Sequence record: MK054204.1
Length of the DNA: 17,195 bases
Strand: one strand, 5' to 3'
The notes under the pieces are model-generated. The model had not been told where the DNA came from, did no database searches, and saw nothing but the letters and a program-made list of their open reading frames with translations. Positions 1 through 17,195 of the stretch are shown here, piece by piece; positions within the stretch are counted from its first letter, which is position 1; each line of letters starts with the position of its first letter. The position numbers were made by a program, and so were the translations under genes.

Positions 1-44
1 CGGACCCGCCGGGATTTGAACCCGGGATCGCCGGCTCCGCAGGC
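1..44 (-). tRNA. att core: 3' half of tRNA-Arg(GCG), partial (not a complete tRNA gene)
   Basis: Reverse complement reads GC-CTGCGGA-GCCGG (anticodon loop, GCG at 40-38), CGATC, CCGGG-TTCAAAT-CCCGG (T arm), CGGGTCC-G (acceptor 3' strand). The 5' half is absent; viral sequence follows base 44. Confidence 0.93.
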
Positions 45-842
45 CTAGAAAAGAGCGTAGAACGTCGTAAAATTGCGTTGGTTGCCAATTTACGGCAGTA
101 CGCTACGGAAGGCAACATAAAGGCGTTCTTTGAATATTTGATAAGCGAAAGGAAAATAAGCGAAAAGACGGCTAAAGAGTACATTTCTGCAATTAGCAAA
201 TCTTTTCGTGAAAGTAGAAATTCGCAAAAAGCTTATCGTCTGTTCGCAAAATTCTTAGCCTCACGCGGAATAATAAGTGACGATTTCGCCGAGAAGATAC
301 TAAAAGTCGTTAAAGTGAAGAAGACCAACGCCGATATATACATACCTACTTTAGAAGATGTAAAACGCACGCTTAAAATAGCAAAAGAATATAGCGAAAA
401 CGTTTATCTTGTTTATCGTTTAGCGTTAGAAAGCGGTAGTAGATTGAGCGAAATATTACGCGTCTTAGAAAAGCCCGAAAAAGATATATGCGACGTAGGG
501 GGTACCCCTACAACCCCACTCCTATGCTACTATCCGCTTAGTTGGTCTAGAGGTTATAAGGGCGTTTTCTACGTCTTTCACTTAACGCCGTTACGCAAAG
601 TAGACATAACACAATGGGCGATAAGCGACTTCGAGAGAAGAAGAGAAGAAGCTATTCCTATTAAATATATAAGGAAATTCGTAGCAACGAAATTAGCGGA
701 ATTAGGCATACCTCTAGACATTATTGACTTCATTCAGGGTAGAAAGCCTACTAGAGTGCTAACCCAACATTACGTATCGCTTTTCGGTATTGCGAAAGAA
801 CACTATCGTAAATACGCCGAATGGATCAGACAAACGTTTTGA
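1..842 (+). CDS. int: SSV-type tyrosine integrase, C-terminal part int(C)
   Basis: Frame open from base 3 through att ([14 protein letters not shown]) into ORF 78-842. Catalytic motifs SGSRLSE (R), IKYIRKF (KxxR), IQGRKP (R), TQHYV (Y), as in SSV-type integrases. Confidence 0.96.
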
Positions 843-896
843 AATCTCAACCCGTTCCAAGTACCTACCTTACGTAGAATTGAAAGAAAGATAACG

Positions 897-1634
897 TTAG
901 GTACTTGTCACTTTTGACGCTTTTTCACGCATTATAGCAAGTACCTCATTCGCTATTCTCTTCATCACTCCGTCTCTTCTCTTTATGTACTCTTCGTAAA
1001 GATCATTCGGCATTTCCCTCCTAAAGATATCGTAGTATTTTTCCACATATTTACCCTTAAATTCCCCGTCAATTAGTTTAATAGTCCTCTTATAAATCCA
1101 TGCAATAGATTGCGGATAACCGTTATTCTTAGACTTGCCGTACTTTTGCACTTGAACTACTATCCATGCTTTTTCCCTTAAGAATTTTTGAATGTCCTCT
1201 ATCCAAGGAGTAGTAAAGATAAGTGCCACACTCCAAGTCCTTGCTAAGTTGTTCAGTTTTGCAAACTGAATGTTTTGTTCTTCACGCCACGCATATTTAA
1301 TTAAGTCTATTGAAGCGTCATCAATGATCAGGAACGGTAACCTATAGTTTACGTTACCCTTTTCATGCATTTCCACTACACTCATGAGCTTTTCTATCGC
1401 TTCATCCAATGTAAACACCATCAAATTATAGGCTTGCCACCATGCGTCATGTTCCGTCAAATCCGGATACAAGTACTGTAGAATTCGTGTCCCAACTTTT
1501 AGGGCATACGTAGTTTTACCCGCACCTTGTTTGCCAAATACCAAAATGCTCTGGAAACCGTTATCCTTCATTTCATTGATAACCATCTTGCCTAATTGTC
1601 CCGTATTAATATGCTTAACCTTCTTCCCCTTCAT
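897..1634 (-). CDS. P-loop ATPase, SSV1 B251 homolog
   Basis: Walker A GKQGAGKT, Walker B FLIIDD; last gene of the core operon, convergent with int. Confidence 0.9.
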   Translation of the reverse strand: MKGKKVKHINTGQLGKMVINEMKDNGFQSILVFGKQGAGKTTYALKVGTRILQYLYPDLTEHDAWWQAYNLMVFTLDEAIEKLMSVVEMHEKGNVNYRLPFLIIDDASIDLIKYAWREEQNIQFAKLNNLARTWSVALIFTTPWIEDIQKFLREKAWIVVQVQKYGKSKNNGYPQSIAWIYKRTIKLIDGEFKGKYVEKYYDIFRREMPNDLYEEYIKRRDGVMKRIANEVLAIMREKASKVTST

Positions 1635-2073
1635 CCATATCCGCCCCCTTCAATATCTTACTTATGAGAGACTTGTTTACGTTTTCCCTAGTTTGGCCTG
1701 AACTGACTCTTAGCACTCTGAGTATATCTCTACGCCCTCTTCCGCCCTTGCTAACCAGATAATGCTTTAATTTGTGGGCAAACTCGGCAAGTTCCGTTAC
1801 CGGTTCCTCACCGAAATAACTAGGAAGTTTAGCAAACTCAAACGCCGTAAGTATAAGCGATATCTGGTTACCGGAAAGGTAGAACATCGTATCCTTAGGG
1901 CTAACTAACTCTGAAATAGTTCTATTAGTTACCGTATACGGGTTCTCTATCTCTTGTAACTCTTCATCTTCCTCTTCTTGATTGTTTATTAACGCCTCTA
2001 ACTTTGCCAACTTGTTCTTTAACTCTTCATTTTCTTTCTTCAATTCTTCAACCGTCTGAGCCTTCTTAGCCAT
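1615..2073 (-). CDS. Fusellovirus core protein, SSV1 A154 homolog
   Basis: N-terminal coiled coil, acidic linker, GGRGRRDIL motif; lies between the B277 and B251 homologs. Confidence 0.85.
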   Translation of the reverse strand: MAKKAQTVEELKKENEELKNKLAKLEALINNQEEEDEELQEIENPYTVTNRTISELVSPKDTMFYLSGNQISLILTAFEFAKLPSYFGEEPVTELAEFAHKLKHYLVSKGGRGRRDILRVLRVSSGQTRENVNKSLISKILKGADMDEGEEG

Positions 2074-2079
2074 CTCAGT

Positions 2080-2919
2080 TCACCCCTTTGTACTATTTGC
2101 CGGGATAGTGAATGAAGGACTGGTAGTTGTAGTAGGCGGTGGCGTAATAGTATGCGTTACTGTGCTATTTGTCACATGTTGAGCAAGTAAGTGACTCAGG
2201 TTAGCGTTTGCAATCCCAAAGCCTATCGCAACTCCAATCCCGATACCCATGATAACGCCTATAATAAGCATAGTATAATCGATACCACTGCCTACCCGTG
2301 CAAGTGCTTCAAAGAACTTAGTACGGATAATACTGTGGATCACCTGTGGTGCGTTAAGCGTCTTAAGCGTTAATTGTTTAATCTTCTCATCTACTACCAA
2401 ATCTAAAGTATAAGGATAATCAGGCAAAACGAAATGAACGGCCACAAACTTTTTCCCAAACGGGAATTTGTTCTTTTCAAGTAGCAAAGGTTCACCGTTT
2501 AAGACCCAACTCTTTCTTAGTTTGCGGTTCTCTAGCATTAGATAACCCTGGTTTTCCACCAGTTTCGCTTTCCTCATAAACAACAATTGCAAGCCGTCCT
2601 TTGATTGTTGTAACATTGCTACGTAATGTTCCGCAGTGAACAGACGCGAATTAATCCATTTTTTAACTATTCTTACTCTGATATCCGCCTTATCCTTCTT
2701 CTTTACCTTCTTTCTTTGGGCTAATTCCGCTTTCAATTGTTTGTATTGTTGTAGCATTAATTCAGTTTGCCTTTTCTCATAAACTTTGTATAATCTCTTT
2801 AGCGTTTTGCCATCCGCTATCTGCTTTTGTACTTCTTCATATTTTTGCTTTAGCTCATCAAGTGTCTGAGCTTTCTTAAGCTCTTCCTCCCATGCGGAAA
2901 CTAATTTTCCATCAGACAT
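2080..2919 (-). CDS. Fusellovirus core membrane protein, SSV1 B277 homolog
   Basis: MSDGKLVSAWEEEL start, coiled coil, C-terminal TM helix and Thr/Pro-rich tail; synteny. Confidence 0.88.
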   Translation of the reverse strand: MSDGKLVSAWEEELKKAQTLDELKQKYEEVQKQIADGKTLKRLYKVYEKRQTELMLQQYKQLKAELAQRKKVKKKDKADIRVRIVKKWINSRLFTAEHYVAMLQQSKDGLQLLFMRKAKLVENQGYLMLENRKLRKSWVLNGEPLLLEKNKFPFGKKFVAVHFVLPDYPYTLDLVVDEKIKQLTLKTLNAPQVIHSIIRTKFFEALARVGSGIDYTMLIIGVIMGIGIGVAIGFGIANANLSHLLAQHVTNSTVTHTITPPPTTTTSPSFTIPANSTKG

Positions 2920-3190
2920 ACAGACACCTCAACCCCAAATAGAACGTAAAAGCATCAACCCCCAACCCTAGTAGGTATTCCCAAAGATTCAAGTATACAC
3001 TCAAGTGTGCTACGAATAGAACCAAGACCGCGGAAACGGTGAGATAGTACCCTATTAGTCTTATGAATTTGCGGTCTAAGGTTTGTCTCTCTTTCAACCC
3101 TTTTGGCTTTCTGAATAGCAAAGCAGTAATGAGCATAATTGAATCGAAACCTAGGGCTATTTCGGCGTATTTTGCCGGTATAAGTATCAT
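2912..3190 (-). CDS. Small membrane protein, SSV1 A92 homolog
   Basis: 92 aa, three hydrophobic segments, GAGGTGGGGGAG upstream of ATG; overlaps the B277 start. Confidence 0.75.
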   Translation of the reverse strand: MILIPAKYAEIALGFDSIMLITALLFRKPKGLKERQTLDRKFIRLIGYYLTVSAVLVLFVAHLSVYLNLWEYLLGLGVDAFTFYLGLRCLYV

Positions 3191-3206
3191 CGCTCCCCCA
3201 CCTCAT
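2955..3206 (-). CDS. Basic protein, SSV1 C84-like, overlapping A92 out of frame
   Basis: ATG at 3206 overlaps the A82 stop (ATGA); 83 aa starting MRWGSDD; length and position match C84. Confidence 0.5.
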   Translation of the reverse strand: MRWGSDDTYTGKIRRNSPRFRFNYAHYCFAIQKAKRVERETNLRPQIHKTNRVLSHRFRGLGSIRSTLECILESLGIPTRVGG

Positions 3207-3454
3207 ATCCTCTCTTCCCTCACCCAATTGAAGAAGAACCCTAAGTTCACTAACCCCAGTAAGAGCGGGAATATCGCTAAATAGAAAGTAGACCCTGAGA
3301 ACGCTATATCAGTATACCCTTGGACAAAGACTAAGAACCCTATGACGCCTAAGAACGTCCCCATTAAATTTACAAGATAGTTCCTACTTATCAAACCCAC
3401 GGCCGGGAAAAGAATAGAGACTACGTAGATTACATCCCCTAACGCACTCATCAA
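3203..3454 (-). CDS. Small membrane protein, SSV1 A82 homolog
   Basis: MSALGDVIY...NWVREERI; three TM segments; first gene after a TTTATAAA promoter. Confidence 0.88.
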   Translation of the reverse strand: MMSALGDVIYVVSILFPAVGLISRNYLVNLMGTFLGVIGFLVFVQGYTDIAFSGSTFYLAIFPLLLGLVNLGFFFNWVREERI

Positions 3455-3477
3455 AANAGGAAAAAATTNATNNTGAC

Positions 3478-3491
3478 TTTATAAAGGGCCT
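3478..3491 (-). promoter_or_regulatory. T9-like promoter (TATA box TTTATAAA) for the A82-B251 operon
   Basis: AGGCCCTTTATAAA about 24 nt upstream of the A82 ATG. Confidence 0.8.
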
Positions 3492-3756
3492 ATTCAGACT
3501 TGTATATCCTATACGCTACAACCGCCGGTACANTTATCAGTACAAGTATATAGAACAGTGGGACTAGTTGTAAGATGGGTGCGTTTGAGCTTCCTACGTA
3601 TTGCGGGTTAGGATTAGTTTGCGTCACAGTACCTGAAACAGTTGTGAAAGATGGTGTGGTTAGTAGAGTGACATAACTAACAATTGGCGATAATAACGCT
3701 ATACCTAAAACGATGAAGATAGCCAAAAAAATTATTTGCTTTAAACTGATTTCCAT
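3490..3756 (-). CDS. vp3: Minor capsid protein VP3
   Basis: Two hydrophobic helices; C-terminus [25 protein letters not shown] paralogous to VP1; directly downstream of VP1. Confidence 0.92.
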
Positions 3757-3850
3757 CCCTCACACCTTTACTCTTTGTAAATCTTGTACGCCACTACGGC
3801 GGGGACTATGATTAAGACTAGGATATAGAACAGTGGGACTAGTTGTAAGA
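3548..3850. repeat. Perfect 28-bp direct repeat shared by vp3 (3548-3575) and vp1 (3823-3850)
   Basis: ATATAGAACAGTGGGACTAGTTGTAAGA present twice, 275 bp apart. Confidence 0.95.
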
Positions 3851-4031
3851 GTGTGGCGTTTGTGCCGGTTACGCTAGGTGCAGTACCTGACGTTAAGCTA
3901 TTTACTTGGCTAACGATGACGGGCAATAGTACTATGCCTATAAGTATAAAGATGAATAAACCTAGAATGGCACCTATGTTAGTTGCTTCNCCCTTTCTTA
4001 GCTTTGGTCTTTGCAATAGTACTAGGCTCAT
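3768..4031 (-). CDS. vp1: Major capsid protein VP1 precursor (short leader; predicted mature N-terminus EATNIG)
   Basis: [32 protein letters not shown] (the X is a GGN codon = Gly); NAT glycosylation sequon; in-frame stop at 4038-4040 fixes the ATG at 4031. Confidence 0.94.
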
Positions 4032-4323
4032 ACTTGGTCAATAGGGGCTTATCGCTAAGCTTTTTAAACCCCTCCAGTTCTGAATTCAGAATCTGAATTT
4101 GTTTAGAGTTCTCTTTAATTTTAGCATATAACGTNCNNCCTTCNTTGTANANCTCTATGTAGCCTTNNTCNTTNANNATNCNNANNTGNCTTAGCACNGT
4201 NGCATAGCTCAAAAGCAGTGNGTGAGAGATGAGAGAAGCAGAGAGTACGTAGTTTTCCACAATAAGCTCTAAGATTTTACGCCTTAGTATCTTAGCCCTA
4301 ATCTCATTAGCGTTATAAGTCAT
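3979..4323 (-). CDS. Winged-helix (ArsR-like) protein, SSV1 B115 homolog
   Basis: [34 protein letters not shown]; ATG at 4323 overlaps the C166 stop (ATGA); many Ns inside. Confidence 0.85.
4061..4075 (-). promoter_or_regulatory. T1/T2-like capsid promoter embedded in the B115 gene
   Basis: GGAGGGGTTTAAAAA about 30 nt upstream of the vp1 ATG; resembles the SSV1 vp1 promoter. Confidence 0.75.
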
Positions 4324-4820
4324 GGCCCACCCCTTATCANTTTCACCACTTCCCAAATGAGGATGAAATTAACAATCAAAACGAAAGCCGTNANNAANGG
4401 CCCTACNNNCGGTACATTCGCTAACAATCCTATAGAAGAAGTGAATATAGATATTAGATACCCTAGCACACTATCGGTTGTCTGAAACATCCACGTTAGC
4501 CAACCTATCAGGTAAAGGATTGGGGCCAACCAACTAAAGCTAATACTGAAGAGCGTTACACCCGGTATCGTTACACCCGGCAAAGTTAGTCCCGGAAAGT
4601 TAGCCCCTAGGATACTGAACGGCGGTATAAGTGTCACGGGCCCCCATAACGTAATGGGTGGCCACCCCACAGTCCATACAATTGATGACGCTAAAGCTTG
4701 GTCAAAACTATATGAAGGTATCGGTGGAATTGACGGTGGCGTTATACCGCCGTAAGCACCTACCATTAACGCTAGAAAGACGTCAAACAATAGGACGTAT
4801 ACTATTAGCTTAGTCCCCAT
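4320..4820 (-). CDS. Membrane protein, SSV1 C166 homolog
   Basis: Start MGTKLIVYVLLFDVF at 4820 after GGTGGTAGGG gives 166 aa; Pro-rich, multiple hydrophobic segments. Confidence 0.88.
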   Translation of the reverse strand: MGTKLIVYVLLFDVFLALMVGAYGGITPPSIPPIPSYSFDQALASSIVWTVGWPPITLWGPVTLIPPFSILGANFPGLTLPGVTIPGVTLFSISFSWLAPILYLIGWLTWMFQTTDSVLGYLISIFTSSIGLLANVPXVGXXXTAFVLIVNFILIWEVVKXIRGGP

Positions 4821-5052
4821 CCCTACCACCTCCTAAGATTAACCCGGCTATCAGACCCAAAATGATCGCAACGCCCCAAAAAAGCGGTAAGAAATTCATG
4901 AAAGTTAGGGTGAAAGTTGAGGCTATACCTACAAGAATCGCCGGTACTTTGCCCGCCATCTTGTATGTTAGTCCCATCATTCCTATGATAATAACGACCG
5001 CAATNACCGGCCCTAAACCNGTNNNTAANGCNANNNNNATTGCGTCCGTCAT
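4810..5052 (-). CDS. Small membrane protein, SSV1 B78 homolog
   Basis: 80 aa, three hydrophobic segments; lies between VP4 and C166. Confidence 0.82.
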   Translation of the reverse strand: MTDAXXXXLXXGLGPXIAVVIIIGMMGLTYKMAGKVPAILVGIASTFTLTFMNFLPLFWGVAIILGLIAGLILGGGRDGD

Positions 5053-7433
5053 TATTCCTCCCTCCCCATAAACCTATCNACNANNGTNTTNGCTAANAGT
5101 ANCGCTATNCCNANNANNAAGANNTANAAGATGTACCANGGTANTANCCCNANNTATGCAGTGGCGATTAGCCCCATAACCGCACCACCCGATGCACCCG
5201 CACTACCGCCGAATTTCCAACCTAGTAACGCGATAAGTACCGTAACCACAATCCCGATGATTTCCGCCCATGGTTGGTATTGAGAGAAATTGTAAAGTGA
5301 GGAGTTAGGCAATATGTTATTACTAAACGGCTTAGTGTAGTTGTAGTTAAGAGTAGTGGTATTCACTGTGGTGGTGCTGCTTACTGTAGTAGTATTTGAA
5401 ACGCTAATGTTTAGTATCTGATATGTAACGCCGTACCAGTCTATATCTACTAACTCATAAGGACTATAGGATAGTTTTAGCGTTACGCTTCCGAAACCGG
5501 AAGCGTTTGTGTAGCCCGTTACATATTGTGTCAATGTTGATGGGTTAGTCCCGATCAATATTATATATGCTTGGTTAGCCGTAGCACTTTGTAAAACGAT
5601 ACCGCTAACGAAGAACCAATTCAGTACAAGTTTCCCCGCACCGTAGTAGAAGCCTAATCCAATAACCGGCGAAGTGTTTGATATAGTTAATACACCACCC
5701 GCACTACTGCTTATCTGAACATAGTTACCCGTTATAATCTGAAACGTTAGCGTATTAACGCTATTATTAACGAATTTTAACCCGGTTAAGGAACTATTAA
5801 ACGGAATTAGATAGTTGTTCCCGTTTTGAGTGATTATTACTAGGCCGTCATTTGCGGACAACCAATACGCTTTGAACTGAACTATAGCGTTTGTAGTTAC
5901 CATTTTAGCATAAGCAAAAGCCAAAATAGTAGATGTTTGCGTAAACGCAGATTGAGTTACGTTAGCTACGGGGCTATTATAAGTGAATTGAAACGTTATC
6001 GTTATTGTTTGCCCTAATATCCCGATTTTAGGATAAGAAGTAACGAATAACACGGGGTAACTCTGTGCGGGCAATACTGTGAAACTACCGCTATAATCTA
6101 TCATTGATATTGGGCCTTCAGTTACGATTACTGTATAGTAATAAGTAGTAGGTACTTGGACTATAGGCGTAAAACTATAGGGTATCGGGTACGTAACACC
6201 GTTTATTGATACGTTAGCCCGCTCTGATACTGCCGTATAATAACCTAGATTTGAGGGATAACCTATAATGTTAGTTAAAGTGAAACTGATTGTTTGCCCG
6301 CTTAGATAAGTCCCGCTAGGCAAATTGACGCTAGGATATAGTGCATAGCCCTCAACAATTACGGGTATAGTTAGGTTGTAGTTTATCGTTACTTGAGATG
6401 TAACGATTTGAAGCCCTATGGTTACGTTTACGTACCATGTTGGTGGGTTACCTTCGATTGGCCCCGTGTAAAGTAAATATAATCCGTTTGACTTCCCTAA
6501 AATGTTAAAAGTGCATGCTAAGCCTTGTTGTATACCCGTTATTGTAAAGTTTTTCTGTGAAACTATGCCCGATATGCTATATAATGCACCTGAAATGTTT
6601 ACGGGATTCCCCGCACCCGCATAGGCCATTAAGAAATGATAGATGTTATACGATAATGCGAAATAACTAATAGTCAGTTGTGCCGTAACTTGTGTAAAAT
6701 ATTGATAACGCATTATCACCCACTGACCGTACCCAAAACCCGGCCCAATATTCTGAGCGTCAATAACATAATTACTATTTACGGTATTCAACGATAGGCC
6801 CGGTATTATTGAAAAAGTCTTTAGAGTACCGTTATAGTAATAAACGTAAAGTTGGTTTGAAGCGGGTAAGTACCAGAACCCTAAACCTATTTGTTGCCCA
6901 ACACTGATTGAGCCCACAGACACGTTTAACTCTTTCACACCGTCAAAGTATACAAATAACCTATACGTTGGGAAACTCCCTTTTTCCATATAAACCACAA
7001 TCCCATCGGAAGCGTAAGGTAATGCGGGTGCATAGCTACCCGTAAAGCCTGAAGGGAAATTTACACCGTAGCCTATGGCGATTGAACCGTAGGATCCGGT
7101 GTTGCTAGATGAAGCTAGCAACCATGTGACGTTTAGAGCGATTTGTGATGATGAAAGAGAAAGAGATACGTTATTACTAATATATGCTTGATTCGGCAAA
7201 ACTTGGAGGTAGTAAGTGTTGTATATCGAAACGTAAGTTGGGTTAAGCCAAGGTGCATTAGAGAGCGTTGAACCGTTAAGAGTTTTACTTACTGAACCCC
7301 CATTTACCGTTATAGTTTGAGTATAAACTCCCACACCGCTATTATTAGGCCCTCCTCCACCTATAAGTAAAGCTAAGGAGTTGAGAGAAAAAAGAGATAT
7401 AAAGAAAATAGCGAATAATAGTCCCCACTTCAT
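5052..7433 (-). CDS. vp4: Adsorption/tail protein VP4, SSV1 C792 homolog
   Basis: 793 aa; signal peptide; Asn/Ser/Thr/Tyr-rich beta-type body with many N-x-S/T sequons; C-terminal TM segments; first gene of the structural operon. Confidence 0.92.
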
Positions 7434-7456
7434 TAAGCGATAAAAAATTATGTGAG

Positions 7457-7470
7457 TTTATAAAGGGCCT
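7457..7470 (-). promoter_or_regulatory. T7/T8-like promoter for the vp4 operon
   Basis: AGGCCCTTTATAAA about 24 nt upstream of the vp4 ATG (leaderless). Confidence 0.8.
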
Positions 7471-7688
7471 TAGTCTATCAAACGCCATAGTAAGTCTATT
7501 ACTGCCTTACGAAATTTGGGGCTTAAGTACATTGCAATCCCTAAAGAGGCTAAAAAAATTGCTAAGGCAATTTCCGGAGCGTATTGAACATACCATGGAG
7601 GTGGCGAATAAGGTGGCGAATAAGGAAAAATAATTTTCCCCTGAACAGATGCATTTACTGGGCCGAAATTAATACCCGAGGATGACAT
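7470..7688 (-). CDS. Small membrane-anchored protein, C124-like (PPWY motif plus TM plus basic tail); candidate immunity protein
   Basis: 72 aa, PPPWYVQYAPEIALAIFLASLGIAMYL then KFRK; own BRE/TATA 23 nt upstream of the ATG. Confidence 0.65.
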   Translation of the reverse strand: MSSSGINFGPVNASVQGKIIFPYSPPYSPPPWYVQYAPEIALAIFLASLGIAMYLSPKFRKAVIDLLWRLID

Positions 7689-7693
7689 ATAAG

Positions 7694-7700
7694 AAAAAAA
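7694..7700 (-). terminator. Oligo-T (T7) terminator of the 302-aa gene transcript
   Basis: T7 tract 27 nt downstream of the stop. Confidence 0.55.
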
Positions 7701-7710
7701 GATTAACTTG

Positions 7711-7725
7711 ATAATATACTTTTTC
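7711..7725 (-). promoter_or_regulatory. Tx-like promoter for the 72-aa membrane protein
   Basis: GAAAAAG-TATATTAT about 23 nt upstream of ATG 7688. Confidence 0.55.
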
Positions 7726-7726
7726 G

Positions 7727-8635
7727 TTAGACAATATACACTAGAATTAATGGTGTTTCTGTGTAACTAAGTTGTAAGGTTCCCGATATTTGAGCACTAC
7801 TACTTGACGTGTAGGCATTCGCGGAAAATGAAGGGCTACTGGACAACCAAGCAAAAGCCCATGCATAATTACTACTAATATAATTATTTGCGATAGGATA
7901 GTTTGTAGCGTATTTTATAGTTTCATACCCTACTGCAGTAGCGGGACTTCCAATTATGTTAAATGATATTCCGCTAAAGGTTTCGTTAGGAATTGGGTAG
8001 AACAAAATTGATTTGTTCACTCCGCTCTGGTAATAACCGGGTGCCTCACCCATCACTAGAGCAGAATATGGAGTAAAACTGATTCCGGTATTATAGGTAT
8101 ATGAAAAACTTCCATCTGAGAATTGTGCAACTACATTACCGTTAGAAAGGTAAAGATATATGTTCATAGTTGTACCCGCGAACTGGCTATACGGATATTG
8201 ATATGATACCAATGGATGAGCGTTGTTATTTACCACCAGATACACAAAAAGTAGCACGTATTTCACACTTTGATTTTCCAATAAATCAACTCCCGCTTGC
8301 AAGAAAGTTGTGCTTGCCCCATTACCAATAGTATACGGTGAAAGAGCCACCCAAAAGGCATACATGTTATCATACCAGTATTCATTAGGATTATAATAAT
8401 ATGGTATTGAAGATGGGATTGGCACAGAGATTGAGGCATATGAAGCCGGTTGCACTTGACCGTTATTAGCAAACTCAAACACATACCCTAAAAGGTTTGA
8501 ATCAGTTGATGATGAAATTTGATTTATCGGTATCGGTGATGATGGCGGTATTATTACTCCTGCAATTGTTGGAGTTATTAAAAGCGATAGTAACGCTAGG
8601 GATAGGGTTAGAAGGGCTAGAAGGGACTTTCTCAT
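7727..8635 (-). CDS. Secreted protein at the SSV1 A291 position; putative G1 (eqolisin-like) glutamic peptidase, toxin candidate
   Basis: Signal peptide MRKSLLALLTLSLALLSLLITPTIA; motifs SNLLGYV, AFWVAL, FLQAGVD, ALVMGEAP; no C-terminal anchor seen. Confidence 0.7.
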   Translation of the reverse strand: MRKSLLALLTLSLALLSLLITPTIAGVIIPPSSPIPINQISSSTDSNLLGYVFEFANNGQVQPASYASISVPIPSSIPYYYNPNEYWYDNMYAFWVALSPYTIGNGASTTFLQAGVDLLENQSVKYVLLFVYLVVNNNAHPLVSYQYPYSQFAGTTMNIYLYLSNGNVVAQFSDGSFSYTYNTGISFTPYSALVMGEAPGYYQSGVNKSILFYPIPNETFSGISFNIIGSPATAVGYETIKYATNYPIANNYISSNYAWAFAWLSSSPSFSANAYTSSSSAQISGTLQLSYTETPLILVYIV

Positions 8636-8658
8636 TTGGAATAGAGGAAAAATAGAAC

Positions 8659-8672
8659 TTTACAAAGGGCCT
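8659..8672 (-). promoter_or_regulatory. T3-like promoter for the 302-aa secreted protein
   Basis: AGGCCCTTTGTAAA about 24 nt upstream of ATG 8635. Confidence 0.65.
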
Positions 8673-9048
8673 AACTAACGCAGATATTATGTTTTTTGCA
8701 AACATGGTCTAGGGTTGAATCAGTGTTTCTAAACTCCTTTTTGCATATGGGACAAGTCTTTGCATGCTCGGTGTATCGGATGTGTTGTTTCAGACTAACT
8801 GATGAAGAAAATGGCATTAAGCAAAGGGGACAGACGTAAGGCGATACTGCTTTACTTGTCAGTAACTTATAGAGATAACCGCTTTCATCTAACAACTGGG
8901 GGTTATGGATTAACGCTTTAACAATAGCCCTAATTATTCTTTTCTGTTCCGGCGTCAGACTGTGGTATCGTTCCAGTTCTTCTAAAGTCACGTGAATCGT
9001 AATCCCCTTATGGTTACTCCTCAGGTGCGTTTTACTGCCTGACTCCAT
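8671..9048 (-). CDS. Tandem C2H2 zinc-finger protein, SSV1 B129 homolog
   Basis: CPLC..HIRYTEH and CPIC..HVCKKH; ATG at 9048 after GGAGGG. Confidence 0.9.
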   Translation of the reverse strand: MESGSKTHLRSNHKGITIHVTLEELERYHSLTPEQKRIIRAIVKALIHNPQLLDESGYLYKLLTSKAVSPYVCPLCLMPFSSSVSLKQHIRYTEHAKTCPICKKEFRNTDSTLDHVCKKHNICVS

Positions 9049-9650
9049 TCCTATCCCTCCAACAGTAGTTGTAAAACGCACACTCTAGGCATTCACTATC
9101 AGGCTTAACTTTTTTCGGCGGTAAGATGTTTTCCTCAACTGAAATCCCGAAAGCGTTAGCCCTAGCCTCTAAGTCAGTCTCTGAATAATCACGTTTAATC
9201 TCTTCCACCCTACCATCCGCATACACGATTATTAAATACCCCGCCATAGCATTAGCCATTTCAATGTAATAGTTAAGTTGTCTGAGGTAGTTGTTGAGCC
9301 TAACGTTATCCAGTGATTGCTGATGCGTATACTTCAACTCGTAAACCGTTTGCTCTTCTTTGTCGTAAACGTCCACTTTGCCTACTATTTGAAACCCTAA
9401 AGCCGTCTTCCGTTCAACCCTCTTTTCAACCTCAAAGCCATGCTTTNCTAAGTATTGATTGCAAACGCATATGAAGACCTGAACCTATGTGCATCCTCAT
9501 TGTAGTTTGTAAATTCTGTTTTATTTTACCGTTATGTCTCATTAGAAAACTTTGTCGAAGGCATCTACTAAGCTCAGTAACCCAGATCGTCTTAGTATCG
9601 TTAGTAGTTATCATTTCATAATTATATAATATATCAATGAGTCTNCTCAT
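9032..9650 (-). CDS. cas4: Cas4-like (RecB-family, Fe-S) nuclease; apparent frameshift at N 9447 is probably artefactual
   Basis: Track ORFs 9432-9650 and 9032-9376 join on removing the N at 9447 (205 aa). Motifs RC, GSGLH, GKVD, YELK, QLNYY and CLECAFYNYC all present. Confidence 0.85.
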
Positions 9651-9946
9651 NNTTTNCTCGCCCTCTTATGCCTCCTAATCGTCAAAGTATTCCAACAAAC
9701 TACAAACGCCTCTATCACACTATCATAATAAATCATCGATGTGGGGGCAAAGTGCAATACTAAAATTGTTATAAGAAGTAACGTAGCTAAAGAAAATTTA
9801 TAGAACGCTAATCGCAAAGGCGTTTCAATGAATTTCCTNGCAATTGCATTAACCTCTCTCACTCCCTCAATTCTAAGCCCTAATACCGTTGTAAAATAAT
9901 CGTTAAAGTGCATACCATAGAATGCTAATAATTCCGCTATCATCAT
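9647..9946 (-). CDS. Membrane protein, SSV1 C102-like
   Basis: FNDYFTTVLGL...E.NA...LRLAFYKF pattern; ATGA overlaps at both ends. Confidence 0.78.
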   Translation of the reverse strand: MMIAELLAFYGMHFNDYFTTVLGLRIEGVREVNAIXRKFIETPLRLAFYKFSLATLLLITILVLHFAPTSMIYYDSVIEAFVVCWNTLTIRRHKRAXKX

Positions 9947-10074
9947 TCTCTCACCCTGAAGTANANATAGAAATATTCTAGCGTAAACTTGCTCTGCATA
10001 TGCCCACTAAGCAAATGCTCAACCACTTCCCTTCTTTTCCTAAATATACCGCCACAACGTAGACACTGATACAT
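9943..10074 (-). CDS. C2H2 zinc-finger protein, SSV1 A45 homolog (43 aa; not in the ORF track)
   Basis: Hand translation MYQCLRCGGIFRKRREVVEHLLSGHMQSKFTLEYFYxYFRVRE; TAATG and ATGA coupling to its neighbours. Confidence 0.88.
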   Translation of the reverse strand: MYQCLRCGGIFRKRREVVEHLLSGHMQSKFTLEYFYXYFRVRE

Positions 10075-10316
10075 TATTGACCCACCTCTAATTTACGTTT
10101 AATTGCCAACCTAACGCTCTTAGGTAACTTGTAAGTAGTAAATAGATAGCAATATACGAGATGATCGATATCGTACTTACTGTAAAAGTGTTGATTAAGC
10201 CTTATGTATGTATTATTGCAAACTGGACATTTATTTAGCACATGATTCCTTCGCGTATGTTGTTTCAATGCGAATAATCTAATCGTTGTGAAACCACAAA
10301 TAGGGCATCTAAACAT
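10074..10316 (-). CDS. C2H2 zinc-finger protein, SSV1 A79 homolog
   Basis: CPICG..LKQHTRRNH, CPVC..HFYSKYDIDH. Confidence 0.9.
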   Translation of the reverse strand: MFRCPICGFTTIRLFALKQHTRRNHVLNKCPVCNNTYIRLNQHFYSKYDIDHLVYCYLFTTYKLPKSVRLAIKRKLEVGQ

Positions 10317-10551
10317 TTTCCAAGTACCTCACTAATGCTTCTCTGATGAGCTCAGATTTTGTAATTTTTCTCTTGGACGCAATCATCTCTAGTTTCGCGT
10401 TCAACTCAGGCGGTAGTTTAAATGATATTACTTGCATTGTATCATATAACGTTAATTCTATTGTGCCATCATTCATCTTCACTTCGATCTTTCTATAAGT
10501 TTTTGCATAGGAGGGTCTCGGCAACTTGATATATTCAACCCTAGCCTTCAT
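10309..10551 (-). CDS. Ribbon-helix-helix regulator, SSV1 C80 homolog
   Basis: MKARVEYIKLPR start after GGTGA gives 80 aa; C-terminal VISFKLPPELNAKLE...KSELIREAL RHH signature. Confidence 0.9.
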   Translation of the reverse strand: MKARVEYIKLPRPSYAKTYRKIEVKMNDGTIELTLYDTMQVISFKLPPELNAKLEMIASKRKITKSELIREALVRYLENV

Positions 10552-10552
10552 C

Positions 10553-10714
10553 TCAATCACCACACTCACAATATTCAATTGCATGCTCTATAGTTTCTTT
10601 CAATTCCTCTAATGATTCAATTAGCTCTTTATCGCAAGGTGCGTTGCTTAATAGATCATCTAATTGTTGTTTAATATATGCTAACTGTTCTAAGTAAAAT
10701 TCAATATCAGTCAT
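10553..10714 (-). CDS. Hypothetical acidic coiled-coil protein (53 aa; not in the ORF track)
   Basis: MTDIEFYLEQLAYIKQQLDDLLSNAPCDKELIESLEELKETIEHAIEYCECGD; GAGGTGG/GAGG ribosome-binding site; fills the gap between A100 and C80. Confidence 0.75.
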   Translation of the reverse strand: MTDIEFYLEQLAYIKQQLDDLLSNAPCDKELIESLEELKETIEHAIEYCECGD

Positions 10715-10727
10715 TCCTCAAACCACC

Positions 10728-11048
10728 TCAGTGATATATGTTCCACAATAATTTCGCTATCTTTTTCAATATCTCTTCTCTCACACCTTCTATTACTTTT
10801 TCATTACTGCTAGTTCTATAAATTTCGTAAAGTTTGTAGATTTTGATTAGCAGATTTTTGACTCTTTCAAACTCCGGGTCTGTCTCTTCATAATTAATTT
10901 TGTTTTCTAGTTGAGTCTCGCCTTCTTGTGCGTTTATCTTTACGTATAGTTTATTGTACGGGGTTTTATCTTCAACCCTTACGGATTGGATAAAAAAATT
11001 GAATTGAAGTTCATCTTGGAGGATTTCCTTGTTTTGAACCTCCACCAT
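10728..11048 (-). CDS. SSV1 A100-like protein
   Basis: C-terminal KLYEIY...EEILKKIAKLL pattern; first gene of the T6-like operon. Confidence 0.65.
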   Translation of the reverse strand: MVEVQNKEILQDELQFNFFIQSVRVEDKTPYNKLYVKINAQEGETQLENKINYEETDPEFERVKNLLIKIYKLYEIYRTSSNEKVIEGVREEILKKIAKLLWNIYH

Positions 11049-11057
11049 TTTGGGGAA

Positions 11058-11120
11058 CCTCTATGTACGATATACATAGAGCAAATATTTAAACTTTATG
11101 CTATATAGCTATCGTACATA
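11058..11120 (-). promoter_or_regulatory. T6-like early promoter with operator-like inverted repeat
   Basis: AAAG-TTTAAATA box flanked by the 11-bp IR TATGTACGATA (11062-11072)/TATCGTACATA (11110-11120). Confidence 0.8.
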
Positions 11121-11163
11121 CAAGAACAATTTCTTATAAATTCGCATAAATGCTATATGCATA

Positions 11164-11493
11164 ATGAACATAGAGGAATACATGAAAACCGAGTTAACAA
11201 ACAAACTCATTTCAACTCCAATGAAACTATTACTTATAATCGGACTTCTTTACGAAGAAACGCGAGAATGGCCCGGAGTCTCAGAGATTTATACCCAAAT
11301 AAATAGAAACACCTATGTGTGGTATAATTGGCAAGATTTTTTCCTCCAACAAGAGTTGATAGAAATTAAGGAAACAAAATCTGCCGTCGGCTCAACAAAA
11401 AAGGTCGTAATACTGACGGAGAAAGGAAGAAAAATTTACGAACTATTAAAGGACTGTATGGACAGAATGGCATTAATTGAGAACGAGAAGTAA
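11164..11493 (+). CDS. Winged-helix (MarR/PadR-like) transcription regulator
   Basis: GVSEIY helix, wing ending VILTEKGRKIYELL; TTATAAAT box about 23 nt upstream (leaderless); divergent from the T6-like promoter. Confidence 0.75.
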   Translation: MNIEEYMKTELTNKLISTPMKLLLIIGLLYEETREWPGVSEIYTQINRNTYVWYNWQDFFLQQELIEIKETKSAVGSTKKVVILTEKGRKIYELLKDCMDRMALIENEK

Positions 11494-11506
11494 CGGGGTT
11501 TTGTTT

Positions 11507-11523
11507 AAAAAAGAAAAAAGAAA
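11507..11523 (-). terminator. Double T6 tract, likely terminator of minus-strand transcription
   Basis: TTTCTTTTTTCTTTTTT on the minus strand, just before the end of the convergent wHTH gene. Confidence 0.5.
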
Positions 11524-11803
11524 TATCTTTTTGGTAGGGAGGGGGGTAGGGGAGAACGGCGGGGCGTCAATTGTATAACACAGTACTTCTAACCCTACCC
11601 CTCTCAAGTACTTTATGTAAATGTTTCTTAATCACTGGCACCTTTGTTACATCTAATTCGTCTTCTGTTAGTTGTTTTTGATTCACTACACAGAATCTAT
11701 ATTATAATACTTAAAAAAGGATATGGTAGATAATAACAAGTATTACCCCATCTTTATCTTGAAAAGTTAAACAGAAGCAAAATCGGTATTATTATATAAA
11801 GTT

Positions 11804-12178
11804 TTATTTCTTTATATTACTGGTGTGATACCCAATTCCGAAGGGAATAAAGTCTCTTAGTCTGAATCTATTAATGTTGAACACCATCCTATCCTCTAGA
11901 TAACATTGAGCCAACTTAAGACACTGATGCACCTCCTCCAACACCTTTCTTGCTTTTTCATCCAAGATCATTATATCTGAATAAGGTATATGAACATGAT
12001 AACGGCCCTTACGAGGATTATAGACGGCGTAAAGCATCCAGTCAGTCCTATCCCTAAAAATCACCACAGACCCAACCGGGGTTATTGCCACCCAATTCAA
12101 GTTATCCCAATTGATATGTTTCGAAATACTAAAGCCGTGAGTCCTAATTATAAGCATTAACTGTTCTTGATTCTCCAC
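11804..12178 (-). CDS. Hypothetical protein, last gene of the replication-like operon
   Basis: GTG start after GGGTGAGGGG; overlaps the end of the 681-aa gene. Confidence 0.65.
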   Translation of the reverse strand: MENQEQLMLIIRTHGFSISKHINWDNLNWVAITPVGSVVIFRDRTDWMLYAVYNPRKGRYHVHIPYSDIMILDEKARKVLEEVHQCLKLAQCYLEDRMVFNINRFRLRDFIPFGIGYHTSNIKK

Positions 12179-14202
12179 TTCCCCTCACCCGCCTCCTCTA
12201 TTATATCCAGTTTTTTCAGGATATCCCTCCATAACTCTTGACTCCTAGGGTCTGTAGCTTGAACAGTATACTCTAATATCTTGCTTAACTCATCGTCAAT
12301 AATGATATCTTTACCCAATAGCTTCGATCTCACATAGTTTATCAACATTTCATCTATATCGTAGCTTGAATGGATTTCCTGATTCTCATCTATCTCCTCC
12401 TCCAATTCCGCGAGGACTTTCAACCCGTAATGTGATAAAGCCCATGAGAACTTCTTACCATCATAAGCTTTCCATAATAACCCCTTATCGTAAAGAGCAT
12501 CCAAGAGCTTTTTAGTTTCTTGTGTACTCATTTTGATAATTTGGGCAACCTCTGATGTTGTCACGTCCTTAGTTTCCTCATCTTTCTCTCCTTGTATAAA
12601 TCCGTGATCAAGCAACCATCTCAATAACTGCAAATCCCTTTCCGACAACTCCAGTGTTGTCAATATAATATCCTTCTTGAAATAACGCATCACAAAATTC
12701 ACATCTTCCTCTTTTACCTCTTCATGCCCGTACATAGACGCGGTAGCTCTGACTAAATTCCTTGTAATCTCCGTTGCACGATAGATGTTCTTAAAGTTGA
12801 TAAACTTCTTGAGGAGTTCGATAACCTTTAAACCTATAGAGTCCGTAAATACCGGGTCGTTGGGCCTCGTTTTTAACCAGACATATGCGATAAGCTTCAG
12901 TCTAGAAAACTTTTCATCGTCTATACTCTTCCTCATCAAGATTGTACTAATAATTTTTTCCTTGATACTCTCATCTTCTACCGGTGAAAGGTAGAGTTGG
13001 ATTGAACGATTAGTGATTTGATGGTCAACATTTGCGGTCACGTTAGTCGTGATAAAAGTTGGTTGTCCCGGGATCACTTTTTGTATTGTCTTTATTTCCC
13101 CGGTTTCAGTCTTTACCGGGACTAGCGTTGTTATTCTACCCTCACTCATTGCTTCCCTTAAATAGCTTACCCCTTCAACATTATCCAATTGTTCGATGAA
13201 CAATACCTTACCGTCTAATGTGCCGATATCGAGATACCCTAGACTCTCTTTTGTTATTCTTGTAACATTAAGAACAACCCAATCATCCACTCCATCATTC
13301 ATCTCATAAAACATCTTTAAAATAGATTTGATCGTTGAGGACTTACCTACACCGGAACTACCCGTTAAGATTAAGTGAACACGGTATATCCCGAAGAGCT
13401 TCTTTAACTGTGAGGAAATTACGCTCAGTAGCACCGCAACCTTAAGCTTCTCATTCCCTACGACTTCGGAAGCTCTCGAGAGGAAGAAGCCTAAGGGATC
13501 ACGGTTTATCTCCTCCCACTCTTCATACCTTTTCACCACCTCACGTACGTCTGTCCATTGTATATATTTTTCTGGTTCTATTCGTTCTAACCATACATCG
13601 AGAGCATCGCTAATTAGTTGCTTAGAGATATGTCTTTGGCCTCTGAACGTGTAAAGCTTCTCTACAATCTCTTTCTTATTCCTAATATAGTATATTGTTT
13701 TGCCCTCAACCTTATAGAAGTCCACAGTAGTCAATAGACTCAAAGTTTCATTCTTCTTTTTGGCCACAAGTTCAAATTGAGGAAGTTGAGGTAACTTGAG
13801 GTCTATAATTCTAGTACTGTCCTCAATTGTTCCAGCGAAACCATAGTATATTTCAAATTTTGTTTTGTTCTTACCCTTGATTATTATCATATTATCTTTA
13901 ATTTCAATATTTTCATCTTCAATTTCTTTCTCCTCTTCTGCTAAAAATTCTCCGGAAGTATTTGGAGAGATAGAGGAATTTGTGTCGTTTGTGTCGCTTT
14001 TGAATTTTTCTCGTGTGTCGCTTACTAAATTGGGCGACACAAACGACACATTTTCATTATACCCTTTCTGAACTTCCGGAGAATTTTTATCAAACGACAC
14101 TTCATTTTTTGAATTATTTTGTGTCGCTGAGTTATTATTTCCGTCTTTATTTTTCTTTAATTTTTCTTGGACAATCCTCCTAAGCGTTTCCCTATCAACC
14201 AT
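12157..14202 (-). CDS. MCM-like AAA+ ATPase with C-terminal winged helix (putative replicative helicase/initiator)
   Basis: Walker A GSSGVGKS; Walker B variant VLFIEQLD; LREAMSEGRITT; sensor-1 FITTN; NRS arginine finger; C-terminal TTSEVAQ...LYDKGLL wHTH. Confidence 0.75.
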   Translation of the reverse strand: MVDRETLRRIVQEKLKKNKDGNNNSATQNNSKNEVSFDKNSPEVQKGYNENVSFVSPNLVSDTREKFKSDTNDTNSSISPNTSGEFLAEEEKEIEDENIEIKDNMIIIKGKNKTKFEIYYGFAGTIEDSTRIIDLKLPQLPQFELVAKKKNETLSLLTTVDFYKVEGKTIYYIRNKKEIVEKLYTFRGQRHISKQLISDALDVWLERIEPEKYIQWTDVREVVKRYEEWEEINRDPLGFFLSRASEVVGNEKLKVAVLLSVISSQLKKLFGIYRVHLILTGSSGVGKSSTIKSILKMFYEMNDGVDDWVVLNVTRITKESLGYLDIGTLDGKVLFIEQLDNVEGVSYLREAMSEGRITTLVPVKTETGEIKTIQKVIPGQPTFITTNVTANVDHQITNRSIQLYLSPVEDESIKEKIISTILMRKSIDDEKFSRLKLIAYVWLKTRPNDPVFTDSIGLKVIELLKKFINFKNIYRATEITRNLVRATASMYGHEEVKEEDVNFVMRYFKKDIILTTLELSERDLQLLRWLLDHGFIQGEKDEETKDVTTSEVAQIIKMSTQETKKLLDALYDKGLLWKAYDGKKFSWALSHYGLKVLAELEEEIDENQEIHSSYDIDEMLINYVRSKLLGKDIIIDDELSKILEYTVQATDPRSQELWRDILKKLDIIEEAGEGKWRIKNS
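13942..14127. repeat. Nested inverted repeats plus GTGTCG iteron cluster (candidate replication origin)
   Basis: 18-bp IR at 13942-13959/14072-14089 and 17-bp IR at 13981-13997/14034-14050 share centre 14015.5; seven GTGTCG/CGACAC copies. Confidence 0.85.
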
Positions 14203-15909
14203 TTAGGCCACCTCTAAACCCATCAACCTCTTCACGTTAGCATAACCGAACCTCTTATCAATCAAGTAAATTGTTGCATTGTCTTGCGGACCACGGATAG
14301 CCCTCCCTATCGCTTGTTTAACCTTAATTATAGCCTTCTCATATAATACAGTCCATTTGAAACTATTAGGATCTTTGTTCACCCTTTTCACAACTACTTC
14401 AATCATCTTGTCCAAGTAAGGGTCTTTGTACTCCGGCAGAGGTAGACCAACAACGAATATTGCCTTAATCCTACTCCTTCCTTGATCGTCTAAAACTTCA
14501 ATTCCTTCACTTAATTTCCCACCCGCAACTGCGAAAATTATTGAACCGTTAGGCAACTTTTTTACCCTATCAAGCACATCCGGTCTAACATCTTCGAAAA
14601 ACGAATCCATAAACAGATATCTATAAGCCTCTAACTCCTCGTAACTCGGTAAAATAACTAAGTTTAACCCGTCTTTTGAAGTATATTGCCTAATAATCTG
14701 AGCGACTTTTTGCCTATACTCTTTCCTTTTCACTTTGATATACTCCACATTATCCTCAAGGTAGATTTTCGCCCCATTAAAGTGGTTACTTAGAGACGTG
14801 GAGTTCCATAGGTTTAGAGCGTTGATGTACTCAAAGTTGTTGAGACCCCATACGGTTTTGATATAATCCTTTGAGGGCATCGTACCGCTCAAAAGAATAT
14901 ACCTATAATTATTTAGTTGAGATAGCCACAACGAGGGGTCTGCGGGCATCGTTTTAATATATTCTCCATTCTGTGTATCCCTTTCAATATAATAATCATC
15001 TTTTTTTGCCCACGCTTTATTTACTGCTTTGAACTTTGCTTGTAGTTCCTCATCTAAATACCCGGTATAGGAAAAACCGTTATCCGGATCCTTCACAAAT
15101 TCCCTGAATTCCTTAACTACTTTCTCCTTTACTCTCTCAGGATCCAAACCCTCAATAATGACTTTACTAAAGTACCTCTCTATCTCTTTCACCGTAAGCG
15201 TTATACTATTAATATTAAAGTCGTCAAGGTTATGTGCCTCATCAAAAATTATTATATCAAAAAGATCCTCATCCGGTTTCCTAATACCTAAGAAGAAATA
15301 GATGTAACTATATATCCTAATATCCGCCGTATTACCATCGATTAGGTCTCTAGCACATATACTATATTTCCTTCCATCTACATTGATTTCATTGTCCCTG
15401 AACCAGTTAGCGGTACCTTTTATCCCTACTTGTTTTAACATAGCGTTAAGCGTGTTTGTCACTGTAATCGTAAGTCTCCCTACTTCTTCTTCCATTTCAC
15501 GAAGTCTGTATCTACAGAAAGTTAAACTATCAGGGTCATAACATTTAGGGTTGAGATACTTCCTTTCTATAAACTTTTTATGCATTGTTACATGTTCTAT
15601 ATCGTCGACTTCTTTTGCACATTTTGTGCACCATAAAACGTACGGCTTCTTCATGACCTTGCAATATTCTCCTTTCCTCATAAGCCCGCCGAAGCTCATA
15701 CCCAACTTGTTTGCGTCCCTTTCCCAACTACTATATTGGCTTATGGTTCTGACATAAACGTAACCTTGCTTCTCCAGACGTCGCAACGTCTCCAACGCTA
15801 TAATTGTTTTGCCGGTTCCCGTTGGAGCATTAATAACTACACTGCGACCGTTGCTTAGAGCTTCTACGGCTTTCTTTATAATAACTTCTTGATAATCCCT
15901 AAGTATCAT
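14203..15909 (-). CDS. XPD/Rad3/DinG-family SF2 helicase
   Basis: Q motif LRDYQ; Walker A APTGTGKT; Cys-rich insert; DEAH; LLSGT; LSEGIE; VGLP; motif VI KQAIGRAIRG. Confidence 0.92.
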   Translation of the reverse strand: MILRDYQEVIIKKAVEALSNGRSVVINAPTGTGKTIIALETLRRLEKQGYVYVRTISQYSSWERDANKLGMSFGGLMRKGEYCKVMKKPYVLWCTKCAKEVDDIEHVTMHKKFIERKYLNPKCYDPDSLTFCRYRLREMEEEVGRLTITVTNTLNAMLKQVGIKGTANWFRDNEINVDGRKYSICARDLIDGNTADIRIYSYIYFFLGIRKPDEDLFDIIIFDEAHNLDDFNINSITLTVKEIERYFSKVIIEGLDPERVKEKVVKEFREFVKDPDNGFSYTGYLDEELQAKFKAVNKAWAKKDDYYIERDTQNGEYIKTMPADPSLWLSQLNNYRYILLSGTMPSKDYIKTVWGLNNFEYINALNLWNSTSLSNHFNGAKIYLEDNVEYIKVKRKEYRQKVAQIIRQYTSKDGLNLVILPSYEELEAYRYLFMDSFFEDVRPDVLDRVKKLPNGSIIFAVAGGKLSEGIEVLDDQGRSRIKAIFVVGLPLPEYKDPYLDKMIEVVVKRVNKDPNSFKWTVLYEKAIIKVKQAIGRAIRGPQDNATIYLIDKRFGYANVKRLMGLEVA

Positions 15910-16111
15910 GTTCCACCACCAGTGTGGCTTCTAGGGAAAAACTAATCTCGTATACCTTTGTGCCCGTAAAGATCAACAGTTTACCGTTGTCCCAACACAC
16001 CATTTTCGCTTTAACCTTATCGCCGTTCTCCAACCAAACTTCCTTGTCCTTTTCACACTCCCCGTTAAGCTCATTCACATATTTCCCATCCCTTATTTTT
16101 ATTACTGTCAT
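15899..16111 (-). CDS. Small beta-rich hypothetical protein (70 aa)
   Basis: ATG at 16111 after GAGGTGA; overlaps the helicase start. Confidence 0.7.
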   Translation of the reverse strand: MTVIKIRDGKYVNELNGECEKDKEVWLENGDKVKAKMVCWDNGKLLIFTGTKVYEISFSLEATLVVEHDT

Positions 16112-16126
16112 GAGAAAAATCACCTC

Positions 16127-16133
16127 AAAAAAA
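16127..16133 (-). terminator. Oligo-T (T7) tract directly after the stop of the 167-aa ORF
   Basis: TAA-TTTTTTT on the minus strand; Sulfolobales terminate at oligo-T tracts. Confidence 0.5.
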
Positions 16134-16637
16134 TTATGAAGATTTGTAAAGTTTCCTTACCAACGCCCCGCCGTTGCTTCCAATAACATACTCCAGCTTT
16201 ATGATATCGCCCTCCTTAATCTTACCCGCATTAACGTTTTTCCTTATAAATTCATAGCTCCCGGGAGATAGTCTGATTATCACACCATCGTTACCCCTTT
16301 CCTCCATTATCTTTGCCAATTCATCGGCACTGTAGACTTTGGGGATTAGATCCTTGCCTATTACCCTACCCGTCTTCGGGTCTTTTTTAGGAACCTCTTC
16401 CTTGTTAACAACATCGGAGAACATCCCTTCAAGCGGAATTGCTACCATTTCGTAACGTATTGTCTTAAACTGTTTTCCGTCCTTGGTTGTTCCCGTTATT
16501 TCCCTAGGTTCCAACAAACTCTTGAATTGTACTATGGCTTCACCGTAAGAGCCGTCCTCTGACGTTGGTGCTAACTTCACGACCAGAGTAGGTTGCCTTT
16601 CATCTATCTCTTGGAAATTAAACTTCATCTCTTTCAT
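16134..16637 (-). CDS. Hypothetical protein, possible OB-fold ssDNA-binding protein
   Basis: 167 aa, beta-rich, C-terminal GKIKEGDIIKLEY; ATGA-coupled to the RHH gene. The function is inference only. Confidence 0.6.
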   Translation of the reverse strand: MKEMKFNFQEIDERQPTLVVKLAPTSEDGSYGEAIVQFKSLLEPREITGTTKDGKQFKTIRYEMVAIPLEGMFSDVVNKEEVPKKDPKTGRVIGKDLIPKVYSADELAKIMEERGNDGVIIRLSPGSYEFIRKNVNAGKIKEGDIIKLEYVIGSNGGALVRKLYKSS

Positions 16638-16828
16638 GCCTTAGCACCTCCTACTGCTTTCGCCACTTCGGCTTTCTCTTTTGAAATATACCCCCTTGCG
16701 AGGGCTTGTTTGATCAAAAAAATAATTACTTCTTGTCTTGATTCCCACCCCTCAGATTTCCATAATTGATCGAATGTTTGAAGGATGGGTTTTTCCACCT
16801 TTACGGTTATTATGATTGTCTGTTCCAT
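16634..16828 (-). CDS. Ribbon-helix-helix (CopG-like) regulator
   Basis: ATG at 16828 after GAGGAG; IIITVKVEKPILQTFDQLWKSEGWESRQEVIIFLIKQAL fits the RHH pattern. Confidence 0.8.
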   Translation of the reverse strand: MEQTIIITVKVEKPILQTFDQLWKSEGWESRQEVIIFLIKQALARGYISKEKAEVAKAVGGAKA

Positions 16829-16832
16829 TTCT

Positions 16833-16900
16833 CCTCTATGTACGATATACACAATACAAGTATATAAACTTTATGCTATATGTATGACGTACATATAGCA
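16833..16900 (-). promoter_or_regulatory. Early promoter of the replication-like operon, paralog of the T6-like promoter
   Basis: AAAG-TTTATATA box flanked by TATGTACG (16837-16844)/CGTACATA (16888-16895). Confidence 0.8.
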
Positions 16901-16950
16901 CATTTTGCCGTCTTCTTTCAATTCGTCGCAAATCACGGCAAAAATTAACG

Positions 16951-16984
16951 GGTTGCCAATGCTTATAAACATGTTTTGGCAACC
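16951..16984 (+). promoter_or_regulatory. Putative int promoter flanked by a 9-bp inverted repeat
   Basis: TTATAAAC at 16963-16970 between GGTTGCCAA (16951-16959) and TTGGCAACC (16976-16984); TTG start at 17003. Confidence 0.6.
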
Positions 16985-17002
16985 ATAATACAGTGAGAGG
17001 TT

Positions 17003-17195
17003 TTGGGCGAAAAGCAACGTAGATATAAATTCGGCGATTATCTCTTGAGGGAAAGAAAAGGCCGGTATTACGTCTATAAGTTGGAAACGATAAACGGTGA
17101 GATAAAGGAGCGTTACGTTGGCCCTTTAACTGACGTTGTTGAANCNTATCTAAAAGAAAAAGAGGGGGTATTAGGGGGATTCCTCCCCCTAACAA
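17003..17195 (+). CDS. int: SSV-type integrase, N-terminal part int(N); not in the ORF track
   Basis: TTG start after GTGAGAGG; [47 protein letters not shown] resembles the SSV1 integrase N-terminus; 193 nt plus bases 1-2 restore the frame into int(C). Confidence 0.93.
17171..17192. repeat. 9-bp hairpin immediately before att
   Basis: TTAGGGGGA-TTCC-TCCCCCTAA. Confidence 0.8.

What the first reader, a model, noticed from the sequence alone, without database searches (positions are those of the whole stretch)
7457..8672. Two-gene cassette (secreted protein plus small membrane protein): candidate toxin/immunity pair
Seen: the 302-aa gene and the 72-aa TM gene each have their own leaderless promoter, with a T7 tract between them. 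The pair is bracketed by near-identical 14-bp sequences TTTA(T/C)AAAGGGCCT (7457-7470, 8659-8672). Inference: separate transcription would let immunity be expressed independently of the toxin, and the flanking motif could let the cassette swap between viruses as a unit.
Basis: inference. Interest (0 to 1): 0.75.

Follow-up and report, generated by a model that had tools for sequence, protein, structure and literature searches.

The report
Fusellovirus secreted killer-toxin locus
This is the SSV12 copy of the already published spindle-virus "toxin locus": a secreted killer protein gene followed by a small membrane-protein gene, which published tests on the equivalent genes of other SSVs suggest is not an immunity gene, and the flanking 14-bp repeats are promoter cores.

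Summary
The window is the complete genome of Sulfolobus spindle-shaped virus SSV12 (MK054204).

- **Large gene:** the 302-aa gene is a homologue of SSV1 A-291 (35% identity). It is also related to the SSV11-p29 toxin type. Published experiments support both as secreted growth-inhibiting toxins.
- **Small gene:** the 72-aa gene belongs to the small membrane-protein family that always sits just upstream of the tail-fibre gene VP4 (SSV1 C-124, "Gene 2").
- **14-bp repeats:** these are the TATA-box cores of the T3 and T4 promoters. A third copy is the T9 promoter. In SSV1 the equivalent RNAs, T3 and Tx, are mapped as separate leaderless monocistronic transcripts.
- **Cassette borders:** similarity between viruses does break at these promoters. 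SSV15 has lost both genes and keeps one hybrid promoter.
- **Immunity:** this half is not supported. Published tests of four other alleles of the small gene showed no protection, whereas expressing the toxin alone did protect. My comparisons show that the two genes can recombine independently.

Verdict: a correct rediscovery of a system published in 2022 and 2026. The toxin reading is supported, the immunity reading is unlikely, and novelty is low.

The parts
8671..9081 (-). B-129-type C2H2 zinc-finger gene (last gene of the upstream T6-like unit). Its stop codon TAG (8671-8673) overlaps the promoter motif.
   Evidence: Pfam B129_C2H2-zf, E 1e-14. 82% identical to SSV1 B-129. Sequence context.
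8659..8672 (-). T3-type promoter core, AGGCCCTTTGTAAA on the minus strand. The TATA box is at 8659-8666, which is -31..-24 from the ATG at 8635.
   Evidence: Aligns with the SSV1 T3 promoter, whose TSS (7851) is mapped 1 nt before the A-291 ATG. The motif precedes the toxin gene in all 15 compared SSVs that have one.
7727..8635 (-). 302-aa secreted toxin gene of the A-291 family. It encodes a Sec signal peptide (residues 1-25, TIA|G) and a mature all-beta protein of 30.3 kDa with pI 4.1.
   Evidence: BLASTP against SSV1 A-291 gives E 4e-18. hhalign against the p29 type gives 98% probability. The AF2 model has pLDDT 82.9 and a beta-sandwich fold.
8561..8635 (-). Signal-peptide codons. They belong to the conserved left flank shared by different toxin alleles.
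   Evidence: Nucleotide similarity to SSV1, SSV2, SSV7, Lassen, NL01B and SSVRH runs from 8674 to 8588 (to 8561 for SSV1) and then stops. The MRK..LL.L.L signal peptide is the only stretch conserved across alleles.
7471..8587 (-). Hypervariable cassette: the mature toxin domain plus the small gene.
   Evidence: blastn breakpoints against 10 SSVs.
7711..7718 (-). TATA-like box TATATTAT, preceded by a purine-rich GAAAAAG. This is the candidate Tx-type promoter of the 72-aa gene, at -30..-23.
   Evidence: Sequence. It occupies the same position as SSV1 pTx, which is mapped at the A of the c124 ATG. This is an inference for SSV12.
7694..7700 (-). T7 run, the likely terminator of the toxin transcript. 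It lies between the TATA box and the start codon of the 72-aa gene.
   Evidence: SSV1 tT3 (8752) lies in the equivalent T-rich spacer.
7470..7688 (-). 72-aa small membrane protein of the C-124 / 'Gene 2' family. It has a variable N-terminal tail with an N-glycosylation sequon, a PPPWY motif, a TM helix (37-55) and a YLSPKFRK amphipathic tail.
   Evidence: BLASTP against the SSV1 C-124 C-terminus gives E 2e-6. All-versus-all comparison of small proteins. Family alignment. AF2 model with the helix at pLDDT above 90.
7457..7470 (-). T4-type promoter core of the VP4 gene, AGGCCCTTTATAAA. The TATA box is at 7457-7464. The stop codon of the 72-aa gene (7470-7472) overlaps it.
   Evidence: Aligns with the SSV1 T4 promoter (TSS 9173, 1 nt before the C-792 ATG). 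Conserved in 16 of 16 SSVs.
5052..7433 (-). VP4 (C-792) end-filament gene, the first gene of the T4/7/8-like unit.
   Evidence: The first 120 residues are 85% identical to those of SSV1 C-792. Annotation of SSV1 and SSV7.
3478..3491 (-). Third copy of the motif, the T9-type promoter in front of the A-82 homologue.
   Evidence: Aligned with SSV1 pT9 (TSS 13551).

Best explanation
**What it is.** The region is the SSV12 version of the fusellovirus T3/Tx 'toxin locus'.

**The toxin gene (partly shown, partly inferred).**
- The 302-aa gene is transcribed from the T3 promoter as a leaderless mRNA. In SSV1 this RNA is constitutive and abundant.
- The product is exported by the host Sec system and its signal peptide is cleaved after Ala25.
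- It is released as a 30-kDa, acid-stable beta-sandwich protein with a concanavalin/lectin/GH16-like fold.
- It then inhibits or kills neighbouring Sulfolobus cells that do not carry the same virus. The target is most probably a cell-envelope component.
- The fold and the homology are shown here. The activity is inferred from homologues. The biochemical mechanism is unknown, because no catalytic residues are conserved.

**The small gene (function inferred).**
- The T7 run ends the toxin RNA. The 72-aa gene has its own leaderless promoter, wrapped around that terminator.
- It makes a single-pass membrane protein. Its short, variable, probably glycosylated N-terminus faces outward. Its transmembrane helix and basic tail are highly conserved.
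- The producer is most likely protected by expressing the toxin itself (precursor self-immunity, as in yeast killer viruses), not by the 72-aa protein.
- The small protein more likely serves the neighbouring VP4 / virion-end or cell-surface function.

**The cassette.** The mature-toxin and small-gene segment is a recombination hot spot. It is bounded by conserved promoter modules: the T3 promoter plus signal-peptide codons on one side, and the T4 promoter plus the VP4 5' end on the other. Homologous exchange in these flanks swaps alleles. Crossover between the two promoter cores deletes the cassette.
For: **Identity of the window**
- The window is MK054204, SSV12.

**Homology of the 302-aa protein**
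- It matches SSV1 A-291 at E 4e-18.
- An A-291-clade profile matches a p29-type profile at 98% probability, E 2e-13, with no sequences shared between the two alignments.
- Only 11 cluster representatives exist among 1.8 billion proteins. The homologues that carry a source name come from Saccharolobus genomes (proviruses).

**Experiments on homologues**
- SSV1 a291 deletions and the A25L/L26A cleavage-site mutant lose halo formation but still replicate and form virions.
- SSV9 B310 and SSV11 p29 are toxic when expressed alone, and expressing B310 protects the cell.

**Structure**
- The AF2 model has pLDDT 82.9 and pTM 0.81 and is all-beta.
- Foldseek hits are a lectin-like protein, neprosin, GH16 glucanases (including 3AXD) and galectins.

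**Transcription**
- SSV1 T3 runs 7851-8752 and carries a291 only. Tx runs 8766-9172 and carries c124 only. T4/7/8 starts at 9173.
- The SSV12 promoters align with the SSV1 ones.

**Cassette borders**
- The right breakpoint falls at 7467-7478 in 9 of 10 genomes. The left breakpoint falls at 8670 or at 8588/8561.
- SSV15 has one hybrid promoter and neither gene. Its left and right matches to SSV17, SSV13 and SSV14 overlap on the promoter segment.
- SSVRH has a duplicated T4 promoter plus an extra small gene.

**Small protein**
- It shares the PPPWY-TM-YLSPxxR module with other small genes and has a confident TM helix.
Against: - No experiment exists for the SSV12 allele. It is only 35-39% identical to A-291 and shows no detectable sequence relation to B310 (hhalign 21.6%).
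- One tested allele, SSV13 p30, had no effect on uninfected lawns.
- TM-scores to solved structures are low (0.3-0.5). No catalytic motif is conserved, and the GH16 ExDxxE motif is absent in all alleles. 'Hydrolase' therefore remains unproven.
- In SSV9 the two genes were described as lying on one T3 transcript from RNA-seq coverage, so read-through past the T-run may occur.
- The proposed role of the small protein is only an inference from its position and architecture.
Confidence: 0.72

Rival explanations
1. A true two-gene toxin/immunity pair. The 72-aa membrane protein would neutralise or exclude the cognate 302-aa toxin at the producer's membrane. Its own promoter would allow immunity to be made without toxin.
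For: - The genes are adjacent, point the same way and have separate promoters.
- At the level of broad allele types the small gene is usually linked to the toxin type (Pearson 0.77 over 91 pairs; also stated in PMC8628083).
- The outward-facing N-terminus of the small protein is hypervariable, as expected for a specificity determinant.
Against: **Published tests of other alleles**
- C108 alone gave no protection, whereas B310 alone did.
- The second genes of SSV11 and SSV13 had no effect.
- SSV1 with a transposon insertion in c124 still makes halos.
- The SSV1 a291-c124 double deletion behaves like the a291 deletion.

**Natural experiment**
- SSV13- and SSV14-infected lawns carry a 111-aa small gene identical to that of SSV17, yet B310 kills them.

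**Discordant divergence (toxin % identity / small-protein % identity)**
- L018: 75/35.
- L019: 46/74.
- SSV12 versus M.06.0.8v2: 98/81.
Confidence: 0.1
2. Neither product is a toxin. Both would be accessory virion-end or egress proteins working with VP4: a lectin-like adhesin plus its membrane anchor.
For: - The genes sit immediately upstream of VP4.
- The fold resembles lectins and phage tailspike or receptor-binding modules.
- The secreted protein has no anchor, while the small protein is a membrane anchor with a conserved TM and tail.
- An older hypothesis gave the SSV2 gene at this position a docking or release role (quoted).
Against: - SSV1 a291 and a291-c124 deletion mutants still make normal virions and replicate.
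- Toxin-only expression vectors reproduce the killing.
- SSV15 lacks both genes yet was recovered as a free virus.
Confidence: 0.1
3. The 14-bp repeats are only promoters. Their coincidence with similarity breakpoints would be a by-product of purifying selection on promoters next to fast-evolving genes, not evidence that crossovers happen there.
For: - The motif is also at the T9 promoter, which is not next to a variable cassette.
- The left breakpoint is usually after the signal-peptide codons, not at the motif.
- Within the SSV12 clade, variation comes as small intragenic patches.
Against: - The SSV15 junction is exactly the left flank of T3p, then the repeat, then the right flank of T4p.
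- SSVRH carries a duplicated T4 promoter bordering an inserted gene.
- SSV12 and SSV13 are 94-99% identical right up to both motifs and unrelated between them.
Confidence: 0.3

Closest known systems
SSV1 ORF A-291 (T3 transcript) and ORF C-124 (Tx transcript)
   Same: - Same position between B-129 and VP4.
- Nearly identical signal peptide, with 35-39% identity over the whole protein.
- Same promoter cores and the same TATA-to-ATG geometry.
- The small protein shares the PPWY + TM module.
   Different: - The mature domain is strongly diverged.
- The SSV12 small protein has 72 aa against 124 aa and lacks the N-terminal hydrophobic segment.
- The Tx-type promoter sequence differs.
- The SSV1 antisense pT3E promoter is not recognisable in SSV12.
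SSV9 B310 / SSV11 p29 / SSV13 p30 'Gene 1' toxins with 'Gene 2/3' small genes (DeWerff et al. 2022, PMC8628083)
   Same: - Same locus, size, signal peptide and downstream small TM gene.
- The p29 type is a detectable homologue.
   Different: - The B310 type has no detectable sequence similarity.
- Those viruses carry an extra C113 membrane-protein gene between B129 and the T3 promoter, which SSV12 lacks.
Yeast killer-virus toxins (K1, K28)
   Same: A persistent virus encodes a secreted protein toxin that kills virus-free neighbours, and the producer is protected by the toxin precursor itself. DeWerff et al. draw this analogy.
   Different: Unrelated sequence and fold; a dsRNA virus of a eukaryote; the processing pathway is known there and unknown here.
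Sulfolobicins (SulA/SulB) and bacteriocin/colicin toxin-immunity operons
   Same: Secreted protein antagonists of close relatives, encoded as adjacent genes.
   Different: - Sulfolobicins are host-encoded and vesicle-associated.
- Colicin-type systems have a dedicated cognate immunity protein. Published tests of the equivalent small genes of other SSVs did not find one.
Concanavalin-like beta-sandwich proteins (GH16 glucanases, galectins, glutamic peptidase neprosin)
   Same: Same overall fold class by Foldseek, E 4e-5 to 1e-3. 3AXD, the published top match for A-291, is among the hits.
   Different: - TM-scores are only 0.3-0.5.
- The GH16 ExDxxE motif is absent.
- There is no Pfam, NCBIfam or PDB sequence match.
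- The source labels 'Thermopsin' and 'Peptidase A4 family' could not be reproduced.

Membership tests
Fusellovirus secreted toxin ('Gene 1': A-291 / p29 / B310) | Lies directly downstream of the T3 promoter, between the B129 gene and the VP4 gene | tested here: met
Fusellovirus secreted toxin ('Gene 1': A-291 / p29 / B310) | About 300 aa with a conserved N-terminal Sec signal peptide and no TM anchor | tested here: met
   The signal peptide MRKSLLALLTLSLALLSLLITPTIA|G is almost identical to that of A-291. The rest of the AF2 model is one beta domain. No SignalP-type tool was available.
Fusellovirus secreted toxin ('Gene 1': A-291 / p29 / B310) | Sequence homology to an experimentally supported toxin | tested here: met
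   A-291 at E 4e-18. p29-type profile at 98% probability. Not met for the B310 type (21.6%).
Fusellovirus secreted toxin ('Gene 1': A-291 / p29 / B310) | Beta-sheet 'hydrolase-like' fold | tested here: met
   3AXD is hit at E 4.5e-4. Only the fold class is shown, not an active site.
Fusellovirus secreted toxin ('Gene 1': A-291 / p29 / B310) | Cell-free supernatant inhibits lawns of uninfected cells | not testable with these tools
   Shown only for homologues.
Toxin / cognate immunity (antitoxin) gene pair | The second gene alone protects against the first gene's product | not testable with these tools
   Published tests of four other alleles were negative.
Toxin / cognate immunity (antitoxin) gene pair | The two genes are inherited and diverge together | tested here: inconclusive
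   They are correlated overall (r 0.77), but there are clear discordant pairs and patch replacement in one gene only.
SSV small membrane protein upstream of VP4 (C-124 / C108 / B74, 'Gene 2') | Last gene before the T4 promoter, with a Pro-rich PPPWY/PPSP motif, a TM helix and a Y(L/F)SPxxR basic tail | tested here: met
SSV1 T3/T4/T9-class leaderless BRE/TATA promoters | TATA box about 24-31 nt upstream of the start codon, with the TSS at or 1 nt before the ATG | tested here: met
   The geometry and the alignment to mapped SSV1 sites are met. The TSS itself is not mapped in SSV12.
GH16 glycoside hydrolase | Catalytic ExDxxE / ExDxE strand motif | tested here: not met
   Absent from all 10 alleles checked. 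No Pfam hit.
Glutamic peptidase (G1/A4) or thermopsin (A5) | Match to the family profile, and a conserved catalytic Gln/Glu-Glu pair | tested here: not met
   No Pfam, NCBIfam or PDB sequence hit even at E 10. Q113 and E197 are conserved in part of the clade but are replaced in SSV1 (E and S).

The most novel reading that the evidence does not exclude
The cassette could be a genuine two-part killer module after all. The 72-aa protein, through its hypervariable outward-facing tail, would act as an allele-specific docking or protection factor that works only together with the toxin precursor. Single-gene tests would then have missed it. The whole unit would be moved, swapped or cleanly deleted between co-infecting viruses by crossovers in the duplicated promoter cores.
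Probability: 0.1. Interest if true: 0.6.

Novelty: already known. Interest (0 to 1): 0.25.

Why it matters
Virus-encoded secreted toxins give chronically infected Sulfolobus a competitive edge, and they explain the long-puzzling 'plaques' of non-lytic spindle viruses. This locus is that system in SSV12.

What this analysis adds is modest:
- The SSV12 allele belongs to the A-291 clade and is mis-annotated as a truncated gene in GenBank.
- The 'border' repeats are the T3/T4/T9 promoter cores.
- The comparative data show a promoter-delimited cassette that can be swapped or precisely lost, as in SSV15.
- The small gene recombines independently of the toxin, which weakens the antitoxin idea further.

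The mechanism of killing and the basis of producer immunity remain open questions for the whole family.

Tried and rejected
- **Family and sequence searches.** Pfam, NCBIfam and PDB-sequence searches with the single protein and with the family alignment found nothing, even at E 10. PHROGs gave only 'unknown function' families.
- **tblastn.** At collection scale it found only the five near-identical Kamchatka viruses, so wider comparisons had to be made on fetched loci.
- **Protease lead.** The source names 'Thermopsin' and 'Peptidase A4 family' suggested an acid protease. No profile match supports this, and the candidate Gln/Glu pair is not conserved in SSV1. Neprosin appears only as one of many beta-sandwich fold hits.
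- **GH16 glucanase.** The catalytic motif is absent.
- **Relation to VP4.** BLASTP found no similarity between the toxin and VP4.
- **Relation to B310.** Sequence homology to the B310-type toxin was not detectable. A first hhalign run was discarded because one sequence was in both alignments, and it was repeated without overlap.
- **Antisense RNA.** I looked for an SSV12 equivalent of the SSV1 antisense RNA T3E. No TATA-like box lies at the homologous position. This is a weak negative.
- **Viral structure library.** It gave no informative match.
Full report
**What the window is.** The 1.6-kb region matches MK054204.1 at 100% identity. That record is Sulfolobus spindle-shaped virus strain SSV12, a complete circular genome of 17,195 bp from a cell-free virus preparation from Mutnovsky volcano, Kamchatka. 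All genes of the finding are on the minus strand. In the direction of transcription the order is:
- a B-129-type zinc-finger gene (8671..9081; Pfam B129_C2H2-zf);
- the 302-aa gene (7727..8635);
- the 72-aa gene (7470..7688);
- the 793-aa VP4/C-792 end-filament gene (5052..7433).

**Check of the observation.**
- The two ORFs, the T7 run between them (A7 on the + strand, 7694-7700) and the two 14-bp sequences are all present as described.
- A third exact copy of the motif lies at 3478-3491. That gives three matches against 0.41 expected, and 1 of 200 shuffles reached three.
- Read on the coding strand the motif is AGGCCC-TTT(A/G)TAAA. In the two copies of the finding it starts exactly 24 nt from a start codon (7433 and 8635). 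The third copy lies 24 nt from a TTG at 3454 and 27 nt from the annotated ATG at 3451.
- The motif is therefore a TATA box with its upstream flank. In each case the stop codon of the preceding gene overlaps its first bases.

**What the motif is.**
- The SSV1 record X07234 carries experimentally mapped transcript starts. T3 starts 1 nt before the A-291 ATG, T4 starts 1 nt before the C-792 ATG, and T9 starts 1 nt before the A-82 ATG. Each has 'box A' 23-29 nt upstream.
- The three SSV12 copies align with these three SSV1 promoters.
- A 2026 cappable-seq study of SSV1 gives base-resolution units. T6 ends at 7850. T3 runs 7851-8752 (902 nt, a291 only). Tx runs 8766-9172 (407 nt, c124 only, starting at the A of the ATG). 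T4/7/8 starts at 9173 (bioRxiv 10.64898/2026.06.17.732947, supplement).
- In the homologous locus the two genes are therefore separate, leaderless, monocistronic RNAs. Each terminator sits between the TATA box and the start site of the next promoter.
- SSV12 has the same layout. A TATATTAT box (7711-7718, at -30..-23) lies behind a purine-rich stretch, followed by the T7 run and then the ATG at 7688.
- The small genes of all other alleles show the same 'A/T-rich box, T-run, ATG' pattern.
The start sites are not mapped in SSV12 itself. For SSV9 the two genes were described as sharing the T3 transcript on the basis of RNA-seq coverage.

**The 302-aa protein.**
- It is 35% identical to SSV1 A-291 over its full length (E 4e-18), and the first 22 residues are nearly identical.
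- The family is tiny. There are 8 clusters in 5.8 billion proteins and 11 representatives in 1.8 billion; those that carry a source name come from Saccharolobus genomes, that is, proviruses.
- A profile of the A-291 clade matches a profile of the SSV2/SSV7/Lassen/Yellowstone/SSV13 type (the 'SSV11 p29' type). The match has 98% probability and E 2e-13 over 186 columns, with no sequence shared between the two alignments.
- The B310 type (SSV17 p29) shows no significant sequence relation.
- Across all allele types only the signal peptide is conserved.
- AlphaFold2 with 13 homologues gives a confident all-beta model (pLDDT 82.9, pTM 0.81). The signal peptide is a separate helix and there is no membrane anchor.
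- Foldseek places the model in the concanavalin-like beta-sandwich class. Hits are a fungal lectin-like protein (3.6e-5), the glutamic peptidase neprosin (9.5e-5), GH16 beta-glucanases including 3AXD (about 1e-4 to 5e-4), galectins and phage tailspike modules. TM-scores are only 0.3-0.5.
- The GH16 catalytic motif is absent from every allele. No Pfam, NCBIfam or PDB sequence match exists.
- The mature protein is 30.3 kDa with pI 4.1, has three N-glycosylation sequons and very few charged residues. That composition is what I would expect of an extracellular protein of an acidophile (my inference).

**What is published about this locus.**
- DeWerff et al. [quoted passage not shown] SSV9 B310 and SSV11 p29 were each sufficient when expressed from a plasmid.
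- The same authors explicitly hypothesised that the downstream small TM gene (C108) is the antitoxin, and they tested it. C108 alone did not protect, while B310 alone did. The second genes of SSV11 and SSV13 had no effect.
- They proposed self-immunity by the unprocessed toxin, as in yeast killer viruses. They suggested that the small genes act in the context of the virion because they lie next to the tail-fibre gene.
- Abshier et al. 2026 (PMC13431529) showed that SSV1 a291 is required for halo formation but not for replication or virion formation, and that swapping the residues at the signal-peptide cleavage site (A25L/L26A) abolishes the effect.
- They also showed that the a291-c124 double deletion behaves like the a291 deletion, and that an insertion in c124 does not change halos. 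[quoted passage not shown]
The toxin half is supported and the immunity half has so far failed.

**The 72-aa protein.**
- It aligns with the C-terminal third of SSV1 C-124 (E 2e-6).
- It also aligns with the small proteins of all other alleles through a shared module: a Pro-rich PPPWY/PPSP motif, a TM helix, then Y(L/F)SPxxR and a basic tail.
- Among its closer relatives the TM helix and tail are almost invariant. The N-terminal part is replaced wholesale, ranging from 0 to about 80 residues and often carrying N-glycosylation sequons.
- AF2 gives a disordered N-terminus, a confident helix at 37-55 and a second amphipathic helix at 57-71.
- With the basic residues after the helix, the N-terminus is predicted to face outward. 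This follows from the positive-inside rule and is an inference.

- I extracted the B129-to-VP4 interval from 16 SSV genomes, and took toxin/small-gene pairs from three further contigs.
- Broad allele types are usually linked. Identity of the mature toxin and identity of the small protein correlate over 91 pairs built from 14 of these toxin/small-gene pairs (Pearson 0.77, Spearman 0.44).
- Clear exceptions exist (toxin % identity / small-protein % identity):
  - a metagenomic relative, L018: 75/35;
  - an S. islandicus contig, L019: 46/74;
  - SSV17 versus SSV13: 22/100;
  - SSV12 versus M.06.0.8v2 or M.04.0.13: 96-98/81.
- In the last case a 49-nt patch (7614-7662) encoding the outward-facing tail has been replaced.
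- The genes are therefore linked by proximity but can recombine apart.
- A natural experiment in the published data points the same way. SSV13, SSV14 and SSV17 encode an identical 111-aa small protein. Yet lawns infected with SSV13, or with SSV14 (whose toxin gene has lost its start codon), are strongly inhibited by B310.

**Breakpoints and the cassette idea.**
- All 16 genomes have the AGGCCCTTTATAAA(G) core both in front of the toxin gene (where one is present) and in front of VP4.
- Against SSV12, nucleotide similarity coming from the VP4 side ends at 7467-7478 in 9 of 10 genomes. That is the upstream edge of the T4 core.
- From the B129 side, similarity ends at 8670. There many viruses carry an extra 110-113-aa membrane-protein gene (C113), inserted between the B129 stop codon and the T3 core.
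- Similarity then resumes over the T3 promoter and the signal-peptide codons (8674..8588; to 8561 in SSV1) before it disappears.
- SSV12 and SSV13 are 94-99% identical up to both promoters and unrelated in between.
- SSV15 has no toxin gene and no small gene. It carries a single promoter whose left flank is the end of C113 (as at the T3 promoter of SSV17 and SSV13) and whose right flank is that of the T4 promoter. Its two matches to the toxin-bearing genomes overlap on that promoter segment. This is the product expected from a crossover between the direct repeats TTAGGCCCTTTATAAAGT.
- SSVRH carries a duplicated T4 promoter bordering an extra small gene.
Two corrections apply. The motif is conserved because it is a promoter, and the effective left homology usually includes the signal-peptide codons.

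**Most likely mechanism.**
- *Shown here:* the gene identities, the promoter architecture, the fold class, the cassette borders and the independent recombination of the two genes.
- *Inferred from homologues:* constitutive T3 transcription, Sec export with cleavage after Ala25, release of a heat- and acid-stable 30-kDa protein that inhibits neighbouring Sulfolobus cells, and protection of the producer by toxin expression itself.
- *Unknown:* the biochemical activity. A lectin-like binder of an envelope component is as compatible with the data as a hydrolase.
- *The small protein:* I favour a role at the membrane or virion end linked to VP4, with a variable exposed tail. This is a weak inference.

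**Novelty.** The system is already published for the family. The 2026 paper collected the putative toxins of all 38 available SSV genomes. SSV12 is not named in either text, and its allele has not been tested. The points that I did not find in the papers read are the identification of the repeats as the T3/T4/T9 promoter cores, the SSV15 hybrid-promoter deletion, the fine-scale discordance between the two genes, and the failure of the protease and glucanase motif tests. These are incremental.

Noticed in passing
window 7727-8655 and 5052-7488: The GenBank record mis-annotates both genes. The toxin CDS is truncated to 7727..8236 (169 aa), and antisense ORFs 8212..8331 and 8509..8655 are called as genes. 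VP4 is truncated to 5052..7334, and an ORF at 7345..7488 that lies partly inside the full-length VP4 reading frame is called as a separate gene. Promoter geometry and the conserved signal peptides support the long forms (starts at 8635 and 7433).
   Followed up: yes
window 3457-3533, 3990-4409, 5005-5154, 9447-9966, 17144-17146: Clusters of IUPAC ambiguity codes, seen as X in translations, for example in the VP4 C-terminal anchor and in the T9 promoter spacer. The deposited SSV12 sequence looks like a consensus of a mixed virus population with polymorphic hot spots.
   Followed up: partly
window 12157-15909 (-): Two large accessory genes that most of the other SSV records fetched here lack. 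One is a 568-aa XPD/Rad3-like helicase (Helicase_C_2 1.5e-23, ResIII, DEAD_2). The other is a 681-aa P-loop protein with a weak MCM-like hit. Genes of the same size and layout (1884-nt and about 1450-nt CDSs) are annotated in M.04.0.13, and a 1884-nt CDS in SSV14.
   Followed up: partly
window 9032-9650 (-): The Cas4-like gene appears split. ORF 9032..9376 matches only the C-terminal half of Cas_Cas4, and a separate 72-aa ORF lies at 9432..9650. Relatives have one gene of about 205 aa (for example L004 9080-9697). Ambiguous bases lie in this stretch.
   Followed up: no
window 8670; L007, L009-L016: Many SSVs carry a 110-113-aa multi-TM gene (C113) inserted exactly between the B129 stop codon and the T3 promoter core, with TTAGG on both sides. 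SSV12, SSV1 and SSV2 lack it.
   Followed up: partly
window 8000-8039, 7731-7751, 7614-7662: Within the otherwise 96-99% identical SSV12 clade, differences are packed into three short replaced patches. These are a toxin surface loop (residues about 199-212, which includes the lowest-confidence loop of the mature domain in the model, residues 201-207), the toxin C-terminus, and the outward-facing tail of the 72-aa protein. This looks like gene conversion or diversifying selection.
   Followed up: partly
L012 (SSVRH) about 1035-1430: SSVRH has a duplicated T4 promoter, identical up to the position of the VP4 ATG. The duplication is followed by an extra 77-82-aa small TM gene (C82) and a second T4 promoter in front of VP4.
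   Followed up: partly
L019 (S. islandicus contig JADAML010000031) 2460-4300: A toxin + small-gene pair is followed by a T4-type promoter, a 61-aa B129 fragment, a C113-like gene and another T3 promoter with the start of a second toxin gene. This looks like a rearranged or tandem provirus remnant, joined at the promoter repeats.
   Followed up: no
window 7552-7558 (-): A second T7 run lies inside the 72-aa ORF (codons for AIFLA). It could cause premature termination of the small-gene RNA.
   Followed up: no
window 8280-8340 (+): The TATA box of the SSV1 antisense RNA T3E, which has been proposed as an RNA antitoxin, has no counterpart at the homologous position in SSV12.
   Followed up: partly

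Follow-up and report, generated by a model that had tools for sequence, protein, structure and literature searches.

The closest described systems are the toxins encoded by gene 1 of the fusellovirus T3 transcript. SSV1 A291 and SSV11 p29 are experimentally supported as secreted growth inhibitors (PMC8628083, PMC13431529). A291 is required for growth inhibition (PMC13431529), SSV13 p30 inhibits SSV9- and SSV17-infected cells, and producer cells are shielded by their own toxin expression (PMC8628083). SignalP 6 was positive for 13 of 13 non-redundant toxin alleles, and the A25L/L26A swap in A291 destroys function (PMC13431529); the signal peptide is needed for the activity of both A291 and SSV9 B310. 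With respect to the mechanism, the description in both papers stops at a "hydrolase-like" fold resembling a glucanase (PMC8628083, PMC13431529), and SSV12 is not mentioned by name in the main text of either.

A second group relevant here are the glutamic peptidases of family G1. Their Gln/Glu dyad is reported to be strictly conserved within the family, the two residues are 81 to 95 positions apart in characterized and putative members (by subtraction from Table 1 of PMC3009609), and the known prokaryotic enzymes are active at pH 3 to 4 and 60°C (PMC3009609).

The toxin locus of SSV12

The analyzed window of 17,195 nucleotides is the complete genome of SSV12 (MK054204.1), a spindle-shaped fusellovirus that infects archaea of hot springs. 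The 302-amino-acid open reading frame is an allele of the fusellovirus toxin gene and the leading gene of the T3 transcript. The locus contains the following features:

7727 to 8635, minus strand: gene of a secreted 302-amino-acid protein, SSV12 allele of the fusellovirus T3 "gene 1" toxin locus (open reading frame; homology to SSV1 A291)
8561 to 8635, minus strand: signal peptide, residues 1-25 (MRKSLLALLTLSLALLSLLITPTIA), with a predicted cut after A25 (read from the sequence)
8659 to 8666, minus strand: predicted T3-type promoter box A (TTTGTAAA; homology to the mapped SSV1 T3 box A)
8671 to 9048, minus strand: B129-type C2H2 zinc-finger gene, upstream flank, conserved in fuselloviruses (tblastn)
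7470 to 7688, minus strand: open reading frame of 72 amino acids, downstream, "gene 2" of the toxin cassette; its product has a single hydrophobic segment
5052 to 7433, minus strand: gene of the end-filament protein VP4, 793 amino acids, downstream flank (open reading frame)

The reading frame starts with ATG, and its coordinates include the stop codon. The GenBank annotation covers only codons 134 to 302 (7727 to 8236), which are the last 169 codons, and also includes two open reading frames on the opposite strand. Each of the five SSV12-type viruses has the full frame unbroken, as does one chromosomal copy. On a single strand the order is B129, the 302-amino-acid gene, the 72-amino-acid gene and VP4, and the order B129-toxin-VP4 is common to SSV1, 2, 4, 7, 9, 10, 11, 13, 17 and SSV-L. 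This arrangement agrees with the toxin locus of SSV1, SSV9, SSV11 and SSV13 (PMC8628083, PMC13431529), and the same papers bear out the first-pass annotation, made from the sequence alone, where it connected this gene position with secreted killing by chronically infected Sulfolobus. The B129-type gene was found by tblastn in 58 fusellovirus records, and the Pfam model B129_C2H2-zf matches its chromosomal copies. The N-terminus of SSV12 VP4 agrees with the annotated start of SSV1 VP4. The 72-amino-acid gene accompanies the toxin gene both in viral genomes and in the cassettes on chromosomes; its SSV9 and SSV1 counterparts had no antitoxin effect (PMC8628083, PMC13431529). In SSV15 and SSV21 no gene is located at the toxin position between the flanks.

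Sequence comparison with SSV1 A291 gave an E-value of 7e-21, an hhalign probability of 99.9% and an identity of 35 to 39%. The SSV11 p29 type was also recovered by hhalign (97.1%, E 6.5e-11), with an aligned region (columns 50 to 193) that lies beyond the signal peptide, whereas the alleles SSV9 B310, ASV1 B276 and NL01B.C01.03 showed no hhalign link to the SSV12 superfamily. When phmmer was run exhaustively against 1.84 billion representatives, just 10 proteins reached an E-value of 0.001 or below, and a profile word search returned 15 proteins, none of which carries a Pfam domain. Judged from these sequences, the family appears to be confined to fuselloviruses and Saccharolobus chromosomes, with one chromosome outside the genus. 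In scans against Pfam, PHROGs and NCBIfam the sole match was PHROG 24951, an entry with no assigned function, and phmmer and profile hmmsearch against the PDB sequences gave only noise. A-291 of S. shibatae B12 bears the NCBI name "Peptidase A4 family". The UniRef name Thermopsin (A5), given to the relatives P0001, P0004, P0007 and P0022, was discarded: it was reproduced by no model, and these proteins have zero Pfam matches.

The N-terminus (MRKSLLALLTLSLALLSLLITPTIA followed by GV) shows the tripartite organization of a signal peptide (n-, h- and c-region), as had been proposed from the sequence. It is near-identical to that of SSV1 A291 and is the best-conserved segment across all toxin alleles, including the stretch MRKSLLALLTLSLALL. 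In the AlphaFold model residues 2-19 form a helix, followed by a linker of low confidence. The predicted mature form of 277 residues has few charges (3 K, 0 R, 4 D, 7 E), a composition that would suit a secreted, acid-exposed life. A putative promoter box, TGTAAA, is located 23 nt upstream of the ATG, and in SSV1 the mapped box A and transcription start of T3 have an identical spacing; by homology, the SSV12 transcript should begin at the ATG or 1 nt before it and be leaderless.

Comparison with G1 glutamic peptidases

The first-pass annotation had listed six motifs of the type found in G1 peptidases, and all of them were confirmed in the 302-amino-acid protein: SNLLGYV (46-52), ASISVPIP (67-74), AFWVAL (93-98), FLQAGVD (111-117, with Q113), ALVMGEAP (192-199, with E197) and ETFSGISF (218-225). 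A recount also gave the claimed spacing of 84 residues between Q113 and E197. Three positions within the gene are important for the further analysis:

8297 to 8299, minus strand: codon of Q113, candidate catalytic Gln, motif FLQAG (hhalign to Q53 of scytalidoglutamic peptidase, SGP)
8045 to 8047, minus strand: codon of E197, candidate catalytic Glu, motif SALVMGEAP (hhalign to SGP E136)
7991 to 8038, minus strand: hypervariable loop, residues 200-215, directly after E197-A-P (allele comparison)

Using an alignment of 10 sequences as G1 reference, hhalign with the toxin superfamily yielded a P-value of 6e-4 over 158 columns, and 2e-4 with trimmed sequences. The signal was strongest with the dyad-intact alleles alone (P 1e-4, probability 58%, score 37.5), in contrast to a score of 15.4 for the dyad-less alleles. 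Across the profile sets the probability ranged from 28 to 58%. Toxin-G1 scores of 33 to 37 exceeded every control with reversed or shuffled profiles (maximum 20.5, mean 10.6, SD 2.1). The alignment paired SNLLG with SNWGG, WVALSP with WVGIDG, LQAG with LQTG and SALVMGE with NAEFIIE (toxin/G1 in each case), and W95 with G1 W39. It also placed Q113 on SGP Q53 and E197 on E136, in agreement with the dyad that had been assigned from the motifs.

Other comparisons gave no support for membership in the family. A match to PF01828 had been suggested as a check of the proposal, but the SSV12 protein has no Pfam match; neither PF01828 nor any other Pfam or NCBIfam model was recovered up to an E-value of 10 for this protein, 17 relatives or the family consensus. 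An HMM of G1 peptidases constructed by us scored 5 bits or less with each of the toxins. The toxin subfamilies compared one by one with G1 gave no hhalign signal, which was obtained with merged profiles only. Furthermore, the G1 invariants D43, W67, E69, P72 and E132 are replaced in the SSV12 protein: D43 by S99, E132 by L193, and the YxAWYExxP strand by KYVLLFVYLVV. Taken together, the link between SSV12 and G1 is real but weak, and the toxin is a very distant relative.

Predicted fold

The AlphaFold model of the SSV12 protein (pLDDT 85, pTM 0.81) is an all-beta sandwich, and the best 50 PDB matches found with Foldseek were ConA-like jelly rolls throughout. The protein is predicted with confidence to be a ConA-like beta-sandwich, a class that includes the G1 peptidases. 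The top match was the lectin-like 9h9s (E 1.6e-5, TM 0.43/0.56), followed at ranks 2 to 5 by the GH16 glucanases 1cpm, 1axk, 3axd and 1mac (E 3e-5 to 1.5e-4); galectins and LNS domains were found as well. Neprosin (7ZVA) was seventh (E 1.8e-4), with the highest identity of the list (14%). SGP was missing from these top 50 matches. With the model of P0017, a protein 97% identical to SSV11 p29, the top three PDB matches were SGP structures (2ifr, 1s2b and 2ifw; E 2e-6 to 6e-6, TM 0.5), and the next match was more than 10 times weaker. A Foldseek search against BFVD returned only generic jelly rolls. In the SSV12 model, DSSP assigns Q113 to strand 111-120 and makes E197 the last residue of strand 191-197.

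The structural check that had been proposed thus confirmed a beta-sandwich of the ConA-like class, but did not place SGP within the top 50 matches of the SSV12 model. For the G1 reading as a whole, the fold class, the alignment of the dyad and the match of P0017 to SGP held up; an HMM match, an SGP match of the SSV12 model itself and the other invariants of the family did not.

Variation among toxin alleles

Within the SSV12-type set (n = 10, down to about 30% identity) only 20 of about 278 positions are invariant, and these include Q113 and E197. Among the sequences covering the respective site, the Gln is present in 8 of 8 and the Glu in 10 of 10. Because the two residues belong to this small number of invariant positions, and because the G1 score is far above the shuffled controls, the motifs are beyond chance. 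The dyad is also kept in all five SSV11-type alleles. Across the viral toxin superfamily as a whole it is not conserved: the corresponding positions are E/S in SSV1 A291, Q/S in P0007, L/gap in the SSV10 type, Y/A in SSV13 p30, L/T in SSV2 ORF305 and L/E in P0022. Since A291 and SSV13 p30 act without the dyad, toxicity may need no catalysis.

The region behind E197 shows a different behavior. SSV12 and P0001 are 95% identical, and 12 of their 16 differences, including an indel of two amino acids, are located in loop 200-215. A nucleotide alignment of six gene copies contains 57 variable sites, 32 of them within codons 191 to 220. The AlphaFold pLDDT falls below 50 at residues 203-208. Two natural alleles of the loop are represented by SSV12 on the one hand and by M.04.0.13 or M.16.27 on the other.

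Host chromosomes carry arrays of toxin cassettes, and intact copies of the toxin gene survive there without the remaining virus genes. M.16.27 and REY15A are among the strains with a chromosomal cassette.

Proposed mechanism and alternative explanations

This kind of toxin is already known; a protease mechanism is plausible and apparently unpublished. Sequence and predicted fold suggest that the SSV12 protein may cut proteins in acid, and we rate an exported toxin with a dyad-dependent acid protease mechanism a little short of an even chance. By analogy with its relatives, the T3-type promoter would yield a leaderless and probably abundant mRNA. The product would be exported, cut after Ala25 to a protein of 277 residues (about 30 kDa) and released into the spring water, which is hot and acidic. 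Saccharolobus cells there that are uninfected or carry another infection would be inhibited or killed, to the advantage of the chronically infected carrier. In the proposed reaction E197 would activate a water molecule with the assistance of Q113, and the enzyme would be a pepstatin-insensitive endopeptidase at acid pH. Its substrates would be proteins exposed on the surface of the target cell (for example S-layer, pili or binding proteins), and the loop 200-215 beside E197 may set the specificity for target or immunity.

Another explanation, to which we assign a rather low probability, is a toxin without catalysis: the ConA-like sandwich would bind, as a lectin or binding module, to a surface glycan or protein of the target cell (S-layer glycan, pilus or transporter) and thereby stop growth or induce dormancy, with the Q/E pair as an ancestral relic or part of the binding site. 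The lectin-like top match of the SSV12 model, with galectins and LNS domains among the others, and the experimental activity of the dyad-less A291 and SSV13 p30 are consistent with this explanation, and the hypervariable loop would fit a recognition surface. Protection of cells by their own expression against the same toxin added externally fits receptor masking and would not readily be expected of a protease. However, a toxin of this type would leave unexplained why Q113 and E197 are strictly invariant at about 30% identity and why the similarity to G1 is centered on the dyad-bearing alleles; a sugar-binding motif was not identified. As a further alternative, the protein would be a GH16-type glycoside hydrolase, akin to beta-glucanases, that trims S-layer or other surface glycans. 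Such a role was suggested for A291, B310 and SSV10 ORF299 on the basis of a Foldseek match to 3AXD, the reported top match of A291 (PMC13431529), and the glucanases at ranks 2 to 5 of the SSV12 model point in the same direction. We rejected this reading, which we consider very improbable, because the E-x-D-x(x)-E motif of the GH16 catalytic strand is missing in 23 of 23 superfamily members. No acidic pair on the same strand is conserved, and Q113, D174 and E197 are the only conserved polar candidates. The structural agreement is low as well: the TM-score on the query is 0.26 to 0.32 for the SSV12 model, with several circular permutants among the targets, and the published superposition has an RMSD of 10 Å and a TM-score of 0.45 (PMC13431529). 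For the SSV11 type, SGP outranks every glucanase.

A role in the virion instead of toxicity, either as a protease maturing VP1 or as a helper in budding, had been offered by the first-pass annotation as an alternative. The toxin gene adjoins the gene of the end-filament protein VP4, in SSV1 it is co-expressed with coat-protein genes, and an older suggestion of docking or release is cited in PMC8628083. Nevertheless, such a role has hardly any probability left. SSV1 without a291 replicates and forms normal virions (PMC13431529), and the gene is naturally missing at the locus of SSV15 and SSV21; the VP1-maturation reading was rejected for these reasons. Intact chromosomal copies that persist without the rest of the virus also argue against a morphogenetic factor.

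Returning to the protease mechanism, the alleles may also be viewed as a whole, although in this extended form we regard the idea as doubtful. The fusellovirus toxins would then be glutamic peptidases of the G1 type that have radiated in viruses, with SSV12 and SSV11 types as active acid endopeptidases directed at the surface of competitors and A291, SSV10, SSV13 and SSV2 as pseudo-enzymes which kept their toxicity or gained a binding role. The loop would determine specificity, and the chromosomal arrays, with intact and decayed cassettes at a fixed site, would be killer or immunity islands similar to bacterial orphan toxin/immunity arrays. If this is true, no glutamic-peptidase toxin of a virus would precede them, and they would provide the first molecular mechanism for archaeal virus-mediated killing.

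The alignment of the Gln/Glu pair with the G1 dyad reduces the question of catalysis to an experiment with two mutants, for which an expression system and lawn assay in S. islandicus exist; naturally occurring alleles that have or lack the pair are ready-made controls. Both the hypervariable loop and the arrays of chromosomal cassettes point to an arms race in which the specificity of the toxins and immunity to them are at stake, and this could explain the nested cross-killing network among SSVs.

Comparison with known systems

SSV12 has the same locus as the T3 "gene 1" toxins SSV1 A291, SSV11 p29 and SSV9 B310 (DeWerff 2021, PMC8628083; Abshier 2026, PMC13431529) and a product of about 300 amino acids, and shares with them a near-identical signal peptide, the predicted beta-sandwich fold and a small downstream membrane-protein gene. 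It differs from SSV1 A291, which lacks the Gln/Glu pair, and from most SSVs, which have a B111-like open reading frame between B129 and the toxin gene.

GH16 glucanases and ConA-like lectins (3AXD, 1CPM, 9H9S, galectins) have a jelly-roll sandwich with a concave sheet, as in the SSV12 model, but their identity to it is only 7 to 10% and the TM-scores are low. Neprosin, of glutamic peptidase family G3, is active in acid and also built as a related sandwich, but it works with two Glu residues and carries a large prodomain.

The G1 family of MEROPS (eqolisin) served for the last comparison, with SGP (2IFW/1S2B), aspergilloglutamic peptidase (1Y43), Alicyclobacillus pepG1 and archaeal homologues in Caldivirga, Vulcanisaeta and Acidilobus. 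Like these enzymes, the SSV12 protein is predicted to be secreted into acid and to form a beta-sandwich, and it has G1-like motifs in the order S-N-x-x-G, W-V-x-L/I-x-x, L-Q-A/T-G and A-x-x-x-x-E. In contrast to G1 peptidases, it is encoded by a virus, contains about 70 additional C-terminal residues in further strands and has no evident long propeptide. Removal of a large propeptide is also disfavored in B310, an unrelated allele, because this protein migrates near its full predicted mass (PMC8628083). Finally, many members of the viral family are without the dyad, whereas it is reported to be strictly conserved in G1 (PMC3009609).

The predicted toxin gene of SSV12 and its annotation

The record MK054204.1 is identical to the window (17,195 bp) and is the complete circular genome of SSV12, a Sulfolobus spindle-shaped virus (Fuselloviridae, Alphafusellovirus) originating from the Mutnovsky volcano, Kamchatka. 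The features relevant for the toxin allele are:

7727..8635, minus strand: toxin-allele ORF, ATG start, 302 codons
7991-8038, minus strand: hypervariable loop, residues 200-215, directly after E197-A-P (E197, putative catalytic Glu)
8671..9048: conserved B129-type zinc-finger gene, one flank of the toxin gene
7470..7688: ORF for a 72-aa membrane protein, other flank, followed by VP4
5052..7433, minus strand: VP4 ORF, ATG at 7433; N-terminus MKWGLLF...LIGGGGPNN, matching the annotated SSV1 VP4 start
3457-5154, 9447-9966, 17144-17146: N bases

The GenBank CDS of the toxin gene (7727..8236, AZG03043.1) comprises only the C-terminal 169 codons, and two small opposite-strand ORFs, which are probably spurious, are placed over the gene (8212..8331 and 8509..8655). 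The full ORF is unbroken in each of the five SSV12-type viruses and in one chromosomal copy; the annotations of MK054213 and MK054219 split it, though intact, into two CDS. A comparable misannotation was mended for SSV9, where B252 became B310 (PMC8628083). The VP4 start is placed at 7334 in GenBank, 33 codons downstream of the ATG at 7433, and a 47-aa ORF (7345..7488) is annotated on top of the true start. The record also contains 80 dispersed isolated N bases, none of them within the toxin-gene region. They look like low-confidence consensus calls in the deposit and put X residues in several small ORFs and in the membrane anchor at the VP4 C-terminus.

A TTTGTAAA box is located 23 nt 5' of the toxin-gene ATG, exactly the spacing of the mapped box A of SSV1 T3, whose mapped transcription start lies 1 nt before the ATG. 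The predicted SSV12 toxin promoter directly adjoins the B129 stop codon; most other SSVs have a B111/C113-like ORF of about 110 aa between B129 and the toxin gene, which SSV12, SSV1 and SSV2 lack (window 8636-8670).

Judged by its sequence, the N-terminus (MRK, a Leu/Ala-rich core and TPTIA|G) has the make-up typical of a signal peptide, as the first-pass annotation had proposed. The six motifs which it had assigned to particular residues are all found there, and the candidate dyad Q113/E197 is indeed separated by 84 residues. Of the 277 residues of the mature protein, no more than 15 are charged or ionisable (3 K, 0 R, 1 H, 4 D, 7 E). Cys is absent, there are three sequons for N-glycosylation, and Ser, Tyr and Asn are abundant. 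Few charged residues and a composition rich in Ser, Tyr and Asn are usual in proteins exposed to hot acid.

An accessory gene for a probable secreted antagonist

The SSV12 gene occupies the position of SSV1 a291, SSV9 b310, SSV11 p29 and SSV13 p30. Plasmid-borne B310 or p29 alone yields supernatants inhibiting lawns of uninfected S. islandicus; this inhibition needs the signal peptide, and producer cells are protected (DeWerff et al., PMC8628083). In SSV1, halo formation requires a291, replication and virion formation do not, and the effect of A291 is lost when residues 25 and 26, at the cleavage site of the signal peptide, are swapped (Abshier et al., PMC13431529). The plasmid results and the a291 requirement confirm the link of this locus to a secreted killing activity that the first-pass annotation had named. 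Neither the name SSV12 nor a peptidase proposal appears in the main texts of PMC8628083 and PMC13431529. Between B129 and VP4 the toxin gene is missing in SSV15 (MK054207; 2501-3250 of the locus extract) and SSV21 (MN496307; 2471-2915 of the extract) and is therefore an accessory gene.

In protein searches covering 5.8 billion and 1.84 billion entries, no more than a few dozen relatives emerged; where the source is named it is a fusellovirus or Saccharolobus, and no relative contains a Pfam domain. A291 (P0008) matches the SSV12 protein with E 7e-21. In profile comparisons the SSV12 type was linked to the A291 type (99.9%) and, outside the signal peptide, to the SSV11 p29 type (97.1%, E 6.5e-11). 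The latter was linked in turn to the types of SSV10, SSV13 and SSV2 (at least 98.6%). No sequence link to the superfamily was seen for the B310 type, ASV1 B276 or one allele from Yellowstone. Three divergent SSV12-type relatives from metagenomes (P0011, P0012, P0013) are unusually Cys-rich compared with the Cys-free SSV12 protein, which may point to another host or environment, or to disulfide stabilisation.

The chromosomal relative P0001, 95% identical to the SSV12 protein, is encoded outside any provirus in S. islandicus M.16.27. Of the 16 alignment positions that distinguish the two proteins, 12 lie within residues 200-215 (including a 2-residue indel), and codons 191-220 hold 32 of the 57 variable nucleotide-alignment sites among six gene copies. 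Two loop alleles circulate in Mutnovsky viruses and chromosomes.

In host chromosomes, fusellovirus toxin cassettes stand in tandem arrays from which the rest of the virus is missing:

S. islandicus M.16.27: CP001401.1, 4600-7550 of extract L021
REY15A: CP002425.1, 3580-7910 of extract L024
S. caldissimus: AP025226.1, 6300-9250 of extract L023

Intact toxin genes of the SSV12 or SSV11/13 type, with their small partner genes, occur there together with B129 fragments and remnants of other types (B310 C-terminus with C108; SSV-L/SSV2-type N-terminus). The M.16.27 array of about 3 kb contains one intact toxin gene, of the SSV12 type, together with its 72-aa partner. Also present are a C-terminal remnant of the B310 type, a copy of C108, a fragment of B129 and an N-terminal remnant whose best match is the SSV-L type. 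The array is flanked by host genes: VKOR and Peptidase_C15 to one side, DUF973, RibD_C and Tricorn to the other. The Kamchatkan and the Icelandic S. islandicus strain share this site: REY15A (Icelandic) carries a different array there, with an intact allele of 50% identity. S. caldissimus has a 296-aa SSV12-type ORF in tandem with the gene of a 299-aa toxin (P0020). The arrays, of which DeWerff et al. (PMC8628083) give no description, look like killer or immunity islands.

The first-pass annotation had also considered VP1 maturation or egress. Such a morphogenetic role is unlikely, since a291 mutants still form virions (PMC13431529), SSV15 and SSV21 manage without the gene and intact copies persist in chromosomes without virus. 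The SSV12 product is very likely a secreted antagonistic factor, an allele of the known fusellovirus toxin kind.

Probable distant relation to glutamic peptidases

Pfam, NCBIfam and PDB-sequence searches with the toxin proteins were all negative, and a G1 HMM scored none of them above 5 bits. For profile comparison, ten G1 sequences (scytalidoglutamic peptidase, SGP; aspergilloglutamic peptidase, AGP; one more fungal, five archaeal, two bacterial) were taken from the supplement of PMC6154417 and aligned to give a G1 profile; Q53 and E136 are invariant in this ten-sequence alignment. The hhalign results were:

Toxin superfamily: score 32.8, P 6e-4, probability 28%, 158 columns
23 toxins, signal peptides trimmed: score 35.4, P 2e-4, probability 46%
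13 dyad-bearing toxins only: score 37.5, P 1e-4, probability 58%
Eight dyad-less toxins alone: 15.4, no signal
Reversed profiles: 12-14
G1-profile column shuffles (n=34): top score 17.1
Toxin-profile column shuffles (n=100): mean 10.6, SD 2.1, maximum 20.5

The score varies somewhat with the alignment method (23-35), and single toxin subfamilies gave no signal. Both alignments printed at residue level pair SNLLG with SNWGG, LQAG with LQTG (Q113 on Q53) and SALVMGE with NAEFIIE (E197 on E136); the trimmed one also pairs WVALSP with WVGIDG. Further G1-invariant residues (D43, W67, E69, P72 and E132) are not retained. We take these profile alignments as real but weak evidence for a distant ancestry shared with G1, concentrated in the dyad-keeping alleles.

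The AlphaFold2 model of SSV12 from a 17-sequence alignment (pLDDT 85, pTM 0.81) shows a signal helix followed by an all-beta sandwich, with low confidence in the hypervariable loop. Its Foldseek matches in the PDB are ConA-like jelly rolls with low TM-scores: lectin-like 9h9s (E 1.6e-5), GH16 glucanases, the glutamic peptidase neprosin 7zva (E 1.8e-4) and galectins; SGP is absent from the top 50, and a viral structure library gave nothing specific. For the SSV11-type model (P0017, 97% identical to the tested toxin p29; pLDDT 74), SGP takes the first three places among the PDB matches (2ifr, 1s2b, 2ifw; E 1.9e-6 to 5.9e-6, TM 0.5 on target), more than tenfold ahead of the following match. Ranks 5, 9, 22 and 24 of this model are B. 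subtilis YncM (4hfs) and the secreted 'protease CPAVM1' (8xai), which points to a further, poorly characterised group of secreted proteases sharing the predicted fold. A 'hydrolase-like' fold was proposed in 2026 on the basis that Foldseek matched 3AXD, a GH16 glucanase (PMC13431529); the GH16 reading fails because the catalytic strand E-x-D-x(x)-E was found in no superfamily member.

Dyad conservation and mode of action

Q113 and E197 both belong to the 20 positions that do not vary among ten SSV12-type sequences with identities down to about 30%, and all five SSV11-type sequences keep both residues. Very few positions are conserved superfamily-wide; A114, beside the Gln, and A192, five residues ahead of the Glu, belong to them. 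In other members the pair is broken:

Residues at the dyad positions (Gln position, Glu position)
SSV1 A291: Glu, Ser
P0007 (a relative): Gln, Ser
SSV10, SSV7, SSV-L type: Leu, gap
SSV13 p30: Tyr, Ala
SSV2 ORF305: Leu, Thr
P0022 (a relative): Leu, Glu

Taken together, the SSV12 protein is probably a divergent G1-like acid endopeptidase. We consider a distant G1 relationship fairly likely; that the protein is catalytically active has slightly less than an even chance. By analogy, the Glu would activate water and the Gln would assist, roles known from the G1 literature. Proteolysis as the toxic act itself is a more doubtful proposal. The toxin could instead act by binding, and the main argument for this is that toxicity in the superfamily does not always depend on the dyad, because the dyad-less A291 is needed for growth inhibition (Abshier et al., PMC13431529) and the dyad-less p30 inhibits some infected strains (DeWerff et al., PMC8628083). 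Strict conservation of the dyad has been reported for true G1 peptidases (PMC3009609), whereas in the viral superfamily it is broken in several types.

Follow-up and report, generated by a model that had tools for sequence, protein, structure and literature searches.

Operon Layout and Annotation

The window, meaning the whole stretch of DNA that was analysed, is the complete and circular genome of the fusellovirus SSV12, with 100% identity to its record (MK054204.1; 17,195 bp). Six coupled open reading frames were found on its minus strand between positions 16828 and 11804, divergent from int, just as the original prediction had described, and the six-gene operon is a known, exchangeable replication-type module of Sulfolobus spindle-shaped viruses (SSVs). 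The int gene occupies the plus strand from about position 17000, across the origin of the record, to 842, and a gap of about 170 nt separates it from the operon. The genes, named g1 to g6 in the order of transcription, and their control region are the following:

16829-16999, control region separating plus-strand int from the divergent minus-strand operon, with a TATA box within
16828-16634, minus strand, g1, ribbon-helix-helix (RHH) DNA-binding protein of 64 aa
16637-16134, minus strand, g2, beta-rich protein of 167 aa, the ATG of which overlaps the g1 stop codon (ATGA)
16111-15899, minus strand, g3, protein of 70 aa, preceded by a 22-nt spacer with GAGGTGA
15909-14203, minus strand, g4, XPD/Rad3-family SF2 helicase of 568 aa, overlapping g3 by 11 nt
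14202-12157, minus strand, g5, MCM-like AAA+ protein of 681 aa
12157-11804, minus strand, g6, protein of 117 aa, joined to g5 by a 1-nt overlap (TAATG)

The two helicase-type genes were confirmed to lie back to back, with a TAAATG junction in which 14203 is the last base of the g4 stop codon and 14202 the first of the g5 ATG. The deposited starts of both genes, 15654 for g4 (with loss of the Walker A motif) and 14040 for g5, are truncated; the longer starts are backed by homologues, and the annotation of these two genes is corrected here. The TATA box TTTATATA was located at 16868-16861, about 36 nt 5' of the g1 ATG, and the promoter segment 16834-16900 aligned with about 80% identity to the promoter of the gene cluster at 10728-11048, the 14-mer TATCGTACATAGAG being present in exact copies at 16834-16847 and 11059-11072. 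An early-type promoter, itself nearly a duplicate of another SSV12 promoter, would drive the module.

The Small Proteins

Among the four gene identities originally proposed, those of g1 (RHH), g4 (XPD) and g5 (MCM-like) were retained, while the "possible SSB" label of g2 came down to weak fold matches. The RHH assignment of g1 was confirmed by the NCBIfam NikR N-terminal RHH region (E 7.8e-6) and by phrog_4738, a "transcriptional repressor" (E 1.8e-9); its best PDB matches were also NikR RHH domains, at a weak E value of 0.11, and no Pfam family was matched at E < 0.1. This gene sits upstream of g2 in homologous loci and is a probable regulator of the module.

The g2 protein matched phrog_21681, of unknown function (E 8e-68), and gave an AlphaFold model with a pLDDT of 90. 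No PDB match was obtained with Foldseek at E ≤ 0.001, the best having an E value of 0.02; weak PDB matches to Rim1, gene V protein and LEF-3 recurred (E 0.1–0.4), and a few weak BFVD matches were named SSB, DUF669 or LEF-3 (E 0.065–0.32). The SSB-type fold matches (Rim1, gene V protein, LEF-3 and phage SSBs) had TM values of 0.2–0.44, and no sequence match to a known SSB was found. All its sequence homologues share 62% identity or more and belong to the same module, and, throughout the fuselloviral group, g2 is linked to g5. It may be an OB-like ssDNA binder. The remaining small proteins matched phrog_31784 (g3, E 1e-36) and phrog_24251 (g6, E 1.9e-55), with no match for g3 in Pfam, NCBIfam or PADLOC and none for g6 in these three or in PDB profiles. 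The g3 gene was seen only in SSV12, SSV7 and ASV1; with tblastn it was detected only in loci L012 and L015, the other XPD-bearing loci having no room for it. The g6 gene was found directly 3' of g5 in every close locus for which downstream sequence was available.

The XPD/Rad3 Helicase

The g4 protein matched the archaeal XPD structures SaXPD (3crv, E 3.6e-30) and StXPD (2vl7, E 5.5e-21), and its score against Pfam Helicase_C_2 (PF13307) was 84.1 bits, with a cutoff of 25.3. The SF2 motifs I (Walker A), II (DEAH), III, V and VI were all present and aligned to SaXPD and StXPD; APTGTGKT, FDEAHNL, LLSGT, GGKLSEGIE and QAIGRAIRGP were invariant in seven homologues, as were cysteines 83, 94, 97, 123, 132 and 185. 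C83 aligned with cysteine 88 of SaXPD, and C94 and C97 with the CxxC of StXPD. Judged from these motifs, g4 is an intact XPD/Rad3 helicase with a four-cysteine Fe-S domain between motifs Ia and II, in agreement with its first identification. The Arch-domain region (residues ~193–277) aligned weakly to SaXPD (11.6 bits), the protein fell below the TIGR00604 rad3 cutoff (95.7 vs. 246.95 bits), and a full-length match to the PADLOC model of type IV CRISPR-associated DinG was also recorded (E 1.7e-53).

The MCM-Like AAA+ Protein

The following layout was obtained for the 681 residues of g5:

N-terminus, helix
~15-96, disordered linker
99-245, beta-rich N-terminal domain
~246-430, AAA+ core
431-515, lid
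~516 to C-terminus, winged-helix domains

When a profile of 84 family members was compared with one of six MCMs using hhalign, a probability of 97.9% was obtained (E 4.2e-13, 333 columns, residues 218–581), whereas the controls, an Orc1/Cdc6-like ATPase and the DnaA-like ATPase of SSV12, reached 8.5% and 6.7%, respectively. MCMs were also the best ATPase matches of the family profile in the PDB (E 1.6e-7). The score against Pfam MCM (PF00493) was 20.6 bits, under the cutoff of 23.3, and covered residues 243–298 only; eight of the 84 family members matched this model at E < 0.01. The top Foldseek matches were Mcm4, Mcm5 and Mcm7, which at a TM of 0.19 is weak fold evidence, and the ATPase core was modelled by AlphaFold with low confidence (pLDDT < 50). 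No MCM N-terminal OB/Zn domain was found, as the hhalign match starts at residue 218 and residues 99–245 drew no match in the PDB profile search; this domain has no cysteines, those of a Zn finger included. The description of g5 as MCM-like was accordingly upheld at the level of profile homology, but the protein is not a bona fide MCM, given its sub-cutoff Pfam score, the missing N-terminal OB/Zn domain and its altered Walker B.

The Walker A lysine (K287), the arginine finger (R399) and the sensor 2 arginine (R475) are conserved across the family. The Walker B motif reads E337-Q338, with glutamine replacing the catalytic glutamate; Q338 is invariant in all 41 close relatives, which argues against a fast motor, and, in the wider family, 72 of 110 members have glutamate at this position. 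Several public sources label g5 homologues as MarR/TrmB-type regulators, and PADLOC returned two marginal matches for g5, to mad8 (E 5.8e-4) and to a CARF model (E 0.008). Distant members of the family carry a fused DUF3854 domain, which we take to be Toprim-like. Fusions of distant members to prim-pol domains have also been described, and C674 of ASV1 was earlier proposed to act in initiating viral DNA replication (PMC4158269). The g5 protein is the predicted initiator of the module and possibly its helicase.

The Iteron Palindrome inside g5

An element at 13942-14127, hinted at earlier as a cis element, was strongly supported as a conserved feature, whose position recurs throughout the family and in pSSVi as well. 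It was delimited as follows:

13934-14097, nested imperfect palindrome of GTGTCG iterons, at g5 codons 36-90, 105-268 nt into the open reading frame
13934-13959 and 14072-14097, outer arms
13976-13997 and 14034-14055, inner arms
14118-14128, further GTGTCG iteron

The palindrome lies in the 5' part of g5 that codes for the disordered linker. No inverted repeats in the genome score better than its two arm pairs, at 18 and 17, with 100 shuffles reaching 15 at most, and CGACACA occurs six times in the palindrome region and not once in the other 16.8 kb. The single-stranded DNA was predicted to fold with -44.8 kcal/mol (z = -9.1), and the flanks (13840-13939 and 14080-14159) contain 75–80% A+T. 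The iterons are spaced by 9 nt, inverted in arrangement and lineage-specific in sequence; SSV12 and locus L026 have identical iteron positions and different iterons. The strongest inverted repeat of the locus was found 130–310 nt into the open reading frame of the g5 homologue in 52 of 69 loci, and, after dereplication, this position was occupied in 38 of 52 loci, with 5.6 expected (P < 5e-6). The layout is that of an iteron-type origin, with helical-turn-like spacing, inverted groups, a single site and A+T-rich flanks, and the palindrome looks like the module's own replication origin, being a candidate origin or initiator-binding site; it may also be an operator instead. The nested palindrome is what is new here, the operon itself being already known.

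Distribution and Probable Dispensability of the Module

The same operon has been published for SSV7 and ASV1 (Redder et al. 2009), and its XPD/MCM-like pair also for SSVK1 (B494/A460). In a comparison of about 90 loci, the module was found to have a constant core, g1-g2-g5-g6, with or without XPD, both g4 and g3 being optional, and its presence as an exchangeable unit in only some fuselloviruses, as first suggested, was confirmed. The pairing of two motors, also emphasized at first, proved not to be obligatory: XPD is absent from about ten otherwise syntenic loci, and about half of the close modules are without it. In three divergent virus groups, an XPD-like gene adjoins a g5-like one. A g5 homologue is the sole large non-integrase gene of pSSVi (5.7 kb) and of the pSSVi-like integrated element of S. 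islandicus L.D.8.5; XPD is absent from all pSSVi-like elements, in which g5 and the palindrome persist. Replication of pSSVi episomes is reported (Ren et al. 2013, cited in PMC8371274).

Deletion of bases 2823-9693 leaves an SSV9 variant that can still produce clearing zones (PMC6452263), and the lost stretch spans the Rad3-like B494, the MCM-like A460 and the nearby repeat cluster. Since this variant is infectious without the homologous genes, the module is to be regarded as accessory rather than as essential replication apparatus, and the operon is probably dispensable for SSVs. Dispensability of the operon, named in the original prediction as a ground for its refutation, is thereby nearly reached, and short natural SSVs lack the operon too. 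The viability of the SSV9 variant and of the short SSVs without the module further implies another origin and initiator in the core genome or the host.

Seven operon-less short SSVs were found to have lost the genes through two flanking deletions and to have kept a 454-bp piece with the palindrome. This shows that the palindrome can persist without a cis-encoded initiator. Two of the seven carry tandem palindrome copies, one of the GTGTCG and one of the GTTACG type, and the deletion and duplication end-points adjoin the palindrome. In one strain, the inner iterons have changed together on the two arms; one long SSV keeps the inner iterons but is without the left outer arm; and, in the hybrid strain M.16.12, the inner arms are unmatched, so that hairpin pairing is not strictly maintained. 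These natural deletion derivatives behave like a mapping experiment.

Proposed Function and Alternative Explanations

The reading that we favor, with a probability of roughly 60%, is that the operon forms an accessory replicon module, exchangeable by horizontal transfer and similar to the pSSVi replicon, and that it adds a non-essential replication route. According to this model, g5 would recognise the inverted clusters of lineage-specific iterons in the 5' part of its own gene, where it would assemble as an oligomer in an ATP-dependent manner, perhaps as two head-to-head rings like those of SV40 large T antigen and papillomavirus E1 on palindromic origins. The A+T-rich flanks would then be melted by g5, which may unwind the DNA itself or pass it to another helicase, either XPD, where present, or the host MCM. 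No primase or polymerase was found within the module, and DNA synthesis would be carried out by those of the host. The route would be an extra one, related viruses being viable without the module.

A wider reading, which we put forward tentatively and at somewhat less than even odds, is that the intragenic iteron palindrome is the origin of a family-wide replicon common to fuselloviruses, integrated elements and plasmids of the pSSVi type, its initiator and origin being physically nested and the iteron sequence setting specificity classes. The short Mutnovsky SSVs would be origin-only derivatives with one or two cassettes (GTGTCG and GTTACG), replicable in trans by co-resident long SSVs, and would, if this is true, represent a satellite-like strategy within one virus population.

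It is unlikely, in our view, that g5 is instead an ATP-dependent regulator of transcription or copy number, with g1 as co-regulator, the palindrome as an operator for roadblock autorepression and the operon as a control of the carrier state or lysogeny. The MarR/TrmB-type names of its homologues, the winged-helix domains in its C-terminal half, a Walker B E-Q comparable to that of hydrolysis-deficient switch ATPases, the dispensability of the module in SSV9 and the location of the palindrome within a transcribed gene would all suit such a regulator. However, the MCM similarity covers the whole AAA+ core, including the arginine finger and sensor 2, which is typical of DNA-acting ring ATPases; pSSVi needs a replication protein, for which the g5 homologue is the only large candidate; the DUF3854 and prim-pol fusions of distant relatives point away from regulation; and clustered iterons with A+T-rich DNA on either side are a typical mark of origins.

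We consider it improbable that the operon serves DNA repair, recombination or inter-element conflict, with the XPD/DinG-type and AAA+ proteins processing damaged or foreign DNA or protecting the viral genome. XPD belongs to a repair helicase family in cells, and the type IV DinG match, the accessory nature of the module and the adjacency of XPD-like and g5-like genes in divergent viruses are in line with this function; nevertheless, g5 and the palindrome outlast XPD in about half of the close modules and in all pSSVi-like elements, no cas or other defence genes were found in the window, the PADLOC matches beyond g4 were the two marginal ones of g5, and the iteron palindrome would be left unexplained. 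Little credence is likewise given to a palindrome without a protein-bound origin role, acting at the RNA level as a translation-limiting hairpin near the start of the g5 mRNA or as a recombination hotspot behind module shuffling, since its very stable fold, its position early in the open reading frame and the adjoining end-points in short SSVs are outweighed by tandem 9-nt-spaced iterons that change jointly on the two arms, as is characteristic of a site recognised by a protein, by the retention of inner iterons in the long SSV without the left outer arm and by the unmatched inner arms of M.16.12.

The literature gives no functionally characterised replication origin for fuselloviruses (PMC6080066). 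The accessory replicon proposed here offers something concrete to test, namely an iteron palindrome with precise limits and the MCM-like AAA+ protein that goes with it, a pair that recurs in viruses, a satellite plasmid and integrated elements. If this pair is confirmed, Sulfolobales genetics would gain a small autonomous replicon, the exchange of modules between plasmids and viruses would be explained, and initiator-less viral genomes that depend on their relatives would come to light.

Comparison with Known Systems

The closest systems are the operons of SSV7 (C72-B204-C74-A583-B471/B192-A136) and ASV1 (A58a-A171-B80-C559-C674-B119), with the same gene order and content as that of SSV12. The SSV7 proteins are 65–87% identical to those of SSV12 (tblastn), and g5 of ASV1 is 71% identical. 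In both, the operon adjoins int divergently and the intragenic palindrome is equally placed; the inner iterons differ, being GTGTCG in SSV12, GTTACG in SSV7 and GYACCA in ASV1, and g5 is split into two open reading frames in the SSV7 record. In contrast, the B494/A460 pair of SSVK1 is only about 27% identical to SSV12, without the N-terminal extension and with an intergenic repeat cluster. The g5 homologue of pSSVi (NC_013777), ORF735, is 38.6% identical over residues 224–598 (E 3e-60), and the strongest palindrome of this plasmid, at 482-600 with CCCCGGA-type iterons, lies 138–256 nt into ORF735, as in SSV12; pSSVi has no detectable g1, g2, g4 or g6 homologues and carries ORF56, a CopG-type copy-control gene.

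Compared with archaeal XPD (SaXPD 3crv and StXPD 2vl7), g4 shares all the SF2 motifs, the four Fe-S cysteines and the C-terminal helicase domain, but is virus-encoded, lies under the TIGR00604 cutoff and aligns poorly in the Arch-domain region. With archaeal and eukaryotic MCM helicases, g5 has in common the N-C linker, Walker A and B and the EAM(S/E)xG helix-2 region, and the arginine finger, sensor 2 and C-terminal winged helix are aligned as well. It differs from them in scoring below the Pfam gathering threshold, in having no detectable N-terminal OB/Zn domain, in a Walker B of E-Q rather than D-E and in its long, disordered linker at the N-terminus, for which the palindrome codes.

Short recognition repeats in inverted clusters with A+T-rich flanks are also found in the origins bound by SV40 large T antigen and papillomavirus E1, and the ori of phage lambda lies within the O gene. 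The SSV12 palindrome, as a putative origin, resembles all three in its inverted repeat clusters and A+T-rich DNA, and lambda also in the placement of the site inside the initiator gene, whereas the SF3 helicases and lambda O belong to protein families other than the MCM-like AAA+ family of g5.

Operon Layout and Transcription Signals

The DNA was found to match record MK054204.1 at 100%, which is the Sulfolobus spindle-shaped virus SSV12 from the Mutnovsky volcano, Kamchatka, an alphafusellovirus with a complete circular genome of 17,195 bp in which all genes are annotated as 'hypothetical protein'. The record opens inside the attP/int region, with the plus-strand int gene beginning at about 17000 and continuing past the record origin as far as 842; its start appears to be a non-ATG codon near 17000, and two N bases (17144/17146) are present in its 5′ region. 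Positions 1–45 hold a tRNA-like 3′ fragment (GGGTTCAAATCCCGGCGGGTCCG, complementary strand), the attP core inside int, with no complete tRNA, and the tRNA and Rfam searches of the window returned no tRNA and no Rfam family. The six coupled ORFs of the original prediction were confirmed on the minus strand, divergent from int with about 170 nt between:

16828–16634, minus strand: g1, ribbon-helix-helix (RHH) protein
16637–16134, minus strand: g2, beta-rich protein
16111–15899, minus strand: g3, small protein
15909–14203, minus strand: g4, XPD/Rad3-like helicase, 568 aa
14202–12157, minus strand: g5, MCM-like AAA+ protein, 681 aa
12157–11804, minus strand: g6, small protein
13934–14097: nested iteron palindrome, within the 5′ part of g5

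The g1 stop and g2 start overlap in ATGA, GAGGTGA lies within the 22-nt spacer ahead of g3, g3 runs 11 nt into g4, the g4/g5 boundary at 14203/14202 is exactly as predicted (TAAATG) and g5 joins g6 through TAATG. A TATA box is located about 36 nt upstream of the g1 ATG. In GenBank g4 begins only at 15654, a start that would cost it Walker A, and g5 only at 14040; the starts at 15909 and 14202 are supported by the conservation of the longer N-termini in homologues. The small plus-strand ORFs that the record also places in these genes (14013–14183, 15626–15757, 15736–15858, 16611–16769 and 16785–16898) are probably spurious. The stretch between g6 and the convergent wHTH gene (11494–11803) contains an annotated ORF of 39 aa (11567–11686) with its own TATA-like sequence, as well as a C-rich run followed by T tracts at about 11500–11565.

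The operon promoter (16834–16900) shares about 80% identity, across about 70 nt, with 11059–11125, the promoter of the minus-strand 10728–11048 gene cluster, and the 14-mer TATCGTACATAGAG is exact in both. A third copy, with 2 mismatches, precedes the plus-strand wHTH gene at 11164, and the copies at 11062–11120 form a palindrome with 29-nt arms; the repeated motif and this palindrome suggest a site for a shared regulator. Such a site is reminiscent of the SSV1 T5/T6 early promoters.

The best-supported reading of the operon, with a probability of roughly 60%, is an accessory, exchangeable replicon of the pSSVi type. The MCM-like g5, whose own gene would contain the origin, would act as initiator and possibly also as helicase; that it binds, melts and unwinds the DNA is what we infer. 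The RHH protein would serve as regulator and two small proteins as partners, and XPD would be an optional second helicase.

The MCM-Like AAA+ Protein

The single g5 sequence remained below threshold for Pfam MCM (20.6 bits vs a cutoff of 23.3) and retrieved only P-loop noise in the PDB search. A close-family profile gave winged-helix matches and a weak ChlI match in the PDB, MCM being reached by the wide-family profile only. The family comprises 657 representatives at E ≤ 0.001, many of them with the recent Pfam domain PF27228 ('MTBMA_p00010_2nd'), and Pfam scans of distant relatives returned no named ATPase family. With a profile of 110 family members, the best ATPase matches in the PDB were MCMs (E 1.6e-7). 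Profile–profile alignment of 84 members against six MCMs encoded on plasmids reached 97.9% probability (E 4.2e-13, 333 columns), spanning the N–C linker, Walker A and B, the EAM(S/E)xG helix-2 region, the Arg finger, sensor 2 and the C-terminal winged helix, whereas control comparisons with two other AAA+ proteins gave 8.5% and 6.7%, over the P-loop only. K287, R399 and R475 are conserved family-wide, and no MCM-type N-terminal domain was detected in g5. The predicted MCM-like character is thus upheld at the level of the AAA+ clade by profile comparison, but g5 is not a canonical MCM. Makarova et al. 2014 (PMC4158269) connected the ASV1 homologue C674 with the helicase domain found in a family of prim-pol proteins and suggested that it acts in initiating viral DNA replication; the 'Superfamily I helicase' label used there for the related domain was unsupported, the comparisons made here pointing to MCM-like AAA+.

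The Walker-B pair of g5 is E337-Q338 (about 13194–13189), at the position of the MCM catalytic Glu. Gln occupies position 338 in 41/41 close relatives, but 72 of the 110 wider-family members have Glu there. Such a naturally occurring 'E-to-Q' state suggests that ATP is hydrolysed slowly or under regulation, and g5 may be a slow ATPase. A less probable explanation takes g5 as an ATP-switch regulator and the palindrome as its operator; this Gln speaks for it, and the extended match to plasmid-encoded MCMs against it. AlphaFold modelled g5 well at 99–245 and in the C-terminal winged-helix region, with disorder at 15–96; the ATPase core is poorly modelled (pLDDT <50), and the Foldseek MCM matches (TM 0.19) are therefore a lead only.

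In SSV7 (FJ870916) the g5 homologue is split between two annotated ORFs, B471 and B192, across which SSV12 g5 aligns in one piece by tblastn, implying an in-frame interruption in the record, due to a sequencing error or to a genuine truncation. A 926-aa homologue with a much longer N-terminal extension was found in Ga0208313_100610 (1543–4323); its analysed 5′ region carries 12 TGGCACA iterons, with further copies elsewhere in the locus.

XPD/Rad3-Like Helicase, Small Proteins and Gene Neighbourhoods

The helicase assignment of g4 was corroborated by SaXPD (E 3.6e-30) and Pfam Helicase_C_2 (84 bits), and its SF2 motifs and Fe-S cysteines are all invariant across seven homologues. The PADLOC model for type IV-A CRISPR-associated DinG matches g4 over its full length (E 1.7e-53), scoring higher than the TIGR rad3 model. 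As predicted, g1 is a ribbon-helix-helix protein (phrog_4738, E 1.8e-9; NikR RHH region, E 7.8e-6). The confident predicted structure of g2 (pLDDT 90) is beta-rich and gave no significant fold match, with ssDNA-binding proteins recurring among its weak structural matches (E 0.065–0.4); the suggested SSB identity is thus no more than possible. Pfam, NCBIfam and PADLOC gave no informative relatives for g3 and g6, nor did a PDB profile search for g6.

The same operon was annotated in SSV7 and ASV1 as a Rad3-like helicase plus 'unknown' (Redder et al. 2009), and SSVK1 carries a more distant version of the helicase/g5-like pair. Genes resembling g5 occur in 34 virus records and in pSSVi; megablast against plasmids found no match, and pSSVi was recovered by tblastn. 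Among the 80 metagenomic and 6 viral loci compared, those of the close (fuselloviral) group all carry g2-g5-g6, with g1 upstream on every contig that extends that far. About half of these loci have XPD; about ten lack it, and in them g2 and g5 are immediate neighbours. g3 was found in SSV12, SSV7 and ASV1 only. XPD-like and g5-like genes do adjoin each other in three divergent virus groups, which speaks for a less probable reading than the replicon, a module for repair or conflict with XPD/DinG at its centre; the loci devoid of XPD and the absence of cas genes from the window speak against that reading.

Iteron Palindrome within g5

The region 13934–14097 is a nested imperfect palindrome built from GTGTCG iterons, coding for g5 residues 36–90, part of the disordered linker. 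No inverted repeats in the genome are stronger than its two arm pairs (scores 18 and 17; maximum of 15 in 100 shuffles), CGACACA occurs 6 times in the region and 0 times elsewhere in the genome, and both flanks are tracts of 75–80% A+T. The strand folds with −44.8 kcal/mol (z −9.1), which would favour a role at the RNA level; such a role, or one in recombination, is less probable than an origin.

The locus-best inverted repeat falls no more than 450 nt into the g5-homologue ORF in 52/69 loci (38/52 after dereplication vs 5.6 expected, P<5e-6), and inverted iteron clusters are found there in most of the remaining loci. The iteron sequence varies by lineage (GTGTCG, GTTACG, GYACCA, GTGCCA, CCCCGGA, AATCGTCAAC and others) and the architecture is kept; SSV12 and one compared locus (L026) have different iterons at the same positions. 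When protein domains were compared with iteron class, residues 99–175 of g5 showed the largest same-class excess (0.78 vs 0.65), some excess in all domains being due to relatedness. In MK054215, an operon-bearing long SSV provirus, a 51-nt deletion (window about 14052–14102) takes the left outer arm (AAAATTCTCCGGAAGT) and one iteron and keeps the inner palindrome, so the outer arms are not strictly required in that genome. No earlier description of the intragenic palindrome was found in literature searches, which missed the original pSSVi and Redder 2009 papers.

Natural Deletion Derivatives and Dispensability

Seven short Mutnovsky SSV proviruses (11.3–11.9 kb) lack the operon through two deletions, equivalent to 9555–13907 and 14362–16896 of the window, between which 444–454 bp are kept (13908/13918–14361), a piece that holds the palindrome together with the 5′ end of g5 and the 3′ end of XPD. 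Such retained pieces include:

L098 (MK054209), 1676–2347: retained palindrome
L102 (MK054216), 1283–1954: retained palindrome
L099 and L100: retained palindromes

In 4/7 the palindrome/g5 5′ end is identical to SSV12 at the protein level (residues 1–88, 100%), the aligned M.12.04 copy being identical in DNA, and the adjacent XPD remnant is clearly more divergent. M.03.0.27 has inner GTTACG iterons on both arms, M.16.12 is a left/right hybrid, and M.12.04 and M.04.0.29 each hold two tandem copies, one with GTGTCG and one with GTTACG. This combination of deletions and iteron switching is consistent with selection on a cis element that a protein recognises.

Clearing zones are formed by an SSV9 variant from which bases 2823–9693 are missing (Pauly et al. 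2019, PMC6452263); int, the Rad3-like B494, the MCM-like A460 and the intergenic repeat cluster all lie in the missing stretch. This viable variant and the operon-less short SSVs mark the module as accessory and led to the rejection of an essential role. The original view of a replication-type, exchangeable module was retained, but not as the essential apparatus of the virus, and replication must have a further route, provided by the core genome or the host.

Comparison with Known Elements

The operon type itself is already known from SSV7, ASV1 and SSVK1, and what deserves pursuit is the intragenic iteron palindrome, both for its conservation and for its persistence in genomes that have no initiator. 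In SSVK1 (AY423772) dense long inverted repeats with arms up to 84 nt and ACTTACAACAATTAATTAGGAGA units occupy 5306–5668, an intergenic position about 700 nt downstream of the MCM-like A460, in contrast to the location inside g5 in SSV12. The pSSVi-like group has g5 alone in common with the SSV12 module; apart from the integrase, the g5 homologue is the sole large gene of pSSVi and of an element integrated in S. islandicus L.D.8.5, and in pSSVi an inverted iteron cluster lies at 482–600 within ORF735, as in SSV12 g5.

What the first reader, a model, noticed from the sequence alone, without database searches (positions are those of the whole stretch)
13942..14127. Symmetric iteron-rich structure inside the MCM-like gene: candidate replication origin
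Seen: perfect 18-bp IR TAAAAATTCTCCGGAAGT (13942-13959/14072-14089) and perfect 17-bp IR TGTGTCGTTTGTGTCGC (13981-13997/14034-14050). Both have centre 14015.5, with exactly 21 nt between outer and inner arms on each side. GTGTCG/CGACAC occurs seven times (13982, 13991, 14015, 14035, 14044, 14095, 14121), one at the centre, and an AT-rich tract follows. All of this lies in the low-complexity N-terminal linker of the protein, where coding constraint is weak. Established: lambda ori iterons lie inside the initiator gene O; fusellovirus origins are poorly defined. Inference: this is the origin recognised by the 681-aa protein, possibly through its wHTH.
Basis: partly seen in the sequence, partly recalled or inferred. 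Interest (0 to 1): 0.88.

Follow-up and report, generated by a model that had tools for sequence, protein, structure and literature searches.

The report
Palindromic repeat cassette inside viral helicase gene
A symmetric DNA repeat structure sits inside the start of an MCM-like helicase gene of an archaeal spindle-shaped virus. It is kept in every close relative while its sequence changes in matched pairs, so it is a real DNA signal and the best current candidate for a replication origin in a virus family where no origin has been mapped.

Summary
The window is the complete genome of SSV12 (MK054204). Two perfect concentric inverted repeats share centre 14015.5, and all seven GTGTCG hexamers of the genome lie within 145 bp.

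The same architecture sits in the first ~300 nt of the homologous gene in ASV1, SSV7, 13 hot-spring metagenome contigs and the A. hospitalis W1 element. An analogous palindrome of 9-bp-spaced units sits there in plasmid pSSVi, a Sulfolobus sp. S-194 element and a Yellowstone SSV. The shorter SSV9 A460-type homologs and one S. islandicus L.D.8.5 element lack it.

Each lineage uses its own hexamer (GTGTCG, GTTACG, GCACCA, GTGCCA, GTGTTA, GTGGCA, GCATCA and others). Fifteen of the 17 inner pairs show changes on both sides, and there is no G-U pair. Selection therefore acts on DNA dyad symmetry inside a translated, disordered linker.

The protein folds as an MCM-family helicase and matches the large putative replication protein of pSSVi. 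The cassette is most likely the origin or helicase-loading site of this accessory replication module (confidence about 0.5).

- The wHTH does not co-vary with the hexamers.
- The cassette survives as an orphan, with two alleles per genome, in SSVs that lack the gene.
- The related module of SSV9, which has no cassette, is dispensable.

The parts
13942..13959 (.). Outer palindrome, left arm (TAAAAATTCTCCGGAAGT)
   Evidence: Perfect 18-nt inverted repeat with 14072-14089. The core AAATTCTCCGGAAGT is conserved in ASV1 and most metagenome relatives. L201 and L192 carry changed but still complementary versions.
14072..14089 (.). Outer palindrome, right arm (ACTTCCGGAGAATTTTTA)
   Evidence: It is removed by a 51-bp in-frame deletion between CAAACGACAC direct repeats in provirus M.04.0.13.SSV, which regenerates the inner palindrome.
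13981..13997 (.). Inner palindrome, left arm: two GTGTCG units 9 bp apart (13982, 13991)
   Evidence: Perfect 17-nt inverted repeat with 14034-14050, concentric with the outer pair. Fifteen of 17 pairs show changes on both sides across 9 lineages, and 96% of cells are paired.
14034..14050 (.). Inner palindrome, right arm: two CGACAC units (14035, 14044)
14015..14021 (.). Central extra copy GTGTCGC, which can pair with 14034-14040 over a 12-nt loop
   Evidence: (I5). A central copy that co-varies with the arms is present in M03027, ASV1, L193, L194 and L204. It is absent or degenerate in SSV7, L191 and L201.
14091..14127 (.). Flanking pair of units (CGACAC at 14095, GTGTCG at 14121) forming a small separate inverted repeat
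   Evidence: In SSV14 these two copies are replaced by a GCACCAC-type unit. In M03027 they stay GTGTCG while the inner arms are GTTACG, which shows mosaic exchange.
14101..14170 (.). AT-rich tract beside the cassette
   Evidence: 75.7% A+T, in the top 1.1% of 70-nt windows of the genome.
13888..14145 (-). Low-complexity, length-variable N-terminal linker coding region (about codons 20-105) that hosts the cassette
   Evidence: Every length difference seen among homologs that stay colinear with the gene keeps the frame: the 33-bp modules, the 51-bp deletion and the 228-bp duplication.
12157..14202 (-). Gene for a 681-aa divergent MCM-family helicase with a C-terminal wHTH, homolog of pSSVi ORF735
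   Evidence: AlphaFold2 model of residues 101-681 has pLDDT 82, and the top 50 Foldseek PDB hits are all MCM. It is 38.6% identical to pSSVi ORF735 over 65% of the query. Precomputed Pfam hits on homologs: PF27228 on most, PF01978 (TrmB wHTH) on the pSSVi-type group. The start at ATG 14202 is supported by protein-level conservation of the first ~19 codons.
14203..15909 (-). Upstream Rad3/XPD-like SF2 helicase gene (context; not always linked to the cassette)
   Evidence: Pfam Helicase_C_2, ResIII and DEAD, and NCBIfam rad3. It is absent from pSSVi and from the A. hospitalis integrated element, which still have the MCM-like gene and a palindrome.

Best explanation
The structure is a cis-acting DNA cassette. 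It is a nested, concentric palindrome built from hexamer units spaced 9 bp apart, with extra units and an AT-rich tract beside it. It is written in frame into the disordered N-terminal extension of a divergent MCM-family helicase gene. Some fuselloviruses share this gene with pSSVi-type integrative plasmids.

It most likely serves as the replication origin or helicase-loading site of this accessory, plasmid-derived replication module. In that model the dyad, as duplex or as an extruded cruciform, positions two helicase assemblies head to head, and the neighbouring AT-rich DNA opens first.

Shown:
- the structure exists;
- its position and architecture are conserved across the longer members of the gene family;
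- its pairs change in a compensatory, strictly Watson-Crick manner;
- the region is translated;
- the protein has an MCM fold;
- the protein is homologous to the large pSSVi protein.

Inferred:
- that the cassette is an origin;
- that the MCM-like protein acts on it;
- that cruciform or dyad geometry, and not a protein reading each hexamer, may be what is recognised.
For: 1. Conservation of architecture with sequence turnover. Concentric outer and inner inverted repeats sit in the first ~120-460 nt of the gene in SSV12, SSV14, ASV1, L191, L193, L194/195/198/199/202, L201 and L204, and in the cassette of the gene-less M03027. SSV7 and L222 keep the inner palindrome but have degenerate outer arms. 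Lineage-specific hexamers are GTGTCG, GTTACG, GyACCA, GTGTTA, GTGCCA, GTGkCA, GyATCA and GTGGTr.

2. Covariation on alignment A6. The inner helix has 17 pairs; 15 show a change on both sides and 96% of cells are paired. There are no one-sided (G-U type) changes in 35 pairs. None of 500 shuffles reached the observed values on four of the five measures (24/500 for further pair types). Slid controls pair at 31-49% against 88.6% observed.

3. The feature extends to 38%-identical homologs with unrelated repeat sequences. pSSVi carries a palindrome at 482-600 with CCCCGG x2 in each arm. Sulfolobus sp. S-194 carries the same type. A Yellowstone SSV carries TCCCCTAAA x3 / TAGGGGAAA x3.

4. The protein is a plausible replicative helicase or initiator. 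It has an MCM fold. It is the only large ORF apart from the integrase in the 5.7-kb plasmid pSSVi. From my memory of Wang et al. 2007, pSSVi replicates autonomously. In the stretch of A. hospitalis W1 between the two integrase fragments, about 4.8 kb, it is the only large gene besides the integrase.

5. The cassette is an island kept between two deletions in the 11-kb Mutnovsky SSVs. It is nearly identical to SSV12 across ~320 bp, while the core genome is 92% identical.

6. An AT-rich flank is present.

7. No fusellovirus origin has been mapped, so nothing known contradicts this (PMC6080066).
Against: - No replication data exist for this element.
- The module is accessory. Most SSVs lack it, SSV9's A460 homolog has no palindrome, and an SSV9 variant lacking the whole region still forms plaques (PMC6452263). 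SSV12 must therefore have, or be able to use, another origin.
- Orphan cassettes persist without the MCM-like gene in two lineages. This is unexpected for an origin that needs a cis-encoded initiator.
- No DNA-reading part of any encoded protein co-varies with the hexamers. The wHTH helix is invariant. The B129-type zinc-finger protein is 100% identical between genomes with different alleles.
- GC skew shows no switch at the site; in the window it tracks gene orientation.
- M.16.12.SSV carries a recombinant cassette with mismatched inner arms, and M.04.0.13.SSV lacks one outer arm. It is unknown whether these proviruses are functional.
Confidence: 0.5

Rival explanations
1. The cassette is a specificity or incompatibility cassette used in conflicts between co-resident replicons. 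Arrays, including orphan arrays, either capture an MCM-like helicase supplied in trans by another SSV or by a pSSVi-like element (satellite-like parasitism), or titrate it (iteron-type incompatibility, a decoy). Diversifying selection then produces the many hexamer alleles.
For: Orphan cassettes occur in genomes without the gene, each time with two different alleles: GTTACG plus GTGTCG in five small Mutnovsky SSVs, and GTGCCA plus GCATCA in an Acidianus fusellovirus contig. The cassettes are mosaic in SSV14, M03027 and L223. The SSV12 cassette and copy B of M.12.04.SSV are near-identical against a 92% genome background, which suggests recent exchange. pSSVi-type genes are common in Sulfolobales chromosomes.
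Against: No co-varying reader protein was found. Co-residence of orphans with a matching helper is not shown. This rival overlaps the main explanation, because it still requires the cassette to be the helicase's or initiator's target.
Confidence: 0.17
2. The cassette is a transcriptional operator or roadblock inside the long T5+-type operon. A dimeric or multimeric regulator binds the symmetric repeats and controls expression of the MCM-like gene and downstream genes.
For: Clustered dyad-symmetric repeats are typical operators. SSV promoters T5/T6 are known to carry direct repeats bound by a regulator (table in PMC6080066). SSV12 encodes RHH and zinc-finger proteins. In the small SSVs the cassette lies early in the single long leftward transcription unit.
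Against: The position is 110-260 nt inside a coding region and is conserved across unrelated contexts: the SSV operon, pSSVi and integrated elements. The hexamer alleles differ while the candidate regulator tested (B129-like zinc-finger protein) is identical. No promoter is evident.
Confidence: 0.12
3. The cassette is a structured element of the mRNA. A long hairpin about 110-260 nt into the coding region would modulate translation, stability or processing.
For: The RNA fold is very stable (-63 kcal/mol, z = -9.2). The region is transcribed as part of the gene. Covariation is the classic signature of RNA helices.
Against: There is not one G-U pair or one-sided change in 315 pair cells, although 39 cells changed on both sides. 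The 3-nt spacers between units are often non-complementary while the hexamers stay symmetric (L191, L192, L204). Extra unpaired copies co-vary in several lineages. There is no Rfam match. A 17-25 bp perfect stem within a reading frame would hinder translation of the gene that carries it.
Confidence: 0.08
4. The cassette is a recombination hot spot or a relic. The palindrome and repeats are by-products of slippage, hairpin-templated repair and unequal crossing-over in a tolerant linker, with no function of their own.
For: The region shows 33-bp module copy-number variation, a 228-nt tandem duplication, a 51-bp deletion between direct repeats and a recombinant cassette in M.16.12.SSV. Hairpin-templated correction could homogenise the arms without any reader protein.
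Against: Neutral processes do not explain why the same concentric two-tier architecture stays at the same place across homologs down to 38% identity, with unrelated sequences. They also do not explain its retention as an island between deletions.
Confidence: 0.08
5. The cassette is a miniature inverted-repeat transposable element inserted in frame.
For: It has terminal inverted repeats and a length of ~150 bp.
Against: There is no target-site duplication. A scan of 185,579 species genomes for the paired outer arms found a single contig, and that contig is itself fusellovirus-like. Apart from the gene-less cassettes, which still carry remnants of the gene's N-terminal coding sequence, the element is always at the same position of the same gene.
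Confidence: 0.02

Closest known systems
SV40 / polyomavirus core origin (site II) and the papillomavirus E1 binding site
   Same: The centre is a palindrome made of short repeated units in inverted pairs (four GAGGC pentamers in SV40; two plus two hexamers here). An AT-rich tract lies beside it. The same genome encodes an AAA+ hexameric helicase. Extra copies of the unit lie outside the palindrome.
   Different: The helicase here belongs to the MCM clade and not to SF3. No separate origin-binding domain that reads the units has been identified. The units differ completely between close relatives. The element lies inside the helicase's own coding region. An outer second tier of inverted repeat is present. 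This comparison rests on my knowledge of those systems and was not tested here.
Bacteriophage lambda ori (iterons inside the initiator gene O) and iteron plasmids
   Same: A repeat cluster plus an AT-rich region lies within a weakly constrained linker of the replication protein's own gene. Alleles are lineage-specific, as with the ori/O specificities of lambdoid phages. Copy number of the repeats varies.
   Different: Lambda iterons are direct repeats read by the N-terminal domain of O, which co-varies with them. Here the core is a nested palindrome, and no co-varying protein segment was found.
Origin of the Sulfolobus plasmid pRN1 (stem-loop next to the replication gene)
   Same: It is a crenarchaeal extrachromosomal element in which a ~100-nt stem-loop-forming palindrome linked to the rep gene is the proposed origin. 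It belongs to the same ecological group as pSSVi and pSSVx.
   Different: By my memory of the literature, the pRN1 element lies downstream of orf904, whose product is a primase-polymerase plus SF3 helicase. Here the element is inside the N-terminal coding region of an MCM-like gene that has no primase domain.
pSSVi ORF735 and its internal palindrome (NC_013777, 482-600)
   Same: It is a true homolog of the gene (38.6% identity). The palindrome has the same position in the gene and the same two-tier design, with two 9-bp-spaced units per inner arm.
   Different: The sequence is entirely different (CCCCGG units, GCGAAATTGTCAAC outer arms). The context is a plasmid, with no Rad3-like helicase upstream. 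I found no paper in the searchable library that describes this palindrome.
Proposed 'Tori' stem-loop of Lassen SSV10 (PMC6080066)
   Same: It is an iteron-rich region with direct and inverted copies next to the integrase gene of a fusellovirus, and it has been suggested as an origin. A Tn5 insertion inside a repeat abolished function. The position resembles that of the orphan cassettes in the small SSVs.
   Different: The sequence is unrelated (ATACTACGTTACTAC units), there is no MCM-like gene, and there is no concentric two-tier palindrome.

Membership tests
Iteron-type / palindromic replication origin | Cluster of repeated short units far above chance | tested here: met
   All 7 genomic GTGTCG copies lie within 145 bp; p is about 2e-12 for the span.
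Iteron-type / palindromic replication origin | Adjacent AT-rich, easily melted tract | tested here: met
   14101-14170 is 75.7% A+T, in the top 1.1% of windows. The enrichment is modest.
Iteron-type / palindromic replication origin | Linked gene for an initiator or replicative helicase | tested here: met
   The host gene has an MCM fold and is homologous to the large pSSVi ORF735. Orphan cassettes without the gene also exist.
Iteron-type / palindromic replication origin | Repeat sequence co-varies with the DNA-reading part of the initiator | tested here: inconclusive
   The wHTH helix is invariant across alleles. One N-domain residue (H191 or its equivalent) tracks GTG- versus GCA-type arrays, but GTTACG arrays occur with H, R and N.
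Iteron-type / palindromic replication origin | Supports autonomous replication; initiation maps to it | not testable with these tools
   This needs an ARS assay, 2D gels or marker-frequency data.
Conserved functional palindrome (selection for dyad symmetry) | Compensatory changes keep complementarity across relatives | tested here: met
   Fifteen of 17 inner pairs changed on both sides and 96% of cells are paired. None of 500 shuffles matched the observed values on four of five measures. Slid controls pair at 31-49%. Independent per-sequence detection of concentric inverted repeats agrees.
MCM family (for the 681-aa protein) | Curated sequence-model match | tested here: not met
   Pfam MCM scores 20.6 bits against a cut-off of 23.3, over the P-loop only. 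A profile search of PDB sequences finds no MCM.
MCM family (for the 681-aa protein) | Fold: beta-rich N-terminal domain, AAA+ core and C-terminal winged helix | tested here: met
   The AlphaFold2 model has pLDDT 82. The top 50 Foldseek PDB hits are all MCM, with E from 1e-11 to 3e-8 and ~370-660 aligned columns. TM-scores are only ~0.35, as expected when domain orientations differ.
Miniature inverted-repeat transposable element | Target-site duplication and dispersed copies in host genomes | tested here: not met
   No duplication flanks the arms. The paired outer arms occur in one fusellovirus-like contig only, among 185,579 species genomes.
Known structured RNA family | Match to an Rfam covariance model; G-U tolerated in helices | tested here: not met
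   The only hit is a chance-level snoRNA match (19.5 bits against 40). There are no G-U pairs in 315 cells.
Archaeal chromosomal-type origin (ORB / mini-ORB boxes bound by Orc1/Cdc6) | ORB consensus boxes in inverted orientation around a duplex-unwinding element | not tested
   I did not have a verified ORB consensus to scan with. The lineage-specific hexamers argue against one fixed host-protein motif.

The most novel reading that the evidence does not exclude
The cassettes are exchangeable 'replicon identity' modules in a community of fuselloviruses and pSSVi-like satellites. Gene-less SSVs keep one or two orphan cassettes of different alleles so that they can use, or sabotage, MCM-like helicases supplied in trans by co-resident elements. 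This would be an archaeal counterpart of satellite origins and of iteron incompatibility. Sequence turnover would be driven by inter-element competition and CRISPR pressure, while hairpin-templated repair keeps the dyad perfect.
Probability: 0.2. Interest if true: 0.85.

Novelty: new variant of a known kind. Interest (0 to 1): 0.68.

Why it matters
No replication origin of any fusellovirus has been mapped (PMC6080066), and how these model archaeal viruses replicate is an old open question.

This work identifies a precisely delimited ~190-bp element with unusually strong comparative evidence for DNA-level function. It is tied to a previously unclassified MCM-fold helicase family shared with the tractable 5.7-kb plasmid pSSVi. 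The question therefore becomes directly testable by ARS assays, footprinting and 2D gels, using natural allele variants, natural orphan copies and natural deletion or recombinant forms as ready-made controls.

It is also a clear case of a cis-element overprinted on a translated disordered linker, where the peptide sequence is dictated by the DNA signal.

In addition, it corrects the annotated start codons of both helicase genes in the public record.

Tried and rejected
- GC and AT skew: in this window they follow gene orientation and show no switch at the site, so they are uninformative.
- Degenerate pattern TTTGTNNCGTTTGTNNCG on viral contigs: too unspecific, and the hits are chance.
- Single-protein locus search in IMG/VR: found only ASV1 and SSV7.
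- Profile search of genome contigs with A4: found nothing, although the protein search later showed chromosomal homologs.
- Sequence-based classification of the 681-aa protein with Pfam, NCBIfam and PDB sequence profiles: no significant family. Only the fold search resolved it.
- MITE hypothesis: rejected.
- Rfam: no family.
- wHTH as the hexamer reader: rejected, because its recognition helix is invariant.
- Residue 191 (the 'R-X-ISK' motif) as a specificity determinant: suggestive for GTG versus GCA arrays, but broken by GTTACG arrays. It remains a lead only.
- Other copies of the outer-arm motif in the genome: none within 0-1 mismatch.
- Literature searches for earlier descriptions: found none. 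The original pSSVi paper and the ASV1/SSV7 paper are not in the searchable library, so priority cannot be excluded.
- The sigma-70 promoter scanner was not used, because it does not model archaeal promoters.
Full report
**1. What the window is**

The 17,195-bp window is identical to MK054204.1, the complete circular genome of Sulfolobus spindle-shaped virus SSV12. It came from cell-free virus preparations from Mutnovsky volcano, Kamchatka (Pauly et al. 2019, PMC6452263). The finding lies in a long leftward operon. A Rad3/XPD-like SF2 helicase gene (14203-15909, minus strand) is followed directly by a 681-aa ORF (12157-14202, minus strand).

**2. The observation**

- The outer inverted repeat is 13942-13959 / 14072-14089, 18 nt and perfect.
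- The inner inverted repeat is 13981-13997 / 14034-14050, 17 nt and perfect.
- Both pairs have centre 14015.5, with 21 nt between the tiers on each side.
- The seven GTGTCG/CGACAC hexamers are the only ones in the whole genome.

The genome-wide count is not unusual (7 against 3.3 expected). Confinement of all seven to 139 nt is highly unusual (about 2e-12; none of 2,000,000 random placements). The window holds 14 12-mer inverted-repeat seeds within 150 nt, against a mean of 0.2 and a maximum of 3 in Markov simulations. The segment folds with z about -9.5 as DNA and -9.2 as RNA. The flanking tract 14101-14170 is 75.7% A+T, in the top 1.1% of windows.

**3. The region is translated**

GenBank starts the CDS at GTG 14040. 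However, the first ~19 codons from ATG 14202 (MVDRETLRRIVQEKLKK) are conserved as protein, with many synonymous differences, in ASV1, SSV7 and all metagenome relatives except L201. Every length difference seen among homologs that stay colinear with the gene keeps the frame:
- the 33-bp modules;
- a 51-bp deletion in M.04.0.13.SSV;
- a 228-nt tandem duplication in M.12.04.SSV.

**4. Comparative test: symmetry is kept while sequence and peptide change**

- ASV1 is about 69% identical at the DNA level across the module. It has the same outer arms (AAATTCTCCGGAAGT) and an inner inverted repeat of different sequence, TGTACCATTTGCACCAGT / ACTGGTGCAAATGGTACA, concentric with the outer arms.
- SSV7 has TGTTACGGTTGTTACGGTG / CACCGTAACAACCGTAACA.
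- Thirteen hot-spring metagenome contigs encode 53-70%-identical proteins and include the N-terminus. The ten examined for inverted repeats all carry the structure at the same place, nine as exact repeats and L192 in mismatched form.
- The A. hospitalis W1 integrated element also carries it.
- The unit is GTGTTA in L191, GTGCCA in L193 and L204, GCACCA in L194-L199, L202 and L205, GTG[TG]CA in L201, G[CT]ATCA in L192 and GTGGT[AG] in A. hospitalis.
- In L201 and L192 the outer arms have also changed, again in a complementary way: TTCTGCAGAAGTAT / ATACTTCTGCAGAA, and AGGTTTTCGAAGT / ACTTTGAAAACCT.
- Within the Mutnovsky population a second allele exists. M.03.0.27.SSV has GTTACG in both inner arms and in the centre copy.

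I aligned nine lineages (A6) and counted pairs.
- The inner helix has 17 pairs. Fifteen show changes on both sides, and 96% of cells are paired.
- The whole structure is 88.6% paired, against 31-49% when the partners are slid.
- None of 500 shuffles reached the observed values on four of the five measures (24 of 500 for further pair types).
- The structure string was taken from SSV12, which can inflate the slid control. Independent detection in each sequence found concentric inverted repeats in the eight lineages that retain recognisable outer arms.
- There is not one one-sided (G-U type) change among 35 pairs and 315 cells, while 39 cells changed on both sides. This favours selection on double-stranded DNA symmetry, or a DNA hairpin or cruciform, over an RNA helix.

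Meanwhile the peptides encoded by the arms differ freely: NVSFVSP, NVPFAPV, NVTVVTV, NVLNVLV and others.

**5. Beyond a simple hairpin**

- Units within an arm are identical or nearly so in every lineage and are spaced 9 bp apart.
- A third, central copy co-varies in several lineages: SSV12, M03027, ASV1, L193, L194 and L204.
- Additional copies lie outside the palindrome in 33-bp tandem modules. Their number varies from 1 to 4 between near-identical contigs.
- In L191, L192 and L204 the 3-nt spacer between units is not complementary, although the hexamers are.

This pattern looks like concerted evolution of iterons. The outside copies do not always match the inner ones. SSV14 has a GCACCAC-type unit upstream of a GTGTCG palindrome. 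M03027 keeps GTGTCG outside a GTTACG palindrome. L223 carries three different unit types in a row. The cassettes are therefore mosaics built by recombination.

**6. The host gene**

Sequence models do not classify the protein. The Pfam MCM match is below threshold, and NCBIfam and PDB sequence profiles give nothing useful.

An AlphaFold2 model of residues 101-681, built on a 32-sequence alignment, has mean pLDDT 82. It shows a beta-rich N-terminal domain, an AAA+ core and a C-terminal winged helix. Its top 50 Foldseek matches in the PDB are all archaeal or eukaryotic MCM subunits, with E from 1e-11 to 3e-8. TM-scores are low (~0.35), as expected for multi-domain chains with different domain orientations. 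'MCM-like' is therefore supported at the level of fold.

The protein is 38.6% identical, over 65% of the query, to ORF735 of pSSVi (NC_013777). ORF735 is the only large gene apart from the integrase on that 5,740-bp integrative plasmid. From memory of Wang et al. 2007 (Virology), which I could not retrieve, ORF735 was described as a large replication protein without a primase-polymerase domain, and pSSVi as autonomously replicating and packaged by SSV1 and SSV2.

Homologs are common in hot-spring metagenomes and in Sulfolobales chromosomes. They carry the precomputed Pfam domains PF27228 (MTBMA_p00010_2nd) and TrmB-type wHTH. In A. hospitalis W1 the gene lies between two integrase fragments about 4.8 kb apart, with only small ORFs (one a zinc-finger protein) beside it.

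**7. The palindrome follows the longer members of the gene family**

- pSSVi has a 119-bp near-palindrome at 482-600, which is 139-257 nt into ORF735. Its outer arms are GCGAAATTGTCAAC and each inner arm has two CCCCGG units 9 bp apart.
- An integrated element of Sulfolobus sp. S-194 has the same type.
- A Yellowstone SSV (MK054236) has TCCCCTAAA x3 facing TAGGGGAAA x3, 93-180 nt into its gene.
- The shorter, more distant A460-type homologs (SSV9, the Nymph Lake SSVs and L206-L214) lack both the N-terminal extension and any such palindrome. One pSSVi-type element, in S. islandicus L.D.8.5, also shows none.

A two-tier palindrome of 9-bp-spaced units in the first ~300 nt of the gene is thus an ancestral, conserved companion of the longer MCM-like genes, across sequences that share no repeat similarity.

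**8. Evidence that complicates the origin reading**

(a) The module is accessory. Most fuselloviruses lack it. Pauly et al. also report an SSV9 variant that deleted 2823-9693 and still forms plaques. That deletion removes the integrase, the helicase, A460 and the divergent promoter region often proposed as the origin. SSV9's module, however, carries no cassette.

(b) Seven 11.3-11.9-kb Mutnovsky proviruses have lost window regions 9554-13908 and 14361-16897 but keep the 450-bp island between them. The island includes a 90-aa remnant of the helicase C-terminus and a 121-198-aa ORF made of the linker.
- Five of the seven carry two tandem cassettes 228 nt apart, one of allele GTTACG and one of allele GTGTCG.
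- M.16.12.SSV is a left-A / right-B recombinant with mismatched inner arms.

(c) An independent case is a fusellovirus-type contig binned with Acidianus hospitalis. It has VP1/VP3, the D-335 integrase N-terminus and a B129 zinc-finger gene on the same piece. It carries two orphan cassettes of alleles GTGCCA and GCATCA in opposite orientations, about 890 bp apart, with no MCM-like gene on the 3,038-bp piece fetched.

(d) I found no protein segment that co-varies with the hexamers.
- The wHTH recognition helix is nearly invariant.
- The B129-like zinc-finger protein is 100% identical between genomes with different alleles.
- One residue of the N-terminal domain (H191) tracks GTG- versus GCA-type arrays, but fails for GTTACG arrays.

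**9. Interpretation**

It is shown that this is a DNA-level, cis-acting element under strong selection for dyad symmetry, overprinted on a translated linker of an MCM-fold helicase gene shared with pSSVi-type plasmids.

I infer, with confidence of about 0.5, that it is the origin or helicase-loading site of that plasmid-derived replication module. It would work like the palindromic cores of polyomavirus or papillomavirus origins, or like lambda ori inside gene O. A dyad, possibly extruded as a cruciform at 80 degrees C in supercoiled DNA, would position two helicase assemblies, and the AT-rich flank would open.

No reader domain co-varies, and the pairs are strictly Watson-Crick. Recognition of geometry, and not of each hexamer, is therefore a real possibility. 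In that case homogenisation of units would come from hairpin-templated repair and slipped pairing, and rapid sequence turnover perhaps from CRISPR pressure. Pauly et al. show that variable genes of long SSVs are heavily targeted.

The orphan cassettes with two alleles are unexplained. They suggest use or titration of helicases supplied in trans, which is rival 1 and the novel case. An operator, an mRNA structure, a neutral recombination hot spot and a MITE are less likely, for the reasons given under each rival.

**10.

The claim that the symmetry is a DNA signal in a weakly constrained linker is strongly supported. The origin reading is plausible and strengthened, but unproven. Recognition through the wHTH is not supported. 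The claim should be narrowed to the origin of an accessory module, not the origin of fuselloviruses.

**11. Novelty**

The kind of element is known: a palindromic or iteron origin in or beside the initiator gene. New here are:
- the specific cassette;
- its two-tier design;
- its placement inside an MCM-fold gene of archaeal viruses and plasmids;
- its allele diversity;
- its orphan copies.

I found none of these described in the literature I could search. The original pSSVi paper and the ASV1/SSV7 paper were not searchable, so earlier mention of the repeats cannot be excluded.

Noticed in passing
window 12157-14202 and 14203-15909 (minus strand): Both public CDS annotations appear to start too late. 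The MCM-like CDS is annotated from GTG 14040, but the 54 codons upstream, from ATG 14202, are conserved in relatives. The Rad3-like helicase is annotated 14203-15654, but the ORF runs to 15909, and Pfam ResIII/DEAD (the Walker A region) match residues 2-58 of the 568-aa ORF.
   Followed up: partly
window 14013-14183 (+ strand): A 56-aa plus-strand CDS is annotated here in several SSV records. It lies antisense inside the palindrome and encodes a T-rich, junk-like peptide. It is probably an artefact of a region that is open in several frames.
   Followed up: no
window 11062-11120: This is the only other long palindrome in the genome (29-nt arms, 76% complementary, 1 nt apart). It lies in the divergent intergenic region 11049-11163, which corresponds to the T5/T6 promoter region often proposed as the SSV origin. 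The region is absent from the small Mutnovsky SSVs, and its counterpart is absent from the viable SSV9 deletion variant.
   Followed up: partly
L011 (MK054209) 10665-11120; L002 (MK054211); L007 (MK054215): Three natural variant forms of the cassette exist. M.12.04.SSV has a 228-nt tandem duplication with two alleles (GTTACG, then GTGTCG). M.16.12.SSV has a left-A / right-B recombinant with mismatched inner arms. M.04.0.13.SSV has a 51-bp in-frame deletion between CAAACGACAC repeats, which removes one outer arm but regenerates the inner palindrome.
   Followed up: yes
L223 (A. hospitalis MAG contig JAWDOK010000020) 1520-1661 and 2406-2547: Two orphan cassettes of different alleles (GTGCCA and GCATCA) lie in opposite orientation on a fusellovirus-like contig, with no MCM-like gene on the 3,038-bp piece fetched. 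Upstream of the first lies a run of modules with three different unit types: TAACAC, TGCCAC and GTGCCA.
   Followed up: partly
L224 (Lassen SSV10, KY563228) locus 480-720: The 'Tori' region next to the integrase of an SSV without the MCM-like gene is an unrelated iteron cluster, with ATACTACGTTACTAC in direct and inverted copies. The published non-functional Tn5 insertion at 4468 falls inside a repeat, and the functional insertion at 4545 falls between repeats.
   Followed up: partly
L004 (SSV7) 1501-3552: The SSV7 homolog is split into two ORFs, B471 and B192. The second carries the wHTH and the C-terminal domain.
   Followed up: no
Metagenome loci L194-L199, L202, L205; proteins P0001-P0049: The N-terminal arrays show length polymorphism. 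Their 33-bp (11-codon) modules are present in 1-4 copies between near-identical contigs, and family proteins range from 635 to 926 aa. One protein (P0035) appears to carry three full cassettes.
   Followed up: partly
window residue H191 of the 681-aa protein (codon at about 13630-13632): In the motif F[RK]..[RK]-X-[IV]SK, just before a helix of the N-terminal domain, X is N in all GCA-type arrays and H in nearly all GTG-type arrays. GTTACG arrays occur with H, R or N. It may be a specificity contact or merely shared ancestry.
   Followed up: partly
L011 11188-11460 and window 14203-14361: The small SSVs retain a 90-aa ORF that is the C-terminal remnant of the Rad3-like helicase (Pfam Helicase_C_2, E = 3e-11). 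Only its last ~50 codons align to the window's helicase gene at DNA level, and it starts about 30 bp from the integrase start.
   Followed up: partly
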